Source of the DNA: Chloroflexota bacterium
GTDB lineage: Bacteria > Chloroflexota > Dehalococcoidia > Lucifugimonadales > UBA3495
DNA length: 64,000 nucleotides
Reading direction: 5' to 3'
Assembly: GCA_027623675.1 (NCBI GenBank)
Contig: JAQBVF010000004.1
Span: forward strand, 64,001 to 128,000
Shown here: piece after piece, positions 1-64,000 of the stretch
Layout of the letters: each line of letters opens with the position of its first letter
How positions within the stretch are numbered: the stretch's first letter is position 1
The notes under the pieces: generated by a model
What the model was told of the DNA's origin: nothing
The model's input: the letters and a program-made list of their open reading frames with translations, nothing else
The model's database searches: none
Program-made: the position numbers and the translations under genes

Positions 1-1
1 G

Positions 2-175
2 GTCAATATGGTGGTCTTCCTGACGAACATAGATAATTGGGCCAAGTTCAACGAAGTGTTCCGCGAGTTCGTGCCCAACCCGCCCTGCCGAGCCGTGATT
101 GGCGCCACCGGACTGGCCCAAAAGGCCATCGCCATCGAGATAGTCGACTGTTTCGCCTACCGGGTGGCGGACTAA
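2..175 (+). CDS. RidA/YjgF family protein, 3' part (5' end outside the window)
   Basis: Frame 2 translates VNMVVFLTNIDNWAKFNEVFREFVPNPPCRAVIGATGLAQKAIAIEIVDCFAYRVAD*, matching the RidA C-terminal pattern (V.L.d..df..fN.v...f...pP.R......L......EI). Not in the ORF track. Confidence 0.75.
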   Translation, partial: VNMVVFLTNIDNWAKFNEVFREFVPNPPCRAVIGATGLAQKAIAIEIVDCFAYRVAD

Positions 176-262
176 GTATTACCTGGTTTAACCTAAAACC
201 GCTGCGCCTGCTGGGCGGCGGACCAGGCGCTTTCGAGAATCGAAACTGGATTGGAGGCAGAC

Positions 263-700
263 ATGGCTAACCTGACATTGGCCTATAAAGTGCGCGGCTA
301 CAGCACCGGCAACCTGGGCCGGGCCATCTGCAACGCCCGGACCCATCATTTTGTCGCTGACGATGGCGGCGGCGATGAAGTCGGCGCCGGCGAGTTCTTC
401 TTCTCGGGCATCTCGGCCTGCGCGGTGAACATGGTGGAGCGCATCGCCGATCGAGACAAGATCGCCTTGGACTGGATGGACGTCAGCGTGGAGTCCTACC
501 GCGACTCGGATGCCGACCACGGCGACCTGTCGCTCTACGACGCCATCCGGATCAAGTTCGAGATGTGGGGCGTGGACGACGAGGACGCCCAAAATCTGGT
601 GGAGACCTGGAAAAAGCGTTGACCGCTTTACGGTTCGGTCGCCGTGGCGACTGCTGACACCACCGTGGAACTGGTCCACCATAGTGAAAAATATCGGTAG
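263..700 (+). CDS. OsmC/Ohr-like protein, probable selenoprotein (Sec at codon 120, TGA 620-622)
   Basis: GGAGG RBS at 253-257, ATG at 263. OsmC first-Cys motif EFFFSGISAC (C53). The in-frame TGA reads WKKR-U-PLYGSV, the position of the family's second Cys (C-P). The frame stays open to TAG 698-700, and a hairpin follows the TGA. Confidence 0.85.
636..653 (+). promoter_or_regulatory. Bacterial SECIS-like hairpin for the OsmC-like gene
   Basis: CGGTCGC-[CGTG]-GCGACTG, a 7-bp stem with one G-U pair. The loop has G at position 2 followed by U and starts 20 nt after the UGA. Confidence 0.65.
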
Positions 701-783
701 CTCATCCGGCCGGCGGTTGGCCGCCGGCAGCCAATAGCTAATTGCCAACCAAACGGCTGATGCCTGTCAGTCAGAGAGGATAT

Positions 784-1719
784 ATGCGAATCTGCTCTTT
801 CCTGCCCAGCTCCACCGAGATGGTGTACGACCTAGGTCTCCAGGACCAACTGTACGGCGTGACCCATGAGTGCGACTACCCCCCCGAGGCGCGGAACAAA
901 CCGCATGTGGTCCATAGCGTCTTCGAAGGCCAGGAGCCGACCAGCGGCGAGATCAGCAAGGTCATCTCCGAGCGTTTGGCCCAGGGCTTGGGCATCTATG
1001 AGATAGACACCAGATTGCTGCAGGAAGCCGAACCGGACCTGCTAATAACTCAAGCCATCTGCGAGGTTTGAGCAATCTCGTCTCGGCAGGTGGCCGAGGT
1101 TAGCATCGGACTGGCAAAGCAACCGGAGATCTTATCGTTGGACCCGCTTCATATCGGCGACGTCGTTGAAGACCTCAACCGCCTTGGACGCGCCACGGGC
1201 ACCGAGGCCAAGGCGGCGGAAATCACCGCCGGACTCACCGCCCGGATCGAAGCGGTGACCCTGCGGGCCAAGGACGCCGACAAGCATCCCAGCGTGCTCC
1301 ACGTGGAATGGGCGGAGCCGGTGATGTGTGGTGGCCATTGGGTGCCCGAGATGACCGAGTTGGCCGGCGGGACCAACAGTTTCGGCGACAAAGACACCGG
1401 GACGCTGAAGCTGGATTGGGACGAGGTATTGGCCAGCCAGCCTGAGGTCATCATCATGATGCCCTGCGGCTTCGACGTTAAGCGCGGCCTGGAAGATGTG
1501 CCGCTGATGGCCGCGAAAGAGGGTTGGGCGTCGCTGCCGGCAGTGAGGAACAACCGTGTCTACGTGGTTGACGCCGGGGCCTACACCAGCCGCTCCGGCC
1601 CAAGGCTGGTAACCGGCTTGGAGATCATGGCTGAGATGATTCACCCCGAACTGTTCTCGGGCATGATTCCGGAGGGGGCGGCGCTGCGTCTCTTCGGTGA
1701 CCTGGCCAAGACGAGCTAG
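784..1719 (+). CDS. BtuF/TroA-like (cobalamin-binding family) protein, probable selenoprotein (CxxU, TGA 1069-1071, codon 96)
   Basis: ORF-track pieces 742-1071 and 1090-1719 are in one frame, separated by a single TGA. Readthrough gives QAICEV-U-AISSRQV, matching this subfamily's Q.lCdVCA motif. N-terminus RICSFLPSSTE..GVTHECDYP; C-terminal SRSGPRL. AGAGGA RBS before ATG 784. No signal peptide. Confidence 0.88.
1082..1098 (+). promoter_or_regulatory. Bacterial SECIS-like hairpin for the BtuF-like gene
   Basis: CTCGGC-[AGGTG]-GCCGAG, a perfect 6-bp stem. The loop starts 16 nt after the UGA, and CAGGU resembles the E. coli fdhF SECIS apical region. Confidence 0.75.
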
Positions 1720-1756
1720 TTCATCGGCGGTCCCTGGCCGACGGCCGCAAGAATCG

Positions 1757-2428
1757 TTAATTAAGGCGCGGCCCTTGAAACGGGTTCTGCTTGGTGACGC
1801 GCTCCCGCAGTGCCTCGTTGCCCTGCCGTAGCAGGGGTATCAGGTCCGACAGGCGGGTGGCTGCCGTCTCGGTCACCAACAGGCTCTGACGCAGGTGTGT
1901 CTCCAGTTCCAGGTTGGCGGCGATGGCGTAGGACAATTCGATGGGGTCTTCCGGGATGGCGACCCTTGATGTGTACCCGCCGGTGAGCGCGGTCAGGTTA
2001 CGGACCAGTGCCACGTACTCGTCGTTGACCTGGGGCACGAGATCGGCACATCCCTCGCCTGCCAACTCCACCAGATACCGCACCCGACCAACGATATGCG
2101 GCACACGCTGGACAATCTCCTCGATCTCGAAACGCCTCTGGCCCTTGGTCAGGATGTTCATGCGCCCCTGGTCCAATAGCTCGGAACTGAGTATCCGGGT
2201 AGACGTGCCGATGCGTTCCGGCTCGGCCGGCGAGCCGACCTCCAGACCTTCCTTGATCAACACGACTCCGAAAGGCGCATCATCTCTGAGGCACTCCCCA
2301 ATCATGTTCTGGTAGCGCTCTTCAAAGATGTGGAGCGGCAGGTCCTGGCCCGGAAACAGCACCAGGTTCAATGGGAATAGTGGGAGGTCGGTCAATCCGT
2401 CTCGGGACTCTGGCTCACGTTGTTCCAT
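1757..2428 (-). CDS. Lon protease N-terminal (substrate-binding) domain protein
   Basis: LPLFPLNLVLFPGQDLPLHIFEERY..MI motif. No AAA or protease domain. Confidence 0.88.
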   Translation of the reverse strand: MEQREPESRDGLTDLPLFPLNLVLFPGQDLPLHIFEERYQNMIGECLRDDAPFGVVLIKEGLEVGSPAEPERIGTSTRILSSELLDQGRMNILTKGQRRFEIEEIVQRVPHIVGRVRYLVELAGEGCADLVPQVNDEYVALVRNLTALTGGYTSRVAIPEDPIELSYAIAANLELETHLRQSLLVTETAATRLSDLIPLLRQGNEALRERVTKQNPFQGPRLN

Positions 2429-2471
2429 AACTCTTCGAGTATATTACCTGCGTTCGCGCCAGAACAAGATT

Positions 2472-2819
2472 CTAGCGTCGGTTCTTGGCTCCACGGACCC
2501 TGAAACCGGTGGGACCTTTCTGATGGCGGGCCCACCGCAGAAAATTGGCGACATCGGCGTCGGCCCGCAGCGCATCGATGGAATTCAACTCTTTGGCCAA
2601 TGTGGACTCGGAGAACATGGCGTGGATTTGCCGGTGACACGTGGGGCAGAGCCTGGCTTGAGGGCCGAACCTGCCGCCCCGCGACCGGGGAACCAGGTGA
2701 TGAGTGGTGAACCGCGGCGATTCCCGGCGGCATAACTCGCATACCTGACGATTATGCGCTGGCCGCGTTTGCTCCGTGACCTCGGTCTGTACCGAATCGG
2801 CGGAGTTTCGCCGCGCCAT
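2472..2819 (-). CDS. Small HNH endonuclease-like protein
   Basis: CELC..HHLVPRSRGG..LCPTCHRQIH zinc/HNH motifs. Confidence 0.82.
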   Translation of the reverse strand: MARRNSADSVQTEVTEQTRPAHNRQVCELCRRESPRFTTHHLVPRSRGGRFGPQARLCPTCHRQIHAMFSESTLAKELNSIDALRADADVANFLRWARHQKGPTGFRVRGAKNRR

Positions 2820-2822
2820 GTA

Positions 2823-3305
2823 TCAGGATTTGTCCGGCACTTCCAGGAAGCGCCATCCCGGAAGGTCAACCTGCCAGTCCTCGTCCTCCCACAACATGGG
2901 AAGGATCAGGCCGTTCATGGCCCGCCCGTGTTCAACCTCGGTGGTGTCGCTCTCCATCCCGAAGGGAAGAAAGGCGAAGGCGTGGATATCGTCCAGATAG
3001 CTGGTGGGCGAGATCCCCAGGTCCGTCAGGTCCTCCAGCGGCCAGAGACTTAAGACAGTCTTCCGAAAGTCGTCCAGCATGGCGGGCCGCAGCGGATGGT
3101 CGTCGTTGTAACCGGCGCGGTAGGCGTCTTGCATATTGATGTGGTTGCGCGTCGCCCACACGCCCATCCGCATGCCGCGAGTCTCCTTGGAGAGCATGGA
3201 CCAGGCCAGGTCCATGTCGCCGTCTCTGACAGCCTCGGCGAAGACCCCGGCCCGGCTGCCGCAGCTATCGGGAAATGGGCTTCGTTTTTCTCCTGGTATG
3301 CGCAT
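2823..3305 (-). CDS. Hypothetical protein
   Basis: About 160-aa ORF tightly packed and co-oriented between ggt and the HNH gene, with host-like codon usage. Confidence 0.6.
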   Translation of the reverse strand: MRIPGEKRSPFPDSCGSRAGVFAEAVRDGDMDLAWSMLSKETRGMRMGVWATRNHINMQDAYRAGYNDDHPLRPAMLDDFRKTVLSLWPLEDLTDLGISPTSYLDDIHAFAFLPFGMESDTTEVEHGRAMNGLILPMLWEDEDWQVDLPGWRFLEVPDKS

Positions 3306-3346
3306 CAATGGTCCTTTGACTTGTTATCGGCAAAAGTGATTGGGGC

Positions 3347-5077
3347 CTACCAACCGACAGCATAGCCGTCGCGGCGGGGGTCGGCGGCGCCGTGCAGGGC
3401 GCCCGTATCCGGGTCAACCTGAATCATCATCTCACTGCCCTGTGCGCCCCAATCGGACATCATGTTCAACCGGTGGCCCCGGCCCTCAAGCCCGGAGCGG
3501 ACACCGGCATCGAACCGGGACTCCATATGCAACAGATTATCACAGACATGGGGAACGTTAGACTCGGTCGGACTGTGGGAATTTCGCCAGCGGGGGGCCT
3601 CCACCGCCTCGGCCACGGTCATGCCAAAGTCGATAAGATGGGTGATCACCTGCATGTTGGTCTGCACCTGGGTGTCCGCGCCAGGGGTGCCGCAAACCAG
3701 CGACAGCCGGCCATCGCCGCCGGCAGCCCCTCCTGCGTTCTCATTGGACGCCGGACCATTGCCTTTGAAGACCATCACCGGGTTCATGGTGTGGCGCACG
3801 CGCTTGCCGGGTTGAAGGCAGTCCACGTGCTCTGGGTCCAAGTGCCAGTAGGTCATGCGGTTGTTCAGCAGTATTCCGGTGTTGCCCGCCACGATGCTGG
3901 ACCCCAGGGAACTCTGGATGCTCTGGAGCTGGCACACCGCGTTGCCCCATCGGTCAACGATCACGAAGCAGGTGGTGTCTTCTTCCTGGACTGCGCCGGT
4001 TGTCACCCGTCCCGCGCTTCCAGAGCCGTTCTGGTAGGCCCAGGGGTCGCCGTGGGCCGGGTCGGCCGCCCGGTTGGGGTCGATGAGCTTGGCCCGCTCC
4101 TTGGCGTACTCCTTGGAGATCAGGCCCTGGGTGGGGACATCGGTGTGGTCCGGGTCGGCCATGTAGGCCTCACGGTCGATGAAAGCCAGCTTCTTGGCTT
4201 CCACCATCAGGTGGATACTCTCTGCTGAGTTGCAGCCCATGGCCTGGAGGTCGTACTGCTCCACCATGTTCAATTCTTGCAGCAACACGTGGCCGCTAGA
4301 GTTGGGCGGCGCTTCGTATACCGTGTGCCCCTTGTAGGTGGTGGAGATTGGTTCCTCCCAACGAGAACGGCAACCCGCCAGGTCTTTCATCGACAGGATG
4401 CCCCCCTGCTCCTGAATGAACCGGACCATCGCCTGGGCAATCTCACCCTCATAGAACGCGTCCCGGCCTCCGTCCACGATGGCCTGGAACGATTTGGCCA
4501 GGTCTTTCTGGTAGATGATCTCTCCCGGCTGGAATGGTTTTCCGTCGTGTGTGAAGATGGCCCGCGATGTGGGAAATTCACACAGCAGAGGGTCGCCGGT
4601 AATCACGCCGGACAAGACGTGCGTCACCGGAAAGCCGTTTTCCGCCAGGTCGATGGCCGGGGCGAACAGCTCGGCCAACTTGAGCGTGGCGTATTTCTCA
4701 TGGGCCGCCATCCAGCCGTCCACCAGTCCTGGCACCGACACCGACATGACCCCCATTTGGGGGATGCCGGTCGCCTGGTAACTTGCCAGGTCGGTGGCGT
4801 ATGGCGCCGCCCCGGTGGCGTTACAGATGTCGATCTTATTCTGGGCTTTGTTGTAGATCATGATGTAGCCGTCGCCGCCGATCCCAGACATATTGGGTTC
4901 GACCACGTTCAGGGCTGCGGCGGTGGCGATGGCGGCGTCAACCGCGTTCCCGCCCTTCTGCAGCACCGACATGCCGGCCTGGGCGGCCAGCGGGTGCCCG
5001 GCGCAAACCATGCCGTTCTTACCCATGACCACGGGCCGGTTGGACTCAAACTTAACGCCGTGGGGTGACTGCACCAT
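3347..5077 (-). CDS. ggt: Gamma-glutamyltransferase family protein
   Basis: GGNAVDAAIA..LNVVEP.MSGIGGD, nucleophile region DTTCFVIVDRWGN, LNNRM, PGKRVRHTMNP, GAADPRRDG. No signal peptide. Confidence 0.93.
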   Translation of the reverse strand: MVQSPHGVKFESNRPVVMGKNGMVCAGHPLAAQAGMSVLQKGGNAVDAAIATAAALNVVEPNMSGIGGDGYIMIYNKAQNKIDICNATGAAPYATDLASYQATGIPQMGVMSVSVPGLVDGWMAAHEKYATLKLAELFAPAIDLAENGFPVTHVLSGVITGDPLLCEFPTSRAIFTHDGKPFQPGEIIYQKDLAKSFQAIVDGGRDAFYEGEIAQAMVRFIQEQGGILSMKDLAGCRSRWEEPISTTYKGHTVYEAPPNSSGHVLLQELNMVEQYDLQAMGCNSAESIHLMVEAKKLAFIDREAYMADPDHTDVPTQGLISKEYAKERAKLIDPNRAADPAHGDPWAYQNGSGSAGRVTTGAVQEEDTTCFVIVDRWGNAVCQLQSIQSSLGSSIVAGNTGILLNNRMTYWHLDPEHVDCLQPGKRVRHTMNPVMVFKGNGPASNENAGGAAGGDGRLSLVCGTPGADTQVQTNMQVITHLIDFGMTVAEAVEAPRWRNSHSPTESNVPHVCDNLLHMESRFDAGVRSGLEGRGHRLNMMSDWGAQGSEMMIQVDPDTGALHGAADPRRDGYAVGW

Positions 5078-5185
5078 GATGATGGTCTCCTAGAAGTACT
5101 CCCCTCTCTCATGGCAGAGGGGGTGGATGGGTGTAGCGATTTCGCAGGCAGGGATGGCGATCCAGCGCGTCCCAGCGAGTCAATG

Positions 5186-5215
5186 AAAAATGGGCCTCAG
5201 AATTCTGAAGCCCAT
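5186..5215 (-). terminator. Probable intrinsic terminator after the HesB-like gene
   Basis: Imperfect hairpin ATGGGC.TCAG-AATT-CTGA.GCCCAT with an A-tract at 5186-5190 (U-tract on the minus strand). Confidence 0.55.
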
Positions 5216-5244
5216 CTTGGTCTCTTTAGTTGTGGTTGCTGTGC

Positions 5245-5619
5245 CTAGTGGCTGCCGCAACCGCCGCTGCCGCAACCGCAGCCCCCGCCGCCGCTGCCAC
5301 AGCCGCATCCGCTGCCGCAACCGCCAGAGCTGGCGAACATGGGGTTGTTAATCACGAAGCCCACCTGGCCGCCCAGGTTCTCCACGTAATCGATCGTCGC
5401 CTCTTCCAGGAAGGGCGCGCTGTCTGAGTCCATGAGGAAGTTGACTCCCTCTTTGGCCAAGACCGTGTCGTCAGCCTGGGTCTCGGTCTCCATGGTCAGC
5501 ATATATTGAAGTCCGCCCGTTTCAGCGGGAATGGCGACCACCCGCAGCGAACCATCAGTTTCACCCTGTTCGTGCATGACTTCCTTGAGCTTCTCGATGG
5601 CGAGGGTTGTTACTTCCAT
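5245..5619 (-). CDS. HesB/IscA (A-type Fe-S carrier) family protein, atypical
   Basis: MEVT..AIEKLK..LRV....GG.QY.L..D..S..FL....IDYVE....GFVINNP, followed by a Gly/Cys-rich tail with CGCGS repeats. Confidence 0.85.
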   Translation of the reverse strand: MEVTTLAIEKLKEVMHEQGETDGSLRVVAIPAETGGLQYMLTMETETQADDTVLAKEGVNFLMDSDSAPFLEEATIDYVENLGGQVGFVINNPMFASSGGCGSGCGCGSGGGGCGCGSGGCGSH

Positions 5620-5815
5620 TTCCTGTTCTCCTTGGGAACTTTCCGGGAGACCGTCTGGCGATCGACGCCATTTAATCTCTAGGTGTTAAAGCTAACACAG
5701 ACGGAAATGTCCAGTCAACGCCGGGACGGGTCTGGCAGAGCCACTCTGATCGATCATTCTAAGTGCCCTCAGGGTGAGGCACGGCGCGTCGGGACACAAA
5801 CGTGTCAGACCCGCG

Positions 5816-5845
5816 TTGACACTCTGTAAAGCGCGTTTCTACACT
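5816..5845 (+). promoter_or_regulatory. Sigma70-like promoter upstream of the phage-head gene pair
   Basis: TTGACA (5816-5821), 18-nt spacer, TACACT (5840-5845). Confidence 0.6.
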
Positions 5846-5921
5846 CAATCTCAGCAGCTTAGACCACATACCGCACAGGCGTCCGGACTTTGGTCCGGAG
5901 ACAGGATCTTGGCAGTTTTCC

Positions 5922-5958
5922 AAGGGGACCGACCCTTAAGGGTCGGTCCCCTTTTTTT
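5922..5958 (+). terminator. Strong intrinsic terminator/attenuator in the leader of the prohead protease gene
   Basis: GGGGACCGACCC-TTAA-GGGTCGGTCCCC, a perfect 12-bp stem followed by T7. No upstream + strand CDS needs terminating here. Confidence 0.85.
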
Positions 5959-6010
5959 GGACCACCACGCATCAGATTAATGAAATTGATTATTGATTTA
6001 AGGAGGGGAA

Positions 6011-6838
6011 ATGCCGACTAGCACCCACCGATCCGGGTTGGACCGCCGCCTTTTGTTGGAGTCGCTGCAAGCCTTCAGCCGGGGCGCCCAAGAAGCGCCA
6101 CTGGTCACCAAGTGGACCCACTTTCCTGGGTTTGAACCAGGGCCCGGACCTGGGAATGAATCGCCAGTTGGGATATCCGCCAAGTACTCGGGTGAAGACC
6201 CGGCTGGCGGAGCGGTCACGTTCGTTCTCTCCACCGACGATGTGGACCGGCACGGCGATATCATCAGCGCCGATGGCTGGGTCCTGGATTCCTACCGTGA
6301 GAACCCCGTACTGCTCTGGGCCCACGACTACCGGCATCCGGCGATCGGCCGGGCGGCTAAATTGTGGGCCGAGCCCCACCGGCTCCTGGCAATCATGGAG
6401 TTCGCCCCCACCGGATTCGCCCAAGAGATCGCGTCGTTGTACCGGTCGGGATTCCAGTGGGGAGTCTCGGTGGGGTTCAAGCCCCTGCGCTACGAAGAGC
6501 GGCGGGACGAGAAGACTGGAGCGTTCCTGGGCCTAAGGTTCTTGGAGCAAGAACTGCTTGAAGTGAGCGCGGTCCCGGTGCCCGCCAACCGCAGCGCCCT
6601 CCGCCGGGACGGTCAGCCTGACCGTGATGCTTTGACCGCGCTATGGCCGGTGCTGGCGTCGCAGGTTGATGAGTTGGTCAAACTGGCTGAGGAGATATCG
6701 GACACGGTGGCCGAACTGGAAAATACCGCCAAAGCCGCCAGACATTCAGCCGTACATGATTCTAAACCGGCTAAACAGTCTGCACAGGCGGTCTCGGTCC
6801 CGGGCCTGATGGAGGTGCTGCGTTCCGGCCGGAACTGA
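6011..6838 (+). CDS. HK97-family phage prohead protease
   Basis: ST.DVDRHGDII...GW.L..Y..NPVLLWAHD....IG, SVGF (catalytic Ser region), ELLEVSAVPVPAN. AAGGAGG RBS. Confidence 0.92.
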   Translation: MPTSTHRSGLDRRLLLESLQAFSRGAQEAPLVTKWTHFPGFEPGPGPGNESPVGISAKYSGEDPAGGAVTFVLSTDDVDRHGDIISADGWVLDSYRENPVLLWAHDYRHPAIGRAAKLWAEPHRLLAIMEFAPTGFAQEIASLYRSGFQWGVSVGFKPLRYEERRDEKTGAFLGLRFLEQELLEVSAVPVPANRSALRRDGQPDRDALTALWPVLASQVDELVKLAEEISDTVAELENTAKAARHSAVHDSKPAKQSAQAVSVPGLMEVLRSGRN

Positions 6839-6964
6839 CCTGAGCTGCTTAGACGAAACGACAGCCAAAGGGATAGACGCACAGAGCATGTGACCCCATC
6901 GCACGACACACGGGCGGTCCACCCTCGGCCCTGGCGGGCAATCAAATCAAACTAGGAGTTGACC

Positions 6965-8014
6965 ATGACTATCGCGGCGCAAGACTTGGAACTGATAAAA
7001 AGGGAGCTGTCCAGCATCCGGGAATTCTACGACTCCAGGATCGACGCGGAGATCCCTCCCCTCAAAGAGGAATTGGACCGCATCGGCGGGCAGTTGAGCC
7101 AGGTGCAGGAGATGTGGCGGGATGGGGAGAAGCGGTCCCTGCTGTCCCGCCACGCCGGCGAAAGGTCCAGGGTTGCTTTCGGAAAATACGCCGGACTGGA
7201 CCATCTGGACATGGCCTGCGTGCGCAGCCTGCTAACCGCCCAGATGCGTGAGCCTTCTGGCGTCAACCCCCGCATGCTGGACGACTGGCAGTCCAACCTG
7301 AAGGCGGCCATGGACTCCACGTCTTCCGGCTCCGGCGACGAACTGGTGGATACTCAAGAAGCCCGGGCGCTGTGGGACGACGTCAATCTGGAGACCTCGA
7401 TCGCTCCCCTGTTCAACACCGTGCAGATGCCCAGCAACCCCTTTCAGATCCCCCTGCAGATGGGCGACGTCAACTGGTATCCCGGCACTGAGAACGTGGC
7501 GACCAAGAGCACCAGCCTGACCACCGCCCGCCAGACCCTGACCGCCTACGAGCTGGTCGCCGAGGTTCCCTGGTCCTACGACCTGGACGAGGACTCGGTC
7601 ATCGCCATGATGGAGGAACTCCGGCGCAGCCTGATGCGAAACGCCCGCGAGGTGATCGACGACGTGATCTTGAACGGCGACACCACCGCAACCAACAACA
7701 TCAACGCCGACGGGACCACCATCGCCAGCACCGACGCGGGCAAGGGCCAATGGCTGCTGGGGTTCGACGGCCTGCTGCATCTGCCGCTGGTGGACAACAC
7801 CGGCCAGAGCATTGACCACAACGCCGCCGTCTCCGATGACATGTTTAACGAGGTCCGCTCCAAGCTGGGCAAGTACGGGGTGCGGCCCTCCGAAGCGGTC
7901 TACGTCACCGACGTGAACACCTTCATAAGGTCGCTCAGCGTTTCCAACTTCCGCACGCTGGACAAATTCGGCCCCCAGGCAACCCTGGCGATCCGGCAAC
8001 CAAGCAAACGTTAA
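6965..8014 (+). CDS. HK97-fold major capsid protein, apparently C-terminally truncated
   Basis: AGGAG RBS at 6954-6958. Helical N-terminal scaffold-like region of about 115 aa, then AMDST..G.G.ELV, a W...E E-loop region, TLTAYEL.A....SY.LDEDS and ID..ILNGD. Lies directly after the prohead protease. Ends abruptly at GPQATLAIRQPSKR*. Confidence 0.82.
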   Translation: MTIAAQDLELIKRELSSIREFYDSRIDAEIPPLKEELDRIGGQLSQVQEMWRDGEKRSLLSRHAGERSRVAFGKYAGLDHLDMACVRSLLTAQMREPSGVNPRMLDDWQSNLKAAMDSTSSGSGDELVDTQEARALWDDVNLETSIAPLFNTVQMPSNPFQIPLQMGDVNWYPGTENVATKSTSLTTARQTLTAYELVAEVPWSYDLDEDSVIAMMEELRRSLMRNAREVIDDVILNGDTTATNNINADGTTIASTDAGKGQWLLGFDGLLHLPLVDNTGQSIDHNAAVSDDMFNEVRSKLGKYGVRPSEAVYVTDVNTFIRSLSVSNFRTLDKFGPQATLAIRQPSKR

Positions 8015-8045
8015 CGGCGGGCTATTTGCCCGCCGTTATTTTTTT
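8012..8045 (+). terminator. Intrinsic terminator at the capsid stop codon
   Basis: TAACGGCGGGC-TATTT-GCCCGCCGTTA followed by T7. Confidence 0.85.
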
Positions 8046-8062
8046 CTTCCGCCGGCCCAATG

Positions 8063-8091
8063 ATGACACCCTTCTGGCTTCGGGCTATACT
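8063..8091 (+). promoter_or_regulatory. Sigma70-like promoter for the enoyl-CoA hydratase gene
   Basis: ATGACA, 17-nt spacer, TATACT. Confidence 0.5.
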
Positions 8092-8146
8092 GGCCTAGCC
8101 AGCCCAAATCGCCTAAGATCGGCTAAAACAATAGGACATCCACGCC

Positions 8147-8935
8147 TTGAACGACCAAATTCTCGTTGAGTCTGATTCTCCCATCGCCACGGTCACCTTT
8201 AACCGGCCCAGCCAACGAAACGCCATCAGCTTTGCCATGTGGCGCCGGTTCACCGACATCATGCAAGCTCTCGACGCTGACCGCGCTATCCGCGCCGTGG
8301 TGATCACCGGAGCCGGCGGCGAATCATTCTCGGCGGGGGCCGACATCCAGGATTTCGATGACTACCGGTCCGACTCGACCAAGGGCCGTGGCTACAACGA
8401 AGCCGTGAACGGGGCTCTCAAGATTCTCTCCGAAATGAACACGCCCACGATCTCGATGATTCAGGGTTTCGCCGTCGGCGGCGGCTGCGAACTGGCCGTG
8501 GCCACCGACCTGCGCATAGCCAGTGATGACAGCCGCTTGGGAATCCCGGTGGGCAAGCTGGGCATCAGTATCGGACACCGCGAGATGCGCGGCCTGGTCA
8601 ATCTGGTGGGCAAAGGAAACGCCATGTACATCCTGCTGTCCGCCCGCCTGCTCGACGCCCAAGAATCCCTGCGGATCGGACTGGTCAACCAGGTGGTCGC
8701 TCCGGGTGAGCTTCACGAATACACCTACAAGCTGGCCTCGGACATCGCATCGTTGGCGCCGCTCTCCCACGCGGTTAACAAGTTAACCATGCAGCAGGTG
8801 CAGAACAAACCCTCCCTGGAGAACCTCACGGCTGAGGAAGAGGACCTGCCCCTCACCCAGTTTGACACCAAAGACTACCTGGAAGGCTACAAAGCCTTCT
8901 TGGAAAAGCGGCGCCCCAACTTTGTTGGGGAGTAA
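8147..8935 (+). CDS. Enoyl-CoA hydratase/isomerase family protein
   Basis: FNRPSQRNAI, FSAGADI, GFAVGGGCELA...DLRIA, EGYKAFLEKRRPNF. Confidence 0.93.
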   Translation: MNDQILVESDSPIATVTFNRPSQRNAISFAMWRRFTDIMQALDADRAIRAVVITGAGGESFSAGADIQDFDDYRSDSTKGRGYNEAVNGALKILSEMNTPTISMIQGFAVGGGCELAVATDLRIASDDSRLGIPVGKLGISIGHREMRGLVNLVGKGNAMYILLSARLLDAQESLRIGLVNQVVAPGELHEYTYKLASDIASLAPLSHAVNKLTMQQVQNKPSLENLTAEEEDLPLTQFDTKDYLEGYKAFLEKRRPNFVGE

Positions 8936-8986
8936 CGTCCCAGACCGGCATCGACTCAGAGGTCAAACCAAGCTGGGAGAGACCGT

Positions 8987-9727
8987 TTGACGGCGCGCGC
9001 ACCCAAGGTCCGGGCCGACCGGCTTTTGTATGAGAGGGGCTTGGCCGAGTCCCGCGAGCAAGCCCAGGCGCTCATCATGGAGGGCGTGGTCTACACTCCA
9101 TCGGGCCGCGTCTTGAAAGCTGGTTCAACCCTGCCCGGAGATGTGGAAATTGAGGTGAGGGGCCGACTGCCGTTCGTGAGCCGTGGCGGCGTCAAATTGG
9201 CCCACGCTCTGGACGAATTTCAACTCGATGTCTCCGGACTGACTGGCCTGGACGTGGGCGCCTCCACAGGTGGCTTCACCGATTGCCTCCTGCAACGCGG
9301 CGCGCAGAAGGTCTACGCTGTGGACGTGGGGCACGGTCAGATGAGCTACGGTCTGCGGCAGGACCAGCGAGTGATCGTGATTGAAAAGACCAACGCCCGC
9401 CACCCCTTTGACCTGCCGGAGCCGGTGGACCTGGTGGTCATGGACGTTTCGTTCATCTCAATTACCATGGTTATTCCCGAAGCAACCCGGCACCTGGTCC
9501 CAGGCAGGTACATCGCCGCGCTGGTCAAACCCCAATTCGAGGCACCCAAAGAACAGGTGGGCCGCGGCGGCGTGATCAAAGATCCCAAGATCCATGCCGC
9601 CGTGTTGGGGAAGATGGTCAACTGGGCCGTGGGGCAAGGCCTGCGAGTCAGGAACATCTGCCGGTCTCCGATACAGGGCGACGCGGGCAACCGGGAATTC
9701 TTCATCCTGCTGCAAAAACCGGAATAG
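8987..9727 (+). CDS. tlyA: TlyA family rRNA (cytidine-2'-O)-methyltransferase
   Basis: S4 domain, VSRGGVKL, LDVGASTGGFTDCLLQRGA, DVSFIS, LVKPQFE, SPIQG..GNREF. Confidence 0.95.
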   Translation: MTARAPKVRADRLLYERGLAESREQAQALIMEGVVYTPSGRVLKAGSTLPGDVEIEVRGRLPFVSRGGVKLAHALDEFQLDVSGLTGLDVGASTGGFTDCLLQRGAQKVYAVDVGHGQMSYGLRQDQRVIVIEKTNARHPFDLPEPVDLVVMDVSFISITMVIPEATRHLVPGRYIAALVKPQFEAPKEQVGRGGVIKDPKIHAAVLGKMVNWAVGQGLRVRNICRSPIQGDAGNREFFILLQKPE

Positions 9728-9786
9728 GACAGACCCTGCCAGAACCCGACCAGAATCAACCAATCCGCATTAATAGGAGGTCCTAG

Positions 9787-10260
9787 ATGGACGTTTCAGA
9801 GATTGCAGAGATACTCACCGCCAGGGGAAAGACGGTATCCGTTGCCGAGGCCGACACCGCCGGTCTGATCGGCTACATGCTGGGCAGCATCCCCGGCAGT
9901 TCCAAGTATTTCCCCGGCGGCGTAATCGCCTACACCGGCGGCCTGAAAGAGAAAGTGCTGGGCGTGGCCGACGACGTTTCTCCCACCCACGGCACCGTCA
10001 GCAGCCAGATGGCTATCGGAATGGCCAAGGGGGTTCGAGAACTGACCGGCACCGACTACGCCGTGTCCACCACCGGGGTCACCGGCCCCGCCGCCGGCCG
10101 CGCCGGTCTGCCCATCGGCACCTTCTGGATCGGACTGTCGGTGAAGGACGGCGATGACACGGCCATCGAGATTCATCTTGACGGCGACCGCGACGCCTGC
10201 AAGCGCGGCGCGGCCCAAGCGGCCCTGGACCTATTGGGCAAGGAACTCAGCGCCGGTTAG
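9787..10260 (+). CDS. CinA C-terminal/PncC (NMN deamidase) family protein
   Basis: VAE..T.GLI......PGSS.YF.GG..AY....K...LGV, G.VS..MA..MA.G, STTGVTGP. AESCTGG is altered to AEADTAG. Confidence 0.85.
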   Translation: MDVSEIAEILTARGKTVSVAEADTAGLIGYMLGSIPGSSKYFPGGVIAYTGGLKEKVLGVADDVSPTHGTVSSQMAIGMAKGVRELTGTDYAVSTTGVTGPAAGRAGLPIGTFWIGLSVKDGDDTAIEIHLDGDRDACKRGAAQAALDLLGKELSAG

Positions 10261-10295
10261 CCAGATTCGATCAACTGGGCGTTTTTTCGACGGGT

Positions 10296-12644
10296 TTAAC
10301 CCGGCTCCAGGGTCTGCTTGGTCTCGTATGACGCTATGATGCGGTCCCAGTCGTATCCCATTGGAATCATCTTGACCTGACGCCAGGTGTCTGACTGGTC
10401 GGCGTAATGTGCGCTGCCGGGATGACCGGAACTGCCCAGCGGGACCACCCACAGAGAGTTCTCCCAGTTGGACGGATCATAGGAGTAGCGCGCCACCGAC
10501 AGGCTGGTGACCGTGGCCGGCGCCGATGGAGAGTAGCCGCCCTGAAGTGGAGTGTCGCCGTCGCCGCTGGTGGGTATGGCCGGCGGGTCCAGTAACCCGG
10601 CCAACTCCGGGAACGCCGCCGAAAGATTATGCTTGGGACGCGCCTGGTGTACCTTTTCCCACTTCCACTTGTCCATGTCCGCTCCCAACCGTTCTTCCAG
10701 CGTCATGACAGCGGTGGAGAGCGCTCTGGCTACCGCTGTGGGCCAGCTATCGCCTCCCGGCAGCAGCGACCGGTCGTCACGGCCGATCATCGCCACCAAC
10801 TGGGCCTTCAACCGGTTGGAGAACGAACCCAAACCCCGGTCCGCCGGGTGCCAGGCTTCCTCAGCCATGGTTTCCGTTAGATTGGCTTCCAACACGTCTT
10901 TCAGCAGGGCGTCGCGCATGGCGCTGTAGATCGTCGGGGCCACCTCGCCGGCGTCCATCTCCGCGTTCCACGCGAGCAGGCGTTCTCGGGCGGCCGCGCT
11001 GGCCAGGTCGGCGGGGGCGATCTTCTTGACCACTTCCAAGTAAGCCAACGCTGGAATGGAGACTCTTTGGGCGTGCACCTGGGCCATATCCCCGGCCGTG
11101 GGGTGGTCCAGCGATTTCAACCCCGCGGTGACGCGCTTCACCCTGAACTCCGGAGTGAAATCGATGGCTATGTAGTAGGGATAGTCGTCCCCCACCGGGC
11201 GGTTGTTGGCGGTGGCGATGTAGCCTTCCGGCGGATTTATCGACACCGGGAGTTCATCAAATGGAATGTCACCTTCCCACTCGTGTTCGCCGGTCCAACC
11301 GGGAACGGGCAGCCAGCCGTTGACGCGGGACCGGATGGGGATGCGGCCCCGGCACAAATAGCCCATGTCCCCGTGGATGTCGGCGAACAGCAGGTTGTTG
11401 CAGGGATCGACCCAGCCTCGCATGCTATCCACCAACTGTTGGCTGCCGTCGGCCCGCAGCATCTTCCACAGTATCACCGGCCAGGTGGAGGCCTGCTCGG
11501 TTGCCGTGTATTTGAAGGCCAGACCCGACCCCTCGGCAGGGTCTCCCCCAACGATCGGGCCATGCCGGGTCACGGTAACCTTGACCTGGACATCGTTTCC
11601 GCCACGGACCTTGATGTTTTCGTTGTGGGTCTCGGCGTCCAACCACTGGTCTTGGAACAGGTACTTGTTCGGCTCCCCATCCTTGAACCGCTCGATGTAC
11701 AGGTCCTGATAATCGGCGGCGGTGTGGGTGACGCTCCAGCAGACCTTGCCGTTGTGGCCGAAGTGGGGGAAACCGGGCACGCCGGGGAATGACAGGCCCA
11801 CAACGTCGAATTCGGGGCAGGCCACCTGGTTCTGATAGTAGGAGTTGGGCGTATCCAGCGCGCGGTGGGAGTCTCCGGCCAATATGGGTTTGCCGGTGGC
11901 TGTCTCGGCCCCGCACAGCACCCAACTGTTGCTGCCCGAGTCCATCTCGCCCAGGTAATTCAATCCGGCGGCGCCTTGGGACAACTCCCTTATCCCCTGG
12001 TCCAAGGGACCGGGAGAGGCCGCGCCGGGGGGTAGGATCATCAGAGAACCCGGTTCGAATCCGGGGAACAGCTTTCCGGCGGCATCGGGTCCCATCTCAC
12101 GCACCATCCGTGCCCGCCAGAGTTTTGACTCGAACACACCCATGAAGATGTGTCTCACCTTGTAGGCGATCAATCCGTCCCAAGGACGCCACGGCTCTGG
12201 TTCCAGTCCGGTGATGCCGTACTCCGCCGGCATGGCGGTCCCGCTGTCGACAAACGCGTTGACCCCGGCGGCATAGGCGTCAAACACGGCCTTAGTGTGG
12301 GTGTCCATAACCTGGTAGTCGGCTTTGGCGCTGGCCTCCAACCGGAAACGGCGCATCAGCGTGTCCTGGGCCACCGCCGGCTCTCCCACAGCCTCAGCCC
12401 ACCGGCCGGCGCCTCGGCGGCGGTCATATTCCATGTGCCACAACCGGTCCTGGGCGGTTACGAAGCCCTGGGCGAAGAAGGCGTCCAACTCTGAAGCGGC
12501 CTTGATGCGTGGTATCCCGTATCCGTCCCGGTACACCTTGACCGATCCCTCAAGACCCTTCAGGCGCACCGTGCCGGTCAGGTCAGGGATCGCCGATCTC
12601 AGGTCTCGTTCGGTTATCGTCCCGGTCTTGGTCTTGGGAGTCAT
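10296..12644 (-). CDS. Penicillin acylase family Ntn-hydrolase
   Basis: RDGYGIPRI.A....DAFFAQGFVTAQDRLWHM, GSNSW nucleophile, GKPILAGDSH, ATANNR, GSSGHPGSAHYADQ. Start placed at ATG 12644. No signal peptide. Confidence 0.93.
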   Translation of the reverse strand: MTPKTKTGTITERDLRSAIPDLTGTVRLKGLEGSVKVYRDGYGIPRIKAASELDAFFAQGFVTAQDRLWHMEYDRRRGAGRWAEAVGEPAVAQDTLMRRFRLEASAKADYQVMDTHTKAVFDAYAAGVNAFVDSGTAMPAEYGITGLEPEPWRPWDGLIAYKVRHIFMGVFESKLWRARMVREMGPDAAGKLFPGFEPGSLMILPPGAASPGPLDQGIRELSQGAAGLNYLGEMDSGSNSWVLCGAETATGKPILAGDSHRALDTPNSYYQNQVACPEFDVVGLSFPGVPGFPHFGHNGKVCWSVTHTAADYQDLYIERFKDGEPNKYLFQDQWLDAETHNENIKVRGGNDVQVKVTVTRHGPIVGGDPAEGSGLAFKYTATEQASTWPVILWKMLRADGSQQLVDSMRGWVDPCNNLLFADIHGDMGYLCRGRIPIRSRVNGWLPVPGWTGEHEWEGDIPFDELPVSINPPEGYIATANNRPVGDDYPYYIAIDFTPEFRVKRVTAGLKSLDHPTAGDMAQVHAQRVSIPALAYLEVVKKIAPADLASAAARERLLAWNAEMDAGEVAPTIYSAMRDALLKDVLEANLTETMAEEAWHPADRGLGSFSNRLKAQLVAMIGRDDRSLLPGGDSWPTAVARALSTAVMTLEERLGADMDKWKWEKVHQARPKHNLSAAFPELAGLLDPPAIPTSGDGDTPLQGGYSPSAPATVTSLSVARYSYDPSNWENSLWVVPLGSSGHPGSAHYADQSDTWRQVKMIPMGYDWDRIIASYETKQTLEPG

Positions 12645-12767
12645 GTCTACCTTCACGCTGCGGAAGAATCGGAAAATCACCCGGATAATATCATAGGGCC
12701 CGGCGCGGCTACCCACGCTGATGGCCCCGCGAGGTCTTTCCATTGTCGAGGAAATTAAAGAGGAGGA

Positions 12768-12871
12768 CCGCTCATGGTGAGCCCCGTCGAACCACCGCTG
12801 TGGATGGACCCAGTTATTCTTGACCAGGAACCTGAATGGTGCGCGTCCTTCGAGAGCCTCAGGACGAGCGG
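12768..12871. repeat. REP/MITE-like palindromic element, copy 1
   Basis: CCGCTCATGGTGAGCCCCGTCGAACC ... TCCTTCGAGAGCCTCAGGACGAGCGG. The ends are imperfect inverted repeats and match 57729-57835. Confidence 0.75.
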
Positions 12872-13028
12872 CGAGATCAACGCTAGAGCGATACTAGAGC
12901 GATAATGGAAAGCCCCTGACTGTTTCCGAGCAGGGATTGACGCCGTGCGAGTCTGGGGGCTACCATCCGACTCGTTCATGGCGTCTGATTCAAACCCATA
13001 GCGGGCATGAATAGGGGTAAACCGGACC

Positions 13029-13874
13029 ATGCAGATCACAGATCACATCTATGCCACCCATATCGAAGAAGACCCGGGGAGCTTCGGCGCCATGCACCCA
13101 GGCGGCACCCACATCTATTTCGTCGGCGACCCCAAAGATCACATGGTGATGGTGGACTCAGGCGAGCCCTACCGCTCGTGGACCCGGCAGATCAAGGACT
13201 ACCACGCCGAGCTTGGCAAGCCCAGAATATCGTCCATAGTTATTACCCACGGACACGGCGACCATATCGGCGGCCTGGACCGGCTCCAGGAGGAGTTCGG
13301 CTGCGTGGTGCGCTGCCATCCCAAGCTGGAACCGGCGCTGACCCACCGTCTGGGCGAAGGCAACGTTGTTAAGCTCCGTTCCCGAGAGTCGGTCCCCACC
13401 GGCGGCGGGGCCAAACTCAGGGCCCATTTCACCCCTGGCCATGAGGAAGACCACGTCTCGTATTACATGGCCGAAGGCAAGGTGATATTCAGCGGGGACA
13501 CCATCCTGGGCAACTCTTCCTCCAGCGTGCGGAACCTGAAACAGTACATGACTTCTCTGGAGACCCTCGCCGGGTTGAAGCCGGAGATCCTTTGTCCGGG
13601 CCACGGCCAGGTGCTGAACAAAGGCACGGCCAGGGTGGAATGGTACATTCGCCACCGGACCGAGCGGGAGGAACAGGTGCTGGCCGCGCTGGCTAAAGGA
13701 GTGGATTCGGTGGAGGAGATCGTAACCGCGGTCTACCCCAGGAACCTGCGCCGCAACCTGCGCGCGGCCGCCGGCCGCAACGTCCGCACTCACTTGGACA
13801 AGCTGATCGAAGAGGGCCGGGTCGACGCCTCGCAGGTCAAGTTCTCAATCGCAGCTCCGGGAAAACGGACCTAG
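13029..13874 (+). CDS. MBL-fold metallohydrolase (LACTB2-like)
   Basis: THGHGDHIGG, TPGHEEDH, FSGD, PGHG and a C-terminal winged-helix-like segment. Confidence 0.9.
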   Translation: MQITDHIYATHIEEDPGSFGAMHPGGTHIYFVGDPKDHMVMVDSGEPYRSWTRQIKDYHAELGKPRISSIVITHGHGDHIGGLDRLQEEFGCVVRCHPKLEPALTHRLGEGNVVKLRSRESVPTGGGAKLRAHFTPGHEEDHVSYYMAEGKVIFSGDTILGNSSSSVRNLKQYMTSLETLAGLKPEILCPGHGQVLNKGTARVEWYIRHRTEREEQVLAALAKGVDSVEEIVTAVYPRNLRRNLRAAAGRNVRTHLDKLIEEGRVDASQVKFSIAAPGKRT

Positions 13875-13878
13875 CCGG

Positions 13879-14082
13879 ATGCAGTTCAGAATGAATAACG
13901 CCAGACCCAGCGCCGGCATCGGTTGTGGCGGCCTGGTTGCGGTCTTGGGGCTGGTCCTTATATCGCCGATCGGAGAGTTCCTGATCAGCGGTATCGGCTG
14001 GATATTGATCGTGATTGGCGTGTTCGCCGTCCTGTCCGGAATCTACTACTGGTTCAAGAACAATACCGGCGGGGGAGTATAG
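13879..14082 (+). CDS. Small membrane protein (2 TM)
   Basis: Two hydrophobic helices. Starts 4 nt after the MBL stop and is followed by a terminator. Confidence 0.65.
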   Translation: MQFRMNNARPSAGIGCGGLVAVLGLVLISPIGEFLISGIGWILIVIGVFAVLSGIYYWFKNNTGGGV

Positions 14083-14120
14083 AACCGGACCCTGCCGGCG
14101 GTAAAAAAGGCGGTAAAAAT

Positions 14121-14157
14121 AAGAAAGGCCGGGGCTCATCTGCCCCGGCCTTTTCTT
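14121..14157. terminator. Bidirectional intrinsic terminator
   Basis: AAGAAAGGCCGGGGC-TCATCT-GCCCCGGCCTTTTCTT between convergent genes. Confidence 0.85.
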
Positions 14158-14176
14158 CCGTGCTTGTAACCCCTGC

Positions 14177-14560
14177 CTAACCCGAGCGTTCCAGCAGTTC
14201 GATGCGGACGTCTCCCGGTGCGCGGACGAAGGCGATGCGCAGTCCCGGCCGCAGGTCCTTGGGCTCCATGGAAAACTCCGCGCCCTTGGACTTCAAGTCG
14301 GCTGCCGCGGCTTCCAGGTCCTCCACCCGGAGTCCGAAATGGTCCAGACCCAGGTGGGGGTCGACCGGTCCGGCCGGGGTGGTCGTTTCGGCCTTGGCAA
14401 TGAAGATGATCAGCCCGTTGATGTCGATATCGACCCTGGGTTGGCCGTCCGACTGGATGGACTCCATGATCTTGGCCCCGAACATCTTGTTGAAGTACCT
14501 AGCAGTCTCGATGGGTTCCTGGCTGCGCAGGTGTATGTGGTCGTAGCTATAGGTAACCAA
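14177..14560 (-). CDS. VOC/glyoxalase family protein
   Basis: YDHIHL, GLDHFGLRV.DL, AFV..PGDVRIELLE. TTG start at 14560 with an AGGAG RBS. Confidence 0.88.
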   Translation of the reverse strand: MVTYSYDHIHLRSQEPIETARYFNKMFGAKIMESIQSDGQPRVDIDINGLIIFIAKAETTTPAGPVDPHLGLDHFGLRVEDLEAAAADLKSKGAEFSMEPKDLRPGLRIAFVRAPGDVRIELLERSG

Positions 14561-14603
14561 TGGCGCTCTCCTGGCTTTTTCTCCCGGCATTTAATGCGGC
14601 GGC

Positions 14604-15803
14604 CTACCGGGCGATCCCGTAGGCCACCGCTTGCACTTCCTTGTCCTCGTCTTGCCGCATCCGGTTGCCTAAGGCGACTATCATGGCGCCCATGGCGGTA
14701 TCCGACCAGAACCACTCGTGGATCTCACGGTCGGCGCCGTCGGGCCTCTGGGCCATGCGGGCCTCATAGTAGAAGGCCTTTAGGTCGTCAACACAATAGC
14801 GGATGAACTGGGGAACGGTGAAATCCTGAGGCCGTTCTTTCATGTCGGTCTCTTCGCCGCTGATGTAGCCCTCGAGGAACCGGATAACCCCCCGGAACCG
14901 CCGCTGCGGAATGGTGCTCAGTCCCACGGCTGTCCGCCCGGCGTGGGCGTTGCTCCACTGCTCGTAGTAGGCCCGCAGTGAAGTTAGTTCGTCGGCCGCG
15001 TTAAGATTTTCTTTCTCAGAGGTGTTGGTTCTTTCGGAACCCTGAATCAGGATGTCCGGGACCATATCGTCGGGAAGCTGCTCCAGGACCGGCCCTTCTT
15101 GGCGGTCTAGGAGGTCGAAAGTGGCCTGCAATACCCGGTGCTGGTATTCCGGGTTGTCGGGCTCGCCCAAGGCATTCCCGAAGAAGAAGGGCACGGCCAA
15201 CATGCGGGGCGGTTTCACCCGCTGGGCATGTTCCTCGATCAGGACGATCCCGGTGGTGGTCAGCCCAAACTCTTCAAGCACACGCGCAATCACGCTTACA
15301 GCGTGAGAGCAGGCCGGTCAAGTTGGGGTCAGCAGCACCACCTCAACGCCCTCGGCCTTGAGACGACGCGCGACCTCCGGCCCCGACTCCTCGATGATTC
15401 CAGTCACGTTCCGAAGCGCGCCCATGAAGGAGTAATAGTTGTCCGACAGGGAGCCAATCTTCCCCTGATCGACCAACTCAGGCAGGCGGTCGATGGGGAA
15501 GGTGACGTTGATGTCTCGGTAGATGCCGGTATGGTCGAACCCGATACTGGTGTGGCTCTGGATGATGTCGGCGGCGCCGGCGCTGCGAGGGATGACCCGG
15601 AAGGACGTGTCCCCGCCTCCTTTGTGGTCGGCGATGAAGGGTTTGTCGCCCCGCACATGCAGCCCCGCCGTGGTAACCAGGCCCAGTTTGCTCTTGGACA
15701 GCGGTTTGGCCATGGGGGTCCACGGAGTGTCGTCATGCTCAACGCACGGCCACATCAACATGCTCTTTCTCTGAATCTCGCTCAGGGCCGATAGCTTTGG
15801 CAT
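14604..15803 (-). CDS. PrdB/GrdB-like reductase selenoprotein B homologue (UxxC, TGA 15320-15318, codon 162) with an extra C-terminal domain
   Basis: ORF-track pieces 15318-15887 and 14604-15293 are in one frame, separated by one TGA. Readthrough gives VLLTPT-U-PACSHAVSVIARVLEEFG. PrdB motifs KPLS..KLGLVTTAG, D.SFR.IP, D.N..FP.DRL..L...GKIG, PPR.L.VPF..G..LG.P. AGGAG RBS before ATG 15803. Confidence 0.9.
15290..15306 (-). promoter_or_regulatory. Bacterial SECIS-like hairpin for the PrdB-like gene
   Basis: Minus strand TCACGC-[TGTAA]-GCGTGA, a perfect 6-bp stem. GU in the loop, which starts 17 nt after the UGA. Confidence 0.72.
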
Positions 15804-15858
15804 AACAACTCCTAGATAGCCGACGATAACGGCTAAATTTCCAGTGCGAATCGCCCTA

Positions 15859-15887
15859 AAAGTATGCCCTGGCCCAGGGGATGTCAA
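15859..15887 (-). promoter_or_regulatory. Possible sigma70 promoter for the PrdB-like/VOC genes
   Basis: Minus strand TTGACA, 17-nt spacer, TACTTT. Confidence 0.4.
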
Positions 15888-16010
15888 GCGTGGCGGTCGA
15901 TACCCACCGGGCGCGTCCTGCGTTTTCCATCACCGCCAGTTATAATGAGCGCCAGATAATTCACCGGATTTTGGGATACCCCCAGAGCAACAGGAGCCAG
16001 AGAAGCCTAA

Positions 16011-17381
16011 ATGGCCGCAACCATCGTCATCGCAGGGGTCCGCAGCGGTGTGGGCAAGACCACCATCGCCAGCGGTATCATGGGCGCTCTCCACCGGCGG
16101 GGCCTGAAGGTTCAGCCGTTCAAGGCCGGCCCCGATTACATCGACCCCTCCTACCACAAACTGGCTTGCGGCGTCCCCAGCCGCAACCTGGACACCTGGC
16201 TCTGCCAACACGACACGGTGCTTGAGCTGTTTCAGAGGGCCAGCGCGGGGAGCGGCGTATCCGTTGTGGAAGGCGTCATGGGCGTTTTTGACGGCCACTC
16301 CAGCCTTACCGAAGAGGGCTCCACCGCCCAACTGGCCAAACTGCTGGGAGCGCCGGTGATTCTCATCGCCGACGCCGCCAAGGTTGCCCGCAGCGTGGCG
16401 GCCGAGGTGCTGGGCTACCAACAGTTCGATCCGGACCTGAACGTGGCCGGAGTGATCCTGAACGGCGTGGGCAGTGACCGGCATCTGGAGTTCTGCAAAC
16501 CTCAGATCGAAGCCACCACCGGGATCCCCGTCCTTGGCTACCTGCCCCGGAAGGACGAGTTCATCCAGCCGGAACGCCATCTGGGGCTGATACCAACGGT
16601 TGAAGGCACAGTGGCCCGGCAGTGGTATGACAGCGTCATCGCCCAGATCGAGGCGACCATGGATGTGGATGCCATACTGAGGCTGGCCCAAACGGCTAAG
16701 ACGCCAACCGCCAGCTCTTCGGTATACCCTGAGACATCGATCCCGGCCCGGACAACCATAGCGGTGGCCCAGGACAAGGCGTTCAATTTCTACTACCAGG
16801 ACTCTCTAGACCTATTGGAAGCATGGGGGGCGGAGCTGGCCCCGTTCAGCCCGCTGGAAGACGGCAAACTGCCGGCGGGAGTAGGAGGCATCTACCTGGG
16901 CGGAGGATTCCCCGAACTGTTCGCCGCCCAACTTGCCGCGAACAAGCCGATGCACGAGTCGGTGCGGCAAGCGGTGGCCAGGGGCGTGCCGGTCTACGCT
17001 GAATGCGGCGGCCTGATGTACCTGGGAAAGAGCCTGTCTGACCTGGAGGGCGCAACGCACCCCATGGTCGGCGTCATACCGGCGGAGTCGGCCATGTCCC
17101 AGACCCGCTTGACCCTGGGGTACCGCGAGGTCGAGTCATGCTCCGACAATCCGGTGCTGACGACGGGACAGCGGGTGCGGGGGCATGAATTTCACTGGTC
17201 AACCCTGGCCGAGCAGCCAAGACCGGACGAATCGGTGTATAAAGTGGTGGACCAGGGCGACCGTCTCGACGGTTTCCGCACCGGCAATGTGTGGGCGTCT
17301 TACGTGCACATCCACCTGGGCAGCCGCCCCGGCCTGGCCACCAGGTTCGTCGAGACCTGCGCCGGCGCCGGCGGCAGCTAA
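16011..17381 (+). CDS. cbiA: Cobyrinate a,c-diamide synthase
   Basis: SGVGKTT, FKAGPDYIDP, NLDTW, EGVMG.FDG, ERHLGL, AFNFYY, YAECGGLMYL, GHEFH, SYVHIH. Confidence 0.95.
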   Translation: MAATIVIAGVRSGVGKTTIASGIMGALHRRGLKVQPFKAGPDYIDPSYHKLACGVPSRNLDTWLCQHDTVLELFQRASAGSGVSVVEGVMGVFDGHSSLTEEGSTAQLAKLLGAPVILIADAAKVARSVAAEVLGYQQFDPDLNVAGVILNGVGSDRHLEFCKPQIEATTGIPVLGYLPRKDEFIQPERHLGLIPTVEGTVARQWYDSVIAQIEATMDVDAILRLAQTAKTPTASSSVYPETSIPARTTIAVAQDKAFNFYYQDSLDLLEAWGAELAPFSPLEDGKLPAGVGGIYLGGGFPELFAAQLAANKPMHESVRQAVARGVPVYAECGGLMYLGKSLSDLEGATHPMVGVIPAESAMSQTRLTLGYREVESCSDNPVLTTGQRVRGHEFHWSTLAEQPRPDESVYKVVDQGDRLDGFRTGNVWASYVHIHLGSRPGLATRFVETCAGAGGS

Positions 17382-17454
17382 GAAATTTTCGAATATCGCA
17401 GGGGACGCCCGCGGCCCCATGCCCGGCGTCGAACCGGCGGTATCAGGATAAATT

Positions 17455-18057
17455 ATGAGTACGGACAAACCGGCAGAACAGAGCCCCAACACGGCAGCCG
17501 AAGCAGCCGAAGGACCTCAATCGGTCACCGGCCCCAGGATCAACAAAGGTCTGTTGATCGTCAACACCGGCAAGGGCAAGGGCAAGACCACAGCCGCCAT
17601 GGGCGTTGCGATGCGCGCCTGGGGCCGCGACATGAAGGTCATAATCCTGCAGTTCATCAAGCACTCTACCGCCAATTTCGGCGAGCAGCGGGCCGCCCAT
17701 AAGATGGGCATCGAGATTCGAGCCATGGGCGACGGCTTCACCTGGCGTTCCAAAGACCTGGACCAGTCCGCCGACCTGGCGCGTGCCCAGTGGGAAGACT
17801 GCAAAGAAGTGATAGCGTCAGGCGACTACGATCTGGTGGTCCTAGACGAGTTCACCTACCCCATGCACTACGGATGGGTCGACACCGAAGAGGTGATTCA
17901 GACGCTTAAAGCCCGCCCCGAGATGCAGCATGTGATCATCACCGGCCGCAACGCCCCCGAAGCCCTCATGGAATACGCCGACCTGGTCTCCGAGATGCAG
18001 GTCATTAAGCACCCCTACCAACAGGGCATCAAAGCCCAACCGGGCATCGAGTTTTAG
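17455..18057 (+). CDS. cobO: Cob(I)yrinic acid a,c-diamide adenosyltransferase (CobA/CobO/BtuR)
   Basis: [47 protein letters not shown]. Confidence 0.95.
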
Positions 18058-18103
18058 TCCAGGCTGGTTGATTCAGATTCAGCCCGGCCAACGGAGGTTG
18101 AAT

Positions 18104-18733
18104 ATGCCGACTCCAACGTTTGAAGAAGTCTGGGAAAGGCTTAAAGAATTGGAAGGCAAGACCATCATTACGCTGGGAGTCAAACGTCCTAATCGCATCG
18201 TTGGATTCTCGGCAAGCAAAATGATTCGGCAGACGCGAACCAGCGACGGAAAGGGATGGAAGGAACCCACGGTTGTGCCAAAAAGCGCTTTTCGTGCTAT
18301 TTGGGAGAAATTAGCTGAAACCGGGGTTTGCGAGATTAGTGAAGCCAAGGGGGGATGGTATGTTGCAGCCGCATGCCTGGTCGAAGTCCCCAAGTTGGGC
18401 GTCGAATTGCTGCTGGAGAGGAAACATCCAACCATCGAACTCAAAGATTGGCAACGCACGCCCAATGTCGAAACTCGAATGAACAATGTTGACGAGGACC
18501 ATGATGGGTTCGGCGATCTTGACCGGATTGTGGTTGACCCGGACATATGCAGTGGAAAGCCGACCATCCGGGGTACCCGAATCATGGTTACCAATATTCT
18601 CGGGATGATGGCCGGAGGTTACTCGGCAGCAGGCGTTATCGAGAGCTATCCTGAATTGACTAAAGCCGACGTTTCGGCAGCCTTAGATTATGCCTCCCAG
18701 ATCGTAAACGAGGAAAAGGTAATTGCCCGGTAG
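18104..18733 (+). CDS. DUF433 antitoxin-like domain fused to an unknown N-terminal domain
   Basis: C-terminal RIVVDPDICSGKPTIRGTRI.V..IL..MA.G.....I..YPEL...DV.AALDYA. GGAGG RBS before ATG 18104. Visibly more AT-rich than the flanks. Confidence 0.82.
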   Translation: MPTPTFEEVWERLKELEGKTIITLGVKRPNRIVGFSASKMIRQTRTSDGKGWKEPTVVPKSAFRAIWEKLAETGVCEISEAKGGWYVAAACLVEVPKLGVELLLERKHPTIELKDWQRTPNVETRMNNVDEDHDGFGDLDRIVVDPDICSGKPTIRGTRIMVTNILGMMAGGYSAAGVIESYPELTKADVSAALDYASQIVNEEKVIAR

Positions 18734-19124
18734 TGATGAACCGCCGGTCATTCGAGTCCTTCTGGACCAAAATGTTCCGCGGGAGATTGGCACCTGGTTG
18801 GGGCAATCAAAGCCCGGGTGGCAGATCTCCCACACCAGTAGTGTGGCTCTTGACGGGGAGCCAGATTCAGCCGTGTACCGATGGGCACAAGACCACGAAG
18901 CCGTCGTCGTGACGTTTGACGGGGACTTCGCGGACCGCCGTGGATTTGCAGTTGGCATCCATTATGGAATAATTCGTCTTCGAGTGTGGCCCACCACCGT
19001 GGAAGAGACTATCTTGGCATTGCAACGGCTTTTTGAGGCTGTGGCAGACTGCGAGATCGTTGGTGCCTTGATAATCGTAGGACGGAACACCATAAGGGTC
19101 CGCTCGCTTAGACGACCAAGTTGA
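18723..19124 (+). CDS. DUF5615/VapC45-like PIN-domain toxin
   Basis: LLDQNVP..., D..V..WA......VVTFD.DF, GIIRLR. Overlaps the end of the DUF433 gene. Start uncertain. Confidence 0.8.
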   Translation: MPGSDEPPVIRVLLDQNVPREIGTWLGQSKPGWQISHTSSVALDGEPDSAVYRWAQDHEAVVVTFDGDFADRRGFAVGIHYGIIRLRVWPTTVEETILALQRLFEAVADCEIVGALIIVGRNTIRVRSLRRPS

Positions 19125-19140
19125 GAATAGGAGGGCCGCA

Positions 19141-20229
19141 TTGGCTATCTCAGACCTTATTGACCGCACGATAAGCGAAATCGTGCCCCTGGACGAGGAC
19201 GCAATGTCCGCCGCCCGGGCCAGGCAGGACCAACTTACCAAGCCCCTCGGCAGCCTGGGCCGCTTGGAAGACCTTTCGGTACAGCTCGCCGGGATCTTCG
19301 GTCAGGCTACCCCCAGCATCGGCAAGAGGACCGTCATCTTGGCGGCCGGCGACCACGGCGTGGTTGCCGAGGGCATCAGCGCCTACCCGCAGGACGTGAC
19401 CCCGGCCATGGTGATGAACTTCCTGGGCGGCGGTGCAGCCATCAACGCGCTGGCGAAGCACGCCGGGGCCGACATCGTGGTCATCGACGCGGGGGTAGCC
19501 GCCGACCTGCCGCCGCACCCGTCCCTCCGCTCGGCCAAAGTCGGGCCGGGCACCGCCAACATCGCCGTCGGGCCGGCCATGACCCGGGAGCAGGCGATTC
19601 AATGCCTGGAGATAGGCATTCAGGCGGCCACGGAGCAGATCGCAGCCGGCGCTGACCTGATCGGTTGCGGCGATATGGGCATCGGCAACACCACCCCATC
19701 ATCCGCAATCACCTCGGTGATCACCGGAGCAGCTACCGACGTCACCACCGGAAGGGGCACCGGCCTGGACGACACCGGCCTGGCCCACAAGGCTTCAGTC
19801 GTCCAGCGGGCCATCGACGTCAACCGCCCCGACCCCAAGGACGGCCTGGACGTACTGATGAAGGTTGGCGGGTTCGAGATCGGCGTGCTGGCCGGCGTGT
19901 TCCTTGGGGCCGCGGCCGGTCATCGTCCCGTGGTGGTTGACGGGTTCATATCCGGCGCGGCGGCGCTCATCGCCTACACCATCGCCCCCGAGGCCGTACA
20001 CCGGTTCATCGCGTCCCACCAATCGGTTGAGCCCGGACACCGCCTCGCCCTCGCCCACATGGAACTGAGCCCGTTGCTGGACCTGGGAATGAGGCTGGGT
20101 GAAGGCACCGGAGCAGCCCTGTCCATGCACATCATCGAAGCGGCGGCGAATTGCCTTTCCGGCATGGCCACCTTCGCCGAGGCCGGTGTCTCCGGGAAGA
20201 TCGAAGACGGCGAGGAGGCTGGCTCCTGA
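19141..20229 (+). CDS. cobT: Nicotinate-nucleotide--dimethylbenzimidazole phosphoribosyltransferase
   Basis: LTKPLGSLGRLE, AGDHGV, GGAAIN, GDMGIGNTT, GRGTG, GGFEI, DGFI, LDLGMRLGEGTGA. Confidence 0.96.
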   Translation: MAISDLIDRTISEIVPLDEDAMSAARARQDQLTKPLGSLGRLEDLSVQLAGIFGQATPSIGKRTVILAAGDHGVVAEGISAYPQDVTPAMVMNFLGGGAAINALAKHAGADIVVIDAGVAADLPPHPSLRSAKVGPGTANIAVGPAMTREQAIQCLEIGIQAATEQIAAGADLIGCGDMGIGNTTPSSAITSVITGAATDVTTGRGTGLDDTGLAHKASVVQRAIDVNRPDPKDGLDVLMKVGGFEIGVLAGVFLGAAAGHRPVVVDGFISGAAALIAYTIAPEAVHRFIASHQSVEPGHRLALAHMELSPLLDLGMRLGEGTGAALSMHIIEAAANCLSGMATFAEAGVSGKIEDGEEAGS

Positions 20230-21029
20230 TCTCCGGCTGGCTCAATTCCCTCAGATTGGCGGTGACCTTCCTCACCATCTTCCCGGCCTCGCGCGGCCTG
20301 GACATCGGCCCGAAAGACATCAGCAACTCCCGGGCCTTCTACCCCGCCGTGGGGCTGCTGATGGGCCTGCTCTTGGTTGGCGTCGAATACGGTTCCAGCC
20401 GGCTGTTCCCCGAGCCGTTGACCGCCGCGCTTCTGGTGGCGGTCATGGTCATCGTCACACGGGCACTCCACCTGGACGGACTGATGGATGTGTGCGACGG
20501 CGTATTCGGCGGCTTCACCCCGGAACGGCGTTTGGAGATCATGCGCGACTCCCGGGTGGGAGCGTTCGGCGTGGCGGGCGGCGTGACCCTCCTGTTGCTG
20601 AAGTACGGCGCATTGCTCGCCTTGCTGACCCTGCGTGAGCCCGGCAAGGAATGGGCGTTGCTGCTGTTTCCGGCCCTCTCCCGGTGGACTATGGTGGTCC
20701 TGCTGGGGGCCTTCCCATACATCAGGTCGGCGGGATTGGGGTCGCCTTTCCACGGGGTCGATACCAAGAAATCCACCGGATTCGCCGGCCTCACCGCCTT
20801 GGCAGCCGCTGTCCTGTTGGGCGGGTTCGCCGGGCTGGGTCTATTCTTCGGCGTCGTCGTCCTGGCATGGTTCCTGGGTTGGGCCATGGCCAAGTCCCTG
20901 GGTGGGCTATCCGGCGACACCTACGGCGCAACCAACGAGATGATCGAGACCGTGGTCATCATTGCCGCCGTCGCCCTGGCAGGCCAGGAATGGCTGGAAC
21001 CGCTGCCCAACCTGCTGGACCGTTTGTGA
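20226..21029 (+). CDS. cobS: Adenosylcobinamide-GDP ribazoletransferase (cobalamin synthase)
   Basis: FLT.FP, ALHLDGLMD..DG, IMRDSRVGAFG, GGLSGDTYGA..E. Start proposed at CTG 20226. Confidence 0.92.
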   Translation: MISGWLNSLRLAVTFLTIFPASRGLDIGPKDISNSRAFYPAVGLLMGLLLVGVEYGSSRLFPEPLTAALLVAVMVIVTRALHLDGLMDVCDGVFGGFTPERRLEIMRDSRVGAFGVAGGVTLLLLKYGALLALLTLREPGKEWALLLFPALSRWTMVVLLGAFPYIRSAGLGSPFHGVDTKKSTGFAGLTALAAAVLLGGFAGLGLFFGVVVLAWFLGWAMAKSLGGLSGDTYGATNEMIETVVIIAAVALAGQEWLEPLPNLLDRL

Positions 21030-21979
21030 TGTATTCCGGATATGACGATCTGGCGGTTTTGGCTCTGGCGGTCGCCCTGGACCTGATCTTTGGGGAGCCG
21101 CCCATGTGGGCCCACCCCACGGTCTGGATCGGGCGGCATATCGGGTTCCTGGAGAAGCGTGCGCCCAGGGAAGGCTTTGCCGGTCTGGCGGCGGGTGTGA
21201 TCATCGCCCTGACCCTGCCTATCTTCTGGGGAGTCGTCATGTACCTGGTGGCGGTGGGATTGAAGGAGATTCACACGGTGGTCTACATCCTGGTCGGCGC
21301 TGCCCTGCTTAAGACCACATTCTCTGTCCGGCTGCTGCACCGGGAGGCGGAACTGGTCCGGGGGCACCTGGACCGGGGAGACATGGACCAGGTGCGGGCG
21401 CGGATGCCTTCGTTGGTCAGCCGCGACCCGGGCAGCCTGACCGCCGAACAGGCCACCGCCGCCACGGTTGAGTCGGTGTCGGAGAACATCAACGACAGCT
21501 TTCTGGCGCCCTGGTTGTTCTTCGCCATCTTCGGGCTGCCTGGGGCGTTTGCCTACCGGGCGGTGAACACGCTGGACAGTATGATAGGCTACCGGGGCGT
21601 GTACGAGCGCTTGGGCAAGGCCTCGGCCCGGTTGGACGACCTGCTGAACCTCGTCCCGGCGCGGCTGGCCGGGCTGCTCTTGGTGGCGGCCAGCGGCTTC
21701 CTGCCGGGGCAGCGTATAGGCGGGGCCTGGAGCGCCATGTGGCGGCACCACGGCCGCACCCAGAGTCCCAACGCCGGCTGGACCATGAGCGGCATGGCCG
21801 GGGCGCTGGGGGTGCAGCTTGAGAAGGTCGATCCGAAGGCCGGCTACAAACTGGGCGACCCGGACCGGCCCCTGGAACCCCAAGACATCCGCCGCGCGGT
21901 CCAGTCCATGTACCTGGTTGGCTTTTTCGGGGTGATCATCGCCCTGGCCGTGGTCTACGCCCGTGGCAGTATCCTTTAG
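21029..21979 (+). CDS. cbiB: Adenosylcobinamide-phosphate synthase
   Basis: DLIFGEPP..HPTVWIG, LVSRD, ESVSEN..D, YRAVNTLDSMIGY, ARLDD.LNLVPARL, SPNAGW. TGATG overlap with cobS. Confidence 0.93.
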   Translation: MYSGYDDLAVLALAVALDLIFGEPPMWAHPTVWIGRHIGFLEKRAPREGFAGLAAGVIIALTLPIFWGVVMYLVAVGLKEIHTVVYILVGAALLKTTFSVRLLHREAELVRGHLDRGDMDQVRARMPSLVSRDPGSLTAEQATAATVESVSENINDSFLAPWLFFAIFGLPGAFAYRAVNTLDSMIGYRGVYERLGKASARLDDLLNLVPARLAGLLLVAASGFLPGQRIGGAWSAMWRHHGRTQSPNAGWTMSGMAGALGVQLEKVDPKAGYKLGDPDRPLEPQDIRRAVQSMYLVGFFGVIIALAVVYARGSIL

Positions 21980-21996
21980 CAGCGATAGCATATTAG

Positions 21997-23139
21997 ATGT
22001 CCGACCAACAACCAGATAACGCGGTGGGCCGCCCCGTCCATGGGGGTTTGAAGCCCAGAGAACTGCGCGACCTTGGCCTTAATCCTGAAGACCTGGTGGA
22101 TTTCAGCGCCAGCATCAGCCCCATCGGCCCTCCCGAAGGCGTCTGGGAGGCCATCCGTAGCGTGGACCTGAGCGCCTATCCCGACCCCGAATGCCTAGAC
22201 CTGCGCGAGGCTATCTGCCGGCACATCTCGACGCCCTCCCGCCAGATCCCCATAGAACGGGTGCTGGTGGGCAACGGTTCCACCGAGATATTCCACCTGC
22301 TCACCCGGGTTTACCTTTCGCCGGCCAACTCCGCTGTTTTGCTAACGCCGACCTACGGCGAATACGACGGCGCTTGCCGCCTGTCCGGGGCAACTGTATT
22401 TAACCTTGAGGCCGACCTGACCGGCGGTTTCCGGTGGGACATGGAAGCGGCTGCCATTCTGATCGCCGCCGAGCGGCCCAAGCTGGTGATCGTCTGCAAC
22501 CCCAACAATCCAACCGGCGTCTACCTGGATCTGGGGGAGATCGAGGCGCTGGCCAAGGCCGCGGATGATGCCGGCAGCCTGCTGGTTGTGGACGAGGCCT
22601 ATCTGGCCTTCGTGGCAGACCCGTGGGACTCCCTGGCGCTGCTGCACCGTCCCAACGTTATGCTGGTGCGCTCCATGACTAAAGACTACGCCCAGACCGC
22701 CCTTCGCCTGGGGTACGCTCTGGCCTCTGAGGATGTGGTCGCCCGGCTCCGGGCCTACCAGCCCGATTGGAGCGTCAACGGCCTTGCTCAGAAGGCGGGC
22801 ATATCAGCCCTGGAAGATGCGGGGTATCTGCCCAGGGCAAGGGAAGCCGTTTTCTCAGCCAAGGCGTATCTGACCGCCGAATTCCAGGCGCTGGGTTTGG
22901 AAGTCCCCCAATCCGATGCCAACTTCCTGTTGGTCCGCGTCGGTAACGCAGCCACGTGGCGGGCATCACTGCTGGCCAAAGGAGTGGTGGTGCGCGACTG
23001 TGCATCGTTCGGCCTCCCCGAGTACATCCGCGTCGGAGTCCGGGCCATGGCTGACTGCCGGGTGTTGGCGGCCGCGGTGGCCGACGTTGCACGGTCCGCC
23101 GGTCTGGGCGCCCTTGATGATTCGAAGCCTGGCGATTAG
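21997..23139 (+). CDS. cobD: Threonine-phosphate decarboxylase / HisC-like PLP enzyme
   Basis: HGG...DFSAS..P, YPDP, GNGSTE, CNPNNPTG, VDEAY, RSMTKDY..LRLGY. Located in the cob operon. Confidence 0.8.
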   Translation: MSDQQPDNAVGRPVHGGLKPRELRDLGLNPEDLVDFSASISPIGPPEGVWEAIRSVDLSAYPDPECLDLREAICRHISTPSRQIPIERVLVGNGSTEIFHLLTRVYLSPANSAVLLTPTYGEYDGACRLSGATVFNLEADLTGGFRWDMEAAAILIAAERPKLVIVCNPNNPTGVYLDLGEIEALAKAADDAGSLLVVDEAYLAFVADPWDSLALLHRPNVMLVRSMTKDYAQTALRLGYALASEDVVARLRAYQPDWSVNGLAQKAGISALEDAGYLPRAREAVFSAKAYLTAEFQALGLEVPQSDANFLLVRVGNAATWRASLLAKGVVVRDCASFGLPEYIRVGVRAMADCRVLAAAVADVARSAGLGALDDSKPGD

Positions 23140-23200
23140 AATCTAGGCTGATACCCGGGTTCCCAAGTACGAACCAACCGAACGTTAGGAGTCTCCTGCC

Positions 23201-23815
23201 ATGACTACTACTCGACAGACCAGTACCGGACTGACCGTTGGAGATAGCACATTCAACGAGGCATTCGGCGCCCCATCCGACCGGGCAGTCCTCAAGCTCA
23301 AGTCCCATATGACCCCCTACGTTCAGGAGTTCATCCGCGCCGCTCCCTTCGCCGTCATGGCCACCGCCGGTGAAGATGGCCGCTGCGATGCCTCCCCCAA
23401 GGGCGGCAAGCCCGGTTTCGTCAAGGTGCTGGACGAGAAGCGCCTCCTGTTCCCCGATGTGGCCGGCAACCGGCTCTTCCAGTCCTACCAGAATATCGAG
23501 GGCAACCCCTATATCGCTCTGCTGTTCTGCATACCAGGCATCAACGACACTGTCCGCGTCAACGGCAAGGTCACCATCGTCAATAGAGAGGAACTCCAAC
23601 GGCAGAACATCGAACTGTCCCTCTACGAGACCGACGACAACTCCAAGCACCTACAAGGGATGCTCGTTGAGGTTGAAGAGTCCTACGGACATTGCCCCCG
23701 GGCCTTCAAATTCTCCAAGCTCTGGGACCCCGGCGAGATCGCCAAGAATCAGTCATCTTCGCCCATCCCAGAACGCACGGATGAGAACTACTACAGCCAC
23801 CAAGAGGGCGCATAG
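23201..23815 (+). CDS. Pyridoxamine 5'-phosphate oxidase-like FMN-binding protein
   Basis: FI..APF.VMAT....CDASPKGG.PGFV.V, PD..GN....S..NI..NP, RVNG, HCPRA. Confidence 0.85.
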   Translation: MTTTRQTSTGLTVGDSTFNEAFGAPSDRAVLKLKSHMTPYVQEFIRAAPFAVMATAGEDGRCDASPKGGKPGFVKVLDEKRLLFPDVAGNRLFQSYQNIEGNPYIALLFCIPGINDTVRVNGKVTIVNREELQRQNIELSLYETDDNSKHLQGMLVEVEESYGHCPRAFKFSKLWDPGEIAKNQSSSPIPERTDENYYSHQEGA

Positions 23816-23853
23816 CCGGCAGAGACCGGCAGTAGATCGAGAGGAAATCATGG

Positions 23854-23886
23854 GAGGCGCCGGACATTTGTCCGGCGCCTCTTTTT
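23854..23886 (+). terminator. Intrinsic terminator
   Basis: GAGGCGCCGGAC-ATTT-GTCCGGCGCCTC followed by T5. Confidence 0.82.
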
Positions 23887-24029
23887 CGCGTTTGGAACCA
23901 GTCTGAAAAGGTCTTTAGAACCCTCCTGGTGGGAGGAATTTCTTGGGGCCGGTCTCGGTTTACAACGACGATGACCCACCGTAAGATGGGGTGAAACCTC
24001 TAACCCGAATCAACCAAGGATTTCTGCAG

Positions 24030-26684
24030 ATGGTAACCATCTCGTTTGACAAACATACACTGTCCAACGGCCTGGACGTGATCCTCCACGAAGACCACAC
24101 GATTCCACTGATAGCGGTTAATGTTTGGTATCACGTGGGCTCAAAAGACGAAGAGGTTGGCCGCACGGGATTCGCCCACCTATTTGAGCATGTGATGTTC
24201 GAGGGCTCCAAGAACCACAACAGCAGCCACTTCGATCCACTGCAAAAAGCTGGCGCCAACCTGAACGGGTCCACCACGCCAGACCGCACCAACTACTGGG
24301 AGGATGTGCCCACCAATTATCTGGACCTGGCCCTCTGGCTGGAATCAGACCGCATGGGATTTCTGTTGGATGCCCTGGACCAGCAGCGCTTGGACATCCA
24401 ACGCGACGTGGTCAAGAACGAACGCCGCCAGTCCTACGAGAACCGGCCCTATGGTATGGCCCATGGCACGTTGCAAGAAGCCCTATACCCGAAACCCCAC
24501 CCCTATAACTGGATGACCATTGGGTCTCAGGAAGACCTGGACGCGGCAACCCTGGACGATATCAAGAACTTCTTCAAGCGGTTCTATTCTCCGACCAACG
24601 CCAGCCTGGCCATTGCCGGGGATATCGACCCCGGCCAGGTGTTGGAACTGGTCAACCACTACTTCGGCGACCTTCCTCCGGGCGAATCGGTGCCCCGCCG
24701 GGGACGCCATGACTCGTCCTTAAATGGCCGCATCGAATTGGAGATGCGGGACAAAGTCACCCTGCCCAGGTCATACGTCGCCTGGCCGACCCCTCCCGAA
24801 GGCGACCCCGATGACGCCGCATTGGATGTCTACCAGGCAATCATGTCCGACGGGTTGACCTCCCGCCTGCACCGGTCGTTGGTCTATGAGAAACAGATCG
24901 CCCAGAGCGCGTTCGTTCGGTATCATTCCTCCGAGATCGCCGGTCAGTGCGTCCTCCAACTCACTGCTGCCGAAGGCCATGAATTAGCTGAGGTGGAAGC
25001 AGCCGCCGACGCCGAGATGGCCCGCCTGCTCCGCGAACCGCCCACCGATGAAGAGATAACCAGAGTCAAGAACCGGATCGAAGCCAGCCATTTTCGACAG
25101 CTAGCCCGCATCGGCGGCTTCGGCGGAATCGCCGACCAACTGAACCATTTCAGTGTCATGTTCAACAACCCCGACCTGATCAACACCAGTCTGGACAAGT
25201 ACATGGCGGTGACCCGCGAAGACGTCATCCGAGTAGCCCAGACCCACTTGGGCGACAACCAGGTGCGCCTGCGCGTTCTGCCCGAGCCGACCCTGTCATC
25301 GTCTGCATCCACTGTTGACCGGACCATCATGCCTTCGCCCAAGAGCGAGCCGGTCTTCACGCCGCCGACGCCGACGCGAACCAGGCTTTCCAATGGCATG
25401 GGCATCTCGGTGGTCGAACAGCGCGGCCTGCCGATCGTGGCCTTTGGTTTGCTGATGGACGCAGGGGCATCCAGAGATCCCGAAAAACTACCCGGACTCG
25501 CCGGGTTCACCGCCCAGATGCTGCCCGAGGGCACCAAAGCCAAGTCCAGCATGGAGATTGCCCAAGCCTTTGAGTTCATCGGGTCCCGGCTGTCAACCGA
25601 CGGACGCCGGGAGTACACCCTGCTCTCAGCCGAGACCCTAACCAAGCACTGGCCCACGGCCCTGGAACTGACCGCCGACCTGGCGCTCAACCCCAGCTTT
25701 CCTGACCACGAGATTGAGCGGGTCCGCCGCGAGCATCTGACTGATCTCCGGCGGGGCAAAGACGAGCCTAACGCCGTTGCCGAGCAGTTGATGGCAAGCC
25801 TGGTCTTCAAACGTGGTTCGGGCTATGGCCACCCGCTGGCGGGGACCGAAACATCCATCGGCACACTGACCCGCGATGACCTGGTCCACCAGTTCACCCG
25901 CGACTACAGGCCGGACTCCGCCAACCTGATCGTGGTGGGTGACATCACCGTCGACGAGGTGGTGAAACGCGCGGAGGCTGTGTTCGGCGGCTGGAAGAGC
26001 GGCAACGCCTCGGCCAATGGACGCACGGCCGCTGAGCCGCTCAACGGCGCCGCCACCCTCTATCTGGTTGACCGGCCCGGAGCGCCCCAATCGGTGATCC
26101 GCACTCTTCACACCACCATTCCGCGGAGCCACCCGGACTACCTGGGGCTAACCCTGATGAACTACGCCTTCGGCGGGCAATTCTCCGCCCGGCTGAACCA
26201 GAACCTACGGCAGGACAAGGGCTACAGCTACGGTTATCAGTCCAACATCCAGTGGTTCCGTGGTCCGTCCCTGATGCTGGCCGGTGGTTCGGTGCAGACG
26301 GAGGTCACCAAGGAATCGGTCTTTGAAACGCTGAAGGAGTTCAACGAGGTCCGCGGCTCCCGGCCCATCACCCAGGAGGAGTTGGATAACTCCAAGGCTG
26401 GGATATTGAGGAGCTTCCCGGCCAACTTCGAGCGCCCCGGGGCCGTCATGGGCCAGATCTTGCAGATGGTCCAGTTTGACCTTCCCGATGACTACCTGCA
26501 AAACGTCAGGGGCAATATGGAGGCCATCACCCTGGACGAGGTGCACCGCATCACCCAGGAGTTGGTCCGGCCCGACGAGCTAAAGATACTGGTGGTGGGG
26601 GACAGGCAGCAGATCGAGACCGGACTTCGGGAATTGGACCTACCCACCGTGATCCTGGACGTGGACGGTGTCGAGACGACCTGA
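24030..26684 (+). CDS. M16 (pitrilysin) family zinc peptidase, fused two-module type
   Basis: GFAHLFEHVMF (HxxEH), NGSTT.DRTNY, V.NERR. The second module starts at RLSNGM and lacks HxxEH. Confidence 0.94.
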   Translation: MVTISFDKHTLSNGLDVILHEDHTIPLIAVNVWYHVGSKDEEVGRTGFAHLFEHVMFEGSKNHNSSHFDPLQKAGANLNGSTTPDRTNYWEDVPTNYLDLALWLESDRMGFLLDALDQQRLDIQRDVVKNERRQSYENRPYGMAHGTLQEALYPKPHPYNWMTIGSQEDLDAATLDDIKNFFKRFYSPTNASLAIAGDIDPGQVLELVNHYFGDLPPGESVPRRGRHDSSLNGRIELEMRDKVTLPRSYVAWPTPPEGDPDDAALDVYQAIMSDGLTSRLHRSLVYEKQIAQSAFVRYHSSEIAGQCVLQLTAAEGHELAEVEAAADAEMARLLREPPTDEEITRVKNRIEASHFRQLARIGGFGGIADQLNHFSVMFNNPDLINTSLDKYMAVTREDVIRVAQTHLGDNQVRLRVLPEPTLSSSASTVDRTIMPSPKSEPVFTPPTPTRTRLSNGMGISVVEQRGLPIVAFGLLMDAGASRDPEKLPGLAGFTAQMLPEGTKAKSSMEIAQAFEFIGSRLSTDGRREYTLLSAETLTKHWPTALELTADLALNPSFPDHEIERVRREHLTDLRRGKDEPNAVAEQLMASLVFKRGSGYGHPLAGTETSIGTLTRDDLVHQFTRDYRPDSANLIVVGDITVDEVVKRAEAVFGGWKSGNASANGRTAAEPLNGAATLYLVDRPGAPQSVIRTLHTTIPRSHPDYLGLTLMNYAFGGQFSARLNQNLRQDKGYSYGYQSNIQWFRGPSLMLAGGSVQTEVTKESVFETLKEFNEVRGSRPITQEELDNSKAGILRSFPANFERPGAVMGQILQMVQFDLPDDYLQNVRGNMEAITLDEVHRITQELVRPDELKILVVGDRQQIETGLRELDLPTVILDVDGVETT

Positions 26685-26699
26685 TCCCCTGGACCATGC

Positions 26700-26738
26700 A
26701 AACAAAAAGGCCCGCCGTTGTGGCGGGCCTTTTTGTTT
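26700..26738. terminator. Bidirectional intrinsic terminator
   Basis: AAACAAAAAGGCCCGCC-GTTGT-GGCGGGCCTTTTTGTTT between convergent genes. Confidence 0.88.
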
Positions 26739-26766
26739 CAAGACCTGGTTTGCTCAAGACCGGGTT

Positions 26767-27936
26767 CTACCGCTGGGGCCGCTCTCCCAGGGTCAAGGTC
26801 AAGGTCTTACGGGTGCCCGTTCCGTTGGCCGTTCTGAAAACCTCTACCTCCAGTTCCTGACCGGCGCTGAATTCGGTCTTCAACAAGCGGGTCAGGTCGG
26901 ACACCGTTGCCACGTCAAACCCTCCGATGTTCACCACTATGTCGCCTGGTTGGATTCCGGCTTTGTCCGAGGGGCCGTCAATCACCGTGGTCTGGATAAT
27001 CACGCCTTGGCGGATGGGCAGCCCAACCTCCGCCGCGATCTCGGGCACCAGGTCGGCCAGGAAAACCCCCATCCACGCCCACCGGACATGCCCCAACTCG
27101 ATGAGCTGCTCCGAGACTTGGAGCGCGGTCCCGATATCGATGGCGAAGCCGATGCCTTCAACCACCACGCTCCCGCCACCCTGTCCCGTTCCCCGCAGCA
27201 CGGCGGTGTTGATCCCCACCAGGTTCCCGCCTAGGTCGATCAAAGGCCCGCCGCTGTTGCCAGGGTTGATGGAGGTGTCCGTCTGGATAAGATCGTAGAG
27301 GGTCACGCCCGGGGACGATTCGATCGACCTGCCCAAGGCCGAAACAACGCCAACCGTGACGGTGGGTCCACCTGGCAAGGCCAGGGCGTTTCCGATGGCT
27401 ATAACCCAGTCGCCGGCGCGCAGGCCGCCGTTCTCTCGCACAGGCATCGCGGGATATTTGTCTCCCGGCAAACGCAGGACAGCCAGGTCCGACAAGCGGT
27501 CGGCGCCCACGATCTCTGCCACCTCTTGGCTGCCGTCGTCCATGGTTACGGTGATCTTCACGGCATCTTCGATCACATGGTTGTTCGTCAACACCAAGCC
27601 CGACTCGTCAAAGATGACGCCGGTCCCGCTGCCGAAGCCTTTTTGCTGCCGCCCGAACCGGTCCTGGGTCACGATCTCGGCAACAACTGAGACCACCGAC
27701 GGCCTGACCCGCTCCACCGTATCGGCTATGTTGGGCAACCGCAGCGAGTCCATCTCGGCTGTTGTGCCTGAGACCGGCGCCGTTGTTGCCGCGGTTGAGC
27801 CAACCGGCGTTGCATTTGCGTCGGCATCGCCGCCGGCGCAGGCAACCACGGTCAATACAGCCAGCATCGCCAAAGCGAGGAACGCCCGGCCCGGCTTCAG
27901 CATCATTGACCTGATCGTGTAACTAAGACCACTCAT
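26767..27936 (-). CDS. htrA: HtrA/DegP-like serine protease with one PDZ domain, possible lipoprotein
   Basis: TNNHV, SDLAVL and INPGNSGGPL triad motifs, C-terminal PDZ, hydrophobic N-terminus ending VVAC. Confidence 0.9.
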   Translation of the reverse strand: MSGLSYTIRSMMLKPGRAFLALAMLAVLTVVACAGGDADANATPVGSTAATTAPVSGTTAEMDSLRLPNIADTVERVRPSVVSVVAEIVTQDRFGRQQKGFGSGTGVIFDESGLVLTNNHVIEDAVKITVTMDDGSQEVAEIVGADRLSDLAVLRLPGDKYPAMPVRENGGLRAGDWVIAIGNALALPGGPTVTVGVVSALGRSIESSPGVTLYDLIQTDTSINPGNSGGPLIDLGGNLVGINTAVLRGTGQGGGSVVVEGIGFAIDIGTALQVSEQLIELGHVRWAWMGVFLADLVPEIAAEVGLPIRQGVIIQTTVIDGPSDKAGIQPGDIVVNIGGFDVATVSDLTRLLKTEFSAGQELEVEVFRTANGTGTRKTLTLTLGERPQR

Positions 27937-27960
27937 CAAAATTCCCTTAAGTCCAAATCC

Positions 27961-28692
27961 CTAAAACCCCTTGGCCGCCTCGCGCTGGATCCGAAATAGG
28001 GGTTCCATACCCCGCGACGCCAAAGACAGCACCTCTTCCACTTTGTGGCGCGGGAACGGCTGGGCCTCCGTGGCCCCCTGAATCTCAACCAGTCCTCCCC
28101 GAGAGGTGAGCACCACGTTGAAATCCACGTCGGCGGCGAAGTCTTCTTCATAGCAAAGGTCGAGCAGCAGTTGACCGTCCAGAATACCCACGCTGATCGC
28201 CGCCACGGGACACAGGAGCGGCAATCTGGTCAACACCCGGTTCTTGACCAGCATTGCCAACGCCTGGTGCAGGGCCACGTAGGCCCCGGTGATGGCGGCG
28301 GTCCTGGTGCCGGCGTCAGCTTGGATCACGTCGCAGTCGATCTGCACGGTGCGCTCGCCCAGTGCGTTAAGGTCGGTGACCGCTCGCAGGGAACGCCCGA
28401 TGAGCCGCTGAATCTCTTGCGAACGCCCGCTGGGTTTGCCGTCGTCCCGTTCGCGAGACGTCCGGGTGTTGGTGGACCGGGGGAGCATGGAGTACTCCGC
28501 CGTAACCCAGCCCTTGCCCTGGCCCCGCAGGAATCCGGGAACGCGCTCTTCCAGCGACGCCGCGCAGAGCACCTTGGTGGCGCCCATCTCGATCAATGCC
28601 GAACCCTCGGCGTATTTCTGATAACCGGGCGTGATGATCGTGGGGCGGTGTTCGTCCCAGGCGCGTCCGTCCGGTCTGGAATGATTAGCCAA
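27961..28692 (-). CDS. rph: Ribonuclease PH
   Basis: RPDGR, AEGSAL, GWVTAEYSMLPRST..R..RE, GRSQEIQRLIGRSLR, DCDVIQADAGTRTA, LDLCYEED, EIQG..E. TTG start assumed. Confidence 0.95.
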   Translation of the reverse strand: MANHSRPDGRAWDEHRPTIITPGYQKYAEGSALIEMGATKVLCAASLEERVPGFLRGQGKGWVTAEYSMLPRSTNTRTSRERDDGKPSGRSQEIQRLIGRSLRAVTDLNALGERTVQIDCDVIQADAGTRTAAITGAYVALHQALAMLVKNRVLTRLPLLCPVAAISVGILDGQLLLDLCYEEDFAADVDFNVVLTSRGGLVEIQGATEAQPFPRHKVEEVLSLASRGMEPLFRIQREAAKGF

Positions 28693-28829
28693 TCGTCGAC
28701 AAAACCTCTCGCGTGATTCTAGACACGGCCATATTACGGCCATCTTTTGCTTATCTTGGTGAAGGCCCTAGGGGAGTCTAGTAGTCAAAAACCAAGTATA
28801 CATCAGCACTTGTTCATCAAACTCAAAGC

Positions 28830-31247
28830 TCACCGTTCCGTGTTCACCCATAATTCCGCGCCGTCGGTCACAAACTCCACATCGCCCATCAGGTCGGTGC
28901 GGTAGACGTTTTGGGCGCCGGTCTGCTTCTCAAGCCGCTCCATCACCGCAGGGCTGGGGTGGCCGTAGGAGTTGTCTCCGCCCACCGACACCAATACCGC
29001 CGTGGGATTGACTCCGCTGATGAACCCGGCGGTGGAGGATGTATTGCTGCCGTGGTGGGCGGCTTTCAGGACCGTGCTCTCTAGGCCAGCGTCTCCCGAC
29101 ACCAACACTGATTCCGTCTCCGCTTCGATGTCCGCCGTCAGCAGAAAGCTGATTGAACCGTAGGTAACCCTCAGCACCACGGAGCCGTTATTGCCGGAAT
29201 CACTGAACGATGGGCCGGGGCCGGGATGCAATACCTCCACCGTGACGCCCGAGCCCAGGTCTACCTGATAGCCTCGGCTGACCGGCACGACCTTCACCTG
29301 GTTGCGCTCTACTCCAGCCTGCCACTGGGCGTACATGGCTGGGCCAGGTGATGCCACTCCGGTCAGCGCCGCACCCACCTCGTAATCGTCGAGCACCTTG
29401 ATCAGACCCCGGCTGTGGTCCGCGTCCAGGTGGGTCATCACCACCAGGTCCAGACTGCGGTCGTTGCTGGGCATCACGTCGCTCAGGGCACTTAGGGCGC
29501 TATCCGTCGCCGGGCCTCCGTCGACCAGCACCTGGCGTCCTTCAGGGGTGACTATCAACGTGCTGTCGCCTTGGCCTACGTCCAGGAAATATACGTGCAG
29601 GTTTCCGTCGCCGCTGGACCCGACCTGCCACCAGATCATCGCGGCTCCCACGGCCACCACCACGGCGCTGAACATGACCGGCATGGCCCCGATTAAGCTG
29701 GCGCTGGTTTGCCGAGACCTCGACTGGGCTTTCCACTGGCCGAGACGCTCCCACAATAACCTGGTGCGCCGTGGGCTCATCAGAAGCAAAAGTCCAGCCA
29801 ACGCTGAATACCAGACGATCACCAGCCAGCCGCCGGCCCATCCGGTCTGCACGGTCGAGCCGGGAGCCGCTTCGACCAACCCGATGAGATAGCTGATGGG
29901 CGCCCAGGCCAGCCAGCCGGCCCATTGGCCCAGGACCACGCTGAACATCCCAAGCACCGCCGCCACCAGCGTGCCAACCATGATGAACGGCATGGCCGGG
30001 AGCGCCAGCACAGTGACGATCACCCCAAGCAGGGCCACCTCCTGGAAATTGAACGCCACCAGCGGCCAGGTTGCCAACGCCGCGGCTAAAGAGATCATCA
30101 GGGCTAAGCCGATGGGGCGGAGCGGTTTTAACACCCATGGCTGGTTCGGGGTCTCCGGCCTTGGCCATTCGGGTATAACCGTCTGCGCCAGCGAGATTCC
30201 ACCCACGGCTGCGAAGCTAAGCTGGAAGGACACCCGCTGCACGATCTCCGGTGAGATGGCGCTCATCGCCGCCGCGCTGAACGCCAATGCCGGCAGGATG
30301 CTGCCCGGACGCCCCAATGCCATCGCCGCCAGATAAACGCTGCCCATGATTGCCGCCCGCACCACCGAGGGCGGCAATCCCGATACCAATGCGTAAGCCC
30401 AAACGGCGATGAACGGCACGATCAGAAAATATTGGCCGCGCCGTCCAAATAACCAGGACGCGGCGGCAACGAACATGACCACCAGAACGCCGACATGCAG
30501 TCCCGATATTGCCAGCAGATGGGACGTGCCGGTGCTGCGGAAGTCCTGGACCAACTCGGGCGGCAGACGGCTCCGCTGGCCCAGGAGCATCGCCTGTCCC
30601 AGGGCCGACTGGGGATAGGGCAAAACGTCTTCGATGCTTTCTGACAACCGGCCACGCAGCGAATAGGGCCATGCCCGCCAACCGCCGTCCTCTCCTGTCA
30701 CCACTGCTGAATCGGCAAAAACGATGCCGCTTATGCCCTGGTTAGCCAGGTACGCCGGATAGTCGAAACCGCCAAATGGCTTGGGCTGGTCCAGCCGCCC
30801 GGAAACGGAAACCAGGTCGCCGTAGTCGAAGTAGGGTGGCGGTCTACTTGAAACGAGGTCATCGGGAGGATCGGCCCACACCAGCACCTTGCTCTCGGCC
30901 GGCACCGGTCCGTCTCCCAGGTCCGCCGCCCGCACGTCCAGCGTGAATCCGACTCTGGCGCCGGATAGCTCCGGGTCGCTGACGATGCGCCCTTTCAGAG
31001 ACACGCTGGCCGTTCCCTGAGCGGTCAATCCCGGCAACGGGCCTGAAACGGAGTCGGCCCGCCACACGCCCACCAACAAAATCGCCGCCAAAATCGCGGG
31101 AAAGGACGAAAGGCCGCGGAGGCGCAGGGCCAGGCCCATGCAGACAGAACCGCCAAGGAGCAGCAGCAAGGGTGTAAGCGGGGCACTGGTTTCCAGTCCA
31201 ACCAGGACGCCAAGCAGCCATGCCGCTGCCATGAAAGCCAGCTTCAT
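28830..31247 (-). CDS. comEC: DNA uptake channel ComEC/Rec2
   Basis: FDY..YL, GTSHLLAISGLHVG, SVVRAAIM, SFQLSF, and an MBL domain (DVGQGD, THLDADH, HHGS, YGHP). Confidence 0.95.
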   Translation of the reverse strand: MKLAFMAAAWLLGVLVGLETSAPLTPLLLLLGGSVCMGLALRLRGLSSFPAILAAILLVGVWRADSVSGPLPGLTAQGTASVSLKGRIVSDPELSGARVGFTLDVRAADLGDGPVPAESKVLVWADPPDDLVSSRPPPYFDYGDLVSVSGRLDQPKPFGGFDYPAYLANQGISGIVFADSAVVTGEDGGWRAWPYSLRGRLSESIEDVLPYPQSALGQAMLLGQRSRLPPELVQDFRSTGTSHLLAISGLHVGVLVVMFVAAASWLFGRRGQYFLIVPFIAVWAYALVSGLPPSVVRAAIMGSVYLAAMALGRPGSILPALAFSAAAMSAISPEIVQRVSFQLSFAAVGGISLAQTVIPEWPRPETPNQPWVLKPLRPIGLALMISLAAALATWPLVAFNFQEVALLGVIVTVLALPAMPFIMVGTLVAAVLGMFSVVLGQWAGWLAWAPISYLIGLVEAAPGSTVQTGWAGGWLVIVWYSALAGLLLLMSPRRTRLLWERLGQWKAQSRSRQTSASLIGAMPVMFSAVVVAVGAAMIWWQVGSSGDGNLHVYFLDVGQGDSTLIVTPEGRQVLVDGGPATDSALSALSDVMPSNDRSLDLVVMTHLDADHSRGLIKVLDDYEVGAALTGVASPGPAMYAQWQAGVERNQVKVVPVSRGYQVDLGSGVTVEVLHPGPGPSFSDSGNNGSVVLRVTYGSISFLLTADIEAETESVLVSGDAGLESTVLKAAHHGSNTSSTAGFISGVNPTAVLVSVGGDNSYGHPSPAVMERLEKQTGAQNVYRTDLMGDVEFVTDGAELWVNTER

Positions 31248-31302
31248 GGGCGTTGAAGATGCGAGTGGATTGAGGCTGCTGCGCCAACCGGTCGGACGGC
31301 GC

Positions 31303-31932
31303 TCACCGAAGGCCTGACACCGTGACCAAGTCCCGGATGTTCTGGTAGGTCACCGGGCCGATCTTGGGAACTTCCTGGACCTCGGCGACGGACTGAAAAG
31401 GGCGGATATTCTCCCTGTAGGAAATTATGGCCGCCGCCAACGCCGGTCCGATGCCCGGGAGGGTGTCCAGCAGGGCGGCGGACGCCAGGTTCAGGTCGAT
31501 CAGGCCGCCGGTCTGACCCTGCGTTTGGGCCGGCGGCAGGTTGGCGATGGGAGGAGGGGCTTCACCGATCTTGGCGATGTAATATTCGGTCTGGTCTACC
31601 ACCCGCAGCGCCAGATTGATGCCGTCCAGATTGGCGTCTTCGGCGGGGCCGCCTGCCGCAGTCAGGGCGTCGGCGATCCGGCTGTCGGGTGGAAGGGTGT
31701 AGACCCCGGGCCGTACCACGGCCCCGTTCACGTACACCCTGACATCAGTAAGCGGAGGCGCACTGGGGGGGAACGGAGCGGCCTGGCCGCTGGCGCCAGA
31801 CTGTGGCGCGATTACCCGGACCGGCGCATTGTCGTCTTGGCGGGCCAGCAAGACCACCGCGCCCAACACCGCGGCCACGGCAGCGGCCACCAACAACATG
31901 AAAGCGATGTTCCGGGCGGTGAGCTCCGGCAT
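31303..31932 (-). CDS. comEA: ComEA family DNA receptor
   Basis: N-terminal TM, SLBB domain (V.GAV..PGVY.L...SRI.DA..AAGG) and HhH domain (LDTLPGIGPALA..II.YR). Confidence 0.93.
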   Translation of the reverse strand: MPELTARNIAFMLLVAAAVAAVLGAVVLLARQDDNAPVRVIAPQSGASGQAAPFPPSAPPLTDVRVYVNGAVVRPGVYTLPPDSRIADALTAAGGPAEDANLDGINLALRVVDQTEYYIAKIGEAPPPIANLPPAQTQGQTGGLIDLNLASAALLDTLPGIGPALAAAIISYRENIRPFQSVAEVQEVPKIGPVTYQNIRDLVTVSGLR

Positions 31933-32068
31933 GCCCTTCCCCAGCCTGTATCTCGCGTTTGGCGTCTAGCGGGCCTGGAAGCGTCGCAGTCTCGGGGCTC
32001 CAGGTTGTACTAGCTGTGGCTGTCCGATTATAATTCAGCGCACAATCCAATTAAAGGGGGGTCTCCCT

Positions 32069-33034
32069 GTGGCCAAGAACAAGCCATCCGTCAACGGCAA
32101 TCAACAACTGCACGCCTTTTTCCAGGGCGCTGTGGTACCGATGGATGAGGCCAAGGTGAGCGTAACCACCCACGCGCTGCATTATGGCACCGCCGTATTC
32201 GAGGGCATCCGGGGCAACTGGAATGAAGAACAGGGCAAGATGTTCATCTTCCGCATGCGCGAGCACTACGAGCGCCTGATTCGCGGCTGCAAGATACTCC
32301 TGCTGGATATTCCCTATACCGCCCAACAGCTTTGTGACATAACCGTGGACCTAGTCGAGCGCAATGGGCACCAGACGGACATATATATCCGGCCTTTGGC
32401 CTACAAGAGCGCCGAAGTGGTGGCCAACCTGAAGTTGCAGGAACTCGCCAGCGACTTTACTCTGGTCACCGTGCCCTTCGGAAACTACCTGGGCACCGAC
32501 ATCCTCAAGTGCTGCACATCGTCTTGGCGGCGGGTCGACGACAACATGATTCCGACCCAGATCAAGAGCGCCGGCATCTACGTGAACAGCATGCTGGCCA
32601 AGACCGAAGCCACCCTGGCCGGGTTCGACGAAGCAATCATCTTGAACCAAGACGGCCACGTTTCGGAAGGCTCCGGCGAGAACGTGTTCATGGTCGCCGG
32701 AGGCAAGCTGCACACGCCCAGCCTGGAGGACAACGCTCTGCCGGGTATCACCAGAGAGACCGTCCTCCAATTGGCCCAGGCTGAATTGGGTCTCGAGGTC
32801 GTGGAGCGCAGCATCGACCGCAGCGAACTCTATCTGTGCGACGAGGTTTTCCTCAGCGGCACGGCCGCCCACCTAACTCCGGTGGTTGAGCTGGACCGCC
32901 GCCTGATCGCCGACGGGGAGCCTGGTCCGGTATCGATGGCGCTACAGAAGCTATACTTCGACATCGTGGTGGGCCGGAATCCCAAGTATCTTCATTGGTG
33001 CACATCGGTGACCCCTCGAGTGGTGACTGTTTAG
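32069..33034 (+). CDS. ilvE: Branched-chain amino acid aminotransferase
   Basis: HALHYGTAVFEGIR, YIRP, K..G.YVNS, EGSGENVF, LPGITR, GTAA. Confidence 0.94.
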   Translation: MAKNKPSVNGNQQLHAFFQGAVVPMDEAKVSVTTHALHYGTAVFEGIRGNWNEEQGKMFIFRMREHYERLIRGCKILLLDIPYTAQQLCDITVDLVERNGHQTDIYIRPLAYKSAEVVANLKLQELASDFTLVTVPFGNYLGTDILKCCTSSWRRVDDNMIPTQIKSAGIYVNSMLAKTEATLAGFDEAIILNQDGHVSEGSGENVFMVAGGKLHTPSLEDNALPGITRETVLQLAQAELGLEVVERSIDRSELYLCDEVFLSGTAAHLTPVVELDRRLIADGEPGPVSMALQKLYFDIVVGRNPKYLHWCTSVTPRVVTV

Positions 33035-33072
33035 AGAGCAGGCTAGGCGCCCCGTAATCAAGTACACGACCG

Positions 33073-33102
33073 AACGGACGCCCTGATTAGGGCGTCCGTT
33101 TT
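33073..33102 (+). terminator. Intrinsic terminator
   Basis: AACGGACGCCCT-GATT-AGGGCGTCCGTT followed by TT. Confidence 0.75.
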
Positions 33103-33139
33103 AATTTCGGCAATTCCTCCAATATAGGAGCGTTTTAGG

Positions 33140-33769
33140 TTGGTCTGGATCGGTCTGGGGTTACTGTCTTACGCCATCGGCAGCCTGCCAACTGCCTATC
33201 TGTTCACGCGCTATCTGCTGGGCCGCGACATTCGCCAGATGGGCGATTTCAACGCGGGCGCGGCCAACGTCTTTCGGAACGTGGGGGCCAAGGCCGGGAT
33301 GGCGGTGGGGGTCATCGACATCCTGAAGGGAGCTTTGGTGATCGTTCTGGCCAAGCTGCTGGTGGACGACACCGGCATGGAGATGATGGCGGGAGGGGCG
33401 GTCTTGGCGGGCCACAACTTCCCGGCCCACCTGCGTTTTCGGGGCGGGCGCGGTGCGGCCACCGCCGTGGGAGTGCTGATCTCCTCGCTGCCGCTGATCG
33501 GACTGCCGGTGGGCGCGTTTTGTCTGACGCTGCTCTACTTCACCAAGAAGGCGATCTATCCGCTGGCCGTGTTCCTGATCGCCATACCCGTTCTCGCTTG
33601 GCCGGCCGGCTACTCGGTCTCGTTGTCCGTCTACGCCGTTGCCGTGCCCATATCCATCGGCCTGAGCCACTTCTACTCCACTCGCATACGGAACCGAGGC
33701 ATTGCCACGGGGTCCACAGACTCTGGAGGTTTCACCGAGACCGGCGATTCCCCAGTCCTTGATGAATAA
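33140..33769 (+). CDS. plsY: Glycerol-3-phosphate acyltransferase PlsY family
   Basis: YAIGSLP, DIR..G..NAGAANV.R, DILKG, GHNFP..L.FRGGRGAAT. Confidence 0.88.
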   Translation: MVWIGLGLLSYAIGSLPTAYLFTRYLLGRDIRQMGDFNAGAANVFRNVGAKAGMAVGVIDILKGALVIVLAKLLVDDTGMEMMAGGAVLAGHNFPAHLRFRGGRGAATAVGVLISSLPLIGLPVGAFCLTLLYFTKKAIYPLAVFLIAIPVLAWPAGYSVSLSVYAVAVPISIGLSHFYSTRIRNRGIATGSTDSGGFTETGDSPVLDE

Positions 33770-33928
33770 AGCTCAGGATCGGCTGGTACGGTGGCTGCCT
33801 GGGTCTTGGCGGACGGCCGGGTTTCTGATTCTGGCGTAGGGGCGATCAGGTAGAAGACGCTTTAGTCATGCCCGACCTGGTCCAGACCGTCCAGCGCTGA
33901 AGCGACGCAAATCGGTTATGAGAACAGG

Positions 33929-36900
33929 CTAGGGTTCCCGCGGCCCGGCCAGCACGAGGAGACCACCGTCGTCTTCCAACCGCCCTTCGGTTAGAAGGGC
34001 GCTCACCACTGCTTCGAAGCGCGATTTCATAGCTTCGGTGGTGCGGCTATAACCCAGCAGCTTGAACGCGGCCGCCGGCGCTTGTTCCCTGGCGATGCCG
34101 TAGGACCGGTCCACTACCAAGCGGACAGCCTCTCCCAATTCTTCGTCCGAGACTAGATCGAGCTTGCGCGCGGCCGGCGGAAGGCCCGACCGGTCTCGCA
34201 CCGGCGCACGCTCCATGCCCGTCCGCCAGAGAAAGCCGCCCCGGGATACGACGCGCCCGGAGCCGGCCAATTCCTGGACCGCCGCGCCGATGGCGTCCTG
34301 CACCCGCTTGCCTGGCCGTTTCACCCTGGCTGCCGTCAAGATGCGCCGGGCGACCTCCTCGGAACGCACCGGGCTCTCGATCTCAACGACCGCAGCCGCC
34401 CAGAGGGCCAGAGACACGGTGGACGCCTCGGCCAGGTCCACTCCTCCCGCCTGAATCTCTGGTTGGGCCATCCGATACTCGGTGACCTGATTTGCCGCCT
34501 CATGGGCCGGTAGCGCATCGCGGACAACCGCCTCAACTGCCGGAGGCTCCGGTTCGGCCAACGGAGCGGCCGTTGGCGGCTCGTCGCCCACTGCGTTTTG
34601 AACTTTGAGGGTGTCGGAGACCTGGTCAAGAATGCGCGCCAGTTCCTTGCTAGGGTCGCTGGCCCAGTCGGGACTCCAGGCCCGGTGCAGCCGCCAGCCC
34701 AAGCCTTCCAACACCTGGGGTCTCAGCCGGTCGCGGTCGCGGGCCGATCTGGCGCTGTCGTATGACGGGCCGTCGCATTCGATGCCCAGGACGTAGCGTT
34801 CCGGGTCACCGGGGTCCGCCACCGCCAGGTCGACCGTGCCCGTCCCCCAACCGGGGGACTCGGCCACCAGATATCCCTTCTCAGCTATCACCGCCGCCAA
34901 CGACCGCTGGAACGTGGTACGGGCCGCCGTCTCCGCCGCCTCGTGGGTCTCTAATATTCGCTTGCGGGCAAAGGCGAGGAAGGTGCGCAACGACCGGACT
35001 CCCTGGGAATTCGTGCGTTCCAGGTTTATGTCGTCCTCGGTCATATTGGTGAATACTTCGCAGCGGAGCCTGGCCCTCGTGATCAATACGTTGAGCCGGC
35101 GCTCGCCACCTTCCCGGTTTAAGGGTCCGAAATTGAGGTCCACCTGTCCGTTTTCCGCCCTGCCGTAGCCGATACTCACGAACATGACGTCCCGTTCGTC
35201 ACCCTGGACCGTTTCCAGGTTCTTCACGAAAAACGGCTCGTCCGGGTGGGCCGCAAAAAACTTTTCCCCCGATGGGTCCGCCCTTCGCAGGGCCTCCAGC
35301 CGGTCCTGAATCTCCCTGGTCTGGGCCATGCTGAACGCGGCAACTCCCAATGAAAGTTGGGGCTTGGTCCTGGCATGGCCCATAACCGCCTGGGCCACCG
35401 CATCGGCTTCCAGGGGGTTGGTCCCGGTGGTGCCCCGGCCATAGACCGCGTCAGGCAGATGACGGTAGACCAGCCCGGTATCCACCCTCCCGGCGTCGGG
35501 ACTGGGGAAAAGCACTAGACCGCCGCCATAGAATTCATGGTTGGATACGGCGATCAAAGAGTCATGGCGGCTGCGGTAATGCCAGCGCAACATCCGGCTG
35601 GGTGCGTTCTGAGCGGCGAACAGACCGAGGATGCTCTCGATGTCGCTGGTGGCTTCGTTCTCGCTATACTCTTCCATCTGCCCCACAGTTTCAAAGAAAG
35701 GGGTGGGCGGCAGCTGCTGGCTGTCGCCCACCACAACAACCTGGCCGCCGCGCATCACCGCGCCCAGGGCATCCACTGGCTTCACCTGGCTGGCCTCGTC
35801 GAACACCACCAGGTCAAACTTGATGCTGCCCGGACTCAGATAGGCCGCGATCGACAGTGGACTCATCATGAAAACGGGCTTGATCGCCTGTATCGGGTTG
35901 CCTGCCCGTTCCAGCAGGCGCCTGATGGGAAGATGCCGGCGGCGCATCTCGAACTGCCGGCGCAATGCCGCCAGTTGACCGCCGCCCTGGTTCCGGGGCA
36001 TCCGCTCCCAGTGGGCTTGGGCCAGCCGTACGCGGTTGTGGGACAATATCCGCCGGTCCAGTTCCTGGAAGCTATGCCTGATCTGTTCGTGGGCTGCGCT
36101 GTCGAACGATCTGAGTGCCGGGCGCTCCTTCAGCGCACGCTCCCATATCCCTTCGTACCAAGCGCGGTCGTAGGCATCGGGAAGGGCGCTCTCCCCGCCG
36201 GTCCAGTTGTATGCCGCCGGCAATATCCCCTGGAGATTTTCAGCTTGGCAGGCCGCGGCCTCGATGTTCAAGCGGACCATGTCGTGGACGCTTTCCACGT
36301 GCTCCCGGCAACCGGCGGCCAACTGCCGCTGGAGCTCCAGCGGCTGCTCCGCCAGGGTTCCTGGCCGTTCAAAGCGGCGAGAACTGTCCAGTTCCAAGCC
36401 TTGCGCCACGCCGTCGGCGGCGGTTTCAAGTTCAACCGCAGCTTGGTCGACGCGACCGGCTATCGCCGAGAGTTGGCCTGACACCGGGCCCAGAGATAGG
36501 TAGTCCAGGAGGTAGCGGGGCATCTGGCCGCCGACGATGTCGTCATAGAGCGCCAGCAGCCACTGGGTCACCAAGGTCAACTTCGGCCAGTCCGAATCCT
36601 GCCCCTGCCAGTGGTCACCAAACAGCCCGGCTCCCAGGGTCTCAAGTCGTTTGAATACCGAGTTATTTCTCTGGTGGGACTGCACGGCAGTTACCATGGC
36701 CAGCAATTCTTTAGCGCCGCCGCCTCCGCCGCTGGTCCTCAAGCCGGCCAGCCGGTTCTTGGTTCGGCGGTAGTCGGATATCAGCAGCCGCCACGGCTTG
36801 ACGCCCTGGGTCTCCAGGACCAGCCGTTCTCCATCCAGGTCTTGTTCCCAGGCGTGGGGTTTCAGGTCCGGCCCGTACTCAGCGTGCAGTTTGGACATGG

Positions 36901-39424
36901 TGGAGCCCGAGTCCACCAACCTTCGCACGTCATCTCCCTGCTGCGACCAGAGCAGGTTCTTGATGTCCAGGCCGTCCAGTCCGGGCGCTTCCGCTGCTCT
37001 CCTTGCGGCGGAGGTCAGGCGGCCAACTTCCGCCAGGTCAACCGGGACAGGCAGCCACATCGTCGCCGCGAGGGTGCTGGCCAGGTCTTCCAGGCGATCC
37101 AGAGCGGTCCAGTAGTCTTCCAGCTTGGCCCGAAGACGGTCTTGTGCAGCGGGCAGCGATTCCAAGAGCTCCGAGCTCCAGAAAGGGTGTTTCCGCGGCG
37201 GCCCCATGGCCGAAACCCTGGCCTGCAGTTCCTCCACCAGACCCCGTCTGCGGCGGTACTCGGCCTGGGACCACTCACCGATGGAAGTGATCGTGACCCG
37301 CTGTGGACCGTCTCCGGCCCCGGGGTTGGATAAGGACAGCGATTCCCCGGCGGCTTGGAACGGGGTTACTCCGGATTCCCCTAGCGGGCGGTTGATGGCG
37401 TCGCAGTAGCCGTTCAGACGCTCCCGCAGGCGGGCCAACTCGGTCACGTCTTCTGCCACCGCGCTGGCGCGAGGACGCCCCAACTCCAGGGTCCGCTCCA
37501 ATTCGTCCAGGGCCACTTTCTTGGCCGTTTTGTGACTGTGCAACTCCAAGCACGCGTCGCCCAATCCAACGTTGTCCAAGCGCCGCTTCACCACCTCAAG
37601 CGCCGCCATCTTTTCGGAGACGAACAGCACCGTCCGGCCGTTGCCCACCGCCTCGGCGATCATGTTGGTGATGGTCTGCGACTTTCCGGTTCCTGGCGGG
37701 CCTTGGACCACCAGGTTCAACCCTTGGTTCACATCCAGCAGGGTCAGGCTCTGAGATCCGTCGGCGTCGACTACGTGGTAGCTGTCGGCTGCCTGTGTGA
37801 CCGAGTCCAGGTGCTCGTCGCCGCTGATCAGTGGCGGCGGCTCGTCGAACCCGTCCTGCAACAACGCTCCAATGATGGGATGCTCGGCGGGGGAGACATC
37901 GACGGGCCACGTCGCCACGTCTAGGTCGCGGTACATGAGGAACTTGCTGAACGAGAAGAAGCCGAGGGCAGCCTGTCTGCGGTCCACCGTCCAGCCTTCA
38001 AGGCCGGCGACGGCTTCGGCCACGGAGTCGAAATAGGCCTCGATGTCAAGAAGGTCAGCCTCCGGCAATTCGGGGAGGGCAACGCCGAATTCAAGGCGCA
38101 GCTTTTCCCTGAGGGAAACGTTGGTTTCGGGGTCGTCGCCGGTGTGGCGCAGCCGGAACCGCCCCTTCACGTTGACCCGCTCCAAGGTGACCGGCAACAG
38201 CACCAGCGGGGCAAGTCTGGTCTCCTGATTGGCGCCTTGGGGATCGGCGTCCCGCCATTCCAGCATCCCCAAAGCCATGAAGAGAGTGTTGACGCCCTGC
38301 TCCTGGATGAATGAGCTGGCCAGACGGTAGGTGGAGACCAGTCGCCGGTCCAGATCAGCGGCCGGATGGACGGTGGCAAAACGCAGGTCACGCCTGGCGC
38401 TGTTGCCGCTGTCCCCGGCGTCATCGCCTTCCTCAGGCATGAATACCGCGGTCCGGTCTTGCTCGGCCAGAGCGGTGATGACCTCATGCGGGGTGTGCCC
38501 CTGCAGCGCGACTCCCCTGGATCTCAGGAGCCGGTAGTTAAGCAGCGGGTTGCGCATCCCCAGGTCCAACAGGTCCCGCCGTGCCGCCTCCAGCTTGGCG
38601 CGGACCAGATCCGAGTGGCTGCGCTGGGAGGTGGACAGGTCTTCCACCGCAGTGACCAGTGGGATCAGGTGCGCGGAGGGCTGGCCGGCCGACAGATGGT
38701 CCAGAAAACCGGAAGAGAGCGAGCCGTCGTTGATCTCGCCGATCACCTGCCGGACCCACACCGCCAGGTCGGCAAGCTCCGGCCAGGCGTCGGGGTTGGC
38801 CGCGCGGTCTGCTCCGAAAAGCGAAACTCCCAGGGGCCGATGGCGGGCGATGACCCGGCCTTGCTCCTGGGAATCGATGATGGCGTTTATCAGTGCGAGT
38901 TGGCCTGCCGATTCGGAAGGCGGCGATGAGACGCAAATCTGGGAGAGGACGCTGCGGGCCTGGCGGTATCTGCCGGAGAGGAGCCTAGCGCGGCTGGCGC
39001 CGGCCTCGGCCAAAGTCTGGCGCACCTGGCTCAGGTCCTGTTCCCAGGCCTCGGGCTCCAGCTTCGGTCCCAACTCCGCCCGGATGCCGGCCAGCGCCGT
39101 GCCGGCGGCAAGCAGTTCATCCAGTTCAGTTTGGTGGGTGTTCCATTCGGGGGCTTTGAGGTCTACTCCGGTCAGGACGGGGGCGTCGATGGCCCGGTGC
39201 GCGGTCCGGATAAGCGCGTCCCGCTGCGCCTGTCCCCTCGGTGCCGGGAGGCCTAGGGCCTGGGCAAGCTGGCTGGCAGCGTCCTCCAACTCCCGGAGGG
39301 CCCTCTGTCCAGAACCGTGTTCAGTCTCCGGCTGGGGGCCGTGCTGGGAGCCTGGTTCCCCGCCCGGACTTCCGGCCTGTTGCCCCATTTCTGGGACCGG
39401 CTCTTGACCGCCGTTTGTCGACAT
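33929..39424 (-). CDS. DUF4011-SF1 helicase-Vsr-like nuclease-DUF3320 protein (Hhe-like architecture)
   Basis: LLDLGMRNPLLN and EQGVNTLFMALG.L.W (DUF4011); QGPPGTGKSQTITN, FVSEKMAALEVV, FDEASQ, GDSQQLPP, WHYRSRH, VQGDERD, RRLNVLITRA (helicase); LGIECDG..Y..ARDRDRLR..LE.LGW (nuclease); VVEIESPV C-terminal. Confidence 0.92.
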   Translation of the reverse strand: MSTNGGQEPVPEMGQQAGSPGGEPGSQHGPQPETEHGSGQRALRELEDAASQLAQALGLPAPRGQAQRDALIRTAHRAIDAPVLTGVDLKAPEWNTHQTELDELLAAGTALAGIRAELGPKLEPEAWEQDLSQVRQTLAEAGASRARLLSGRYRQARSVLSQICVSSPPSESAGQLALINAIIDSQEQGRVIARHRPLGVSLFGADRAANPDAWPELADLAVWVRQVIGEINDGSLSSGFLDHLSAGQPSAHLIPLVTAVEDLSTSQRSHSDLVRAKLEAARRDLLDLGMRNPLLNYRLLRSRGVALQGHTPHEVITALAEQDRTAVFMPEEGDDAGDSGNSARRDLRFATVHPAADLDRRLVSTYRLASSFIQEQGVNTLFMALGMLEWRDADPQGANQETRLAPLVLLPVTLERVNVKGRFRLRHTGDDPETNVSLREKLRLEFGVALPELPEADLLDIEAYFDSVAEAVAGLEGWTVDRRQAALGFFSFSKFLMYRDLDVATWPVDVSPAEHPIIGALLQDGFDEPPPLISGDEHLDSVTQAADSYHVVDADGSQSLTLLDVNQGLNLVVQGPPGTGKSQTITNMIAEAVGNGRTVLFVSEKMAALEVVKRRLDNVGLGDACLELHSHKTAKKVALDELERTLELGRPRASAVAEDVTELARLRERLNGYCDAINRPLGESGVTPFQAAGESLSLSNPGAGDGPQRVTITSIGEWSQAEYRRRRGLVEELQARVSAMGPPRKHPFWSSELLESLPAAQDRLRAKLEDYWTALDRLEDLASTLAATMWLPVPVDLAEVGRLTSAARRAAEAPGLDGLDIKNLLWSQQGDDVRRLVDSGSTMSKLHAEYGPDLKPHAWEQDLDGERLVLETQGVKPWRLLISDYRRTKNRLAGLRTSGGGGGAKELLAMVTAVQSHQRNNSVFKRLETLGAGLFGDHWQGQDSDWPKLTLVTQWLLALYDDIVGGQMPRYLLDYLSLGPVSGQLSAIAGRVDQAAVELETAADGVAQGLELDSSRRFERPGTLAEQPLELQRQLAAGCREHVESVHDMVRLNIEAAACQAENLQGILPAAYNWTGGESALPDAYDRAWYEGIWERALKERPALRSFDSAAHEQIRHSFQELDRRILSHNRVRLAQAHWERMPRNQGGGQLAALRRQFEMRRRHLPIRRLLERAGNPIQAIKPVFMMSPLSIAAYLSPGSIKFDLVVFDEASQVKPVDALGAVMRGGQVVVVGDSQQLPPTPFFETVGQMEEYSENEATSDIESILGLFAAQNAPSRMLRWHYRSRHDSLIAVSNHEFYGGGLVLFPSPDAGRVDTGLVYRHLPDAVYGRGTTGTNPLEADAVAQAVMGHARTKPQLSLGVAAFSMAQTREIQDRLEALRRADPSGEKFFAAHPDEPFFVKNLETVQGDERDVMFVSIGYGRAENGQVDLNFGPLNREGGERRLNVLITRARLRCEVFTNMTEDDINLERTNSQGVRSLRTFLAFARKRILETHEAAETAARTTFQRSLAAVIAEKGYLVAESPGWGTGTVDLAVADPGDPERYVLGIECDGPSYDSARSARDRDRLRPQVLEGLGWRLHRAWSPDWASDPSKELARILDQVSDTLKVQNAVGDEPPTAAPLAEPEPPAVEAVVRDALPAHEAANQVTEYRMAQPEIQAGGVDLAEASTVSLALWAAAVVEIESPVRSEEVARRILTAARVKRPGKRVQDAIGAAVQELAGSGRVVSRGGFLWRTGMERAPVRDRSGLPPAARKLDLVSDEELGEAVRLVVDRSYGIAREQAPAAAFKLLGYSRTTEAMKSRFEAVVSALLTEGRLEDDGGLLVLAGPREP

Positions 39425-39631
39425 AACTCCACGTTAGCACACCTCCGATTTTACGGGCCAGTCAAATCTTTCATCTTCTTTAGCGGATGAATGGTCCTCG
39501 AATCAAATGGCGACCTAATCACCATTTAATCAGCATGATATACTCGCGAAAATTACGAATGAGTTACGGGTGTATGGTGGACCTCCAGCCGTGAGGAAGT
39601 TTCGCCAACACCCAGCATAGACAGGAGATAG

Positions 39632-39967
39632 ATGGACGCATTCGACATGCCCGAGATCGAGGAAGCCCACCGGCAAAATGGTGAGCTGTATCACGAGTTC
39701 CTGCGGGCCAGCCGTCTGAGCGTGGGTCTATACGTCTTGCCGGCGGGCGCCGTCGATCCCCAGGCTCCCCATACCGAAGACGAGGTCTATCACATCGCGT
39801 CCGGCTCGGGCATGATTGAGGTGGCCGGGGAACACCGGCCGGTGGGCGCGGGCTCAGTGATCTATGTGGACGCCCACGTTGATCACCGCTTCCACTCCAT
39901 AACCGAGGAACTGAAAGTGGTGGTCGTCTTCGCGCCACCCCGCCGTTCCCTGGCCGGCCAGAGCTAG
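39632..39967 (+). CDS. Cupin domain protein
   Basis: D.QAPH.EDEVY....G.G, G..IYV.A.V.HRFH. AGGAG RBS. Confidence 0.88.
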   Translation: MDAFDMPEIEEAHRQNGELYHEFLRASRLSVGLYVLPAGAVDPQAPHTEDEVYHIASGSGMIEVAGEHRPVGAGSVIYVDAHVDHRFHSITEELKVVVVFAPPRRSLAGQS

Positions 39968-39977
39968 GAGCGCATCC

Positions 39978-41099
39978 ATGTCTGAAGTAGAGATCATGGG
40001 CATGATTGGCGTGAACCGGGAGCGTGACGCGTCCCGAGGCGTGACGGTCAGCCTCTTCGGCGGCGGCATCAATCCTGCCGACGAGATTCCCGCCGGCATC
40101 GACCCAGGATACATCGTCGAGTTCTCCCAAGCCCACGAGGCCAGCGGCTTCGACAAGGTGCTGATCGGTTATTCCTCAGCCACTGCGGAAGGATTCGGCG
40201 TGGCCGGCTACGCTGCATCCCACACCAAGACCCTTGGATACCTCATTGCTCACCGTCCTGGGTTCGTCGCTCCCACGCTGGCCGCCCGGCAGGCTGCCAC
40301 CTTGGACCAACTCACGGAAGGCCGCATCGCCCTCCACATCATCAGCGGCGGCAGCGACATCGAACAGCGCCGCGACGGCGATTGGGCCGACCACGACGCC
40401 CGGTACCGCCGGTCGGACGAATTCATGGAGATCATGAAGCGGGTTTGGACCGAGACCGCGCCGTTCGACTACGACGGCGAGTTCTACCGCTTTGAGCAGA
40501 ACCTGAGCGAGGTGCGGACCTTCCAACGGCCCCACGTGCCCCTCTATTTCGGCGGGGCATCGGAGGCGGCCAAGGAGGTCGGGGCTAAGCGCGCCGACGT
40601 CTATGCTCTGTGGGGCGAGCCCCTAGACTCCATCAAGGAGCAGATCGCTGACATCCGGCAGCGGGCCGCCAGATACAACCGGACCATCAAGTTCAGCGTG
40701 TCCGTCAGGCCAATCTTGGGCGACACCGAGGGCGAAGCCTGGGAAAGGGCCAGAGGGATACTTGAACGGGTGAGATCGACGGTGGGAGAGACCATCGGCC
40801 CGGCCAAGCCGGCCAGGCTGCAGTCGGAGGGTTCCCGCCGACTGCTGGACTTCGCCGCCAAGGGCGACATTCACGACAAACGCCTCTGGATGCCCATCGC
40901 CGCGACCACCGGAGCCGCCGGCAACACCACCGCCTTGGTGGGCACCGCCGAGCAGGTGGCCGAGTCTCTTTTGGCTTACCATCAGGCTGGGGCGTCAGCG
41001 TTCATCATCCGGGGATTCGATCCCCTTCAGGACACCATCGATTGGGGCAAGGAACTGATTCCCATGGTCCGCGAGGGCGCAACCGCTCTGGCTATTTAA
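39978..41099 (+). CDS. LLM-class flavin-dependent monooxygenase (SsuD-like)
   Basis: HE.SGFDKVLIG, IAHRPGFVAPT.AAR..ATLD, PFDYDGEFY, YFGGAS, ALVGTAEQVA. Confidence 0.92.
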   Translation: MSEVEIMGMIGVNRERDASRGVTVSLFGGGINPADEIPAGIDPGYIVEFSQAHEASGFDKVLIGYSSATAEGFGVAGYAASHTKTLGYLIAHRPGFVAPTLAARQAATLDQLTEGRIALHIISGGSDIEQRRDGDWADHDARYRRSDEFMEIMKRVWTETAPFDYDGEFYRFEQNLSEVRTFQRPHVPLYFGGASEAAKEVGAKRADVYALWGEPLDSIKEQIADIRQRAARYNRTIKFSVSVRPILGDTEGEAWERARGILERVRSTVGETIGPAKPARLQSEGSRRLLDFAAKGDIHDKRLWMPIAATTGAAGNTTALVGTAEQVAESLLAYHQAGASAFIIRGFDPLQDTIDWGKELIPMVREGATALAI

Positions 41100-42012
41100 T
41101 TTCGAGGCCTTCCAGTTCCAACAACCTTTCTAAAAGGCTGAAGAACCGCGCCCGGTCCACCGTCATTGGCAGGGTGATCTCGCCCGGACCGCCGGATTCG
41201 GCGGTGGCGCCCCACAGCTCGTTCTCATCCAGTCCCACATCCAGGTCCACCTTCACCACCGTGGCGATGGCGGGTTCCAGGGCGATGGCCAGTGCCAATG
41301 GGTCGTAGAACTCGAACCTCTCTCGGCTTGGCTCCAGCCGGAACCAGCCCTGTAGCATGTCGACGGCCAGGCGGCCCTGAGGATGTTTTGAGTCCAGCGC
41401 CATGGCCTGTTCCCGGGCGATCCACACCTGCCGGCAGGCGGCCAGGTCCACCAGGGTGATCGGCAGCCCGCTGGAAAGGACGATCTCGGCGGCCACCGGG
41501 TCGCTGTGGATGTTGAACTCCGCGGCCGGGGTGACGTTGCCGGGGCAGTTTACCGCGCCGCCCATGACCACGATGTTCTTGGCCTGCTCCAGCGCGATGG
41601 GCCGCTCCCAGAGCAACCGAGCGACGTTGGTCAATGGCCCCAAGGCGACAAGCACTGCCTCGCCAAGTTCGCGTGTCAGTTGGTCGTACAGAAACTGGAC
41701 CGCCCCTTCAGCCACCGTCACCGACTCTGGTTCCGGCAGACTGAGGGATAGGCCTTCTGGGCCGTGGAACTGGGGAGAGTAGGAGTATCGGTCGCGCAAT
41801 GGCTGTGAGGCGCCCTTGGCTACTGGGATGTCGCTTCGGCCCGCGGCCTGGAGAATGGCCAAAGCGTTGCGGGTCGCCCGGGCCGCCGAGACGTTGCCGC
41901 CCACCGTGGTCAACCCCATCACTTGCACGTCCGGAGAGGCCAGCGCCATCAAGATGGCGATCGCGTCGTCCACGCCTGGATCGGTGTCTATTATTAATCG
42001 AACGGGATCCAT
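41092..42012 (-). CDS. Nucleoside hydrolase (IU-NH family)
   Basis: IIDTDPGVDDA, GN, HG..GL, LGPLTNVA, MGG...GNVTP.AEFN...DP.AA. The usual HD is YD (FYDPLA). Confidence 0.9.
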   Translation of the reverse strand: MDPVRLIIDTDPGVDDAIAILMALASPDVQVMGLTTVGGNVSAARATRNALAILQAAGRSDIPVAKGASQPLRDRYSYSPQFHGPEGLSLSLPEPESVTVAEGAVQFLYDQLTRELGEAVLVALGPLTNVARLLWERPIALEQAKNIVVMGGAVNCPGNVTPAAEFNIHSDPVAAEIVLSSGLPITLVDLAACRQVWIAREQAMALDSKHPQGRLAVDMLQGWFRLEPSRERFEFYDPLALAIALEPAIATVVKVDLDVGLDENELWGATAESGGPGEITLPMTVDRARFFSLLERLLELEGLEIK

Positions 42013-42055
42013 TATCTTCCAGTATTGCCCCGCCGGCCGAGTCCAGTAGGTCCGG

Positions 42056-43036
42056 CTAGAATGGCGAGGGATCTCTGTAGATGTAAGCCGAGTTGGCAAA
42101 GGCGGTCAACGACTCCAATGCCGTGTGCCAGAACCGGTACCCGGTGGCCTTGCGTAGTTTGCCGGTGCTCATCAAGATGGGCCAGCGCACCAGGTCTATA
42201 TCGCTGGCGGTGGTGCTGCGCTGCAAGCGGAGCTCCCAGCAGAGTTTGTTCAGCGGATAGGCCAAGAATGACGGCAGATTGATCATCTTGCTATCGATAA
42301 TATCGGCCATCTCCCGGTAAAAGACAACGCCGTCCCCAGCCACGTTAAAGGTGCCGGGGATCTCCCGCTGGATTATGATCGACATGACCCTGGCCAGGTC
42401 GTCGTCATAGACGAATTGCATGGCCGGGTTGCCGTCCGAGACCCCCTTGAACCATTTCCTGAAGAATGACCGGGTCGCCACGTTGTCGGCGCTGGGGCCA
42501 ATGACGGGGCAAGACCGGAGAACGGTGACTTTAACTTCTTCCTGGGCGCGGGAAAACTCCTCCAGAGCCAACTCACAGAAAGACTTGTTGTTGGCGTAGG
42601 AGTCTTCTGGTGATGGCCGCATCGGTTCGCCCTCGGAGATGGGAAGGGGATTATCGCCGTGGGCGCCGTAGACCAGGTGAGAACTGAGGTACACCAAATG
42701 GGTGACTCTGGCCCTGGCGCATGACGCCATCACCGAGCGCAAGGTGTTCAGGTTCTCATCCCTGATCTCGATGATTTCCCGGCGGGTGGCGCCCCGGCGG
42801 GGGTTGAACGCCAGGTGGACCAGAGTTGTCGCTTCCTGGTCGTTCAGATCGTCGTTGATGGGCTCAGACACGTTCTTGCGGTAGTTGGCGACGTTGTGTA
42901 TCGGCAGTGGGGGCGCTTTCACGTCGAAGGCGACCAGTTTCCGCAGGCCGGGCTCCTGCTCCAGCCGCTCCAGAAGTTTGGCGCCGACGTAGCCGGAAGC
43001 CCCCGTAACCGCCACTACCTTGCCTTGTTGGGCCAT
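42056..43036 (-). CDS. NAD-dependent epimerase/dehydratase (extended SDR)
   Basis: VAVTGASGYVG, HLA, SS..VYG, YANNK (YxxxK), QFVY.DDLA. Confidence 0.88.
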   Translation of the reverse strand: MAQQGKVVAVTGASGYVGAKLLERLEQEPGLRKLVAFDVKAPPLPIHNVANYRKNVSEPINDDLNDQEATTLVHLAFNPRRGATRREIIEIRDENLNTLRSVMASCARARVTHLVYLSSHLVYGAHGDNPLPISEGEPMRPSPEDSYANNKSFCELALEEFSRAQEEVKVTVLRSCPVIGPSADNVATRSFFRKWFKGVSDGNPAMQFVYDDDLARVMSIIIQREIPGTFNVAGDGVVFYREMADIIDSKMINLPSFLAYPLNKLCWELRLQRSTTASDIDLVRWPILMSTGKLRKATGYRFWHTALESLTAFANSAYIYRDPSPF

Positions 43037-43106
43037 CCTATCCTGTCGTCCGGTTCCCTACTGTCCGGTTCATCGCTGGTTGGGTGAAGGCTCTTTCGAT
43101 TAAAGA

Positions 43107-44033
43107 TTACCTGAGGGGTGAGGATAGCGACAACATGCTGCCCAACCAGGTCTGGGCCGTTATCCGGACCTTTTCGTCCTTGCTGAGTGAAACCCTAGAG
43201 CTCAAGACATCGTAATCGGACGCCTCGATACGGTCTAGGACCTTTGAATACAGGGCCCCCAGGACCGCCGGACAGGCCCGAGACCGCCGCGACAGGTAGG
43301 GCAGCAGCTTGAATCCCCGGTCGAAATACCCCCGGGCCCGCTTGGCCTGGAACTCCATCAGGTCCAAGAACTCCTGATTACGGACGCCATTTCTCAGGTC
43401 TTCCTCCGAATAACCGAACCGGGCCATCTCGTCTTGGGGCAGATAAACGCGGTCCATATCCAGGTCTTCGCGAACATCCCTGATGATATTGGTCAACTGC
43501 ATCGCCAGCCCCAGGTCAACGGCATGCTCCTTGGCGTCGTCGTTCCGGTAGCCGAATATCTGCAGGCAGATCAGCCCGACCACCGACGCCACCCGGTAGC
43601 AATACTCCCTGAGTTCTTCGAAGTTCTGGAACCGGTCTTTGACCAGGTCGCTCTCCACCCCTTGGATCACCTCGCCGAAATAGTCCTGGGGAATGTCATA
43701 TTGACGGGCAACGTCAGCCAGCGCGACGTAGACGGGACTGGCAGCCCGGCCGGAGTAGGTGTCGGCCAGGTCTGAGCGAAGCGCGGCCAGCGCCTGCATC
43801 TTGGCCGGTGTGGATGTCCCTTCGTCCACCGAGTCGTCGCAGTGGCGGCAGAAGGCGTAGGCAGCGTAGATGGCGCGGCGCTTGGCTGGCGGAAGGGTCA
43901 AGAAAGCGTAGTAGAAGTTCTTGGCTTCCCGGCGGGTGATGGTCCGGCAGGTCTCGTACGCCTGTTCTAGACCGATGCTTTGGAGAGATGGAGGCGATTG
44001 CGTTGGTGGAGTTTGCGGCGGTGGGGTTTGCAT
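43107..44033 (-). CDS. Squalene/phytoene synthase family protein (HpnD-like)
   Basis: NFYYAF..LP..KRRAI...YAFCR..DD.VD, YCYRVASVVG, LGLAMQLTNIIRDVRED...RVYLP. Located in the hopanoid cluster. Confidence 0.9.
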   Translation of the reverse strand: MQTPPPQTPPTQSPPSLQSIGLEQAYETCRTITRREAKNFYYAFLTLPPAKRRAIYAAYAFCRHCDDSVDEGTSTPAKMQALAALRSDLADTYSGRAASPVYVALADVARQYDIPQDYFGEVIQGVESDLVKDRFQNFEELREYCYRVASVVGLICLQIFGYRNDDAKEHAVDLGLAMQLTNIIRDVREDLDMDRVYLPQDEMARFGYSEEDLRNGVRNQEFLDLMEFQAKRARGYFDRGFKLLPYLSRRSRACPAVLGALYSKVLDRIEASDYDVLSSRVSLSKDEKVRITAQTWLGSMLSLSSPLR

Positions 44034-44200
44034 AAAAACTACCCGGTCGATGGATTTGCCGGGGGCAGCGGTTCTGTGGGATATGGCTGAGTAATGGAAA
44101 AACGATGGGGTGGAGTCGTATCCCATCCTGGTTCCAGTTAGCTGCCCATCGGCCCAGACCGATGAATCAACTCGGTCTGGGCCTCAAGTCCTCGGCAGGG

Positions 44201-44644
44201 TTACTCGCCAACCACCTGGACCATGACCTCTCTGGGGCGGGGGTGGTCAAGCTCGATGAAGAAGACGCTCTGGTAGGTGCCGAACTGCATCTCGCCACCG
44301 ACCACCGGCACGGTCTCGCTGGTGCCGAGAAGCAGGTGCTGCAGGTGGGCGTGGCCGTTGGGGGATTCGTCTTCATTCATGTTAACGGTGCGAATCTCAA
44401 AGTCGTTGTGCCTGTAGCCGTTATTCCTGGGAGATATCTTCTCCAGGAACACGGCCATGTCTTCCAGAAGCAGTGGCTCGTTCTCGTTGATCTTTATCGC
44501 CGCCGTAGTGTGCTTGGAATACACAACCGCGAAGCCGTTGGCGATCTCGGAGTCGGACACGCACTGGGCCACCCATTCGGTGATGTCGATGAATTCCGGA
44601 GCGCACGTCGTATCGAACCGCTTGCAAAAGGACTTGGTGTTCAT
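44201..44644 (-). CDS. yjbQ: YjbQ/UPF0047 family protein
   Basis: DIT..V, HTTAAI.INENE..L..D, Y.H, NGHAHL, G.YQ...F.E.D.PR.R. Confidence 0.9.
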   Translation of the reverse strand: MNTKSFCKRFDTTCAPEFIDITEWVAQCVSDSEIANGFAVVYSKHTTAAIKINENEPLLLEDMAVFLEKISPRNNGYRHNDFEIRTVNMNEDESPNGHAHLQHLLLGTSETVPVVGGEMQFGTYQSVFFIELDHPRPREVMVQVVGE

Positions 44645-44742
44645 GTTAAGAGCTCCCCCTCGTAGTTACCCCAAATTTGCTGATTGAAACTGACATCTGC
44701 CGTCCGTTTGTCGTCCTCTGATTCTTGTCCCTATTTGCTCTG

Positions 44743-46743
44743 CTACCGTCCCGCGGCCGCCTTGGAAAATCTTCCCAGGGCCAGTAACGGCCAGTAGTTG
44801 CGGTACAGGTGGTAGTTAATCATAAATCCGGCAGGCATATCCAAGCCTTGAAAGCTCGTTTGCCCGGGATTTGGCAGCGATTTTAGCCGTTCGCCGACAC
44901 CGTATCCGGGGAACCCGGTGCCGGTGAAGTAGGGCTCGTCCCAAGTGCCATCGTCCAACTGGGTCTCTGCCAGGTATTTCACTCCCCGGCAAGCGGCTTC
45001 GCAGGAGTGTTCCCCGGCGGCCACCAGTCCCAGCAACGCCCATGCGGTCTGCGAAGCGGTGCTTGGGCCCACCCCGCGCAGGGCTGGGTCCACATAGGAG
45101 CCGCAGCTTTCGCCCCACCCGCCGTCTTCGTTCTGGTGGGCTAGGATCCAGTCCACAGCCTGCCGGATGTAGGCTTGCGACATGTCTTCGCCGATGGCCT
45201 GCAGCGCCGGCAGGACAGCGCCGGTGCCGTAAACATAGTTAACGCCCCAGCGTCCGAACCATGAGCCGTCGTCTTCCTGCTCGCTGACCACGTAGTTGAA
45301 CCCTTTGCTTACCGCTGGGTTTTCCCTGGTGTGACCCAGGCGTCCGTACATCTCCAGCAGGTGGGCGGTGACATCCACGCTGGGCGGGTCCAGTGTCTCG
45401 CCAAAATCCGAGAACGGAATCTTGGTCAGGTATTTCTTGTTGTTGTCTTTGTCGAAGGCCGCCCACCCGCCGTTCTTGGACTGCATCCCGGCCATCCACT
45501 CGACGCCACGTTGGATGGCTTCGGCACGGCGGGGTTCCTCCGGACCGGGCAGTCGCACCGGCTCCAGGGCCATGACCACGATGGATGCGTCGTCGATATC
45601 CGGGTATATCTGGTTATCGAACTCGAAGGACCAGCCTCCAGGCCTGGTTTTCTTGGCGCGGACCTGCCAGTCGCCGCCGGCGAATATCTGCTTGTCCATG
45701 AGCCATCTAGCCGACGTCTGGACCATGGGGTCGTCAGGCGCTATTCCAGAGTCCATCAGCGCCAGTTGCGCCAGACACGTGTCCCAAACCGGCGAGACGC
45801 AGGCCTGTACGGTGCAGGTGTCCTCGTCTTCGATGGCGAAGGCTTCGAACCCCTGAAATCCCTTCTTGACCGCCTCATGTTCGGGCCCATAGCCCATGAC
45901 GTGGAGCGCGATCAGCGAGTAGACCCACGGTGGCTGGATCCCTGCCCAGGAACCGTCTGCTTCTTGGTGTTCCAGCACCCACCGCATTATCTTGCGCTCG
46001 GCGAACCCGCGGAACGGGTGCACCGGCATGCGGTGATAGAGCGCGACCGCTTTGTCGGCCCAATGGAGCGCCTTGGCCCAGCCGAAACCGCCGGTGGGTT
46101 TGGGCAAACGGTAATCTGTTCCAACGCGGCCGCCGGGATAAAGTTCGTCGATGTTGGCCGACTCGGGCACCGGGCAATACGGCCGGCGGGTCAGGATGAT
46201 CAGCATTGGCGCCACGGTGGCGCGAGCCCAACTGGCGAATTCGTAGAGGTTGAACGGCGCCCACGAAGGCAGGTAGATCATCTCCGGAGGCATGTTGGGC
46301 GTGCCCTTCCAGTCCCACTGGCCGAACAGCGCCAGCCAGATCTTGGTGAACACCCGGACCTTGGGCATGCCGCCCTTGGATAGGATGAACTCCCGTGCCT
46401 TCACCAGCGGTTCCGACTCTGCAGAGTGCCCGGCCAGTTTGAGGGCGAAGTAACATTCAACGGAGGTGCTAACGTCGCCGGGGGCCTCGTAATACTGGCC
46501 CCATGAGCCATCGGACCGTTGCTTACTGAGGATGTAATTGGAGACCTTGCGCCAGCGTTCCGGGTCGTGCCGTCCGGTGAAATGGCACAGCATCAGGTAC
46601 TCGGCTTCCATGGTGGCGTTGGACTCCAACTCGCCCCACCAGTAGCCGTCGGGATGCTGGGTCCGGCGGAAATAGCCCTGAGACCGGAAGACCGCTTGGT
46701 CCGCCGCCTGGCCAACTTCGCTATATGTCTGTTGCGCCGCCAA
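44743..46743 (-). CDS. shc: Squalene-hopene cyclase
   Basis: GYWWGELE, QW repeats (Q..DGSW), SPVWDT, YPDIDDAS (DxDD), GRWGVNYVYGT, STASQTAWA, FTGTGFP, YHLYRNYWPLLALG. Confidence 0.97.
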   Translation of the reverse strand: MAAQQTYSEVGQAADQAVFRSQGYFRRTQHPDGYWWGELESNATMEAEYLMLCHFTGRHDPERWRKVSNYILSKQRSDGSWGQYYEAPGDVSTSVECYFALKLAGHSAESEPLVKAREFILSKGGMPKVRVFTKIWLALFGQWDWKGTPNMPPEMIYLPSWAPFNLYEFASWARATVAPMLIILTRRPYCPVPESANIDELYPGGRVGTDYRLPKPTGGFGWAKALHWADKAVALYHRMPVHPFRGFAERKIMRWVLEHQEADGSWAGIQPPWVYSLIALHVMGYGPEHEAVKKGFQGFEAFAIEDEDTCTVQACVSPVWDTCLAQLALMDSGIAPDDPMVQTSARWLMDKQIFAGGDWQVRAKKTRPGGWSFEFDNQIYPDIDDASIVVMALEPVRLPGPEEPRRAEAIQRGVEWMAGMQSKNGGWAAFDKDNNKKYLTKIPFSDFGETLDPPSVDVTAHLLEMYGRLGHTRENPAVSKGFNYVVSEQEDDGSWFGRWGVNYVYGTGAVLPALQAIGEDMSQAYIRQAVDWILAHQNEDGGWGESCGSYVDPALRGVGPSTASQTAWALLGLVAAGEHSCEAACRGVKYLAETQLDDGTWDEPYFTGTGFPGYGVGERLKSLPNPGQTSFQGLDMPAGFMINYHLYRNYWPLLALGRFSKAAAGR

Positions 46744-46745
46744 AG

Positions 46746-47771
46746 TTAGGCTCTGCTGCTCCCCTGGGTTTTGGCTTGGCCTTTTCGGTCAACATAACCG
46801 TGTCCGGTGAACCAATCCACGGCCTGCCGTAGGGCGTCTTCGATGGGGCGCTGCGGCAGGCCCAACTCCCGGACCGCTTTTTCGCAGCTGACATAGGCGG
46901 GAGTCTTGGATGCCAGCACGCCTTCCACCGGGATGGCCGGCTCCCGGCGCAGCAGCGAACCCTCAATGAACCGGTCCGCATAGCCAACGCCGACGACCAG
47001 CCAATAAGGTACCCTGATGCGGGGCGTCGCGAGCCCCGTTTGCCGGCTCAATATGTCGAATATTTCCTTCAAACTCACGTTCCGGTTGCCCAAGATGTAC
47101 CTTTCTCCGGACCGTCCTTTCTCCAGCGCCAGGATGTGGCCCTCTACCACGTCGGCCACGTCCACCAGATTCATCCCCGTCTTCAAGTAGGCCGGAATCT
47201 TCCGGCGGAGAAAATCCAGGATCATCCTTCCGGTGGGTGTGGGTTTAACGTCCCACGGTCCCACGGGAGCCGTCGGGTTCACCACCACCAGCGGCATGCC
47301 GTCTGCCGCCATCGCCAGTGCTTCCTGCTCCGCCTGGAGCTTGGACCGCTTGTAATAGCCGTGCAGCGATCTGGCGTCCAACGGCGTGTTCTCATCGCCC
47401 AGACCGGTTTTCGGCGTCCCCACGGTGGACACCGTGCTGGTGTAGACCGTCCGGGACACTCCCGCCTGCCGCGCCGCCGCCAGCACGTTGGCCGTGCCGG
47501 TCGCGTTGGTGCGCGACACGCCCGCCGGGTCTCTGGACCAGAAGGTGTACGCGGCAGCCACGTGGAAAACCGCCTCGCATCCCTCCACCGCGCGGTCGAC
47601 CGAACGGCGGTCCAGGATGTCGCCTTCCACCGGGATTATGCCGGTGTCCTGGATCGTTAACCGGTTGCTGTCCGGGCGGACCAACGCCCGCACCTCGTCA
47701 CCCCGCCGCCACAGCTCGCGGGCCAGATTCCCACCGATGAACCCGGTTGCGCCGGTGACCAACACTTTCAT
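46746..47771 (-). CDS. hpnA: Hopanoid-associated NAD-dependent epimerase (HpnA-like)
   Basis: TGATGFIG, FHVAA.Y, YKRSK, VNPTAPVGPWDVKPTPTG, GERYILG. Adjacent to shc. Confidence 0.88.
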   Translation of the reverse strand: MKVLVTGATGFIGGNLARELWRRGDEVRALVRPDSNRLTIQDTGIIPVEGDILDRRSVDRAVEGCEAVFHVAAAYTFWSRDPAGVSRTNATGTANVLAAARQAGVSRTVYTSTVSTVGTPKTGLGDENTPLDARSLHGYYKRSKLQAEQEALAMAADGMPLVVVNPTAPVGPWDVKPTPTGRMILDFLRRKIPAYLKTGMNLVDVADVVEGHILALEKGRSGERYILGNRNVSLKEIFDILSRQTGLATPRIRVPYWLVVGVGYADRFIEGSLLRREPAIPVEGVLASKTPAYVSCEKAVRELGLPQRPIEDALRQAVDWFTGHGYVDRKGQAKTQGSSRA

Positions 47772-47805
47772 GGTTAATGGCTAAGTCCAACGCGTGGGAA
47801 AAGCG

Positions 47806-48573
47806 TTAGTACGGAGCGCCCGGCGATTTGTTCCCATCTGCTTCGCCGCCGTTCCCGATCACTCCCGCCACCTTGAGGTAGGCCAGTCCGAAATTGGTTA
47901 TGACCATCTGTCCCAGTTGCAGCTGCCTCTTAAGATTCAGCATCGTGGGGATGCGCCACGGCAGCAGGACCACGTTTGTCAGCACCTTGTAGGGAGACCG
48001 GGCCAACCCCGGCAGATAGCCGGGCAGTTGCTGGTTGGCGGTGTCCAGTACAACCCTGGCCGAGAGGAACGGCACCCCGGCCTTCTGGGCCGAGTGCGCC
48101 ACCCGGTAGTCCTCCATGTTGACGCTGTCCACTTGGTATTGCGCCCGCAGCTCATCGCGCTCGTCCGGCCCAGCCACCAGGTGGTCAACGGTCAGTGACC
48201 CGCCGTTGCAGACCGGCATGGAGAGGTCGAGCGCCGCCTGCTGCGCCGATTGGAGCATCTGCGGATCGGGCCTGATGCTTTGCCCGAAACCCTGAGCGGC
48301 CCCGTTCTGCAACGAGTACCGGTTGGCCAGCAACAGATCGCCGGTTTCCAATACCGGGTCGACGCCGCCGGCCACGCCCAGGACCAGCACCCCTTCCAGG
48401 TCAGCGTTCCGGGCATCCAGCAAGGTGGCCATGGCGCTTCCTGAGCGTTCGGGTCCCACGCCCAATACCTTGAACTCCACCGGGGGATGCACCCCCGTGG
48501 TGTCTTCAATCTCGAGCAATGCGCGCCGGAGTCCGATCAACTCTTGCTCCATGCTGGCAGCTACGATCAGCAA
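47806..48573 (-). CDS. hpnG: Nucleoside phosphorylase family protein (HpnG-like)
   Basis: G.G, LG.AGG.DP.L..GD, V.ME...VA......VPF...R.V.D. Lies between hpnH and hpnA. Confidence 0.72.
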   Translation of the reverse strand: MLIVAASMEQELIGLRRALLEIEDTTGVHPPVEFKVLGVGPERSGSAMATLLDARNADLEGVLVLGVAGGVDPVLETGDLLLANRYSLQNGAAQGFGQSIRPDPQMLQSAQQAALDLSMPVCNGGSLTVDHLVAGPDERDELRAQYQVDSVNMEDYRVAHSAQKAGVPFLSARVVLDTANQQLPGYLPGLARSPYKVLTNVVLLPWRIPTMLNLKRQLQLGQMVITNFGLAYLKVAGVIGNGGEADGNKSPGAPY

Positions 48574-48624
48574 CTCTTTGAGTCCGTTAGATCCAATGGA
48601 CCGAATAGGTTAGTCAACAAAGAA

Positions 48625-49692
48625 CTAGGCAGCGGTGATGCCGCCTTTGTGGGCCGCGCCCGACTTGATCAAGGTAGCCCAGTCTTTGGGCGTCTTCAGG
48701 GCCTGGAAGATGGTGGCCGACTCGAACCCGCAGTGCATCATGCAATTCGCGCACCGTGGATCTTTGCCCACGCCGTACCTCTCCCAGATGTCCTCGTCGA
48801 AAAGCTCTGCCACGTGTTCCACATGCTCGTCGGCCAGGGGATAGCAGGGCTTTCGCCAGCCCATCACGGTGTAGGTCGGATTGGACCAGGCGGTGCATTG
48901 ATATTCCCGCTCCCCCTTCAAAAAGCTCAGGTATAGGGGGTTATTGTAGAAAGTGGCGCCCTCGGAATTCTCCGGAGACAACAACTCTTGGAACAGCTCG
49001 TGGGACTCCTGGCGGGTCAAGAACATCTCCTGCTCCGGGGCGTCCTCAAAGTCGAACCCCGGCGAGATCATGGAACCTTCAACGCCGATGTCGCTGACCA
49101 TCCGGAACATCTCGGTGAGGTCGCTCACATCGCTGGTGCGGAACACGGTGGAGTTGGTGCAGACACGGTAGCCGCGGTCCAGTGCTGACTGGACGGCCTC
49201 GACAGCCTTTTTGAAGACACCCTGGCGGTCCACCGACTCGTCGTGTTTGGCTTCCATGCCGTCTAGGTGCACCACCCAGCATAGGTACTTGGACGGCGGC
49301 ACCTTGTCCATCACCCGGTCTAGCAGCAGGCCGTTGGTGCAGCAATACACGAAGTATTTCTCTTCGACCAACGTGTTGATGATCTCATTGATCCTGGGAT
49401 GGATGGTCGGCTCGCCGCCGGCGATGGAAACGATGGGCGCGCCGGACTCCCGGACCGCCGCCAGCGCTTGCTCAACGGGCATCATCTTATCCAGCACCGG
49501 TTTGTACTCGCGGATACGCCCGCAACCGATGCAGGCCAGGTTGCACATCTCCAGCGGCTCCAGCATGGTAACCAAAGGAAACTTCTTCCGGCCTTTGAGC
49601 TTGTTCTTCAACAGGTACGCCGCCAGTCTGGCGGATAGTTCCAGGGGTCTCTTGGCTCTCTTCTTCGTGGTGGTTATGTCGGTGGTGGCCAT
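48625..49692 (-). CDS. hpnH: Adenosylhopane-forming radical SAM enzyme HpnH
   Basis: FPLV.MLEPL..CNLACIGCG.I, APIVSIAGGEP..HP, CTNGLL, CTAW.NPTY...GW.KPCY, YG.G.DPRCANCMMHCGFE. Confidence 0.92.
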   Translation of the reverse strand: MATTDITTTKKRAKRPLELSARLAAYLLKNKLKGRKKFPLVTMLEPLEMCNLACIGCGRIREYKPVLDKMMPVEQALAAVRESGAPIVSIAGGEPTIHPRINEIINTLVEEKYFVYCCTNGLLLDRVMDKVPPSKYLCWVVHLDGMEAKHDESVDRQGVFKKAVEAVQSALDRGYRVCTNSTVFRTSDVSDLTEMFRMVSDIGVEGSMISPGFDFEDAPEQEMFLTRQESHELFQELLSPENSEGATFYNNPLYLSFLKGEREYQCTAWSNPTYTVMGWRKPCYPLADEHVEHVAELFDEDIWERYGVGKDPRCANCMMHCGFESATIFQALKTPKDWATLIKSGAAHKGGITAA

Positions 49693-49764
49693 ATCGTAAA
49701 AACCTCGCCGGTTAAAGCTTCCTAATCGGATAGAACGTGATAGCTGATCGCCGTTGGCTTACGG

Positions 49765-50883
49765 CTAGTATTCCCTTCGGGCGAGAAAATCGATCAAGTC
49801 TTCGGCTTCGGTTTGGGCCCAGTTGGGCAGCGAGACAGGCCTCAGGGCATCCATGGCCTGGGCGGCGGCTTCTTCCGTAAGGCGCTGGGCGTTCTCGCGG
49901 GAGCCCACCTCGTCCAATACCGCCAAAACCCGCTGGACATCGTCTTCGTCCAGCTCGTCTTGCCCGTAGATGCGTAGAAGTTCATTCATCGCCTGGCCGC
50001 TGGCCTGCTCCAGGGCATACACCACCGGATAGGACTTCTTCCTGCGCCGGATGTCGTTGCCGGTGGCCTTGCCCAGCGTGGCCTCGTCGCCCCAGATACC
50101 CAGATAGTCATCCCTGATCTGGAATGCCCGGCCCAGGTATTCACCGAATCTGGCGAAGGCCTGCACCGTGGCCGCGTCATCAGTGGCCAGAAGCGCCCCT
50201 ATCTCCAGCGCGCTTCTGATCAACGCCCCGGTCTTGCAGGCAATCATATAGAGGTATTCATCGGCCTTGATGTCGGTCCTCGATTCGAACTCGAGGTCCA
50301 GACACTGGCCCTGGATCATCTCAATGTAACTTTCCGTCAAGATGCTAGAAACCCTGAGGGCGGTTTCCGGGGCAACGCCCAGGTCCGCCACGTTCAGCAT
50401 CGCCAAGTCGCCGGTGCACTGCATCGCGTTGCCGGCCGACAGGGCCTTCGGGATTCCCCAGAGGTGCCAAACCGTGGGCTGGTGGCGCCGTTCCACATCC
50501 CGGTCCTGGATGTCGTCGTGTATCAACGAGAAATTGTGGATCAACTCTAAAGCAGCTGCCGCGGGAAGGGCCTTGGTGAAATCGTTGGCCAATGCGTCGC
50601 AGGCGAATAAGCACAATGTGGGGCGCAGGGCTTTGCCTTGGGAGAGGGAGGAATCCATGTCGGCGCCCTGCTGGTCGACCCAGCCAAGATGGTAGCGGAG
50701 CAACCGGTAGGCTTCTGAGGAGCCGGTACCCGCGCCTGAGCCGGGCACAGCCTTATAGAGCTCCTGCTCCACGGAGCTTTTGTATCTGGAGAACATTCCC
50801 GGAAGCGCACCCGTCTGGGCCATTACAGGAGCCGCGTTCCGGTCCGTGCCCTCGTTGGTTTGCTGGCCGTGGTTTTGGACCAT
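49765..50883 (-). CDS. Polyprenyl (FPP/GGPP) diphosphate synthase
   Basis: GKALRP, ELIHNFSLIHDDIQD...RR, GQ.LD, KTGAL, FQIRDD.LG, GK..G.DI...KK. Confidence 0.93.
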   Translation of the reverse strand: MVQNHGQQTNEGTDRNAAPVMAQTGALPGMFSRYKSSVEQELYKAVPGSGAGTGSSEAYRLLRYHLGWVDQQGADMDSSLSQGKALRPTLCLFACDALANDFTKALPAAAALELIHNFSLIHDDIQDRDVERRHQPTVWHLWGIPKALSAGNAMQCTGDLAMLNVADLGVAPETALRVSSILTESYIEMIQGQCLDLEFESRTDIKADEYLYMIACKTGALIRSALEIGALLATDDAATVQAFARFGEYLGRAFQIRDDYLGIWGDEATLGKATGNDIRRRKKSYPVVYALEQASGQAMNELLRIYGQDELDEDDVQRVLAVLDEVGSRENAQRLTEEAAAQAMDALRPVSLPNWAQTEAEDLIDFLARREY

Positions 50884-51001
50884 AGTCCTCTTCTCACTGA
50901 GAAAAGGTTGACCGCAGGGTGGCGGCCCGGGATCTTCCAGCGTGATCGCCTATCAAGCGCGGCGCCGATACATCGGCTTACGATGGTGAATCACGCCTGA
51001 A

Positions 51002-51031
51002 ATGCTAGCAAAGCATTCGAGATGATGTCAA
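51002..51031 (-). promoter_or_regulatory. Possible sigma70 promoter of the hopanoid cluster
   Basis: Minus strand TTGACA, 18-nt spacer, TAGCAT with an extended -10 TG. Confidence 0.5.
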
Positions 51032-51387
51032 GACAGGCTGCAGAGCCAACACTAAGATGTATTCCAAGGGCGCTCTTGGCGGGCGCTCTTGGCCGGTTGC
51101 CAAGTCTTTAGGCTTGGCGGGTTCTTAGGCATGAGCCACACCTAACTCATGACTTTTGCCGCGGGACAGTAGTTGATATAATATCCGCATGGTTCATCGC
51201 ACAACCAAGCGCACTACGGTGCACACACAGATAATAGTGCACCAAGGTGCCGAAAGATTGGCGGTATTTTGGCTCATTCCGGTCCAAAGCTGAGTTGGCG
51301 GCAACAAGGCAGCCGATTCGAAATGGCGAAAGTCTCACGCTTTTGCCAGGCACGGATTAGCTTTGGATAATCTGGGTGCGATTTCTG

Positions 51388-51416
51388 TTGACACTTCTGC
51401 CACATTAGTTTATATT
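51388..51416 (+). promoter_or_regulatory. Sigma70-like promoter for the DUF1800 operon
   Basis: TTGACA (51388-51393), 17-nt spacer, TATATT (51411-51416). Confidence 0.7.
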
Positions 51417-51568
51417 TCTTCCTTGTAATCAATGTTACATAAGAGGCGTTAGAGATTGGGGGCCAACCCCCTGTCCGCTAGGCCTTCTTCATGTAACCGG
51501 GAAATTGCGGGTGGCGGGGCCGCCCAGAGAAGATAGATCCAAATCAGACTTTTCCATAGGAGGAGCAC

Positions 51569-52993
51569 ATGGCTGAACAGGATATTGCGTTGATGGCTCA
51601 CCTCATGCGCCGCGCCGGTTTTGGTGCGAGCCGCGATGAGATTGAAGCCAGAGTGGCGCAAGGTTATGACAACGTAGTCCAAGAGCTGCTCAACCCCGAG
51701 ACCCAGGAGGCCGTCGAGGAAGATCTGCTCATGCGCTACAACCCCTCGTACTACGAGGCTGCCGCCATCGAGAACAACGTGCAGCAATGGGTCTGGCGGA
51801 TGATCAACAGCCCTCGCCAACTTCAAGAGAAGGTGGCGCTTTTCTGGCACATGATCTTCTGTGCCGGGCATAGCAAGATTGACAGCGGTCAAGAGATGGG
51901 TCTGATGGTCGACATCTTCCGCCGCAACGGGATGGGCAAATTCGACGACCTGCTTTTGGCTCTGTCGACCAATCCCGGCATGATGTACTACCTGGACAAC
52001 ACCGAGAGTCACAAGACCAACCTCAACGAGAACTATGGCCGTGAGCTCCTTGAGCTCTTCTCACTGGGCGTAGGGATGGATGAGGGCTTCAACTACAGCG
52101 AAGACGACGTCAAAGCCTGCGCCAGGGCCTTCACCGGTTGGAACATCGCCCCGCCCTATCCTCCGTTCCCCCACGGCCGCAGTCCTTGGGAGTTCCGCTT
52201 CGACCCCGCCGACCACGACAACAGTGAAAAGACGTTCCTCGGCGAGACCGGCAGGTGGAACGGCGACGACATCATCAACATCGTCTGCAAGCAGCCGGCG
52301 ACCGCCCGGTTCATTGCCCGTCACATGTATAACTTCTTCGTAGCCGACGAGCCGCAGGTCCCGGCATGGCGGTTGACCCCGCCCCGAGACAAGGCTGCCA
52401 TCGAAGCCATGGAGAAGGCGTACTGGGATTCCGACCACTCCATTAAGGCCATGTTGGAAGTGCTCTTCACCTCCGACTTCTTCAAAGACGAGGCGGTCCG
52501 CTACGCCAAGGTTAAGAACCCCACAGAGATGGTTGTTAGCCTGCTGCGCATGACCGGCGAGTTCAAGGGCCATCAGCCCGGCCTGTTCGAATTCTCCCAG
52601 GAGCCCAAGTACATGGGCATGGACCTGATGAACCCGCCCACCGTTGAAGGTTGGCACACGGGCCGCGAGTGGATCGACTCCGGCACGTTGGTCGAGCGCA
52701 TCAACTTCGCCTCCGACATCCTAGGTAACACCGAGTTGGCCGGCGTCCGCAACTTGGTGGACCGGCTGATGTCTTTGGGCGACAAGCTCAGCCCTGAACA
52801 GTTCGTTAACGGGTGCCTGGAATTGACCGGTCCGGTGGTCGTAACTTCCGACACCATGGGTCAGTTGCTCGCCCACGCCGCCAAGGAGGGCGAACTCGCC
52901 CACGGCAGCGATGCCGAGCAGGCTGAGTTCACCCGCCGGTCCGGCGAGATGTTCCAGATGATCGCCGCTACCGCCGAATTCCAGTTCGAGTAA
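51569..52993 (+). CDS. DUF1800 family protein
   Basis: HLMRRAGFG, W...M..S...LQEK.ALFWH, M.YLDN, NENYGRELLELF.LG, Y.E.DV...ARAFTGW, HD...KT.LG, PP.V.GW. Confidence 0.92.
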   Translation: MAEQDIALMAHLMRRAGFGASRDEIEARVAQGYDNVVQELLNPETQEAVEEDLLMRYNPSYYEAAAIENNVQQWVWRMINSPRQLQEKVALFWHMIFCAGHSKIDSGQEMGLMVDIFRRNGMGKFDDLLLALSTNPGMMYYLDNTESHKTNLNENYGRELLELFSLGVGMDEGFNYSEDDVKACARAFTGWNIAPPYPPFPHGRSPWEFRFDPADHDNSEKTFLGETGRWNGDDIINIVCKQPATARFIARHMYNFFVADEPQVPAWRLTPPRDKAAIEAMEKAYWDSDHSIKAMLEVLFTSDFFKDEAVRYAKVKNPTEMVVSLLRMTGEFKGHQPGLFEFSQEPKYMGMDLMNPPTVEGWHTGREWIDSGTLVERINFASDILGNTELAGVRNLVDRLMSLGDKLSPEQFVNGCLELTGPVVVTSDTMGQLLAHAAKEGELAHGSDAEQAEFTRRSGEMFQMIAATAEFQFE

Positions 52994-53056
52994 ATCAACC
53001 CCGTAGTCAGTAAATCAATCGGCTATTGGGATGCCTAAATAACGTAAGGAGTAATC

Positions 53057-54196
53057 ATGGTATCAACCAAGAAAGATCCCGTCCTGGCAGTGCTTTCCTT
53101 GTCCGGGGGTAACGACGGACTAAACTGCGTCATCCCTCGCAACAACGGCTTCTACCGGGACTTCCGGCCCACCTTGGCCGTGCCCGAAGATCAGATCATT
53201 CCCATCAACGATGAACTGGGCTTCCACCCCACGATGGGCCCTCTGAAGAAGTACTGGGACGAGGGCAAGCTGGCCATTTTCGTCGGCATCGGATATCCCA
53301 CGCCCAGCTACTCCCACTTCCGTTCCATGGACATCTGGCACACCTGCGAGCCGGAAAAGATTGGAACCGAGGGTTGGCTGGGACGCGCCACCAAACAGTT
53401 GGACGCCAACTCCGAGAACGTGCTGACCGCCGTTAACTTCGGCCGAGGCCTCCCCCGTGCATTGGTCATGGACGGCGTGCCTGTCGCGTCCGTCGGTAAC
53501 CTGGAGACCTATGGTCTGCTGACCGGCATCGAGGGCGAGAACCAGCGGAACGATGCGCTAGACGTATTTGGTCGCATGTACGCCCCCGCCATCGGCACCG
53601 GCGCCGTCATGGATTACATCCACCAGACCGGCACCGACGCTCTCAAGGGCGCCGACATCCTGTCCACCGCACCGGACAAGTACACTTCCAACGTTGAGTA
53701 CTCGAACACCGCTATCGGGCAGTACATGAAAAACATCGTGCAGACCCACCTCGCCGGCTTCGGCACGCGGGTTCTGTATACCACCTCGCCTTACAATGGC
53801 TTCGACTCCCACGCCAACCAGGCGCAGGCCAACGCAGGACTGTTGACCGACGTTTCCAACACCGTGGACACGTTCATGACCGACCTGCGTGATCACGACG
53901 CCAGCGACGAAGTTACCCTGATGTTCTTCAGCGAGTTTGGCCGCCGCGTCGCCGACAATGGTTCCGGCACCGACCACGGCGCCGCCGGTGTGGCTTTCGC
54001 ACTGGGTGAGCACGTCAAGGGCGGCGTCTATGGCACGTATCCTTCCCTGGACCCGGCCCATCAGGAAGATGGCGGCAACCTCAAGTTCAACTTGGACTTC
54101 CGGTCTGTCTACTCCACCATCCTGGAAGACTGGTTCCAACTGGACGCCGAGCCCATCGTCGGCGGAAACTTCGAGCGGACCAAGTTCTTCGCCTAG
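53057..54196 (+). CDS. DUF1501 family protein
   Basis: LSGGNDGLN, Y..RP.L, GFHP, SHFRSMDIW, GWLGR, GFDSHANQ, SEFGRRV..N..GTDHG, V.GG.YG..PSL, DFRSVY..IL..W. Confidence 0.92.
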   Translation: MVSTKKDPVLAVLSLSGGNDGLNCVIPRNNGFYRDFRPTLAVPEDQIIPINDELGFHPTMGPLKKYWDEGKLAIFVGIGYPTPSYSHFRSMDIWHTCEPEKIGTEGWLGRATKQLDANSENVLTAVNFGRGLPRALVMDGVPVASVGNLETYGLLTGIEGENQRNDALDVFGRMYAPAIGTGAVMDYIHQTGTDALKGADILSTAPDKYTSNVEYSNTAIGQYMKNIVQTHLAGFGTRVLYTTSPYNGFDSHANQAQANAGLLTDVSNTVDTFMTDLRDHDASDEVTLMFFSEFGRRVADNGSGTDHGAAGVAFALGEHVKGGVYGTYPSLDPAHQEDGGNLKFNLDFRSVYSTILEDWFQLDAEPIVGGNFERTKFFA

Positions 54197-54323
54197 GCCT
54201 TGCTTAAAGGCTAAGCGTCCTTGATCTCGGTTACTAACGAAAGACGGCTGGCTGGGCCGTCACGCCGGCCACTGGTCAGGCTTGGGGCGGCCCAGCTCAC
54301 AACGCGACGAAGAGGTAAAAAAT

Positions 54324-55328
54324 ATGGCAACACATTTCTTCGGTCTAACCAACCGAACATTCCGCTATGACCATTCCGTCGGCCGGGCAGAATTCGCCGG
54401 AACTGGCTTCCGGAACGCCACCGACATGGCCATCGCGCCCGACGGTACCGTGTATATCTGCAACCGGTCCTATGAGAATCGGCCCGACGGCGTGCACGTG
54501 ACCGCTCTCACCCTGGACGAAGAGTACATCACCGAATTCGGCGGCTACGGCGAGGCCGACGGCGAATTCATGTGGCCCACGTCCATCGCTCTCGACAGTA
54601 AGGGTAACCTTTATCTGGCCGACGAGTGGTTGAACCGCATCACCAAGTTCACCAGCGACGGTGAGTACGTCAGCAAGTGGGGAACCGCTGGTTCTGGCGA
54701 CGGCGAGCTGAACGGACCTTCCGGCATGGCCATCGACGCCGACGACAACATGCTTCTCGTCGACAGCGGCAACAACCGGGTCCAGAAGTTCACCTTGGAC
54801 GGCAAGTTCATCAGCAAGTTTGGGTCGAAGGGCTCCGGCGACGGAGAATTCAACCTGCCTTGGGGCATTGCGCTGGACAACGATGGTCACATCTACATCG
54901 CCGACTGGCGGAATGACCGCATCCAGAAGTTCACCGCCGACGGCCAGTGGGAAGCCTCCATCGGCTACTCTGGCAGTGGCGTTGGTCAACTGAACCGCCC
55001 CAACGGCGTGGCGGTTGACGCGGATGGCGACATCTACGTTGCCGACTGGATGAACAACCGCGTACAGGTGTTCGCTCCCGACGGACGCTACGTCGCCCAG
55101 TTCAAGGGCGAGGCTGAGCTTTCCAAGTGGGGCAGGGACAAGCTTGGGTCCAACCCCGACATGATTCGGCAGCGCTCCCTTGCTTACAACAACGATCCCG
55201 ATTTCGAGAGGAAACTGGCCCATCCCTGCGCCGTCAAGATTGACCCTCAGGGCCGGATCGCCATCATCGACCACACCCGCAACCGGATTCAGGTTTACGT
55301 CAAAGAAACCAATCCCGTGCTGGTCTAG
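54324..55328 (+). CDS. NHL-repeat beta-propeller protein
   Basis: Repeated G.G.GE/QF..P.GIA.D..G.IYVAD..N.RIQKF..DG units. Confidence 0.92.
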   Translation: MATHFFGLTNRTFRYDHSVGRAEFAGTGFRNATDMAIAPDGTVYICNRSYENRPDGVHVTALTLDEEYITEFGGYGEADGEFMWPTSIALDSKGNLYLADEWLNRITKFTSDGEYVSKWGTAGSGDGELNGPSGMAIDADDNMLLVDSGNNRVQKFTLDGKFISKFGSKGSGDGEFNLPWGIALDNDGHIYIADWRNDRIQKFTADGQWEASIGYSGSGVGQLNRPNGVAVDADGDIYVADWMNNRVQVFAPDGRYVAQFKGEAELSKWGRDKLGSNPDMIRQRSLAYNNDPDFERKLAHPCAVKIDPQGRIAIIDHTRNRIQVYVKETNPVLV

Positions 55329-55344
55329 CCGGTACCCATCATCG

Positions 55345-55385
55345 AACAAAAAAGAGCCGGGGCATTGCCCCGGCTCTTTTTTGTT
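55345..55385. terminator. Bidirectional intrinsic terminator
   Basis: AACAAAAAAGAGCCGGGGC-ATT-GCCCCGGCTCTTTTTTGTT. Confidence 0.88.
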
Positions 55386-55436
55386 TCCTGACATCGGGCG
55401 ACTTTCGCTCCAATACCTCTTGGGGGAAGCCCAGCC

Positions 55437-55769
55437 CTACGGGCCTTCCGGCATTCCTCCGTCGATCCACGCCACTATCTCGTCGATCTCCTCGGGCTTG
55501 AGGAACGGTCCCCGCAACGGCATCTTGCCGGATGTGCCGACGCTCCGGGCCAACGACTTGACCAGGTTGGTCTCTCTGGCGGGGATGCCCGGTTCGATGG
55601 AACGGAGTCCCGAGAGCACGGAGTCCTTGAGTTCTTGGGCCGTCTCCCAATAATAGGCATGGATGCCGGGCAACGGCTGCCGGCCCCAGCGCTCGACCCA
55701 ACGGGCCATGATGCCGTCCAGAATCTCCTTCACCCGGGGCCAGTAAACAACTTGTACTTCTTCGCTCAT
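55437..55769 (-). CDS. Hypothetical protein with a cytochrome-c-like C-terminal signature but no CxxCH
   Basis: GKMPLRGPFL..EEI..I..WI..GMP. No Cys in the protein. Co-oriented downstream of mog. Confidence 0.65.
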   Translation of the reverse strand: MSEEVQVVYWPRVKEILDGIMARWVERWGRQPLPGIHAYYWETAQELKDSVLSGLRSIEPGIPARETNLVKSLARSVGTSGKMPLRGPFLKPEEIDEIVAWIDGGMPEGP

Positions 55770-55811
55770 GGTCACAGCTCTGATTTAAAGATCGAGATCG
55801 GGGAGTGCCAG

Positions 55812-56303
55812 CTAACGGGGGTGTTCGTTCACCGACTCGCGGTGGAGCAGCTCCAACGCGTGTGGTATGACAGGCATCACAACCTCGAGACACTCGTTCA
55901 CAGCCTTGGTGCTGCCAGGGAGTGTGATTATCAAGGTGTTGCCCCGTATACCGGCCACCGAACGGCTGATCATAGCCATCGGTGTGAATTGCAGAGTCTT
56001 GGCCCGCATCGCTTCCGCCATGCCGGGCACCTCTTTGTCCAATATGGCCAAACAGGCTTCGGGTGTAACGTCATACCGGCCCAGACCCGTGCCGCCGGTG
56101 CTCACTATCAGGTCAACATCTCCGGCGTCGGCCCACTCGGCCAACTTGCTCGAGATGGTGTCCTTGTCGTCGGTCACAATCTCGTAGCGGACCACCTTGA
56201 AGTTTTCGCCTTCGAGGAGATCCTTGATGGCCTGTCCGCTGCTATCGTCGCGGTTGCCCTGTGACCCCGATGTGCTGACCGTTAACACGCCTAAACCGAA
56301 CAT
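55812..56303 (-). CDS. MogA/MoaB family molybdopterin adenylyltransferase
   Basis: LTVS......DDSSG, V.DD...I, TGGTGL..YDVTPEA, PGMAEAMR, A.ISR..AGIRG.TLII.LPGS. Confidence 0.92.
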   Translation of the reverse strand: MFGLGVLTVSTSGSQGNRDDSSGQAIKDLLEGENFKVVRYEIVTDDKDTISSKLAEWADAGDVDLIVSTGGTGLGRYDVTPEACLAILDKEVPGMAEAMRAKTLQFTPMAMISRSVAGIRGNTLIITLPGSTKAVNECLEVVMPVIPHALELLHRESVNEHPR

Positions 56304-56420
56304 TTCACCCTCCGGGGAAATAATAACACAGGCAGAGCCCAGGCACGAGAAGGCCCTTGGCGTTACATAAGCCACGGCCTGGGTGAATTGGGAGCGTGCA
56401 CCGGCTGAGAACGGGTCAGA

Positions 56421-56449
56421 TTGACATCGAATTGGGCGCAATCTATAGT
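56421..56449 (+). promoter_or_regulatory. Sigma70-like promoter for the HIT and hydratase genes
   Basis: TTGACA, 17-nt spacer, TATAGT. Confidence 0.65.
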
Positions 56450-56487
56450 CACTACGCTAGCCGACCTGCCGGGAGAACCAACCGCCC

Positions 56488-56823
56488 TTGAATTCAAACC
56501 CCAGCTGCGTTTTCTGCCGCATCTCCGCCGGACAAGAACCCGCCAGATACCGCTATCTCGACGAAGACCTGATGGTCATTGTGAACAAGCTCACCTGGGT
56601 CCCACTGATGCTGTTGGTGATTCCCCGGGAGCACATGAGTCAGATACAACTCTGGAGCAGTGGTCTCCTGACCCGCATGGGCAACCTGGCGGTGGACATG
56701 GGCGCCATGTACGCCCCCAACGGCTTTCGGATACTATCCAACTTCGGACACGACGGCATGCAGAGCCAAGCCCACGGCCACATTCACGTGATCGGCGGCG
56801 TCAGCTTGGGTCCGTACGCCTAA
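56488..56823 (+). CDS. HIT family protein
   Basis: CVFCRI..G..PA, LVIPREH, N.G....Q...HGHIHVIGG. Confidence 0.88.
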   Translation: MNSNPSCVFCRISAGQEPARYRYLDEDLMVIVNKLTWVPLMLLVIPREHMSQIQLWSSGLLTRMGNLAVDMGAMYAPNGFRILSNFGHDGMQSQAHGHIHVIGGVSLGPYA

Positions 56824-56881
56824 ACCAGACCCGCCTCCCGGTAACCGGGTCCCGATTAACTCATCTTAGGAGCTATTTACA

Positions 56882-57658
56882 TTGGCTGAGACGATTCTTT
56901 ACGAGAAACAAGGCAACATCGTTACCATGACCCTCAACCGGCCCGACTCCCTGAACGCCATCAACCGGTTGCTGCGTAAGGAACTCGCGGATGCGATAGT
57001 TGAGTTCGACAATGACCCCGAGGCATTCGTGGCCATCATCACTGGTGCCGGCCGGGCCTTCTGTTCCGGACGGGACCTCAAGGAACGGGCCGAAGACAAC
57101 GCCAAGGGCGTTCAGGCCAGGGCCTCGGCCAGCATGACCAAGGACAGTCCCTTCATGTGGCCCCGCACCTGGAAGCCCATGATCGCCGCGGTCAACGGAT
57201 TCGCTCTCGCCGGTGGTTGGTCCATCGCCCAGATGTGCGACCTGCGTATCGCGTCCGAGGAGGCCAAACTGGGCATCTCTGAAACCAAGTGGAGCCTGCT
57301 GCCGCCCTTCGGCACCATTCTCCCCAAGCAGATGAACCTGGCGTCGGTGTTGGAACTGGTGTTGACCGCTCAACCGGTGACGGCCCAACGGGCCTACGAC
57401 ATGGGGTTCCTGAACAAGGTGGTGCCCGCTGGAGACCTGATAGAGGAAGCCGTGACCATGGCCCAGCAGATCGCCGACAACGCTCCCCTGGCCGTGCAGA
57501 CCTTCAAGGAACTGGCCTACCGGGGCCTGAACATGTCCAACCAGGATATCTCCGCTCTGACCTACCAGATGTACGACGCCCTACTCCTCACCGAAGATTC
57601 CAAGGAAGGCCCCAAAGCCTTCGCCGAGAAGCGCAAACCCCAGTGGAAAGGCCGGTAG
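56882..57658 (+). CDS. Enoyl-CoA hydratase/carnitinyl-CoA dehydratase family protein
   Basis: LNRPDSLNAI, AFCSGRDLK, KPMIAAVNGFALAGG, EGPKAFAEKRKPQWKGR. Confidence 0.92.
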   Translation: MAETILYEKQGNIVTMTLNRPDSLNAINRLLRKELADAIVEFDNDPEAFVAIITGAGRAFCSGRDLKERAEDNAKGVQARASASMTKDSPFMWPRTWKPMIAAVNGFALAGGWSIAQMCDLRIASEEAKLGISETKWSLLPPFGTILPKQMNLASVLELVLTAQPVTAQRAYDMGFLNKVVPAGDLIEEAVTMAQQIADNAPLAVQTFKELAYRGLNMSNQDISALTYQMYDALLLTEDSKEGPKAFAEKRKPQWKGR

Positions 57659-57684
57659 GCTCCAAGACCAAACCCAGCCCGATT

Positions 57685-57718
57685 AAAAAACCCCACTCCA
57701 ATCGGAGTGGGGTTTTTT
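57685..57718. terminator. Bidirectional intrinsic terminator
   Basis: AAAAAACCCCACTCC-AATC-GGAGTGGGGTTTTTT. Confidence 0.88.
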
Positions 57719-57728
57719 GCGCCAGGGT

Positions 57729-57835
57729 CCGCTCATGGTGAGCCTGTAAAACCACAGGTGGTGGTGGGCCATCTTGTTCACCGATAAGTGCTCTGGCTGC
57801 TGGCGGTCCTTCGACAAGCATCTCAGGATGAGCGG
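57729..57835. repeat. REP/MITE-like palindromic element, copy 2
   Basis: CCGCTCATGGTGAGCCTGTAAAACC ... TCCTTCGACAAGCATCTCAGGATGAGCGG. Same termini as 12768-12871 with an unrelated core. Confidence 0.75.
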
Positions 57836-57852
57836 GTGGTTGGGCTGCCTGC

Positions 57853-59016
57853 CTACAATTGGTACTCCGGCAGCCTGAGAAGTTGCTTGGCGATGACCAG
57901 GCGCATCACCTCGTTGGTGCCCTCGCCGATGATCATCAGCGGGGCGTCGCGGTAGTAGCGCTCCACCGGTGACTCCTTGATGTACCCGTAGCCGCCGTGC
58001 ACCCGCATGGACTCCATCGCCACTTCCAGGCAGACCTCACTGGCGAACAGCTTGGCCATGCCCGATTCCAGGTCCACCCTTTGGCCGGTGTCCTTCTTGG
58101 CTGCGGCGTCGTAGACCATCAGGCGGGCCGCCTGGATCTTCGTCGCCATGTCGGCCAGTTTGAGCTGAATGGCCTGATGCTCGGAGATGGGCTTGCCGAA
58201 AGTCTCCCTCTGTTGAGAGTATTTGATGGCGGCTTCAAAGGCGGCCTGGGCCACGCCAACCGCCCTCGCGGCCACGTTGATGCGGCCGGTCTCCAAGCCG
58301 CTCATGACCATGCCGAATCCCGCCCCCTCCTTGCCGCCCACCAGGTTGTCTTCGGGGATGGCATAGTTGTTGAAGTGAAGCTCGCAGGTGTCCAGGCCCC
58401 GGTAGCCCAGCTTGTCCAGGTCGCGGCCCACTTCGAACCCCGGCCCGCCCTTCTCCACCACGAACGCGCTGATGCCTCGGTGCCTGGGTTCCATGTCCGG
58501 GTCGGTGCGGGCCAGCAGGCAGAACATGTCGCCATAGCGGCCGTTGGTGATGAACATCTTGGTGCCGTTGATGACGTACTCTTCGCCGGACTTGGTGGCG
58601 GTGGTCTGTAGGTTGGCCATGTCCGTGCCGCCGCTGGGCTCGGTAAGGGCCAGGCCGCCCCGCTTGCGCCCCGAGGCCAGGTCGGGGAGGAACCGCTGCT
58701 TCTGCGCTTCGGTGCCGTAGTGAGTCAGCACGTAGGTCAGGATGTGGTGGGTGCCGATGGCCCCGCTTAGCGTCATGAACCCCTTGCTTAACTCCTCGAA
58801 GATGCTGGCGAAGGTGGTGTAGTCCAAGCCCATACCGCCGTACTCTTCGGGCACGGTGATGCCGAAAAGCCCCAATTCCTTCATGCGGTCGATCAGGTCA
58901 TGAGGCACCGTGTCGTCGCGGTCATGTTGGGCCGCCACCGGCTCCACCTCCCGCCGGACAAAGTCGCGGACCATGTTTACGATCTGGGCTCGGGCCTCGG
59001 GTGGTGTAGTCGTCAA
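57853..59016 (-). CDS. Acyl-CoA dehydrogenase
   Basis: LFGITVPEEYGG.G, ALTEPSGGTD, INGTKMFITNG, KLGYRG, GRINVAA, R..FGKPI..HQ, HGGYGY..E..VERYYRD...IGEGTNE. Confidence 0.95.
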   Translation of the reverse strand: MTTTPPEARAQIVNMVRDFVRREVEPVAAQHDRDDTVPHDLIDRMKELGLFGITVPEEYGGMGLDYTTFASIFEELSKGFMTLSGAIGTHHILTYVLTHYGTEAQKQRFLPDLASGRKRGGLALTEPSGGTDMANLQTTATKSGEEYVINGTKMFITNGRYGDMFCLLARTDPDMEPRHRGISAFVVEKGGPGFEVGRDLDKLGYRGLDTCELHFNNYAIPEDNLVGGKEGAGFGMVMSGLETGRINVAARAVGVAQAAFEAAIKYSQQRETFGKPISEHQAIQLKLADMATKIQAARLMVYDAAAKKDTGQRVDLESGMAKLFASEVCLEVAMESMRVHGGYGYIKESPVERYYRDAPLMIIGEGTNEVMRLVIAKQLLRLPEYQL

Positions 59017-59086
59017 CGGGATCTCCTAATCATGCCGGGAAGTTGAGTCTGTACCGGGCTTAAATACAGCCTAAGAAGTGATTGGC

Positions 59087-59115
59087 AGTCTATCCCAGGG
59101 CTCAGACACGGTCAA
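59087..59115 (-). promoter_or_regulatory. Possible sigma70 promoter for the acyl-CoA dehydrogenase gene
   Basis: Minus strand TTGACC, 17-nt spacer, TAGACT. Confidence 0.5.
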
Positions 59116-59120
59116 GAATG

Positions 59121-59152
59121 CAAGAACGGCGCTCACACAGGTGTGAGCGCCG
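59121..59152 (-). terminator. Probable terminator after ppdK
   Basis: Hairpin CGGCGCTCACA-CCTG-TGTGAGCGCCG followed by TTCTTG on the minus strand. Confidence 0.65.
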
Positions 59153-59184
59153 CTGAAAGACGAGGAAACCAAAGCAGATCGAGT

Positions 59185-61965
59185 TCAGCTTCCCGACAAG
59201 GCAGCCTGGGCCGCGGCCAGCCTCGCCACCGGCACCCGGTAGGGAGAGCAGCTGACATAATCTAGGGCTGCTTCATGGCAGAACACGACACTGGCCGGGT
59301 CTCCCCCGTGCTCGCCGCAGATGCCGATCTCCAGATTCGGCCTTTCCCGGCGGCCCGCGGTCACCGCGGCCTTGACCAGCGCCCCCACGCCCTCGGGGTC
59401 GATGGAGGCGAAGGGGTCATTGGGCAGCACCCCCTCGTCGATATACCGGCGTAGGAATTTGCCCTCGGCATCGTCCCGGCTGAACCCGAAGACCATCTGA
59501 GTTAGGTCGTTGGTGCCGAAGCTGAAGAACTCCGACTCCTTGGCGATCTCACCAGCGGTGAGCGCGGCCCGGGGAGTCTCAATCATGGTGCCAAACTTGT
59601 AATGGACCTTGACGCCCAACCGCTCCTGCACCTGGGATGCAACCAGGCTCAGGTCCTGCCGTAGCCGGTGTATCTCCTCCACGTCGACCGTCAAGGGAAT
59701 CATGATCTCCGGGCTAACGTCCAGGCCCTCTTGCGCCAGCAGAGCGCCGGCGGTGATGATGGCCTCGACCTGCATCCGGTAGATGGCCGGGAAGCTCAGG
59801 CCCAACCGGCAACCGCGGTGCCCCAGCATGGGATTGGACTCTCGGAGCGAGTCCACCAACTGGAGGAAACTCTCTTTCTCTTCCAATCTTGCCTCGGGCG
59901 CCCCCGAGTGACGGAGTTCTATCAACTCGGTGAGCAGGGTCTCATAGGGAGGCAGGAATTCGTGGAGTGGCGCGTCCAGCAGGCGTATGATCACTGGCCT
60001 GGAGCCCATCACCCGCAGGATGCCGCCGAAATCGCCGGTCTGCAATTCCTTGACCTGGTCCAGCGCCTGATAAAAGTCTACGACTGCTTGGGGGGCGTCC
60101 GGGTTGTCCTGCCGCCGGAACGCACGGTCATTGTTCTCTCTGCGCCACGATTCGGCCGCCTCCGCGTTCAGCAGCATCTGCCGTACGCTTGGCAATCGTT
60201 TGGGGTCCAAGAACATGTGCTCGGTACGGCAAAGACCGATGCCCTCGGCGCCCATATCCAATGCCTGGGCGGCATCGGACGGCGTGTCGGCGTTGGCCAT
60301 CACCCCCAGCCGGCGGGTCTGGTCGGCCCACCCCAACAGTTCTCGGGCCTCCGGAAGTTCGTTCAGGCTGGGTTGGACCGTTTCAAGCTCCCCCAGATAG
60401 ACCGAACCCAAAGCGCCGTCCATGCTGATCTGCTCGCCCTCACGGACGGTCTTGCCGGCGGCGGTGAACAGGCTGGCGTCCAGGTCAACTACGATATCTT
60501 CGCAGCCGACGATGCACGGCTTGCCCAGTCCTCTAGTAACCACGGCCGCGTGGCTGGTTACGCCGCCACGGCTGGTCACGACGCCCACCGCGGCTGTTAT
60601 GCCGTGGATGTCGTCGGGCTTGGTCTCCGGGCGCACCAGGATCACAGCCTTTCCGGCGGCGGCCAGTTCGGCGGCCTTGGTGGCGTCGAAACAGACCGTT
60701 CCCGACGCAGCCCCGGGGGACGCTGGTGCGCCGCGGGCCAGGAAACGGATTTTTAGAGCTTTTTCGGAAAGGGCGTCCGAGAACTGGGGCACCAGTAACT
60801 TGGAAATCTCTTCGGCATCCACTCTAAGCAGTGCCTGCGACTGGCTGATCAGACCCTCGTGGACCATGTCCACGGCCGTCTTCACCGCGGACAGGGCGGT
60901 TCGCTTGGCGCTGCGGGTCTGCAACAGGAAGAGACGGGCGTTCTCGATGGTGAATTCCACGTCCTGCACGTCGGCGTAGTGGGTTTCCAGGTTGTGGGCC
61001 AATTCCATGAGCTGACCGTAGGCCTCGGGGAGCACGTCATGGAGGCTGGCGATTGGTTGAGGGGTCCGCACCCCGGCAACCACGTCCTCGCCCTGGGCAT
61101 TGGTCAGAAACTCGCCGTAGACCTCGGCCTTGCCGGTGGAGGGGTTGCGGGTGAACAGCACCCCGGTGCCGCTGGTGGGGCCAAGGTTTCCAAAGACCAT
61201 GGACATTATGGTCACGGCGGTTCCCATGTCGTGGTCGATGTTGTTGTGTTGTCGGTAGAAGATAGCCCTGGGCGTGTTCCAGCTACGGAAAACGGCCTCG
61301 ACGGCAGACATTAGCTGTTCCCAAGGGTCGGCGGGAGGCTCGGAGCCGGTCGCTGCCTTGGCCACGGCCTTGAAGTCGGCCACCAAGCCCTGCAACTGCT
61401 CGGCGCTCAATTCGCTGTCCAGGGTCACGCCTGCCGCCTTTTTATGGGTGTCCAGCGCTTCCTCGAACGCCGCGGCATCCACGCCCATGACCACTTCTGA
61501 ATAGATCTGGAGGAAGCGGCGGTAGGCGTCGTAGGCCGGGCGGGGGTCGCCCATCATGTCGGCCAACCCCTCAACGATCTGGTCGTTGATGCCCAGGTTC
61601 AAGATTGTGTCCATCATTCCGGGCATGGAGATGCGGGCCCCGGACCGCACCGACACCAGAAGGGGGTTCGATGCCGACCCAAAGTCGTGCCCGATGGACG
61701 TCTCTAGCTCCCGGATGTTCTCTCTGATGGACTCTTCAAGACCCTGAGGAAGGGTCTGGTTCTTTGATAGATAGTCCCGGCAGACCTGCGTGGAGATAAC
61801 AAAACCCGGAGGAACTGGCAGTCCCATCCGGGCCATCTCGCAGAGGTTGCTTCCCTTGCCGCCGAGGAGGTCGGCCATTGCGGCGTTCCCCTCATCGAAC
61901 CGGTACACAAGCTTTGTGGTCCCAATTCCAGTTCCGATTCCGGTTCGGGGAGTGTGTATGGTCAT
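59185..61965 (-). CDS. ppdK: Pyruvate, phosphate dikinase
   Basis: LLGGKG.NL.EM, PLLVSVRSGA..SMPGMMDTILNLG, AQGEDVVAG.RTP, GG.TSHAAVV (phospho-His), GIGLCRTEHMF, NPMLGHRGCRL, FSFGTNDLTQ, GICGEHGGDP, YVSCSPYRVP. GGAGG RBS before ATG 61965. Confidence 0.97.
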   Translation of the reverse strand: MTIHTPRTGIGTGIGTTKLVYRFDEGNAAMADLLGGKGSNLCEMARMGLPVPPGFVISTQVCRDYLSKNQTLPQGLEESIRENIRELETSIGHDFGSASNPLLVSVRSGARISMPGMMDTILNLGINDQIVEGLADMMGDPRPAYDAYRRFLQIYSEVVMGVDAAAFEEALDTHKKAAGVTLDSELSAEQLQGLVADFKAVAKAATGSEPPADPWEQLMSAVEAVFRSWNTPRAIFYRQHNNIDHDMGTAVTIMSMVFGNLGPTSGTGVLFTRNPSTGKAEVYGEFLTNAQGEDVVAGVRTPQPIASLHDVLPEAYGQLMELAHNLETHYADVQDVEFTIENARLFLLQTRSAKRTALSAVKTAVDMVHEGLISQSQALLRVDAEEISKLLVPQFSDALSEKALKIRFLARGAPASPGAASGTVCFDATKAAELAAAGKAVILVRPETKPDDIHGITAAVGVVTSRGGVTSHAAVVTRGLGKPCIVGCEDIVVDLDASLFTAAGKTVREGEQISMDGALGSVYLGELETVQPSLNELPEARELLGWADQTRRLGVMANADTPSDAAQALDMGAEGIGLCRTEHMFLDPKRLPSVRQMLLNAEAAESWRRENNDRAFRRQDNPDAPQAVVDFYQALDQVKELQTGDFGGILRVMGSRPVIIRLLDAPLHEFLPPYETLLTELIELRHSGAPEARLEEKESFLQLVDSLRESNPMLGHRGCRLGLSFPAIYRMQVEAIITAGALLAQEGLDVSPEIMIPLTVDVEEIHRLRQDLSLVASQVQERLGVKVHYKFGTMIETPRAALTAGEIAKESEFFSFGTNDLTQMVFGFSRDDAEGKFLRRYIDEGVLPNDPFASIDPEGVGALVKAAVTAGRRERPNLEIGICGEHGGDPASVVFCHEAALDYVSCSPYRVPVARLAAAQAALSGS

Positions 61966-62222
61966 GGGCTTCGCCCTCCCATCGCCTATCTCATCTGTTA
62001 AGCAGTTGCGCCGGTAAACCGTCGTACCGTGATGCGACAGCCCCAACATCAACCAAGCGACTATATACCGGACCGCTCTGACAAATCAACTTGAAGCGAA
62101 AAAAGAAAGGCCGAAATCCACGCCTAACGATTACGAAATACGTAGATATTCGGCCTTAAATTGTGGTAACCGTTAATATTTATGTCAGCCTGCCCGGCGT
62201 AATTGGGCCGCGGCCCAGGGCT

Positions 62223-63227
62223 TTAGATCTCTCGGAACTGTGGCTCCGGCTCGGAGATGTCGAAACCGTGTTCCCATAGCTCGTCCATCTTCGCCTGCTC
62301 CTCGTCGGTGAGCATGGGTGTGTCCAACGCGCTGGTGTATTCGGACAGCTCAGCCAGGTTGGTGAAGTTGGGCAGCACGGAGATGATGGCCGGCTGCTTC
62401 AGCACGAACTGGATGGCCGATTGGGCCATGGTGCGGGTGTCTTCCTGCACCAGGAACCGCACCCGATCCACCTTGCGCATCGCCTCTTCCAGCCACTCGT
62501 TCTTGCGGTGGGCACGGTGGTCGTCGGGGTCGAAAACGGGCAGCCCTTGGTCGTACTCCCCAGTAAGGGTGTTGGATGCGTGCGGCACCCGCGACAGCAA
62601 GCCCACTTCATGCTCTTCGGCCAGCTTGATCAGGTCCTTGGCTGGGTCCTGCTCCAACATGCTGTAGATGATCTGGGCGCTGGAGATGTTGCGCTGGCGC
62701 ATGGAGTACTCGCCCTCTTCGTACCAGCCGATGTCTGGGCCCAGGGCCACGCCATAGTAGCGAATCTTGCCCTCGAATTGGAGCTGTTCCAGGGTCTCGA
62801 ACAGCTCGTCCTTCTCCAGGTCGGCCAGCTTGATATTGTGGGCTTGGTAGAGGTCGATGTAGTCGGTTCCCAGGCGGCGCAGGCTCTGTTCGCAAGCGTA
62901 CTTCACGAATTCCTTGTCAAACTTCTGCGCCCTTTCCTTGTGGCCGTCGCGGGGCGTGGGGTCGTAGATGTCGTAGCCAAACTTGGTGGCGATGACGATG
63001 TCGTTGCGCTTGTGTCCAAGCACGTCGGCCAGAATCTCCTCGCCAAGTCCATCGCCATAGGTGTCCGCGGTGTCGAAGAAGTTGATGCCTTCTTCCACGG
63101 CATTTTCCAACAGGGCCGCCTTGTCGGAATCCTCTATCTTGCCCCACCAGTTGGTGGCAACGGTCCAAACGCCGAACCCGATCTCCGACAGGACCAGGTC
63201 GGTGCGGGGCATCTTGCGAAACTTCAT
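62223..63227 (-). CDS. Aldo/keto reductase
   Basis: SEIGFG, GINFFDTADTYG.G..E, IATKFG, EQSLRRLGTDYIDLYQAHN, EGKIRYYG. Confidence 0.93.
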   Translation of the reverse strand: MKFRKMPRTDLVLSEIGFGVWTVATNWWGKIEDSDKAALLENAVEEGINFFDTADTYGDGLGEEILADVLGHKRNDIVIATKFGYDIYDPTPRDGHKERAQKFDKEFVKYACEQSLRRLGTDYIDLYQAHNIKLADLEKDELFETLEQLQFEGKIRYYGVALGPDIGWYEEGEYSMRQRNISSAQIIYSMLEQDPAKDLIKLAEEHEVGLLSRVPHASNTLTGEYDQGLPVFDPDDHRAHRKNEWLEEAMRKVDRVRFLVQEDTRTMAQSAIQFVLKQPAIISVLPNFTNLAELSEYTSALDTPMLTDEEQAKMDELWEHGFDISEPEPQFREI

Positions 63228-63489
63228 GATAATTTCATCCTTGATCCACCGGAGCTTTGGAAGTTCCCGATATTCGGGATCACCGGCGCCTGATTCTGGG
63301 AAGTGAACTTGCCGGAGCAGGTGCCGCGCCACTCCCGGACGATCAACTCCGCAGTCCGGTCGCTGGCCAGTTGGCAGGGCATGTCCCTCACTAGATCGAA
63401 AGCTGATTTGCCATCCAGGGTCTGGCCCGGTACACGCTTTCCCCGGTCAAAAGGTCGAGCGATCTACCCATATAACGCTCTTAAGGCGG

Positions 63490-63999
63490 CTAACCCGCGG
63501 TTACGGCGAGGCCCAAACTGCCCTTGATCTTATCCACCCGGCGCTGGAATTCGGCGTCGTCCAACACCGCCTCCATCTTGCCTAGATTAACGGTTTTCAG
63601 TACCTCGACCCATGATGTGCAACCGCTGTACTCCTTCAGGAAGGGCACGGTGACCGGTTGTTCCAGCTTGTACACCCGCAGCAACATCACCGACAGGGGG
63701 AGCATGGGCTTCCAGTGGAGCTTGGATTGGGCGTAGGCAGTCGTCCAGATGTGGTGGGGCTCCAGGGCGTCCACCTTTTCCTGTTCTTCTATCTCAAGCA
63801 CTTCCTCGGCCTTGGCCCAGTGAGTGAAGGTGATGTGCTCGTCGTCGTGGGGCTGCTCCAAGACTCTCTGCAGAGCGGGTTGGTAGGCCGGCTGCAACAG
63901 GTCTTCCTTCTGGTGGAGGTAGGTGGGATAGAACAGGAACTCGCGGTGTATCACGCGGAAGTCCTTGCCGTCCTCGTGGATACCGCCCTTGCGCAGCAG
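63490..63999 (-). CDS. DUF1802 family protein, 5' end outside the window
   Basis: LLRKGGIHE...F......FLFYPT..HQ, HIW........W.P, RVY.L..P......Y.GC.SWV. Confidence 0.85.
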   Translation of the reverse strand: MLRKGGIHEDGKDFRVIHREFLFYPTYLHQKEDLLQPAYQPALQRVLEQPHDDEHITFTHWAKAEEVLEIEEQEKVDALEPHHIWTTAYAQSKLHWKPMLPLSVMLLRVYKLEQPVTVPFLKEYSGCTSWVEVLKTVNLGKMEAVLDDAEFQRRVDKIKGSLGLAVTAG

Positions 64000-64000
64000 C

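Follow-up and report, generated by a model that had tools for sequence, protein, structure and literature searches.

We identified two adjacent predicted selenoprotein genes at the start of a 64,000-nucleotide stretch of DNA (the window) from a marine SAR202-type bacterium of the Dehalococcoidia. They follow the 3' end of a ridA gene on the same strand, in the order RidA, OsmC/Ohr-like protein, and a BtuF-like protein lacking a signal peptide (Table 1). The gap between the ridA and OsmC-like genes is 87 nt (176..262) and that between the OsmC-like and BtuF-like genes 83 nt (701..783). A consensus scan of positions 1..2600 found no terminator-like sites on the plus strand. The ORF, Pfam and terminator scans thus reproduce the coordinates, gaps, co-orientation and lack of a terminator given in a first-pass annotation, which had been made from the sequence alone. 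GGAGG lies just 5' of the start codon of the OsmC-like gene (ATG 263), and GAGAGGA just 5' of that of the BtuF-like gene (ATG 784). We somewhat favor co-transcription of the three genes.

Table 1. Genes and RNA features at the proximal end of the window
Feature	Position	Strand	Basis
RidA/YjgF-family gene, 3' end	2..175 (stop TAA 173-175)	+	Pfam PF01042 (Ribonuc_L-PSP), 29.8 bits on the fragment
OsmC/Ohr-like predicted selenoprotein gene, 145 aa	263..700 (stop TAG 698-700)	+	Pfam OsmC (PF02566), 41.3 bits against a cut-off of 27.5; predicted Sec120 in K-K-R-U-P-L-Y
In-frame TGA, predicted Sec codon (OsmC-like)	620..622	+	Comparative
SECIS-type hairpin (OsmC-like)	636..653	+	Arms GGUCGC/GCGACU plus one outer C-G pair, loop CGUG
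BtuF-fold (class III binding-protein) predicted selenoprotein gene without signal peptide, 311 aa	784..1719 (stop TAG 1717-1719)	+	Pfam Peripla_BP_2, 75.7 bits
In-frame TGA, predicted Sec codon (BtuF-like)	1069..1071	+	Predicted Sec96 in C93-E-V-U96
SECIS-type hairpin (BtuF-like)	1081..1099	+	Arms CUCGGC/GCCGAG plus outer U-G pair, loop AGGUG
Stand-alone Lon N-terminal (substrate-binding) domain gene, convergent	1757..2428	-	Pfam LON_substr_bdg, 108.4 bits

The complete ridA gene begins 5' of the window, at approximately positions 7627-8175 of the longer stretch around this locus (L022, contig C10). The full ORF matches PF01042 with 62.8 bits, above the gathering score, and the match leaves about 80 N-terminal residues without an assignment. 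Near the C-terminus the translation reads P-P-C-R-A-V. The arginine of this segment may be the active-site residue that RidA proteins need for imine hydrolysis.

The OsmC-like protein shares a fold family with the two-cysteine organic hydroperoxide reductases of the Ohr/OsmC type. When it is aligned with the Ohr structure 4noz, C53 and U120 fall on the two cysteines of that enzyme, with U120 at the second. Both the S-A-C segment carrying the first cysteine and the C-P motif align, as does a glutamate with the one in the P-E-Q segment of Ohr. We take the second cysteine of Ohr, which is replaced here by Sec120, to be the resolving one. However, the match amounts to only 25 bits, Sec occupies the second rather than the first cysteine position, and the protein has an additional invariant cysteine, C23. 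Columns C53 and 120 are invariant in an alignment of 11 OsmC-like sequences, and all ten full-length homologues carry cysteine at the codon-120 site. From these alignments the protein is predicted to be a thiol/selenol redox enzyme, in which Cys53 would provide the first catalytic position and Sec120 would stand for the second cysteine of the C-P motif. At 20 further OsmC-like loci from other Chloroflexota families the site is encoded by TGA in 14 cases and by a cysteine codon in six.

An OsmC-like selenoprotein family was described in 2005 from the Sargasso Sea (COG1765, motif UxxT) and is represented in NCBIfam by NF041052 (OsmC_like_Se). It has in common with the protein described here the PF02566 superfamily, a single Sec, and a predicted redox motif. 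The motif at this locus, however, is U-P-L-Y. With NF041052 the protein reaches 26.2 bits, where the cut-off is 95, and it does no better there than with Ohr models. We therefore rejected membership in this OsmC-related (seleno)protein family. The protein looks like a member of a separate [U/C]-P-L-Y subfamily that extends across several Chloroflexota families.

The second selenoprotein has the two-lobed class III binding-protein fold. An AF2 model (pLDDT 91.1, pTM 0.90) searched with Foldseek gives top matches that bind heme, iron or B12. The BtuF structures 5ysc, 1n4a and 1n2z are among them (E 1e-13 to 1e-16, target TM about 0.8), and heme and iron binders rank as high as BtuF. The protein scores 37.2 against the NCBIfam BtuF model NF002894, below its cut-off of 234, and NCBIfam contains no model specific to it. 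A query of the ESM Atlas with a homologue (P0016) returned only generic Peripla_BP_2 and 'cobalamin-binding protein' clusters. Like the periplasmic BtuF proteins of E. coli and Vibrio, which serve the BtuCD-F transporter, it shows an aligning N-terminal strand-loop and D-Y-P segment. In contrast to them it has no signal peptide, a cleft rich in cysteine and Sec, and only 17–20% identity. Furthermore, its gene is adjoined by those for the OsmC-like protein and the Lon N-terminal domain rather than by permease or ATPase genes (btuC/btuD).

No leader peptide was found on the protein. The N-terminus M-R-I-C-S lies at the first beta-strand, which starts at residue 3 in the model. The longest possible 5' extension (from TTG 742) adds 14 polar residues, and the 22 aligned homologues start with M-R-[IV] or bear only a short unrelated extension. 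Given this lack of a leader, the protein probably works in the cytoplasm. Four cysteine positions are conserved in the wider family: C30 (in E-C-D-Y-P), C93 and C/U96 of the C-x-x-C/U motif, and C228. Each appears to sit where a beta-strand terminates on its C-terminal side, which in the BtuF fold is the ligand site. The family of CxxC and CxxU forms comprises at least 7457 uncharacterized proteins (E ≤ 0.001), which are probably cytoplasmic.

Without read-through of the two TGA codons, ORF calling breaks both genes, giving 251..622 for the first and 742..1071 plus 1090..1719 for the second. As the first-pass annotation anticipated for automatic callers, the databases contain hundreds of truncated products of 119 aa and of 193–214 aa from close relatives. 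Such records would be expected if the TGAs were ordinary stops and the genes truncated, split (a 119-aa OsmC product, and BtuF fragments of 95 and 209 aa) or pseudogenes, and GTG 1090 could indeed restart a 209-aa ORF. However, the codon at the exact cysteine-equivalent position is always TGA and never TAA or TAG, both at codon 96 of the BtuF-like gene (80/80 species-representative loci) and at codon 120 of the OsmC-like gene (68/68 related loci), all within the best 80 of 418 genome stretches. Protein similarity also runs on past the TGA (51–93% identity), with alignments covering residues 1–145 of the OsmC-like and 1–310 of the BtuF-like protein across the stop. In the genome search, 36 of 37 match rows for the OsmC-like protein contain one TGA, the exception being a 52-residue fragment in G031. 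Matches to the BtuF-like protein of 51–100% identity, found in 38 of 61 related genomes, all have the TGA, and none of the paralogues at 45% identity or less does. The Sec site is cysteine in all eight full-length BtuF-like homologues (56–67% identity) and in 63 metagenomic forms (from the best 80 of at least 590 stretches). Together with the ten OsmC-like homologues, these bear out the earlier claim that both TGAs occupy cysteine-equivalent sites.

Bacterial SECIS elements are stem-loops at a short, fixed distance 3' of the UGA. Here a six-pair stem begins 14 nt 3' of the UGA in the OsmC-like gene and 10 nt 3' of it in the BtuF-like gene. Compared with shuffled sequences the folding energies are unremarkable (z -1.15 and +0.46). 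A single sequence therefore provides no more support than chance would, and we relied on comparative tests. Third-codon positions are 0.99–1.00 conserved in the OsmC-like stem and 0.96–1.00 in the BtuF-like stem, where the third position in the loop falls to 0.57, and synonymous third-codon conservation in the flanks of both stems is approximately 0.4–0.8. All six pairs can form in 87 of 87 Sec forms of the OsmC-like gene and in none of seven Cys forms. For the BtuF-like gene, among the best-ranked stretches, the corresponding figures are 86 of 96 and none of 63. The OsmC-like stem also contains a double change from C-G to U-A in L211 and L212. The hairpins that had been noted after both TGAs are thus supported by comparison, in a fixed register and in Sec forms only.

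Whether the genome encodes the Sec machinery was a question left by the first-pass annotation, which held that the absence of selA, selB and selC, or of conserved linkage among relatives, would count against its proposal. All four components are present. Matches to selB (347.7 bits), selA (554.8 bits) and selD (380.3 bits) exceed curated cut-offs, selD itself contains one in-frame TGA, and ARAGORN identifies a tRNA-SeC with anticodon tca. Linkage is conserved as well (see below). Considering the cysteine-equivalent sites, the G+C-rich hairpins in fixed register, and the presence of SelA, SelB, SelD and tRNA-Sec, both UGAs are most likely decoded by SelB and Sec-tRNA. On this comparative footing both codons almost certainly specify Sec. 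We reject the reading as split genes or pseudogenes, which is highly improbable given the conservation of the TGA, the similarity beyond it, the confinement of the hairpin to Sec forms, and the complete machinery.

The gene neighborhood was sampled in the best 80 of 418 genome stretches and the best 80 of at least 590 metagenome stretches. The 80 genome loci are close kin (68–93% identity), so that counts among them are not independent. Within these best 80 of 418, the OsmC-like gene lies no more than 2.5 kb upstream of the BtuF-like gene in 68 loci, in at least three architectures, which answers the call of the first-pass annotation for a check of adjacency in relatives. A ridA homologue is found directly upstream of the OsmC-like gene in 49 of the same 80 loci, queF is kept in place in 48, and the convergent Lon N-domain gene in 68. 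The latter is the most persistent neighbor of the BtuF-like gene and also adjoins more distant Sec and Cys forms (L126, L128, L132, L136, L140, L145 and L177). Of 41 genomes with at least one of the two selenoprotein genes, 32 have both. Among 61 genomes, six have the BtuF-like Sec gene but no OsmC-like match, and three show the reverse.

Several more distant relatives of the BtuF-like protein with CxxC in place of CxxU are encoded near cobalamin riboswitches. Ten CxxC loci, picked for their long flanks, were scanned for riboswitches, and five contain a cobalamin riboswitch. In three of these (L167, L174 and L158) it precedes a run of genes on the same strand, the BtuF-like gene among them; in L167 and L174 the order is riboswitch, TonB receptor, CobQ-like, DUF6580, BtuF-like. 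At L135, a Sec form with 65% identity, a second binding-protein gene and then a CobQ-like gene lie directly 3'. Given the placement of CxxC relatives in cobalamin-riboswitch operons for uptake and salvage, the most likely ligand of the BtuF-like protein is a corrinoid, although judged from genomic context the chances of this are about even. A Sec in place of a CxxC cysteine speaks for chemical activity of this 'binding protein' fold, with a corrinoid as the probable substrate. The CxxU pair would act on the bound corrinoid, for example by removing the upper ligand or changing its redox state.

It is also conceivable, if rather unlikely, that the protein does not bind corrinoids at all and that C30, C93, U96 and C228 hold a metal ion or iron-sulfur cluster between the lobes, as in a metallochaperone, sensor or redox protein. 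A CxxC motif with two distant, nearly invariant cysteines, as seen in the alignment, is a common pattern for metal or cluster binding, and this reading would also fit the iron and heme binders that stand before BtuF among the best Foldseek matches and the low NF002894 score. In addition, the locus contains no B12 genes, and no cobalamin riboswitch reached the gathering score there (L022), at the paralogues in the same genome (L223 and L224), or at L135 and L123. Against this reading, the cobalamin-riboswitch strings in which CxxC relatives lie also encode a TonB receptor, a CobQ-like protein and DUF6580, and E-C-D-Y-P aligns with S-D-Y-P of Vibrio BtuF. We take the latter segment to be the site of the tyrosine that stacks on the corrin. 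These points lead us to prefer a corrinoid as the ligand. The first-pass annotation had suggested a corrinoid or organometallic substrate for the selenoproteins jointly; the riboswitch operons of the CxxC relatives indirectly support the corrinoid link for the BtuF-like protein, and joint action with the OsmC-like protein is possible but doubtful.

The three genes were originally proposed to form one selenium-dependent module. For example, the OsmC-like protein might re-reduce or oxidize the CxxU pair, or a single corrinoid or organometallic substrate might pass from one protein to the other while RidA quenches a reactive by-product. The co-orientation, the missing terminator call, and the short gaps (as little as 20 nt separates the two selenoprotein genes in relatives) are consistent with this idea, as is the co-occurrence described above. 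In 18 loci a gene of the Na+/H+-exchanger family has been inserted and the RidA/QueF block replaced, and the OsmC-like gene is still no more than 2.5 kb upstream. In L213 a ridA-family gene lies immediately next to a distant OsmC-like gene of the Sec form. Furthermore, a convergent Cys/Cys pair of OsmC-like and BtuF-like genes lies beside an AhpC gene in L123 and a Sec form beside a CMD/AhpD-like gene in L129, which looks like an exchange of thiol-peroxidase-type partners, though each is a single locus.

However, the linkage may simply reflect synteny of the whole block, since within the best 80 of 418 stretches the seemingly unrelated QueF and Lon N-domain genes are conserved to about the same extent as RidA and the OsmC-like gene. 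In four of the 13 genera other than its own that have both genes (G024, G036, G040 and G049) the two are more than 50 kb apart (52–757 kb), and at the loci sampled outside the clade they are not linked. None of the 20 OsmC-like loci from other Chloroflexota families has a BtuF-like gene, a match to the RidA query or a Lon N-domain gene within 6 kb; their neighbors are heterogeneous, with no common partner. Likewise, no OsmC neighbor was found at 62 more distant CxxC BtuF-like metagenome loci (best-ranked of at least 590 stretches, many on short contigs). With flanking genes about as well conserved and the families apart elsewhere, it is possible but doubtful that the three genes form a joint selenium-dependent module, and just as doubtful that the two selenoproteins form an obligate one. 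We therefore read the genes as neighbors, and on balance regard the locus as two genuine selenoprotein genes within a lineage-conserved SAR202-type string, sharing related redox themes rather than constituting a proven module.

A still more speculative scheme, and an improbable one, would combine these elements into a two-selenoprotein pathway for B12 conditioning. The BtuF-fold protein would be a cytoplasmic corrinoid-processing enzyme. Its Sec96, or the cysteine of relatives, would dealkylate, decyanate or reduce imported cobamides by attacking or ligating the upper ligand on the cobalt, and the OsmC-like protein would be its dedicated redox partner in SAR202. If true, this would be a bacterial functional counterpart of CblC/BtuM chemistry on a 'binding protein' fold.

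Both protein families are already catalogued, and the locus is no new kind of system. Two reviews (PMC9312934, 2022; PMC13188914, 2026) list the OsmC-like selenoprotein family and a 'Cobalamin-binding protein BtuF' family (cd01144, CxxU, one Sec), which matches the first-pass annotation's statement that Sec-containing members of each had been reported separately. The latter entry agrees with the protein described here in its BtuF-type domain and in a single Sec as the second residue of CxxU, a match made by description only, but the reviews give no function, cytoplasmic location or gene neighborhood for it. Peng et al. 2016 (PMC5029168), which the reviews cite, has no BtuF entry in the main text or five supplementary files, where 'Cobalamin' leads only to CobW, and the deep-Sep paper contains none of the corresponding terms. 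Section 9 of PMC13188914 describes known selenoprotein gene clusters (grdA-grdB, prdB-prdC, frhA-frhD-hdrA, Prx-SelW-like, Prx-like-AhpD-like, and the SAO and Tso operons) in which two Sec-encoding genes are likewise adjacent and co-oriented, but the OsmC-like/BtuF-like pair is absent from the list.

Relatives of this bacterium are rich in selenoproteins, with 46 and 49 genes in two Dehalococcoidia MAGs according to the BSepDB paper. By our own rough estimate from those figures, about 0.7 adjacent selenoprotein pairs would be expected by chance in a genome of approximately 3000 genes. Correct read-through annotation matters for these abundant deep-ocean bacteria because many SAR202/Dehalococcoidia MAG records wrongly list the two gene products as truncated or hypothetical proteins. 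The CxxC/CxxU family of BtuF-like proteins is a sensible target for biochemistry, and the placement of Sec at the second rather than the first cysteine in the [U/C]-P-L-Y subfamily is a testable oddity with respect to the Ohr/OsmC mechanism.

The string of three co-oriented genes at the start of the window (Table), which the first-pass annotation described with in-frame TGAs and intergenic gaps of 87 and 83 nucleotides, was found again in that form. Shine-Dalgarno-like purine runs precede the OsmC-like and BtuF-like genes, and a consensus scan identified no terminator on the plus strand of the trio. The assembly (3.07 Mb, 48 contigs, 91% complete) contains the window as C10:64001-128000, and near-identical database proteins and related contigs bear SAR202 cluster or Dehalococcoidia names. 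The HNH gene and the 161-codon ORF recur as a pair, together in roughly 20 of the 80 related loci compared.

Table. Genes at the start of the window and directly upstream of it. L022 is the locus studied here together with DNA upstream of the window.
Gene	Position	Strand	Remarks
QueF, QueD, QueC, QueE-like (queuosine genes)	L022:4670-7781, just upstream of the window	-	divergent to the trio
RidA/YjgF family, last 57 codons	2..175	+	
OsmC/Ohr-like, 145 codons	263..700	+	TGA 620-622
Peripla_BP_2 (BtuF-type), 311 codons	784..1719	+	TGA 1069-1071, motif C-E-V-U
Stand-alone Lon N-terminal (substrate-binding) domain	1757..2428	-	convergent to the BtuF-like gene
HNH	2472..3308	-	NCBIfam HlpB model 94.4 bits, under its cut-off of 130
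ORF of 161 codons	beyond the HNH gene		no family match
Gamma-glutamyltransferase	after the 161-codon ORF		

Both TGAs had been read as selenocysteine (Sec) codons, and the genome holds the machinery to decode them. The genes selA (554.8 bits), selB (347.7 bits) and selD (380.3 bits) all score above curated cut-offs, and a tRNA-SeC with anticodon tca is present. The selD gene (G000:C3:53424-54344, minus strand, locus L018; TIGR00476, 380 bits) has one in-frame TGA of its own, so SelD is itself probably a selenoprotein in this organism.

Among 61 related genomes, every BtuF-like match of 51–100% identity carries the TGA. These matches come from 38 genomes (20/20 within the genus, 16/17 from other genera of the family, and 2/24 from other families), and paralogues of 45% identity or less in the same 61 genomes have no stop. 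The OsmC-like gene shows one TGA in 36 of 37 match rows, the exception being a 52-residue fragment in one genome (G031). In the best 80 of 418 genome-collection stretches, from species representatives 68–93% identical and not independent of the first sample because the two overlap, the codon is TGA in 80/80 BtuF-like and 68/68 OsmC-like loci. The TGA/Cys alternation expected of Sec sites was also found for both proteins: cysteine occupies the BtuF-like site in 8/8 full-length homologues of 56–67% identity and the OsmC-like site in 10/10 of 60–76% identity. In-frame stops could instead mark a pseudogene or split genes, but set against this conservation such a reading is very improbable. The comparative tests strongly support the Sec reading, and we consider it nearly certain that both TGAs are Sec codons. 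Additional copies exist in two relatives. A member of the genus carries another OsmC-like Sec gene of 74% identity (G010:C33:2938-3360). A further BtuF-like copy, broken into two parts with one TGA and one TAG, occurs in a member of the family (G036:C1:2378664-2379644) and is possibly a decayed duplicate.

The SECIS-like hairpin noted after each TGA has an unremarkable single-sequence folding energy (z of -1.15 and +0.46), but comparison of related loci bears out both structures. Third-codon positions within the two stems are 0.96–1.00 conserved; the value is 0.57 in the BtuF-like loop and approximately 0.4–0.8 in the flanks. We scored pairing in a fixed register, counted in nucleotides from the UGA (14–19 with 30–25 for the BtuF-like stem, 18–23 with 33–28 for the OsmC-like stem). 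All six pairs form in 86 of 96 BtuF-like Sec forms, with five pairs in 9 and four in 1, whereas none of 63 Cys forms has all six and most have three or fewer. Likewise, the OsmC-like stem is complete in 87/87 Sec forms, among them 14 of 31–47% identity that belong to other families of Chloroflexota, and in 0/7 Cys forms. In two distant OsmC-like Sec forms (L211 and L212) one C-G pair of the stem has become U-A by a double change.

The OsmC-like protein passes the Pfam OsmC model, but its score with NCBIfam OsmC_like_Se falls far below the required level (26.2 versus 95). Aligned with the Ohr structure 4noz, C53 corresponds to the first cysteine and U120 to the cysteine of the C-P motif; a third cysteine, C23, is invariant among close homologues. 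Judged by sequence, the gene appears to belong to a [U/C]-P-L-Y subfamily that falls outside the curated Sec model. This version occurs in 25 of 300 sampled genomes from other Chloroflexota families, 18 of the 25 with TGA, and the residue at the site is U in 14 and C in 6 of the 20 distant loci examined. A Rieske/LigXa-like oxygenase gene lies beside the Sec gene of this subfamily in 3 of the 20 (L203, L205, L220), and at L213 a RidA-family gene abuts it in reversed order.

The BtuF-like protein is modeled with a confident fold (pLDDT 91.1, pTM 0.90, from a 22-row alignment) that matches class III binding proteins whose ligands are haem, iron chelates or B12 (E 1e-13 to 1e-17), the BtuF proteins of V. 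cholerae and E. coli being among the solved structures. Like its homologues, it lacks a leader and begins at the first strand. Every row of the alignment has C93, C96(U) and C228, and 21 of 22 have C30; C4 and C182 occur only in the close clade. In the model's secondary structure C30, C93, U96 and C228 each follow a beta-strand, and these conserved positions would sit at the ligand-binding place of the fold.

A corrinoid or organometallic substrate had been suggested for the genes, and for the BtuF-like protein the corrinoid part gains indirect support from relatives. We annotated metagenomic loci of homologues with cysteine at the Sec site (CxxC forms) at 38–50% identity, picked for long flanks. 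A Cobalamin riboswitch occurs in 5 of 10 scanned, in 3 of these upstream of a string that includes the BtuF-like gene. At L167 and L174 the riboswitch, a TonB-dependent receptor, a CobQ/CobB-like amidotransferase, DUF6580 and the BtuF-like gene share one strand; at L158 the riboswitch precedes the BtuF-like gene and a Diphthami_syn_2 (PP-loop) gene. The order DUF6580, BtuF-like, Diphthami_syn_2 recurs at L201, a CobQ-like gene follows the BtuF-like gene at L160, and at L191 a riboswitch-TonB-DUF6580 string is convergent to it. One Sec form of 65% identity (L135:879-5188) is immediately followed by a second Peripla_BP_2 gene and a CobQ/CobB-like amidotransferase gene, with a further weak third Peripla_BP_2 match beyond. 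A separate metagenomic CxxC locus carries group II intron domains RF02001 and RF01998 about 1.1–1.6 kb downstream of the BtuF-like gene (L198:8063-8438, minus strand).

However, no cobalamin riboswitch was identified at the locus studied here, nor at either of the two CxxC paralogues in the same genome (37% and 41% identity, contigs C36 and C42). The paralogues are followed by a Flavin_Reduct (PF01613) gene (L223:5778-7584) and by a DUF3179 and an HbpS-like gene (L224:5649-9543), the latter with QueA nearby (L224:3410-4552, minus strand). The epoxyqueuosine reductase QueG is B12-dependent. Because some CxxC relatives lie in riboswitch strings or have CobQ-like neighbors, a corrinoid ligand is plausible, at about even chances. 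A metal or Fe-S site in its place, which the conserved Cys/Sec residues could accommodate, is a live alternative.

The known selenoprotein operons in section 9 of PMC13188914 do not include an OsmC/BtuF pair, and full-text literature searches found no paper on such a pair and the SAR202 selenoproteome described only in the BSepDB listing. The catalogued OsmC-like entry originates in the Sargasso Sea study, which gives COG1765 with 3 sequences (PMC1088965). The BtuF entry (motif CxxU) of the reviews PMC9312934 and PMC13188914 is credited to Peng et al. 2016 (PMC5029168), and was not found in its main text or the five supplements searched. The locus is a further pair of neighboring selenoprotein genes from two already catalogued superfamilies.

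The proposal that the genes form a joint selenium-dependent module fared less evenly. Linkage is conserved among kin, the OsmC gene preceding the BtuF-like gene in 68 of the 80 loci, in 49 on the same strand with a gap of 20–283 nucleotides. In the other 19 it is 0.8–2.5 kb away (1 on the opposite strand), mostly with a gene of about 670 codons between, which in one example (L074) matches Pfam's Na+/H+ exchanger family; the RidA/QueF block is usually missing from this spaced class, yet OsmC is still present. OsmC is absent from the flank in 12 of 80, and in 8 of these the upstream flank reaches the full 6 kb. Both genes occur in 13 other genera: they are adjacent in 3, within 1–2.7 kb in 5, at 52–757 kb in 4 and on different contigs in 1. 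No BtuF-like neighbor was found within 6 kb at the 20 distant OsmC-like loci of other Chloroflexota families, where neighbors are heterogeneous, and no OsmC at 62 more distant CxxC loci, many of them on short contigs (metagenome; best 80 of at least 590 stretches). In the same 80 loci the positions of the Lon N-domain gene (68 loci) and of QueF (48) are kept about as frequently as those of OsmC (68) and RidA (49), which points to block synteny among kin. In addition, the BSepDB paper gives 46 and 49 selenoprotein genes for two Dehalococcoidia MAGs, one being the record behind L080, so chance adjacency of some selenoprotein pair would not be rare. A joint module is possible; an obligate one is rather unlikely.

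The most persistent neighbor of the BtuF-like gene is the Lon N-domain gene, a linkage deeper than that with OsmC. It is kept beside Sec and Cys forms (the latter at L145 and L177) down to 43–47% identity, and is also present at L126, L128, L132, L136 and L140. Two arrangements, each from a single locus, speak for a module: a convergent Cys/Cys OsmC/BtuF-like pair with an adjoining AhpC gene (L123), and a Sec-form BtuF-like gene that adjoins a CMD/AhpD-like gene of two domains, with SAM synthetase also next to it (L129:325-4010). At L127:192-2237 the Sec form lies next to SAM synthetase alone (L127 and L129 at 62–63% identity).

Follow-up and report, generated by a model that had tools for sequence, protein, structure and literature searches.

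A prohead protease-capsid gene pair in a Dehalococcoidia genome as the probable relic of a dispersed, GTA-like particle system

The prohead protease and capsid genes of the window (the whole 64-kb stretch of DNA analysed, carried by the 151-kb contig C10 of a 3.07-Mb, 91% complete source assembly, G000) are best read as the relic of an old, vertically inherited, dispersed and co-regulated phage-derived particle system that resembles a gene transfer agent (GTA), is known from its genes alone and appears to be eroding in this genus; we give this reading a probability of about 0.6. The pair would be the 5' stump of a longer phage-derived operon whose 3' part was deleted, and a second, unlinked terminase-portal operon would form a set with it. 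In a fuller version, a GTA-type system native to this Dehalococcoidia order would have scattered head, packaging and, in some families, tail genes, held in one regulon by a promoter-plus-terminator leader with a dedicated antiterminator, the window copy having been recently inactivated; for this the odds seem to us about even. The sequence-only reading had proposed part of a domesticated, possibly genome-dispersed GTA-like system as one option. That idea fits the lineage, because orthologues at the same locus, low dN/dS, congruent trees and portal and terminase genes elsewhere were all found; the window copy is itself broken.

Protease and capsid genes of the window

The features of the locus are as follows.

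5804..5849, + strand: conserved promoter block, -35 TTGACA at 5816-5821, 18-nt spacer, -10 TACACT at 5840-5845 (consensus scan)
5852..5962, + strand: leader RNA, ~110 nt, closed by an intrinsic terminator with stem 5922-5953, a TTAA loop and a T run at 5954-5960 (terminator scan, RNA fold)
6011..6838, + strand: prohead (head maturation) serine protease of the S78 type, 275 aa, apparently intact (PF04586, phrog_80)
6959/6965..8014, + strand: gene for an HK97-type major capsid protein, cut short at its 3' end, 349 aa (from ATG 6965) or 351 aa (from TTG 6959) (PF05065, TIGR01554)
7987..8015, + strand: deletion junction, replacing the last 98 capsid codons and five connector/adaptor genes of relatives (blastn against the relative G002)
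8012..8045, + strand: intrinsic terminator overlapping the capsid stop codon, stem 8012..8038, T run to 8045, 11 pairs of which 8 are G-C (terminator scan)

Both genes are real phage head genes, as had been read from the sequence, with Pfam scores above the cut-offs. The protease reaches 26.4 bits against PF04586 (HMM, cut-off 21) and 2.6e-15 against phrog_80, and stays under the cut-off of TIGR01543 (35.7 against 59); its residues H105 and S153, the presumed catalytic residues of an S78 protease, are invariant in an alignment of 10 sequences, and a search against solved structures returned no match for it. The capsid reaches 30.8 bits against PF05065 (cut-off 24.2), 55.9 bits against TIGR01554 (cut-off 27.5) and 1.5e-12 against phrog_10. 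Good ribosome-binding sites, also part of that reading, precede both genes (AAGGAGG at 6000-6006 and TAGGAG at 6953-6958), and the host-like codon usage claimed for the capsid is borne out by a GC3 of 0.87, with 0.73 for the protease and 0.76-0.85 for the flanks; overall GC is likewise host-like. The flanks are housekeeping genes, again as described: GGT and a HesB-like gene upstream, and ECH, a TlyA-like gene and CinA downstream. The genes comEC (28830-31247) and comEA (31303-31932) do lie in the window, and with the head genes they show mere co-occurrence.

The capsid gene is incomplete. Its product is colinear with nine full-length orthologues (443-445 aa) until about residue 344, after which eight unrelated residues precede the stop, so that the protein ends at residue 349/351, against an orthologue length of about 443 aa. 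It covers only positions 4-123 of the 280 in the PF05065 profile and 37-250 of the 385 in TIGR01554, while the orthologue in G012 covers PF05065 positions 13-266. What is retained is the N-terminal delta/scaffold-like region and the beginning of the mature fold; the C-terminal part of the mature domain is absent, and the missing 98 residues are nearly invariant among orthologues. On its own the truncated protein gives only weak matches to solved structures (best E 0.0015), and a profile built from the aligned orthologues reaches E-values of 4.1e-15 with 8ho3 and 1.1e-12 with 5tjt. AlphaFold2 modelling of a full-length orthologue from a 13-sequence alignment gave a mean pLDDT of 34.1, too low for a usable model.

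Comparison with G002 locates the break. Window positions 6939-7986 align by blastn with 9940-10992 of its locus L017, and 8016-8400 with 15332-15718, so that 4339 bp of G002, among them an insertion sequence (IS) present there, are absent from the window. A metagenome contig of 5240 nt (run X1) spans 7523-9000 with zero differences at a depth of 48. From these alignments, a deletion of about 3-4.3 kb evidently took the 3' end of the capsid gene together with the five connector/adaptor genes. The structural set in G000 is accordingly incomplete: the capsid is truncated, and tblastn against the 91% complete assembly found no homologue of the connector/adaptor, tail-tube or 660-aa genes. The terminator placed after the capsid by the sequence-only reading does exist, with its stem and T run, but it is homologous to the G002 terminator between a 274-aa adaptor gene and ECH, and since that terminator closes the longer operon in relatives, the window copy is a deletion scar, moved beside the stump. 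On the terminal branch leading to G000, the capsid has 14 unique residues against 32 synonymous-like unique codons, which is not clearly relaxed; a recent truncation could explain this, or continuing constraint on the stump. As the capsid fold is partial and the connector genes are gone, the window copy has most likely lost its function.

A second head-gene operon and a shared leader

The statement that only two phage genes are present holds for the window but not beyond it. The proposed search for portal and terminase genes elsewhere finds both on the same contig, at C10:48768-51598 of G000 (portal, PF04860, 6.6e-70; large terminase, phrog_2, 7.2e-40); the distance is 18-21 kb to the protease downstream and 12-15 kb to the start of the window. 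This second operon (Zn-ribbon ORF, large terminase, portal) is headed by the same promoter-plus-hairpin leader as the protease operon and is separated from it by 18 kb of housekeeping genes in the arrangement portal(-), terminase(-) ... protease(+), capsid(+). A D5-primase-like gene also lies between the two loci. Neither the Zn-ribbon ORF nor a small ORF upstream of the terminase leader has a Pfam or PHROGs match, and an ESM Atlas look-up of the small ORF gave no usable match. A 182-aa ORF opposite the terminase was rejected as a gene, its translation being non-coding in look and its conservation that of the small ORF on the other strand. The integrase is indeed missing, as had been noted for the window, from the whole contig: nine tyrosine integrase matches occur genome-wide and none on C10. 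With the head genes split, no integrase on C10 and no tRNA gene in the 64-kb window, the locus does not look like a contiguous prophage with integrase, and non-contiguous capsid and portal genes on a contig lacking an integrase are what is expected of a GTA that cannot move as a unit.

A consensus promoter had been claimed for the protease-capsid pair, and it is there, with 10 of 12 consensus matches (TTGACA-18-TACACT), but a strong terminator hairpin intervenes before the protease start. Because this intrinsic terminator stands between promoter and protease, the unit is not a simple promoter-genes-terminator cassette; and as its 3' end is a deletion scar and its 5' leader ends in a terminator, the description of the pair as its own host-style transcription unit is not supported. 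The promoter block is nearly invariant in five species of the genus, where adjacent intergenic DNA is variable, and G022, from another genus, has a similar promoter whose spacer is conserved. The leader terminator has 14 pairs (10 G-C), and the leader RNA folds at -54.1 kcal/mol (z -5.97), with none of 200 shuffles equally stable. A search of Rfam over 5000-9000 at a permissive threshold found no family near its gathering score, the best being sX14 (33.9 against 80 bits), mainly over the terminator.

Both the extended -35 motif and the hairpin motif occur at just two sites in the 3.07-Mb assembly, the protease and terminase operons, and a covariance model scores at least 42 bits solely at both leaders in G000, G003 and G016. 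Among 41 relatives the hairpin pattern has 30 sites, against one for the reversed control; 23 lie directly 5' of a terminase, protease or tail-tube gene, three are at the matching syntenic position with the gene missing or the contig ending, and four are unexplained. Leader copies without phage genes after them occur in G028. Across the 30 leaders 95.5% of stem cells are paired and compensatory changes are present (one pair is A-U in 13, G-C in 12 and C-G in three), with 25 G-U cells in the stem. In G035 a third leader stands 5' of a major tail protein gene (phrog_10528, 6.3e-33), and the same tail genes adjoin the capsid locus in G025, G024 and G020.

These results suggest how the system may work. 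Both operons open with a promoter of near-consensus sigma-70 type, after which comes a GC-rich terminator hairpin of conserved sequence; with the hairpin in that position, transcription should stop short unless some factor permits read-through, and antitermination by such a putative factor may be the switch. The Q-family antiterminators PF06530, PF03589 and PF06323 have no matches in the assembly, PF06323 having been searched without a positive control. In HK97-type phages generally, a capsid assembles on a portal, is trimmed by a protease and is filled with DNA by terminase before the head is closed. In intact relatives the capsid, with its N-terminal scaffold-like domain, would likewise assemble on the portal, the S78 protease would then trim it, terminase would fill the head with DNA, and the connector and adaptor proteins would close it, with a tail tube added in some lineages.

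Distribution, descent and competing explanations

Orthologues at the same locus, which had been named as a check, are present in the genus and partly in another. The order HesB, protease, capsid ... ECH, TlyA, CinA is shared by G002, G003, G012 and G008, and the ECH side is also kept in G022. Relatives have a longer operon of protease, capsid, small connector genes and the 274-aa head-tail adaptor/fibre-like gene, and in the genus about 19-24 kb consistently separate protease-capsid from terminase-portal. The capsid was not found in nine of 19 relatives; the locus was verified to be empty in G013 and G010, and a protease fragment alone is left in G017. Genes are damaged elsewhere (a capsid stop in G014, a split portal in G002, terminase fragments only in G012), and IS elements lie within the cluster in G002, G025 and G032. 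The sets of G003, G015 and G016 are of the intact type. DUF2460 (PF09343), a domain that occurs in RcGTA-type clusters, was seen in one relative only, G012. Neither a tail tube nor a tape measure gene was found for the genus, nor was a lysis gene, for which the search was unsystematic. Loss and breakage as frequent as this argue against a strongly needed function here, and the best reading is that the system is being lost piecemeal in the genus and that the window copy is a relic.

Across the order the pattern is one of descent. The capsid is present in 112 of 301 genomes, with a single match in 100 of the 112, and the portal in 118 of 301; family tallies of the two nearly coincide, both genes being found in all genomes of some families (f14, 14/14; f5, 5/5), most of others (f12, 10/11; f23, 12/14) and none of f7 (0/13) and f24 (0/14). 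The distance between capsid and portal in closed genomes ranges from 2.6 kb to about 2 Mb. The suggested selection check gave a capsid dN/dS of 0.03-0.11 within the genus; for G000 against relatives the values are 0.04-0.07 for capsid, 0.09-0.18 for protease, 0.11-0.18 for terminase and 0.07-0.13 for portal, with 0.03-0.13 for most flanking housekeeping genes, at dS up to 0.6-1.2. Percentage identities of capsid and of the housekeeping protein PPDK fall together (92/87 in the genus, 77/68 with G022, 66/61 with G037, about 50/54 with G025), the capsid being 65-75% identical across families with PPDK at about 60%. Congruence with the species tree, likewise proposed as a check, is seen in capsid and PPDK trees of 15 genomes, which share a common backbone. 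By these sequence comparisons, then, the gene set is vertically and chromosomally inherited across many families of one Dehalococcoidia order, with a capsid that co-diverges with the host and, in this genus, structural genes under purifying selection, as expected of a GTA. Purifying selection means a function for something, not necessarily a benefit to the host.

Phage databases point the same way. Matches in IMG/VR with 69-100% capsid identity (loci L071-L087, L089 and L107) come from short contigs that repeat the chromosomal gene layout, and wherever such a contig reaches a flank, it is the host's HesB, GGT or SBP. The nearest GenBank phage capsid is 25% identical, and no free phage with this capsid is shown by these sequences. 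More distant versions, at 42-55% identity, have their genes in one piece and may represent genuine phages or prophages. The G032 cluster, whose capsid is 48-56% identical, was set aside as a separate prophage: its terminase is of a different family, and it carries toxin-antitoxin genes and an SPP1-gp7-like gene for head morphogenesis.

An ordinary cryptic prophage remnant, which entered an ancestor, was rearranged and is eroding, would owe its conservation to shared ancestry or to the element's past activity, without any function for the cell. Decay, the null hypothesis of the sequence-only reading, is right for the window copy, given its truncated capsid, its lost connectors and the empty or fragmentary loci in the genus. 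Frameshifts, fragments and empty loci in many relatives, the IS elements in the three clusters named above and the D5-primase-like gene between the loci all favour a remnant, as does the opposed orientation of the two operons, which would result from a single inversion if one of its breakpoints fell between portal and protease. However, neutral decay cannot hold dN/dS at 0.03-0.11 with dS at 0.6-1.2, nor keep a mostly single-copy capsid 65-75% identical across families whose PPDK is about 60% identical; capsid and portal are co-retained by family though unlinked, and the leader is conserved with compensatory changes. We therefore consider a mere prophage remnant rather unlikely.

A phage satellite or capsid-forming island (cf-PICI-like), whose small capsids would depend on a helper phage for their tails, would account for the absence of a tail tube and tape measure from a genus set comprising terminase, portal, protease, capsid, connectors and adaptor. 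It is very improbable in view of the fixed chromosomal sites of the genes, the loci lying up to about 2 Mb apart, the lack of an integrase (on the contig), replication module or att site, and the tail-tube gene that other lineages have behind the same leader. The suggestion of a capsid-derived, encapsulin-like compartment, or of a two-gene unit still working in G000, drew on the HK97-type fold family and on a pair with its own promoter, ribosome-binding sites and terminator. It can hardly be sustained: the set also includes a portal, a maturation protease and a terminase for DNA packaging, which are co-retained with the capsid and share its leader, the capsid lacks its last 98 residues, and the 3' terminator is a deletion scar.

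If the GTA-like reading is true, the case would show clearly that virion genes can stay one regulon once physically scattered. To our knowledge GTAs are known from few lineages only, and from each independent case one can learn how a virus comes to be tamed by cells. In a full-text literature search the papers listed, judged from titles and abstract openings, described neither a GTA nor a domesticated capsid system in Dehalococcoidia or Chloroflexota, so that as far as those titles and openings show, this would be the first GTA in Chloroflexota. The group consists of uncultured aquatic and groundwater bacteria whose routes of gene exchange are largely obscure. The candidate switch, a conserved terminator hairpin, is directly testable, and the intact, damaged and empty loci of the genus form a natural series in which the loss of such a system can be followed. 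A point for annotation is that IMG/VR classes short contigs with this locus as viral when they are in fact chromosomal.

Comparison with known systems

Encapsulins share the HK97-type fold family with the capsid described here, but lack a maturation protease, portal and terminase, all three of which the Dehalococcoidia set has. The T5 major head protein (pb8; PDB 8ho3 and 8zvi) and HK97 resemble it in their N-terminal pro-region and separate S78 protease, and the nearest solved capsid is T5-like; they differ in that its identity to any GenBank phage capsid is at most 25% and that the window copy is without its C-terminal quarter. Cryptic prophages, too, have structural genes that are truncated or absent, carry IS insertions and differ in what close relatives have lost, whereas the Dehalococcoidia set is mostly single-copy order-wide, co-diverges with its host and is under strong purifying selection.

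The leader recalls that of the lambdoid late operon, in which a short terminated transcript from the PR' promoter is extended through Q antitermination. Both have a strong promoter and a close intrinsic terminator before virion genes, and the sequence between the promoter hexamers is conserved. In contrast to the lambdoid case, no Q-family protein was detected in G000, the leader is repeated at at least two unlinked loci and the hairpin stem is itself conserved in sequence, with read-through that we infer.

The closest comparison is with RcGTA of Rhodobacter capsulatus, an alphaproteobacterium. The two belong to different phyla, and the Dehalococcoidia set is known from genes, with a broken copy in the window; NCBIfam assigns its capsid and protease only generic HK97 models, giving no RcGTA membership by sequence. 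Its head module is itself split, terminase-portal from protease-capsid, by up to about 2 Mb, and control is apparently through a promoter-plus-terminator leader at each locus, whereas RcGTA has a promoter-bound activator. The likenesses are extensive: a phage-derived terminase, portal, S78-type protease, HK97-type capsid and connectors; the lack of integrase and replication genes (in the Dehalococcoidia set no integrase on the contig, the replication genes outside any systematic search); additional dispersed chromosomal loci and partial clusters in many lineages; and vertical inheritance over a large clade under purifying selection.

The protease-capsid pair and its deletion junction

The window contains a prohead serine protease gene followed by an HK97-type capsid gene, identities proposed in the sequence-only reading and borne out by Pfam, TIGR01554 and PHROG matches:

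6011-6838, plus strand: prohead serine protease, 275 aa (PF04586, 26.4 bits against a cut-off of 21; phrog_80, 2.6e-15)
6959-8014, plus strand: HK97-type major capsid gene (PF05065, 30.8 bits against 24.2; TIGR01554, 55.9 against 27.5; phrog_10, 1.5e-12)
28830-31932: ComEC and ComEA genes

The capsid ORF encodes 351 aa from TTG at 6959 or 349 aa from ATG at 6965, and its orthologues start at the ATG. The housekeeping flanks were as described, with genes for gamma-glutamyltranspeptidase (GGT) and a HesB-like Fe-S protein upstream on the opposite strand, and for enoyl-CoA hydratase (ECH), a TlyA-like methyltransferase and CinA downstream. Apart from the AT-richer intergenic leader there is no break in the GC profile, and host-like codon usage of the capsid gene was confirmed (GC3 0.87, against 0.76-0.85 in flanking genes; protease 0.73), as was the presence of comEA and comEC in the same window. 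No tRNA gene was found in the 64-kb window and no tyrosine integrase on C10, its contig. In the assembly (G000), PF05065 capsid, S78 protease and PF04860 portal genes each occur once.

Elsewhere in the window, an 1831-aa protein (33929-39424, minus strand) combines DUF4011, an AAA_11/AAA_12 helicase, an MTES_1575 restriction-endonuclease-like domain and DUF3320; we take it to be a large helicase-nuclease of a kind often linked to defence. A toxin-antitoxin-like DUF433/DUF5615 pair (18068-19124, plus strand) lies among cobalamin salvage genes (CobB/CobQ-like, CobO, CobT and CobD). For a 189-aa ORF (15318-15887, minus strand) the sole match is to the C-terminal 40% (210-347 of 347) of glycine/sarcosine/betaine reductase selenoprotein B; it may represent a fragment or an independent domain.

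The capsid gene is truncated: of the 280 positions of the PF05065 profile, only 4-123 are matched. Among 5.8 billion proteins searched, 1283 capsid relatives reached E <= 1e-3; the best 120 of these are 73-100% identical, and nearly all are 442-448 aa long. Alignment with nine full-length orthologues shows the window capsid to be colinear with them to about residue 344, beyond which it has eight unrelated residues before its stop codon; the orthologues run 98 residues further, many of these residues being invariant. Relative to G002, a genome of the same genus, window 6939-7986 corresponds to the capsid gene and 8016-8400 to DNA between the gene for a 274-aa protein and ECH, so that 4339 bp of G002 have no counterpart, about 1.3 kb of which is an IS insertion peculiar to that genome. 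In relatives the absent stretch comprises the 3' part of the capsid gene, four short genes (about 130-154, 82-93, 130 and 131 aa; G003 has an additional 160-aa gene) and the gene for the 274-aa protein, whose N-terminal half is a head-tail adaptor (phrog_442, 4.7e-14) and whose C-terminal part is tail-fibre-like. By tblastn, these genes have no copy elsewhere in the 91%-complete G000 assembly, except for a 57-61-residue match on contig C35 to the fibre-like part. The terminator at 8012-8038, previously assigned to the pair itself, corresponds to the one that in G002 comes after the 274-aa gene and ahead of ECH.

The deletion junction is genuinely present in the population sampled, being bridged by a 5240-nt contig from sequencing run X1 (7523-9000, zero differences, depth 48), although this check is not independent since X1 may be the source of the assembly. 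By a crude count, which is not a statistical test, the capsid terminal branch of G000 carries 14 unique residues against 32 synonymous-like unique codons. This exceeds the counts for G016 (0/23) and G008 (3/30), is close to that for G002 (14/26) and is far from neutral, so the truncation is probably recent. Judged from its gene content, the G000 copy of the system has presumably ceased to work.

The terminase-portal locus and tail genes

That only two phage genes are present holds within the window, but portal and terminase genes, which the sequence-only reading had proposed to look for elsewhere in the genome, lie on the same contig 18-21 kb upstream of the protease, just beyond the window edge. 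Positions are those of C10, with those in the upstream region L006 in brackets:

48768-50129, minus strand: portal, 453 aa (PF04860, 6.6e-70)
50120-51598: large terminase, preceding the portal, 492 aa (phrog_2, 7.2e-40)
51478-51684 (L006:7475-7684), minus strand: Zn-ribbon ORF, 69 aa, two CxxC pairs; first gene behind the terminase leader
51874-52059 (L006:7871-8137), minus strand: small acidic ORF, about 61-63 aa from a conserved Met, just upstream of the terminase leader

The two loci are separated by genes for an MFS transporter, a mycothiol-type isomerase-like protein, Tag glycosylase, ADH, PrpD, QueE and QueC. A 340-aa ORF in this interval (C10:58430-59452; L006:14430-15452) matches D5-type primase/helicase in its C-terminal part only (PF03288, 8.1e-05; phrog_1156, 4e-11). 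In G017 the equivalent position holds a 62% identical ORF, a lower level of conservation than that of the surrounding genes; the ORF may be a further remnant of the ancestral element.

The reading frame of the Zn-ribbon ORF differs from that of the terminase gene, whose start it overlaps. Its conservation extends from the genus to G025, and it may represent a substitute for the small terminase, a regulator or an N-terminal domain that has been frameshifted. The acidic ORF, a candidate regulator, is 81-89% conserved among members of the genus and 46-68% beyond it, in further genera and families, and is retained in G017 despite deletion of terminase and portal. Both are also terminase neighbours in other genera and families; neither matched Pfam or PHROGs, and the acidic ORF had no Atlas match. 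Portal matches in at least a dozen genomes of several families carry a single in-frame TGA (e.g. G046, G156, G217, G222, G264, G277, G279, G092, G205 and G296), which may be a terminase-stop overlap at the portal N-terminus or something else.

A third leader occurs in G035, 5' of a gene for a major tail protein (phrog_10528, 6.3e-33) behind which lie genes encoding 173, 98 and 660 aa; homologues of these tail genes adjoin the capsid locus in G025, G024 and G020. The whole set is contiguous in G025 (terminase, portal, IS, protease, capsid, ..., tail tube), an order probably close to the ancestral phage-like one. With these queries the tail-tube gene was not found in the window's genus. A possible further member of the system is a 660-aa protein of G012 (L018:15787-17769), which has a non-contractile tail sheath TIM-barrel (PF23845, 2.1e-157) fused to DUF2460 (PF09343, 1.4e-65). 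Its gene follows one for a solute-binding protein, 4.7 kb downstream of the capsid, and searches of G000, G013 and G010 gave no homologue.

Inheritance, selection and decay

Same-locus orthologues, dN/dS and congruence with the species tree had been suggested as checks on domestication. Protease and capsid follow the HesB-like gene in G002, G003, G012 and G008, as they do in the window, and G002 also retains the ECH-TlyA-CinA side. The agreement is partial in G022, of another genus in the same family, where the capsid cluster again precedes ECH-TlyA-CinA. The terminase-portal pair has its own conserved place, 19-24 kb off, in G002, G003 and G005. The genes are under purifying selection (Nei-Gojobori, dS 0.2-1.2; pairwise and partly saturated), with capsid dN/dS of 0.03-0.11 within the genus. 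Between G000 and relatives, in which genes were taken as longest-ORF calls, values are 0.04-0.07 for capsid, 0.09-0.18 for protease, 0.11-0.18 for terminase and 0.07-0.13 for portal, compared with 0.03-0.13 for eight flanking genes and up to 0.28 for two others (MFS and MDMPI).

Capsid has co-diverged with pyruvate phosphate dikinase (PPDK), a housekeeping comparison gene, their identities to G000 following one another (capsid and PPDK, respectively: genus, 87-92% and 83-87%; G022, 77% and 68%; G028, 68% and 60%; G037, 66% and 61%; G025, G035 and G032, about 47-51% and 52-54%). Maximum-likelihood trees of the two from 15 genomes, both quick searches, agree in their backbone (the genus clade, its sister G022, next G037 and G028, and a G025 + G035 clade; SH-aLRT 93-100 for the named clades) without supported conflict, and capsid branches are shorter within the family.

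Across the order, capsid was found in 112 of 301 sampled genomes, as a single match in 100, and portal in 118 of 301. Family tallies are near-equal for the two genes (f1 10/14, f5 5/5, f12 10/11, f14 14/14, f17 7/14, f23 12/14, f7 0/13, f24 0/14 and f27 0/8). In closed genomes they are 2.6-5 kb apart in some families (e.g. G165, G232 and G319) and 9-35 kb in others; the spacing is 0.1-2 Mb in many (e.g. G024 615 kb, G267 722 kb, G076 1.8 Mb, G312 2.0 Mb). Capsid and portal are co-retained even when unlinked. No free phage with this capsid was found among IMG/VR or GenBank phage matches, the best of 890 GenBank phage capsid matches being 25% identical. Mostly short contigs make up the 38 IMG/VR loci. 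The 19 with the closest capsids (L071-L087, L089 and L107; 69-100% identity) have the protease-capsid-connectors-adaptor layout of the chromosome, with HesB (sometimes GGT) upstream and a solute-binding-protein gene downstream where the flanks are reached, and are likely to be false viral calls.

Within the genus the system is decaying. Capsid was not found, with the query used, in 9 of 19 relatives (62-92% complete), which are kin and hence not independent and, like the relatives at large, include many incomplete MAGs. An empty locus in close relatives, which the sequence-only reading regarded as counting against domestication, was seen in two of the five of these nine whose locus was inspected. 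HesB is directly followed by a solute-binding-protein gene and ECH in G013 and G010; G017 has only a frameshifted protease fragment, its other locus being reduced to the small acidic ORF and the leader; and in G007 and G006 contig edges are too near the locus to tell presence. Elsewhere, the G014 capsid has an internal stop, G002 has a split portal and an IS behind the capsid, and in G012 the adaptor gene is split and the terminase survives only as fragments. By these searches, G003, G015 and G016 show no evident break in terminase, portal, protease or capsid, all of which they have.

A shared promoter-hairpin leader

The promoter reported upstream of the protease is a near-consensus site, but a strong terminator intervenes before the gene:

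5816-5845: promoter-like site, TTGACA, 18 nt, TACACT (10/12 consensus matches)
5922-5953 and T run: strong intrinsic terminator, 50 nt before the protease start

The leader RNA (about 110 nt) folds at -54.1 kcal/mol (z -5.97; 0/200 shuffles as stable) and matches no Rfam family at its gathering score. The terminase operon likewise has, upstream, a TTGACA promoter that shares the extended -35 motif, then a hairpin of the same stem (GGGAC-N-GACCC ... GGGTC-N-GTYC) and a T run. Each motif occurs twice in the 3.07-Mb assembly, both strands searched, with no occurrence outside these two operons. The protease promoter block is near-invariant in five species of the genus, the surrounding DNA and mid-leader being variable, and G022 retains the hexamers and much of the spacer.

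Among 41 genomes (G000 and 40 relatives) the hairpin pattern gave 30 distinct sites in 19 genomes, and a reversed control one. Twelve lie directly 5' of the protease-capsid operon, ten of a terminase gene or fragment and one of the major tail protein gene; three occupy the corresponding syntenic positions in cases of gene deletion or a contig end, and four (one in G020, three in G031) are unexplained by these contexts. In G000, G003 and G016 a covariance model built on 30 leaders reaches at least 42 bits at no site other than the two leaders, and in G022, G024 and G028 it likewise recovers those of the protease and the terminase. In G028, two further promoter-hairpin copies near-identical to its terminase leaders (C1:1833097 and 3352195; L126 and L133) have no phage genes behind them: some 600 nt with no convincing ORF come first, then ordinary metabolic genes. 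These copies may be relict leaders or small RNA genes in their own right.

The main alternative is that these genes are an ordinary cryptic prophage without cellular function. This accounts for the decay in the genus, but leaves the long-term constraint, the single-copy, family-wide retention and the conserved leader at dispersed loci unaccounted for. From the sequence evidence we infer instead that the gene set would make DNA-filled particles under host control, in the manner of a gene transfer agent.

In the 30-leader alignment 95.5% of stem cells are paired, the central pair being A-U in 13, G-C in 12, C-G in 3 and G-U and U-G in one each, and 25 G-U cells lie near the stem base. The G-U pairs are more readily explained by an RNA stem than by a symmetric DNA operator, and a T run on one side only fits a terminator. 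The window hairpin has a double change, C-G in place of the A-T of the genus, which indicates that pairing was maintained on the G000 lineage. A population variant at the variable hairpin position, C>T at 5929, would turn a C-G pair into U-G (depth 10.8 of 77.2 in run X1 and 7.8 of 17.5 in X2). The interval between hairpin and first gene (about 25-50 nt) has no space for a second promoter, so expression must read through the hairpin. The leader would thus act by regulated read-through, as a processive antitermination or attenuation switch. None of three Pfam families for Q-family proteins was matched, one of these having no positive control. The switch would resemble the late-gene leader of lambdoid phages.
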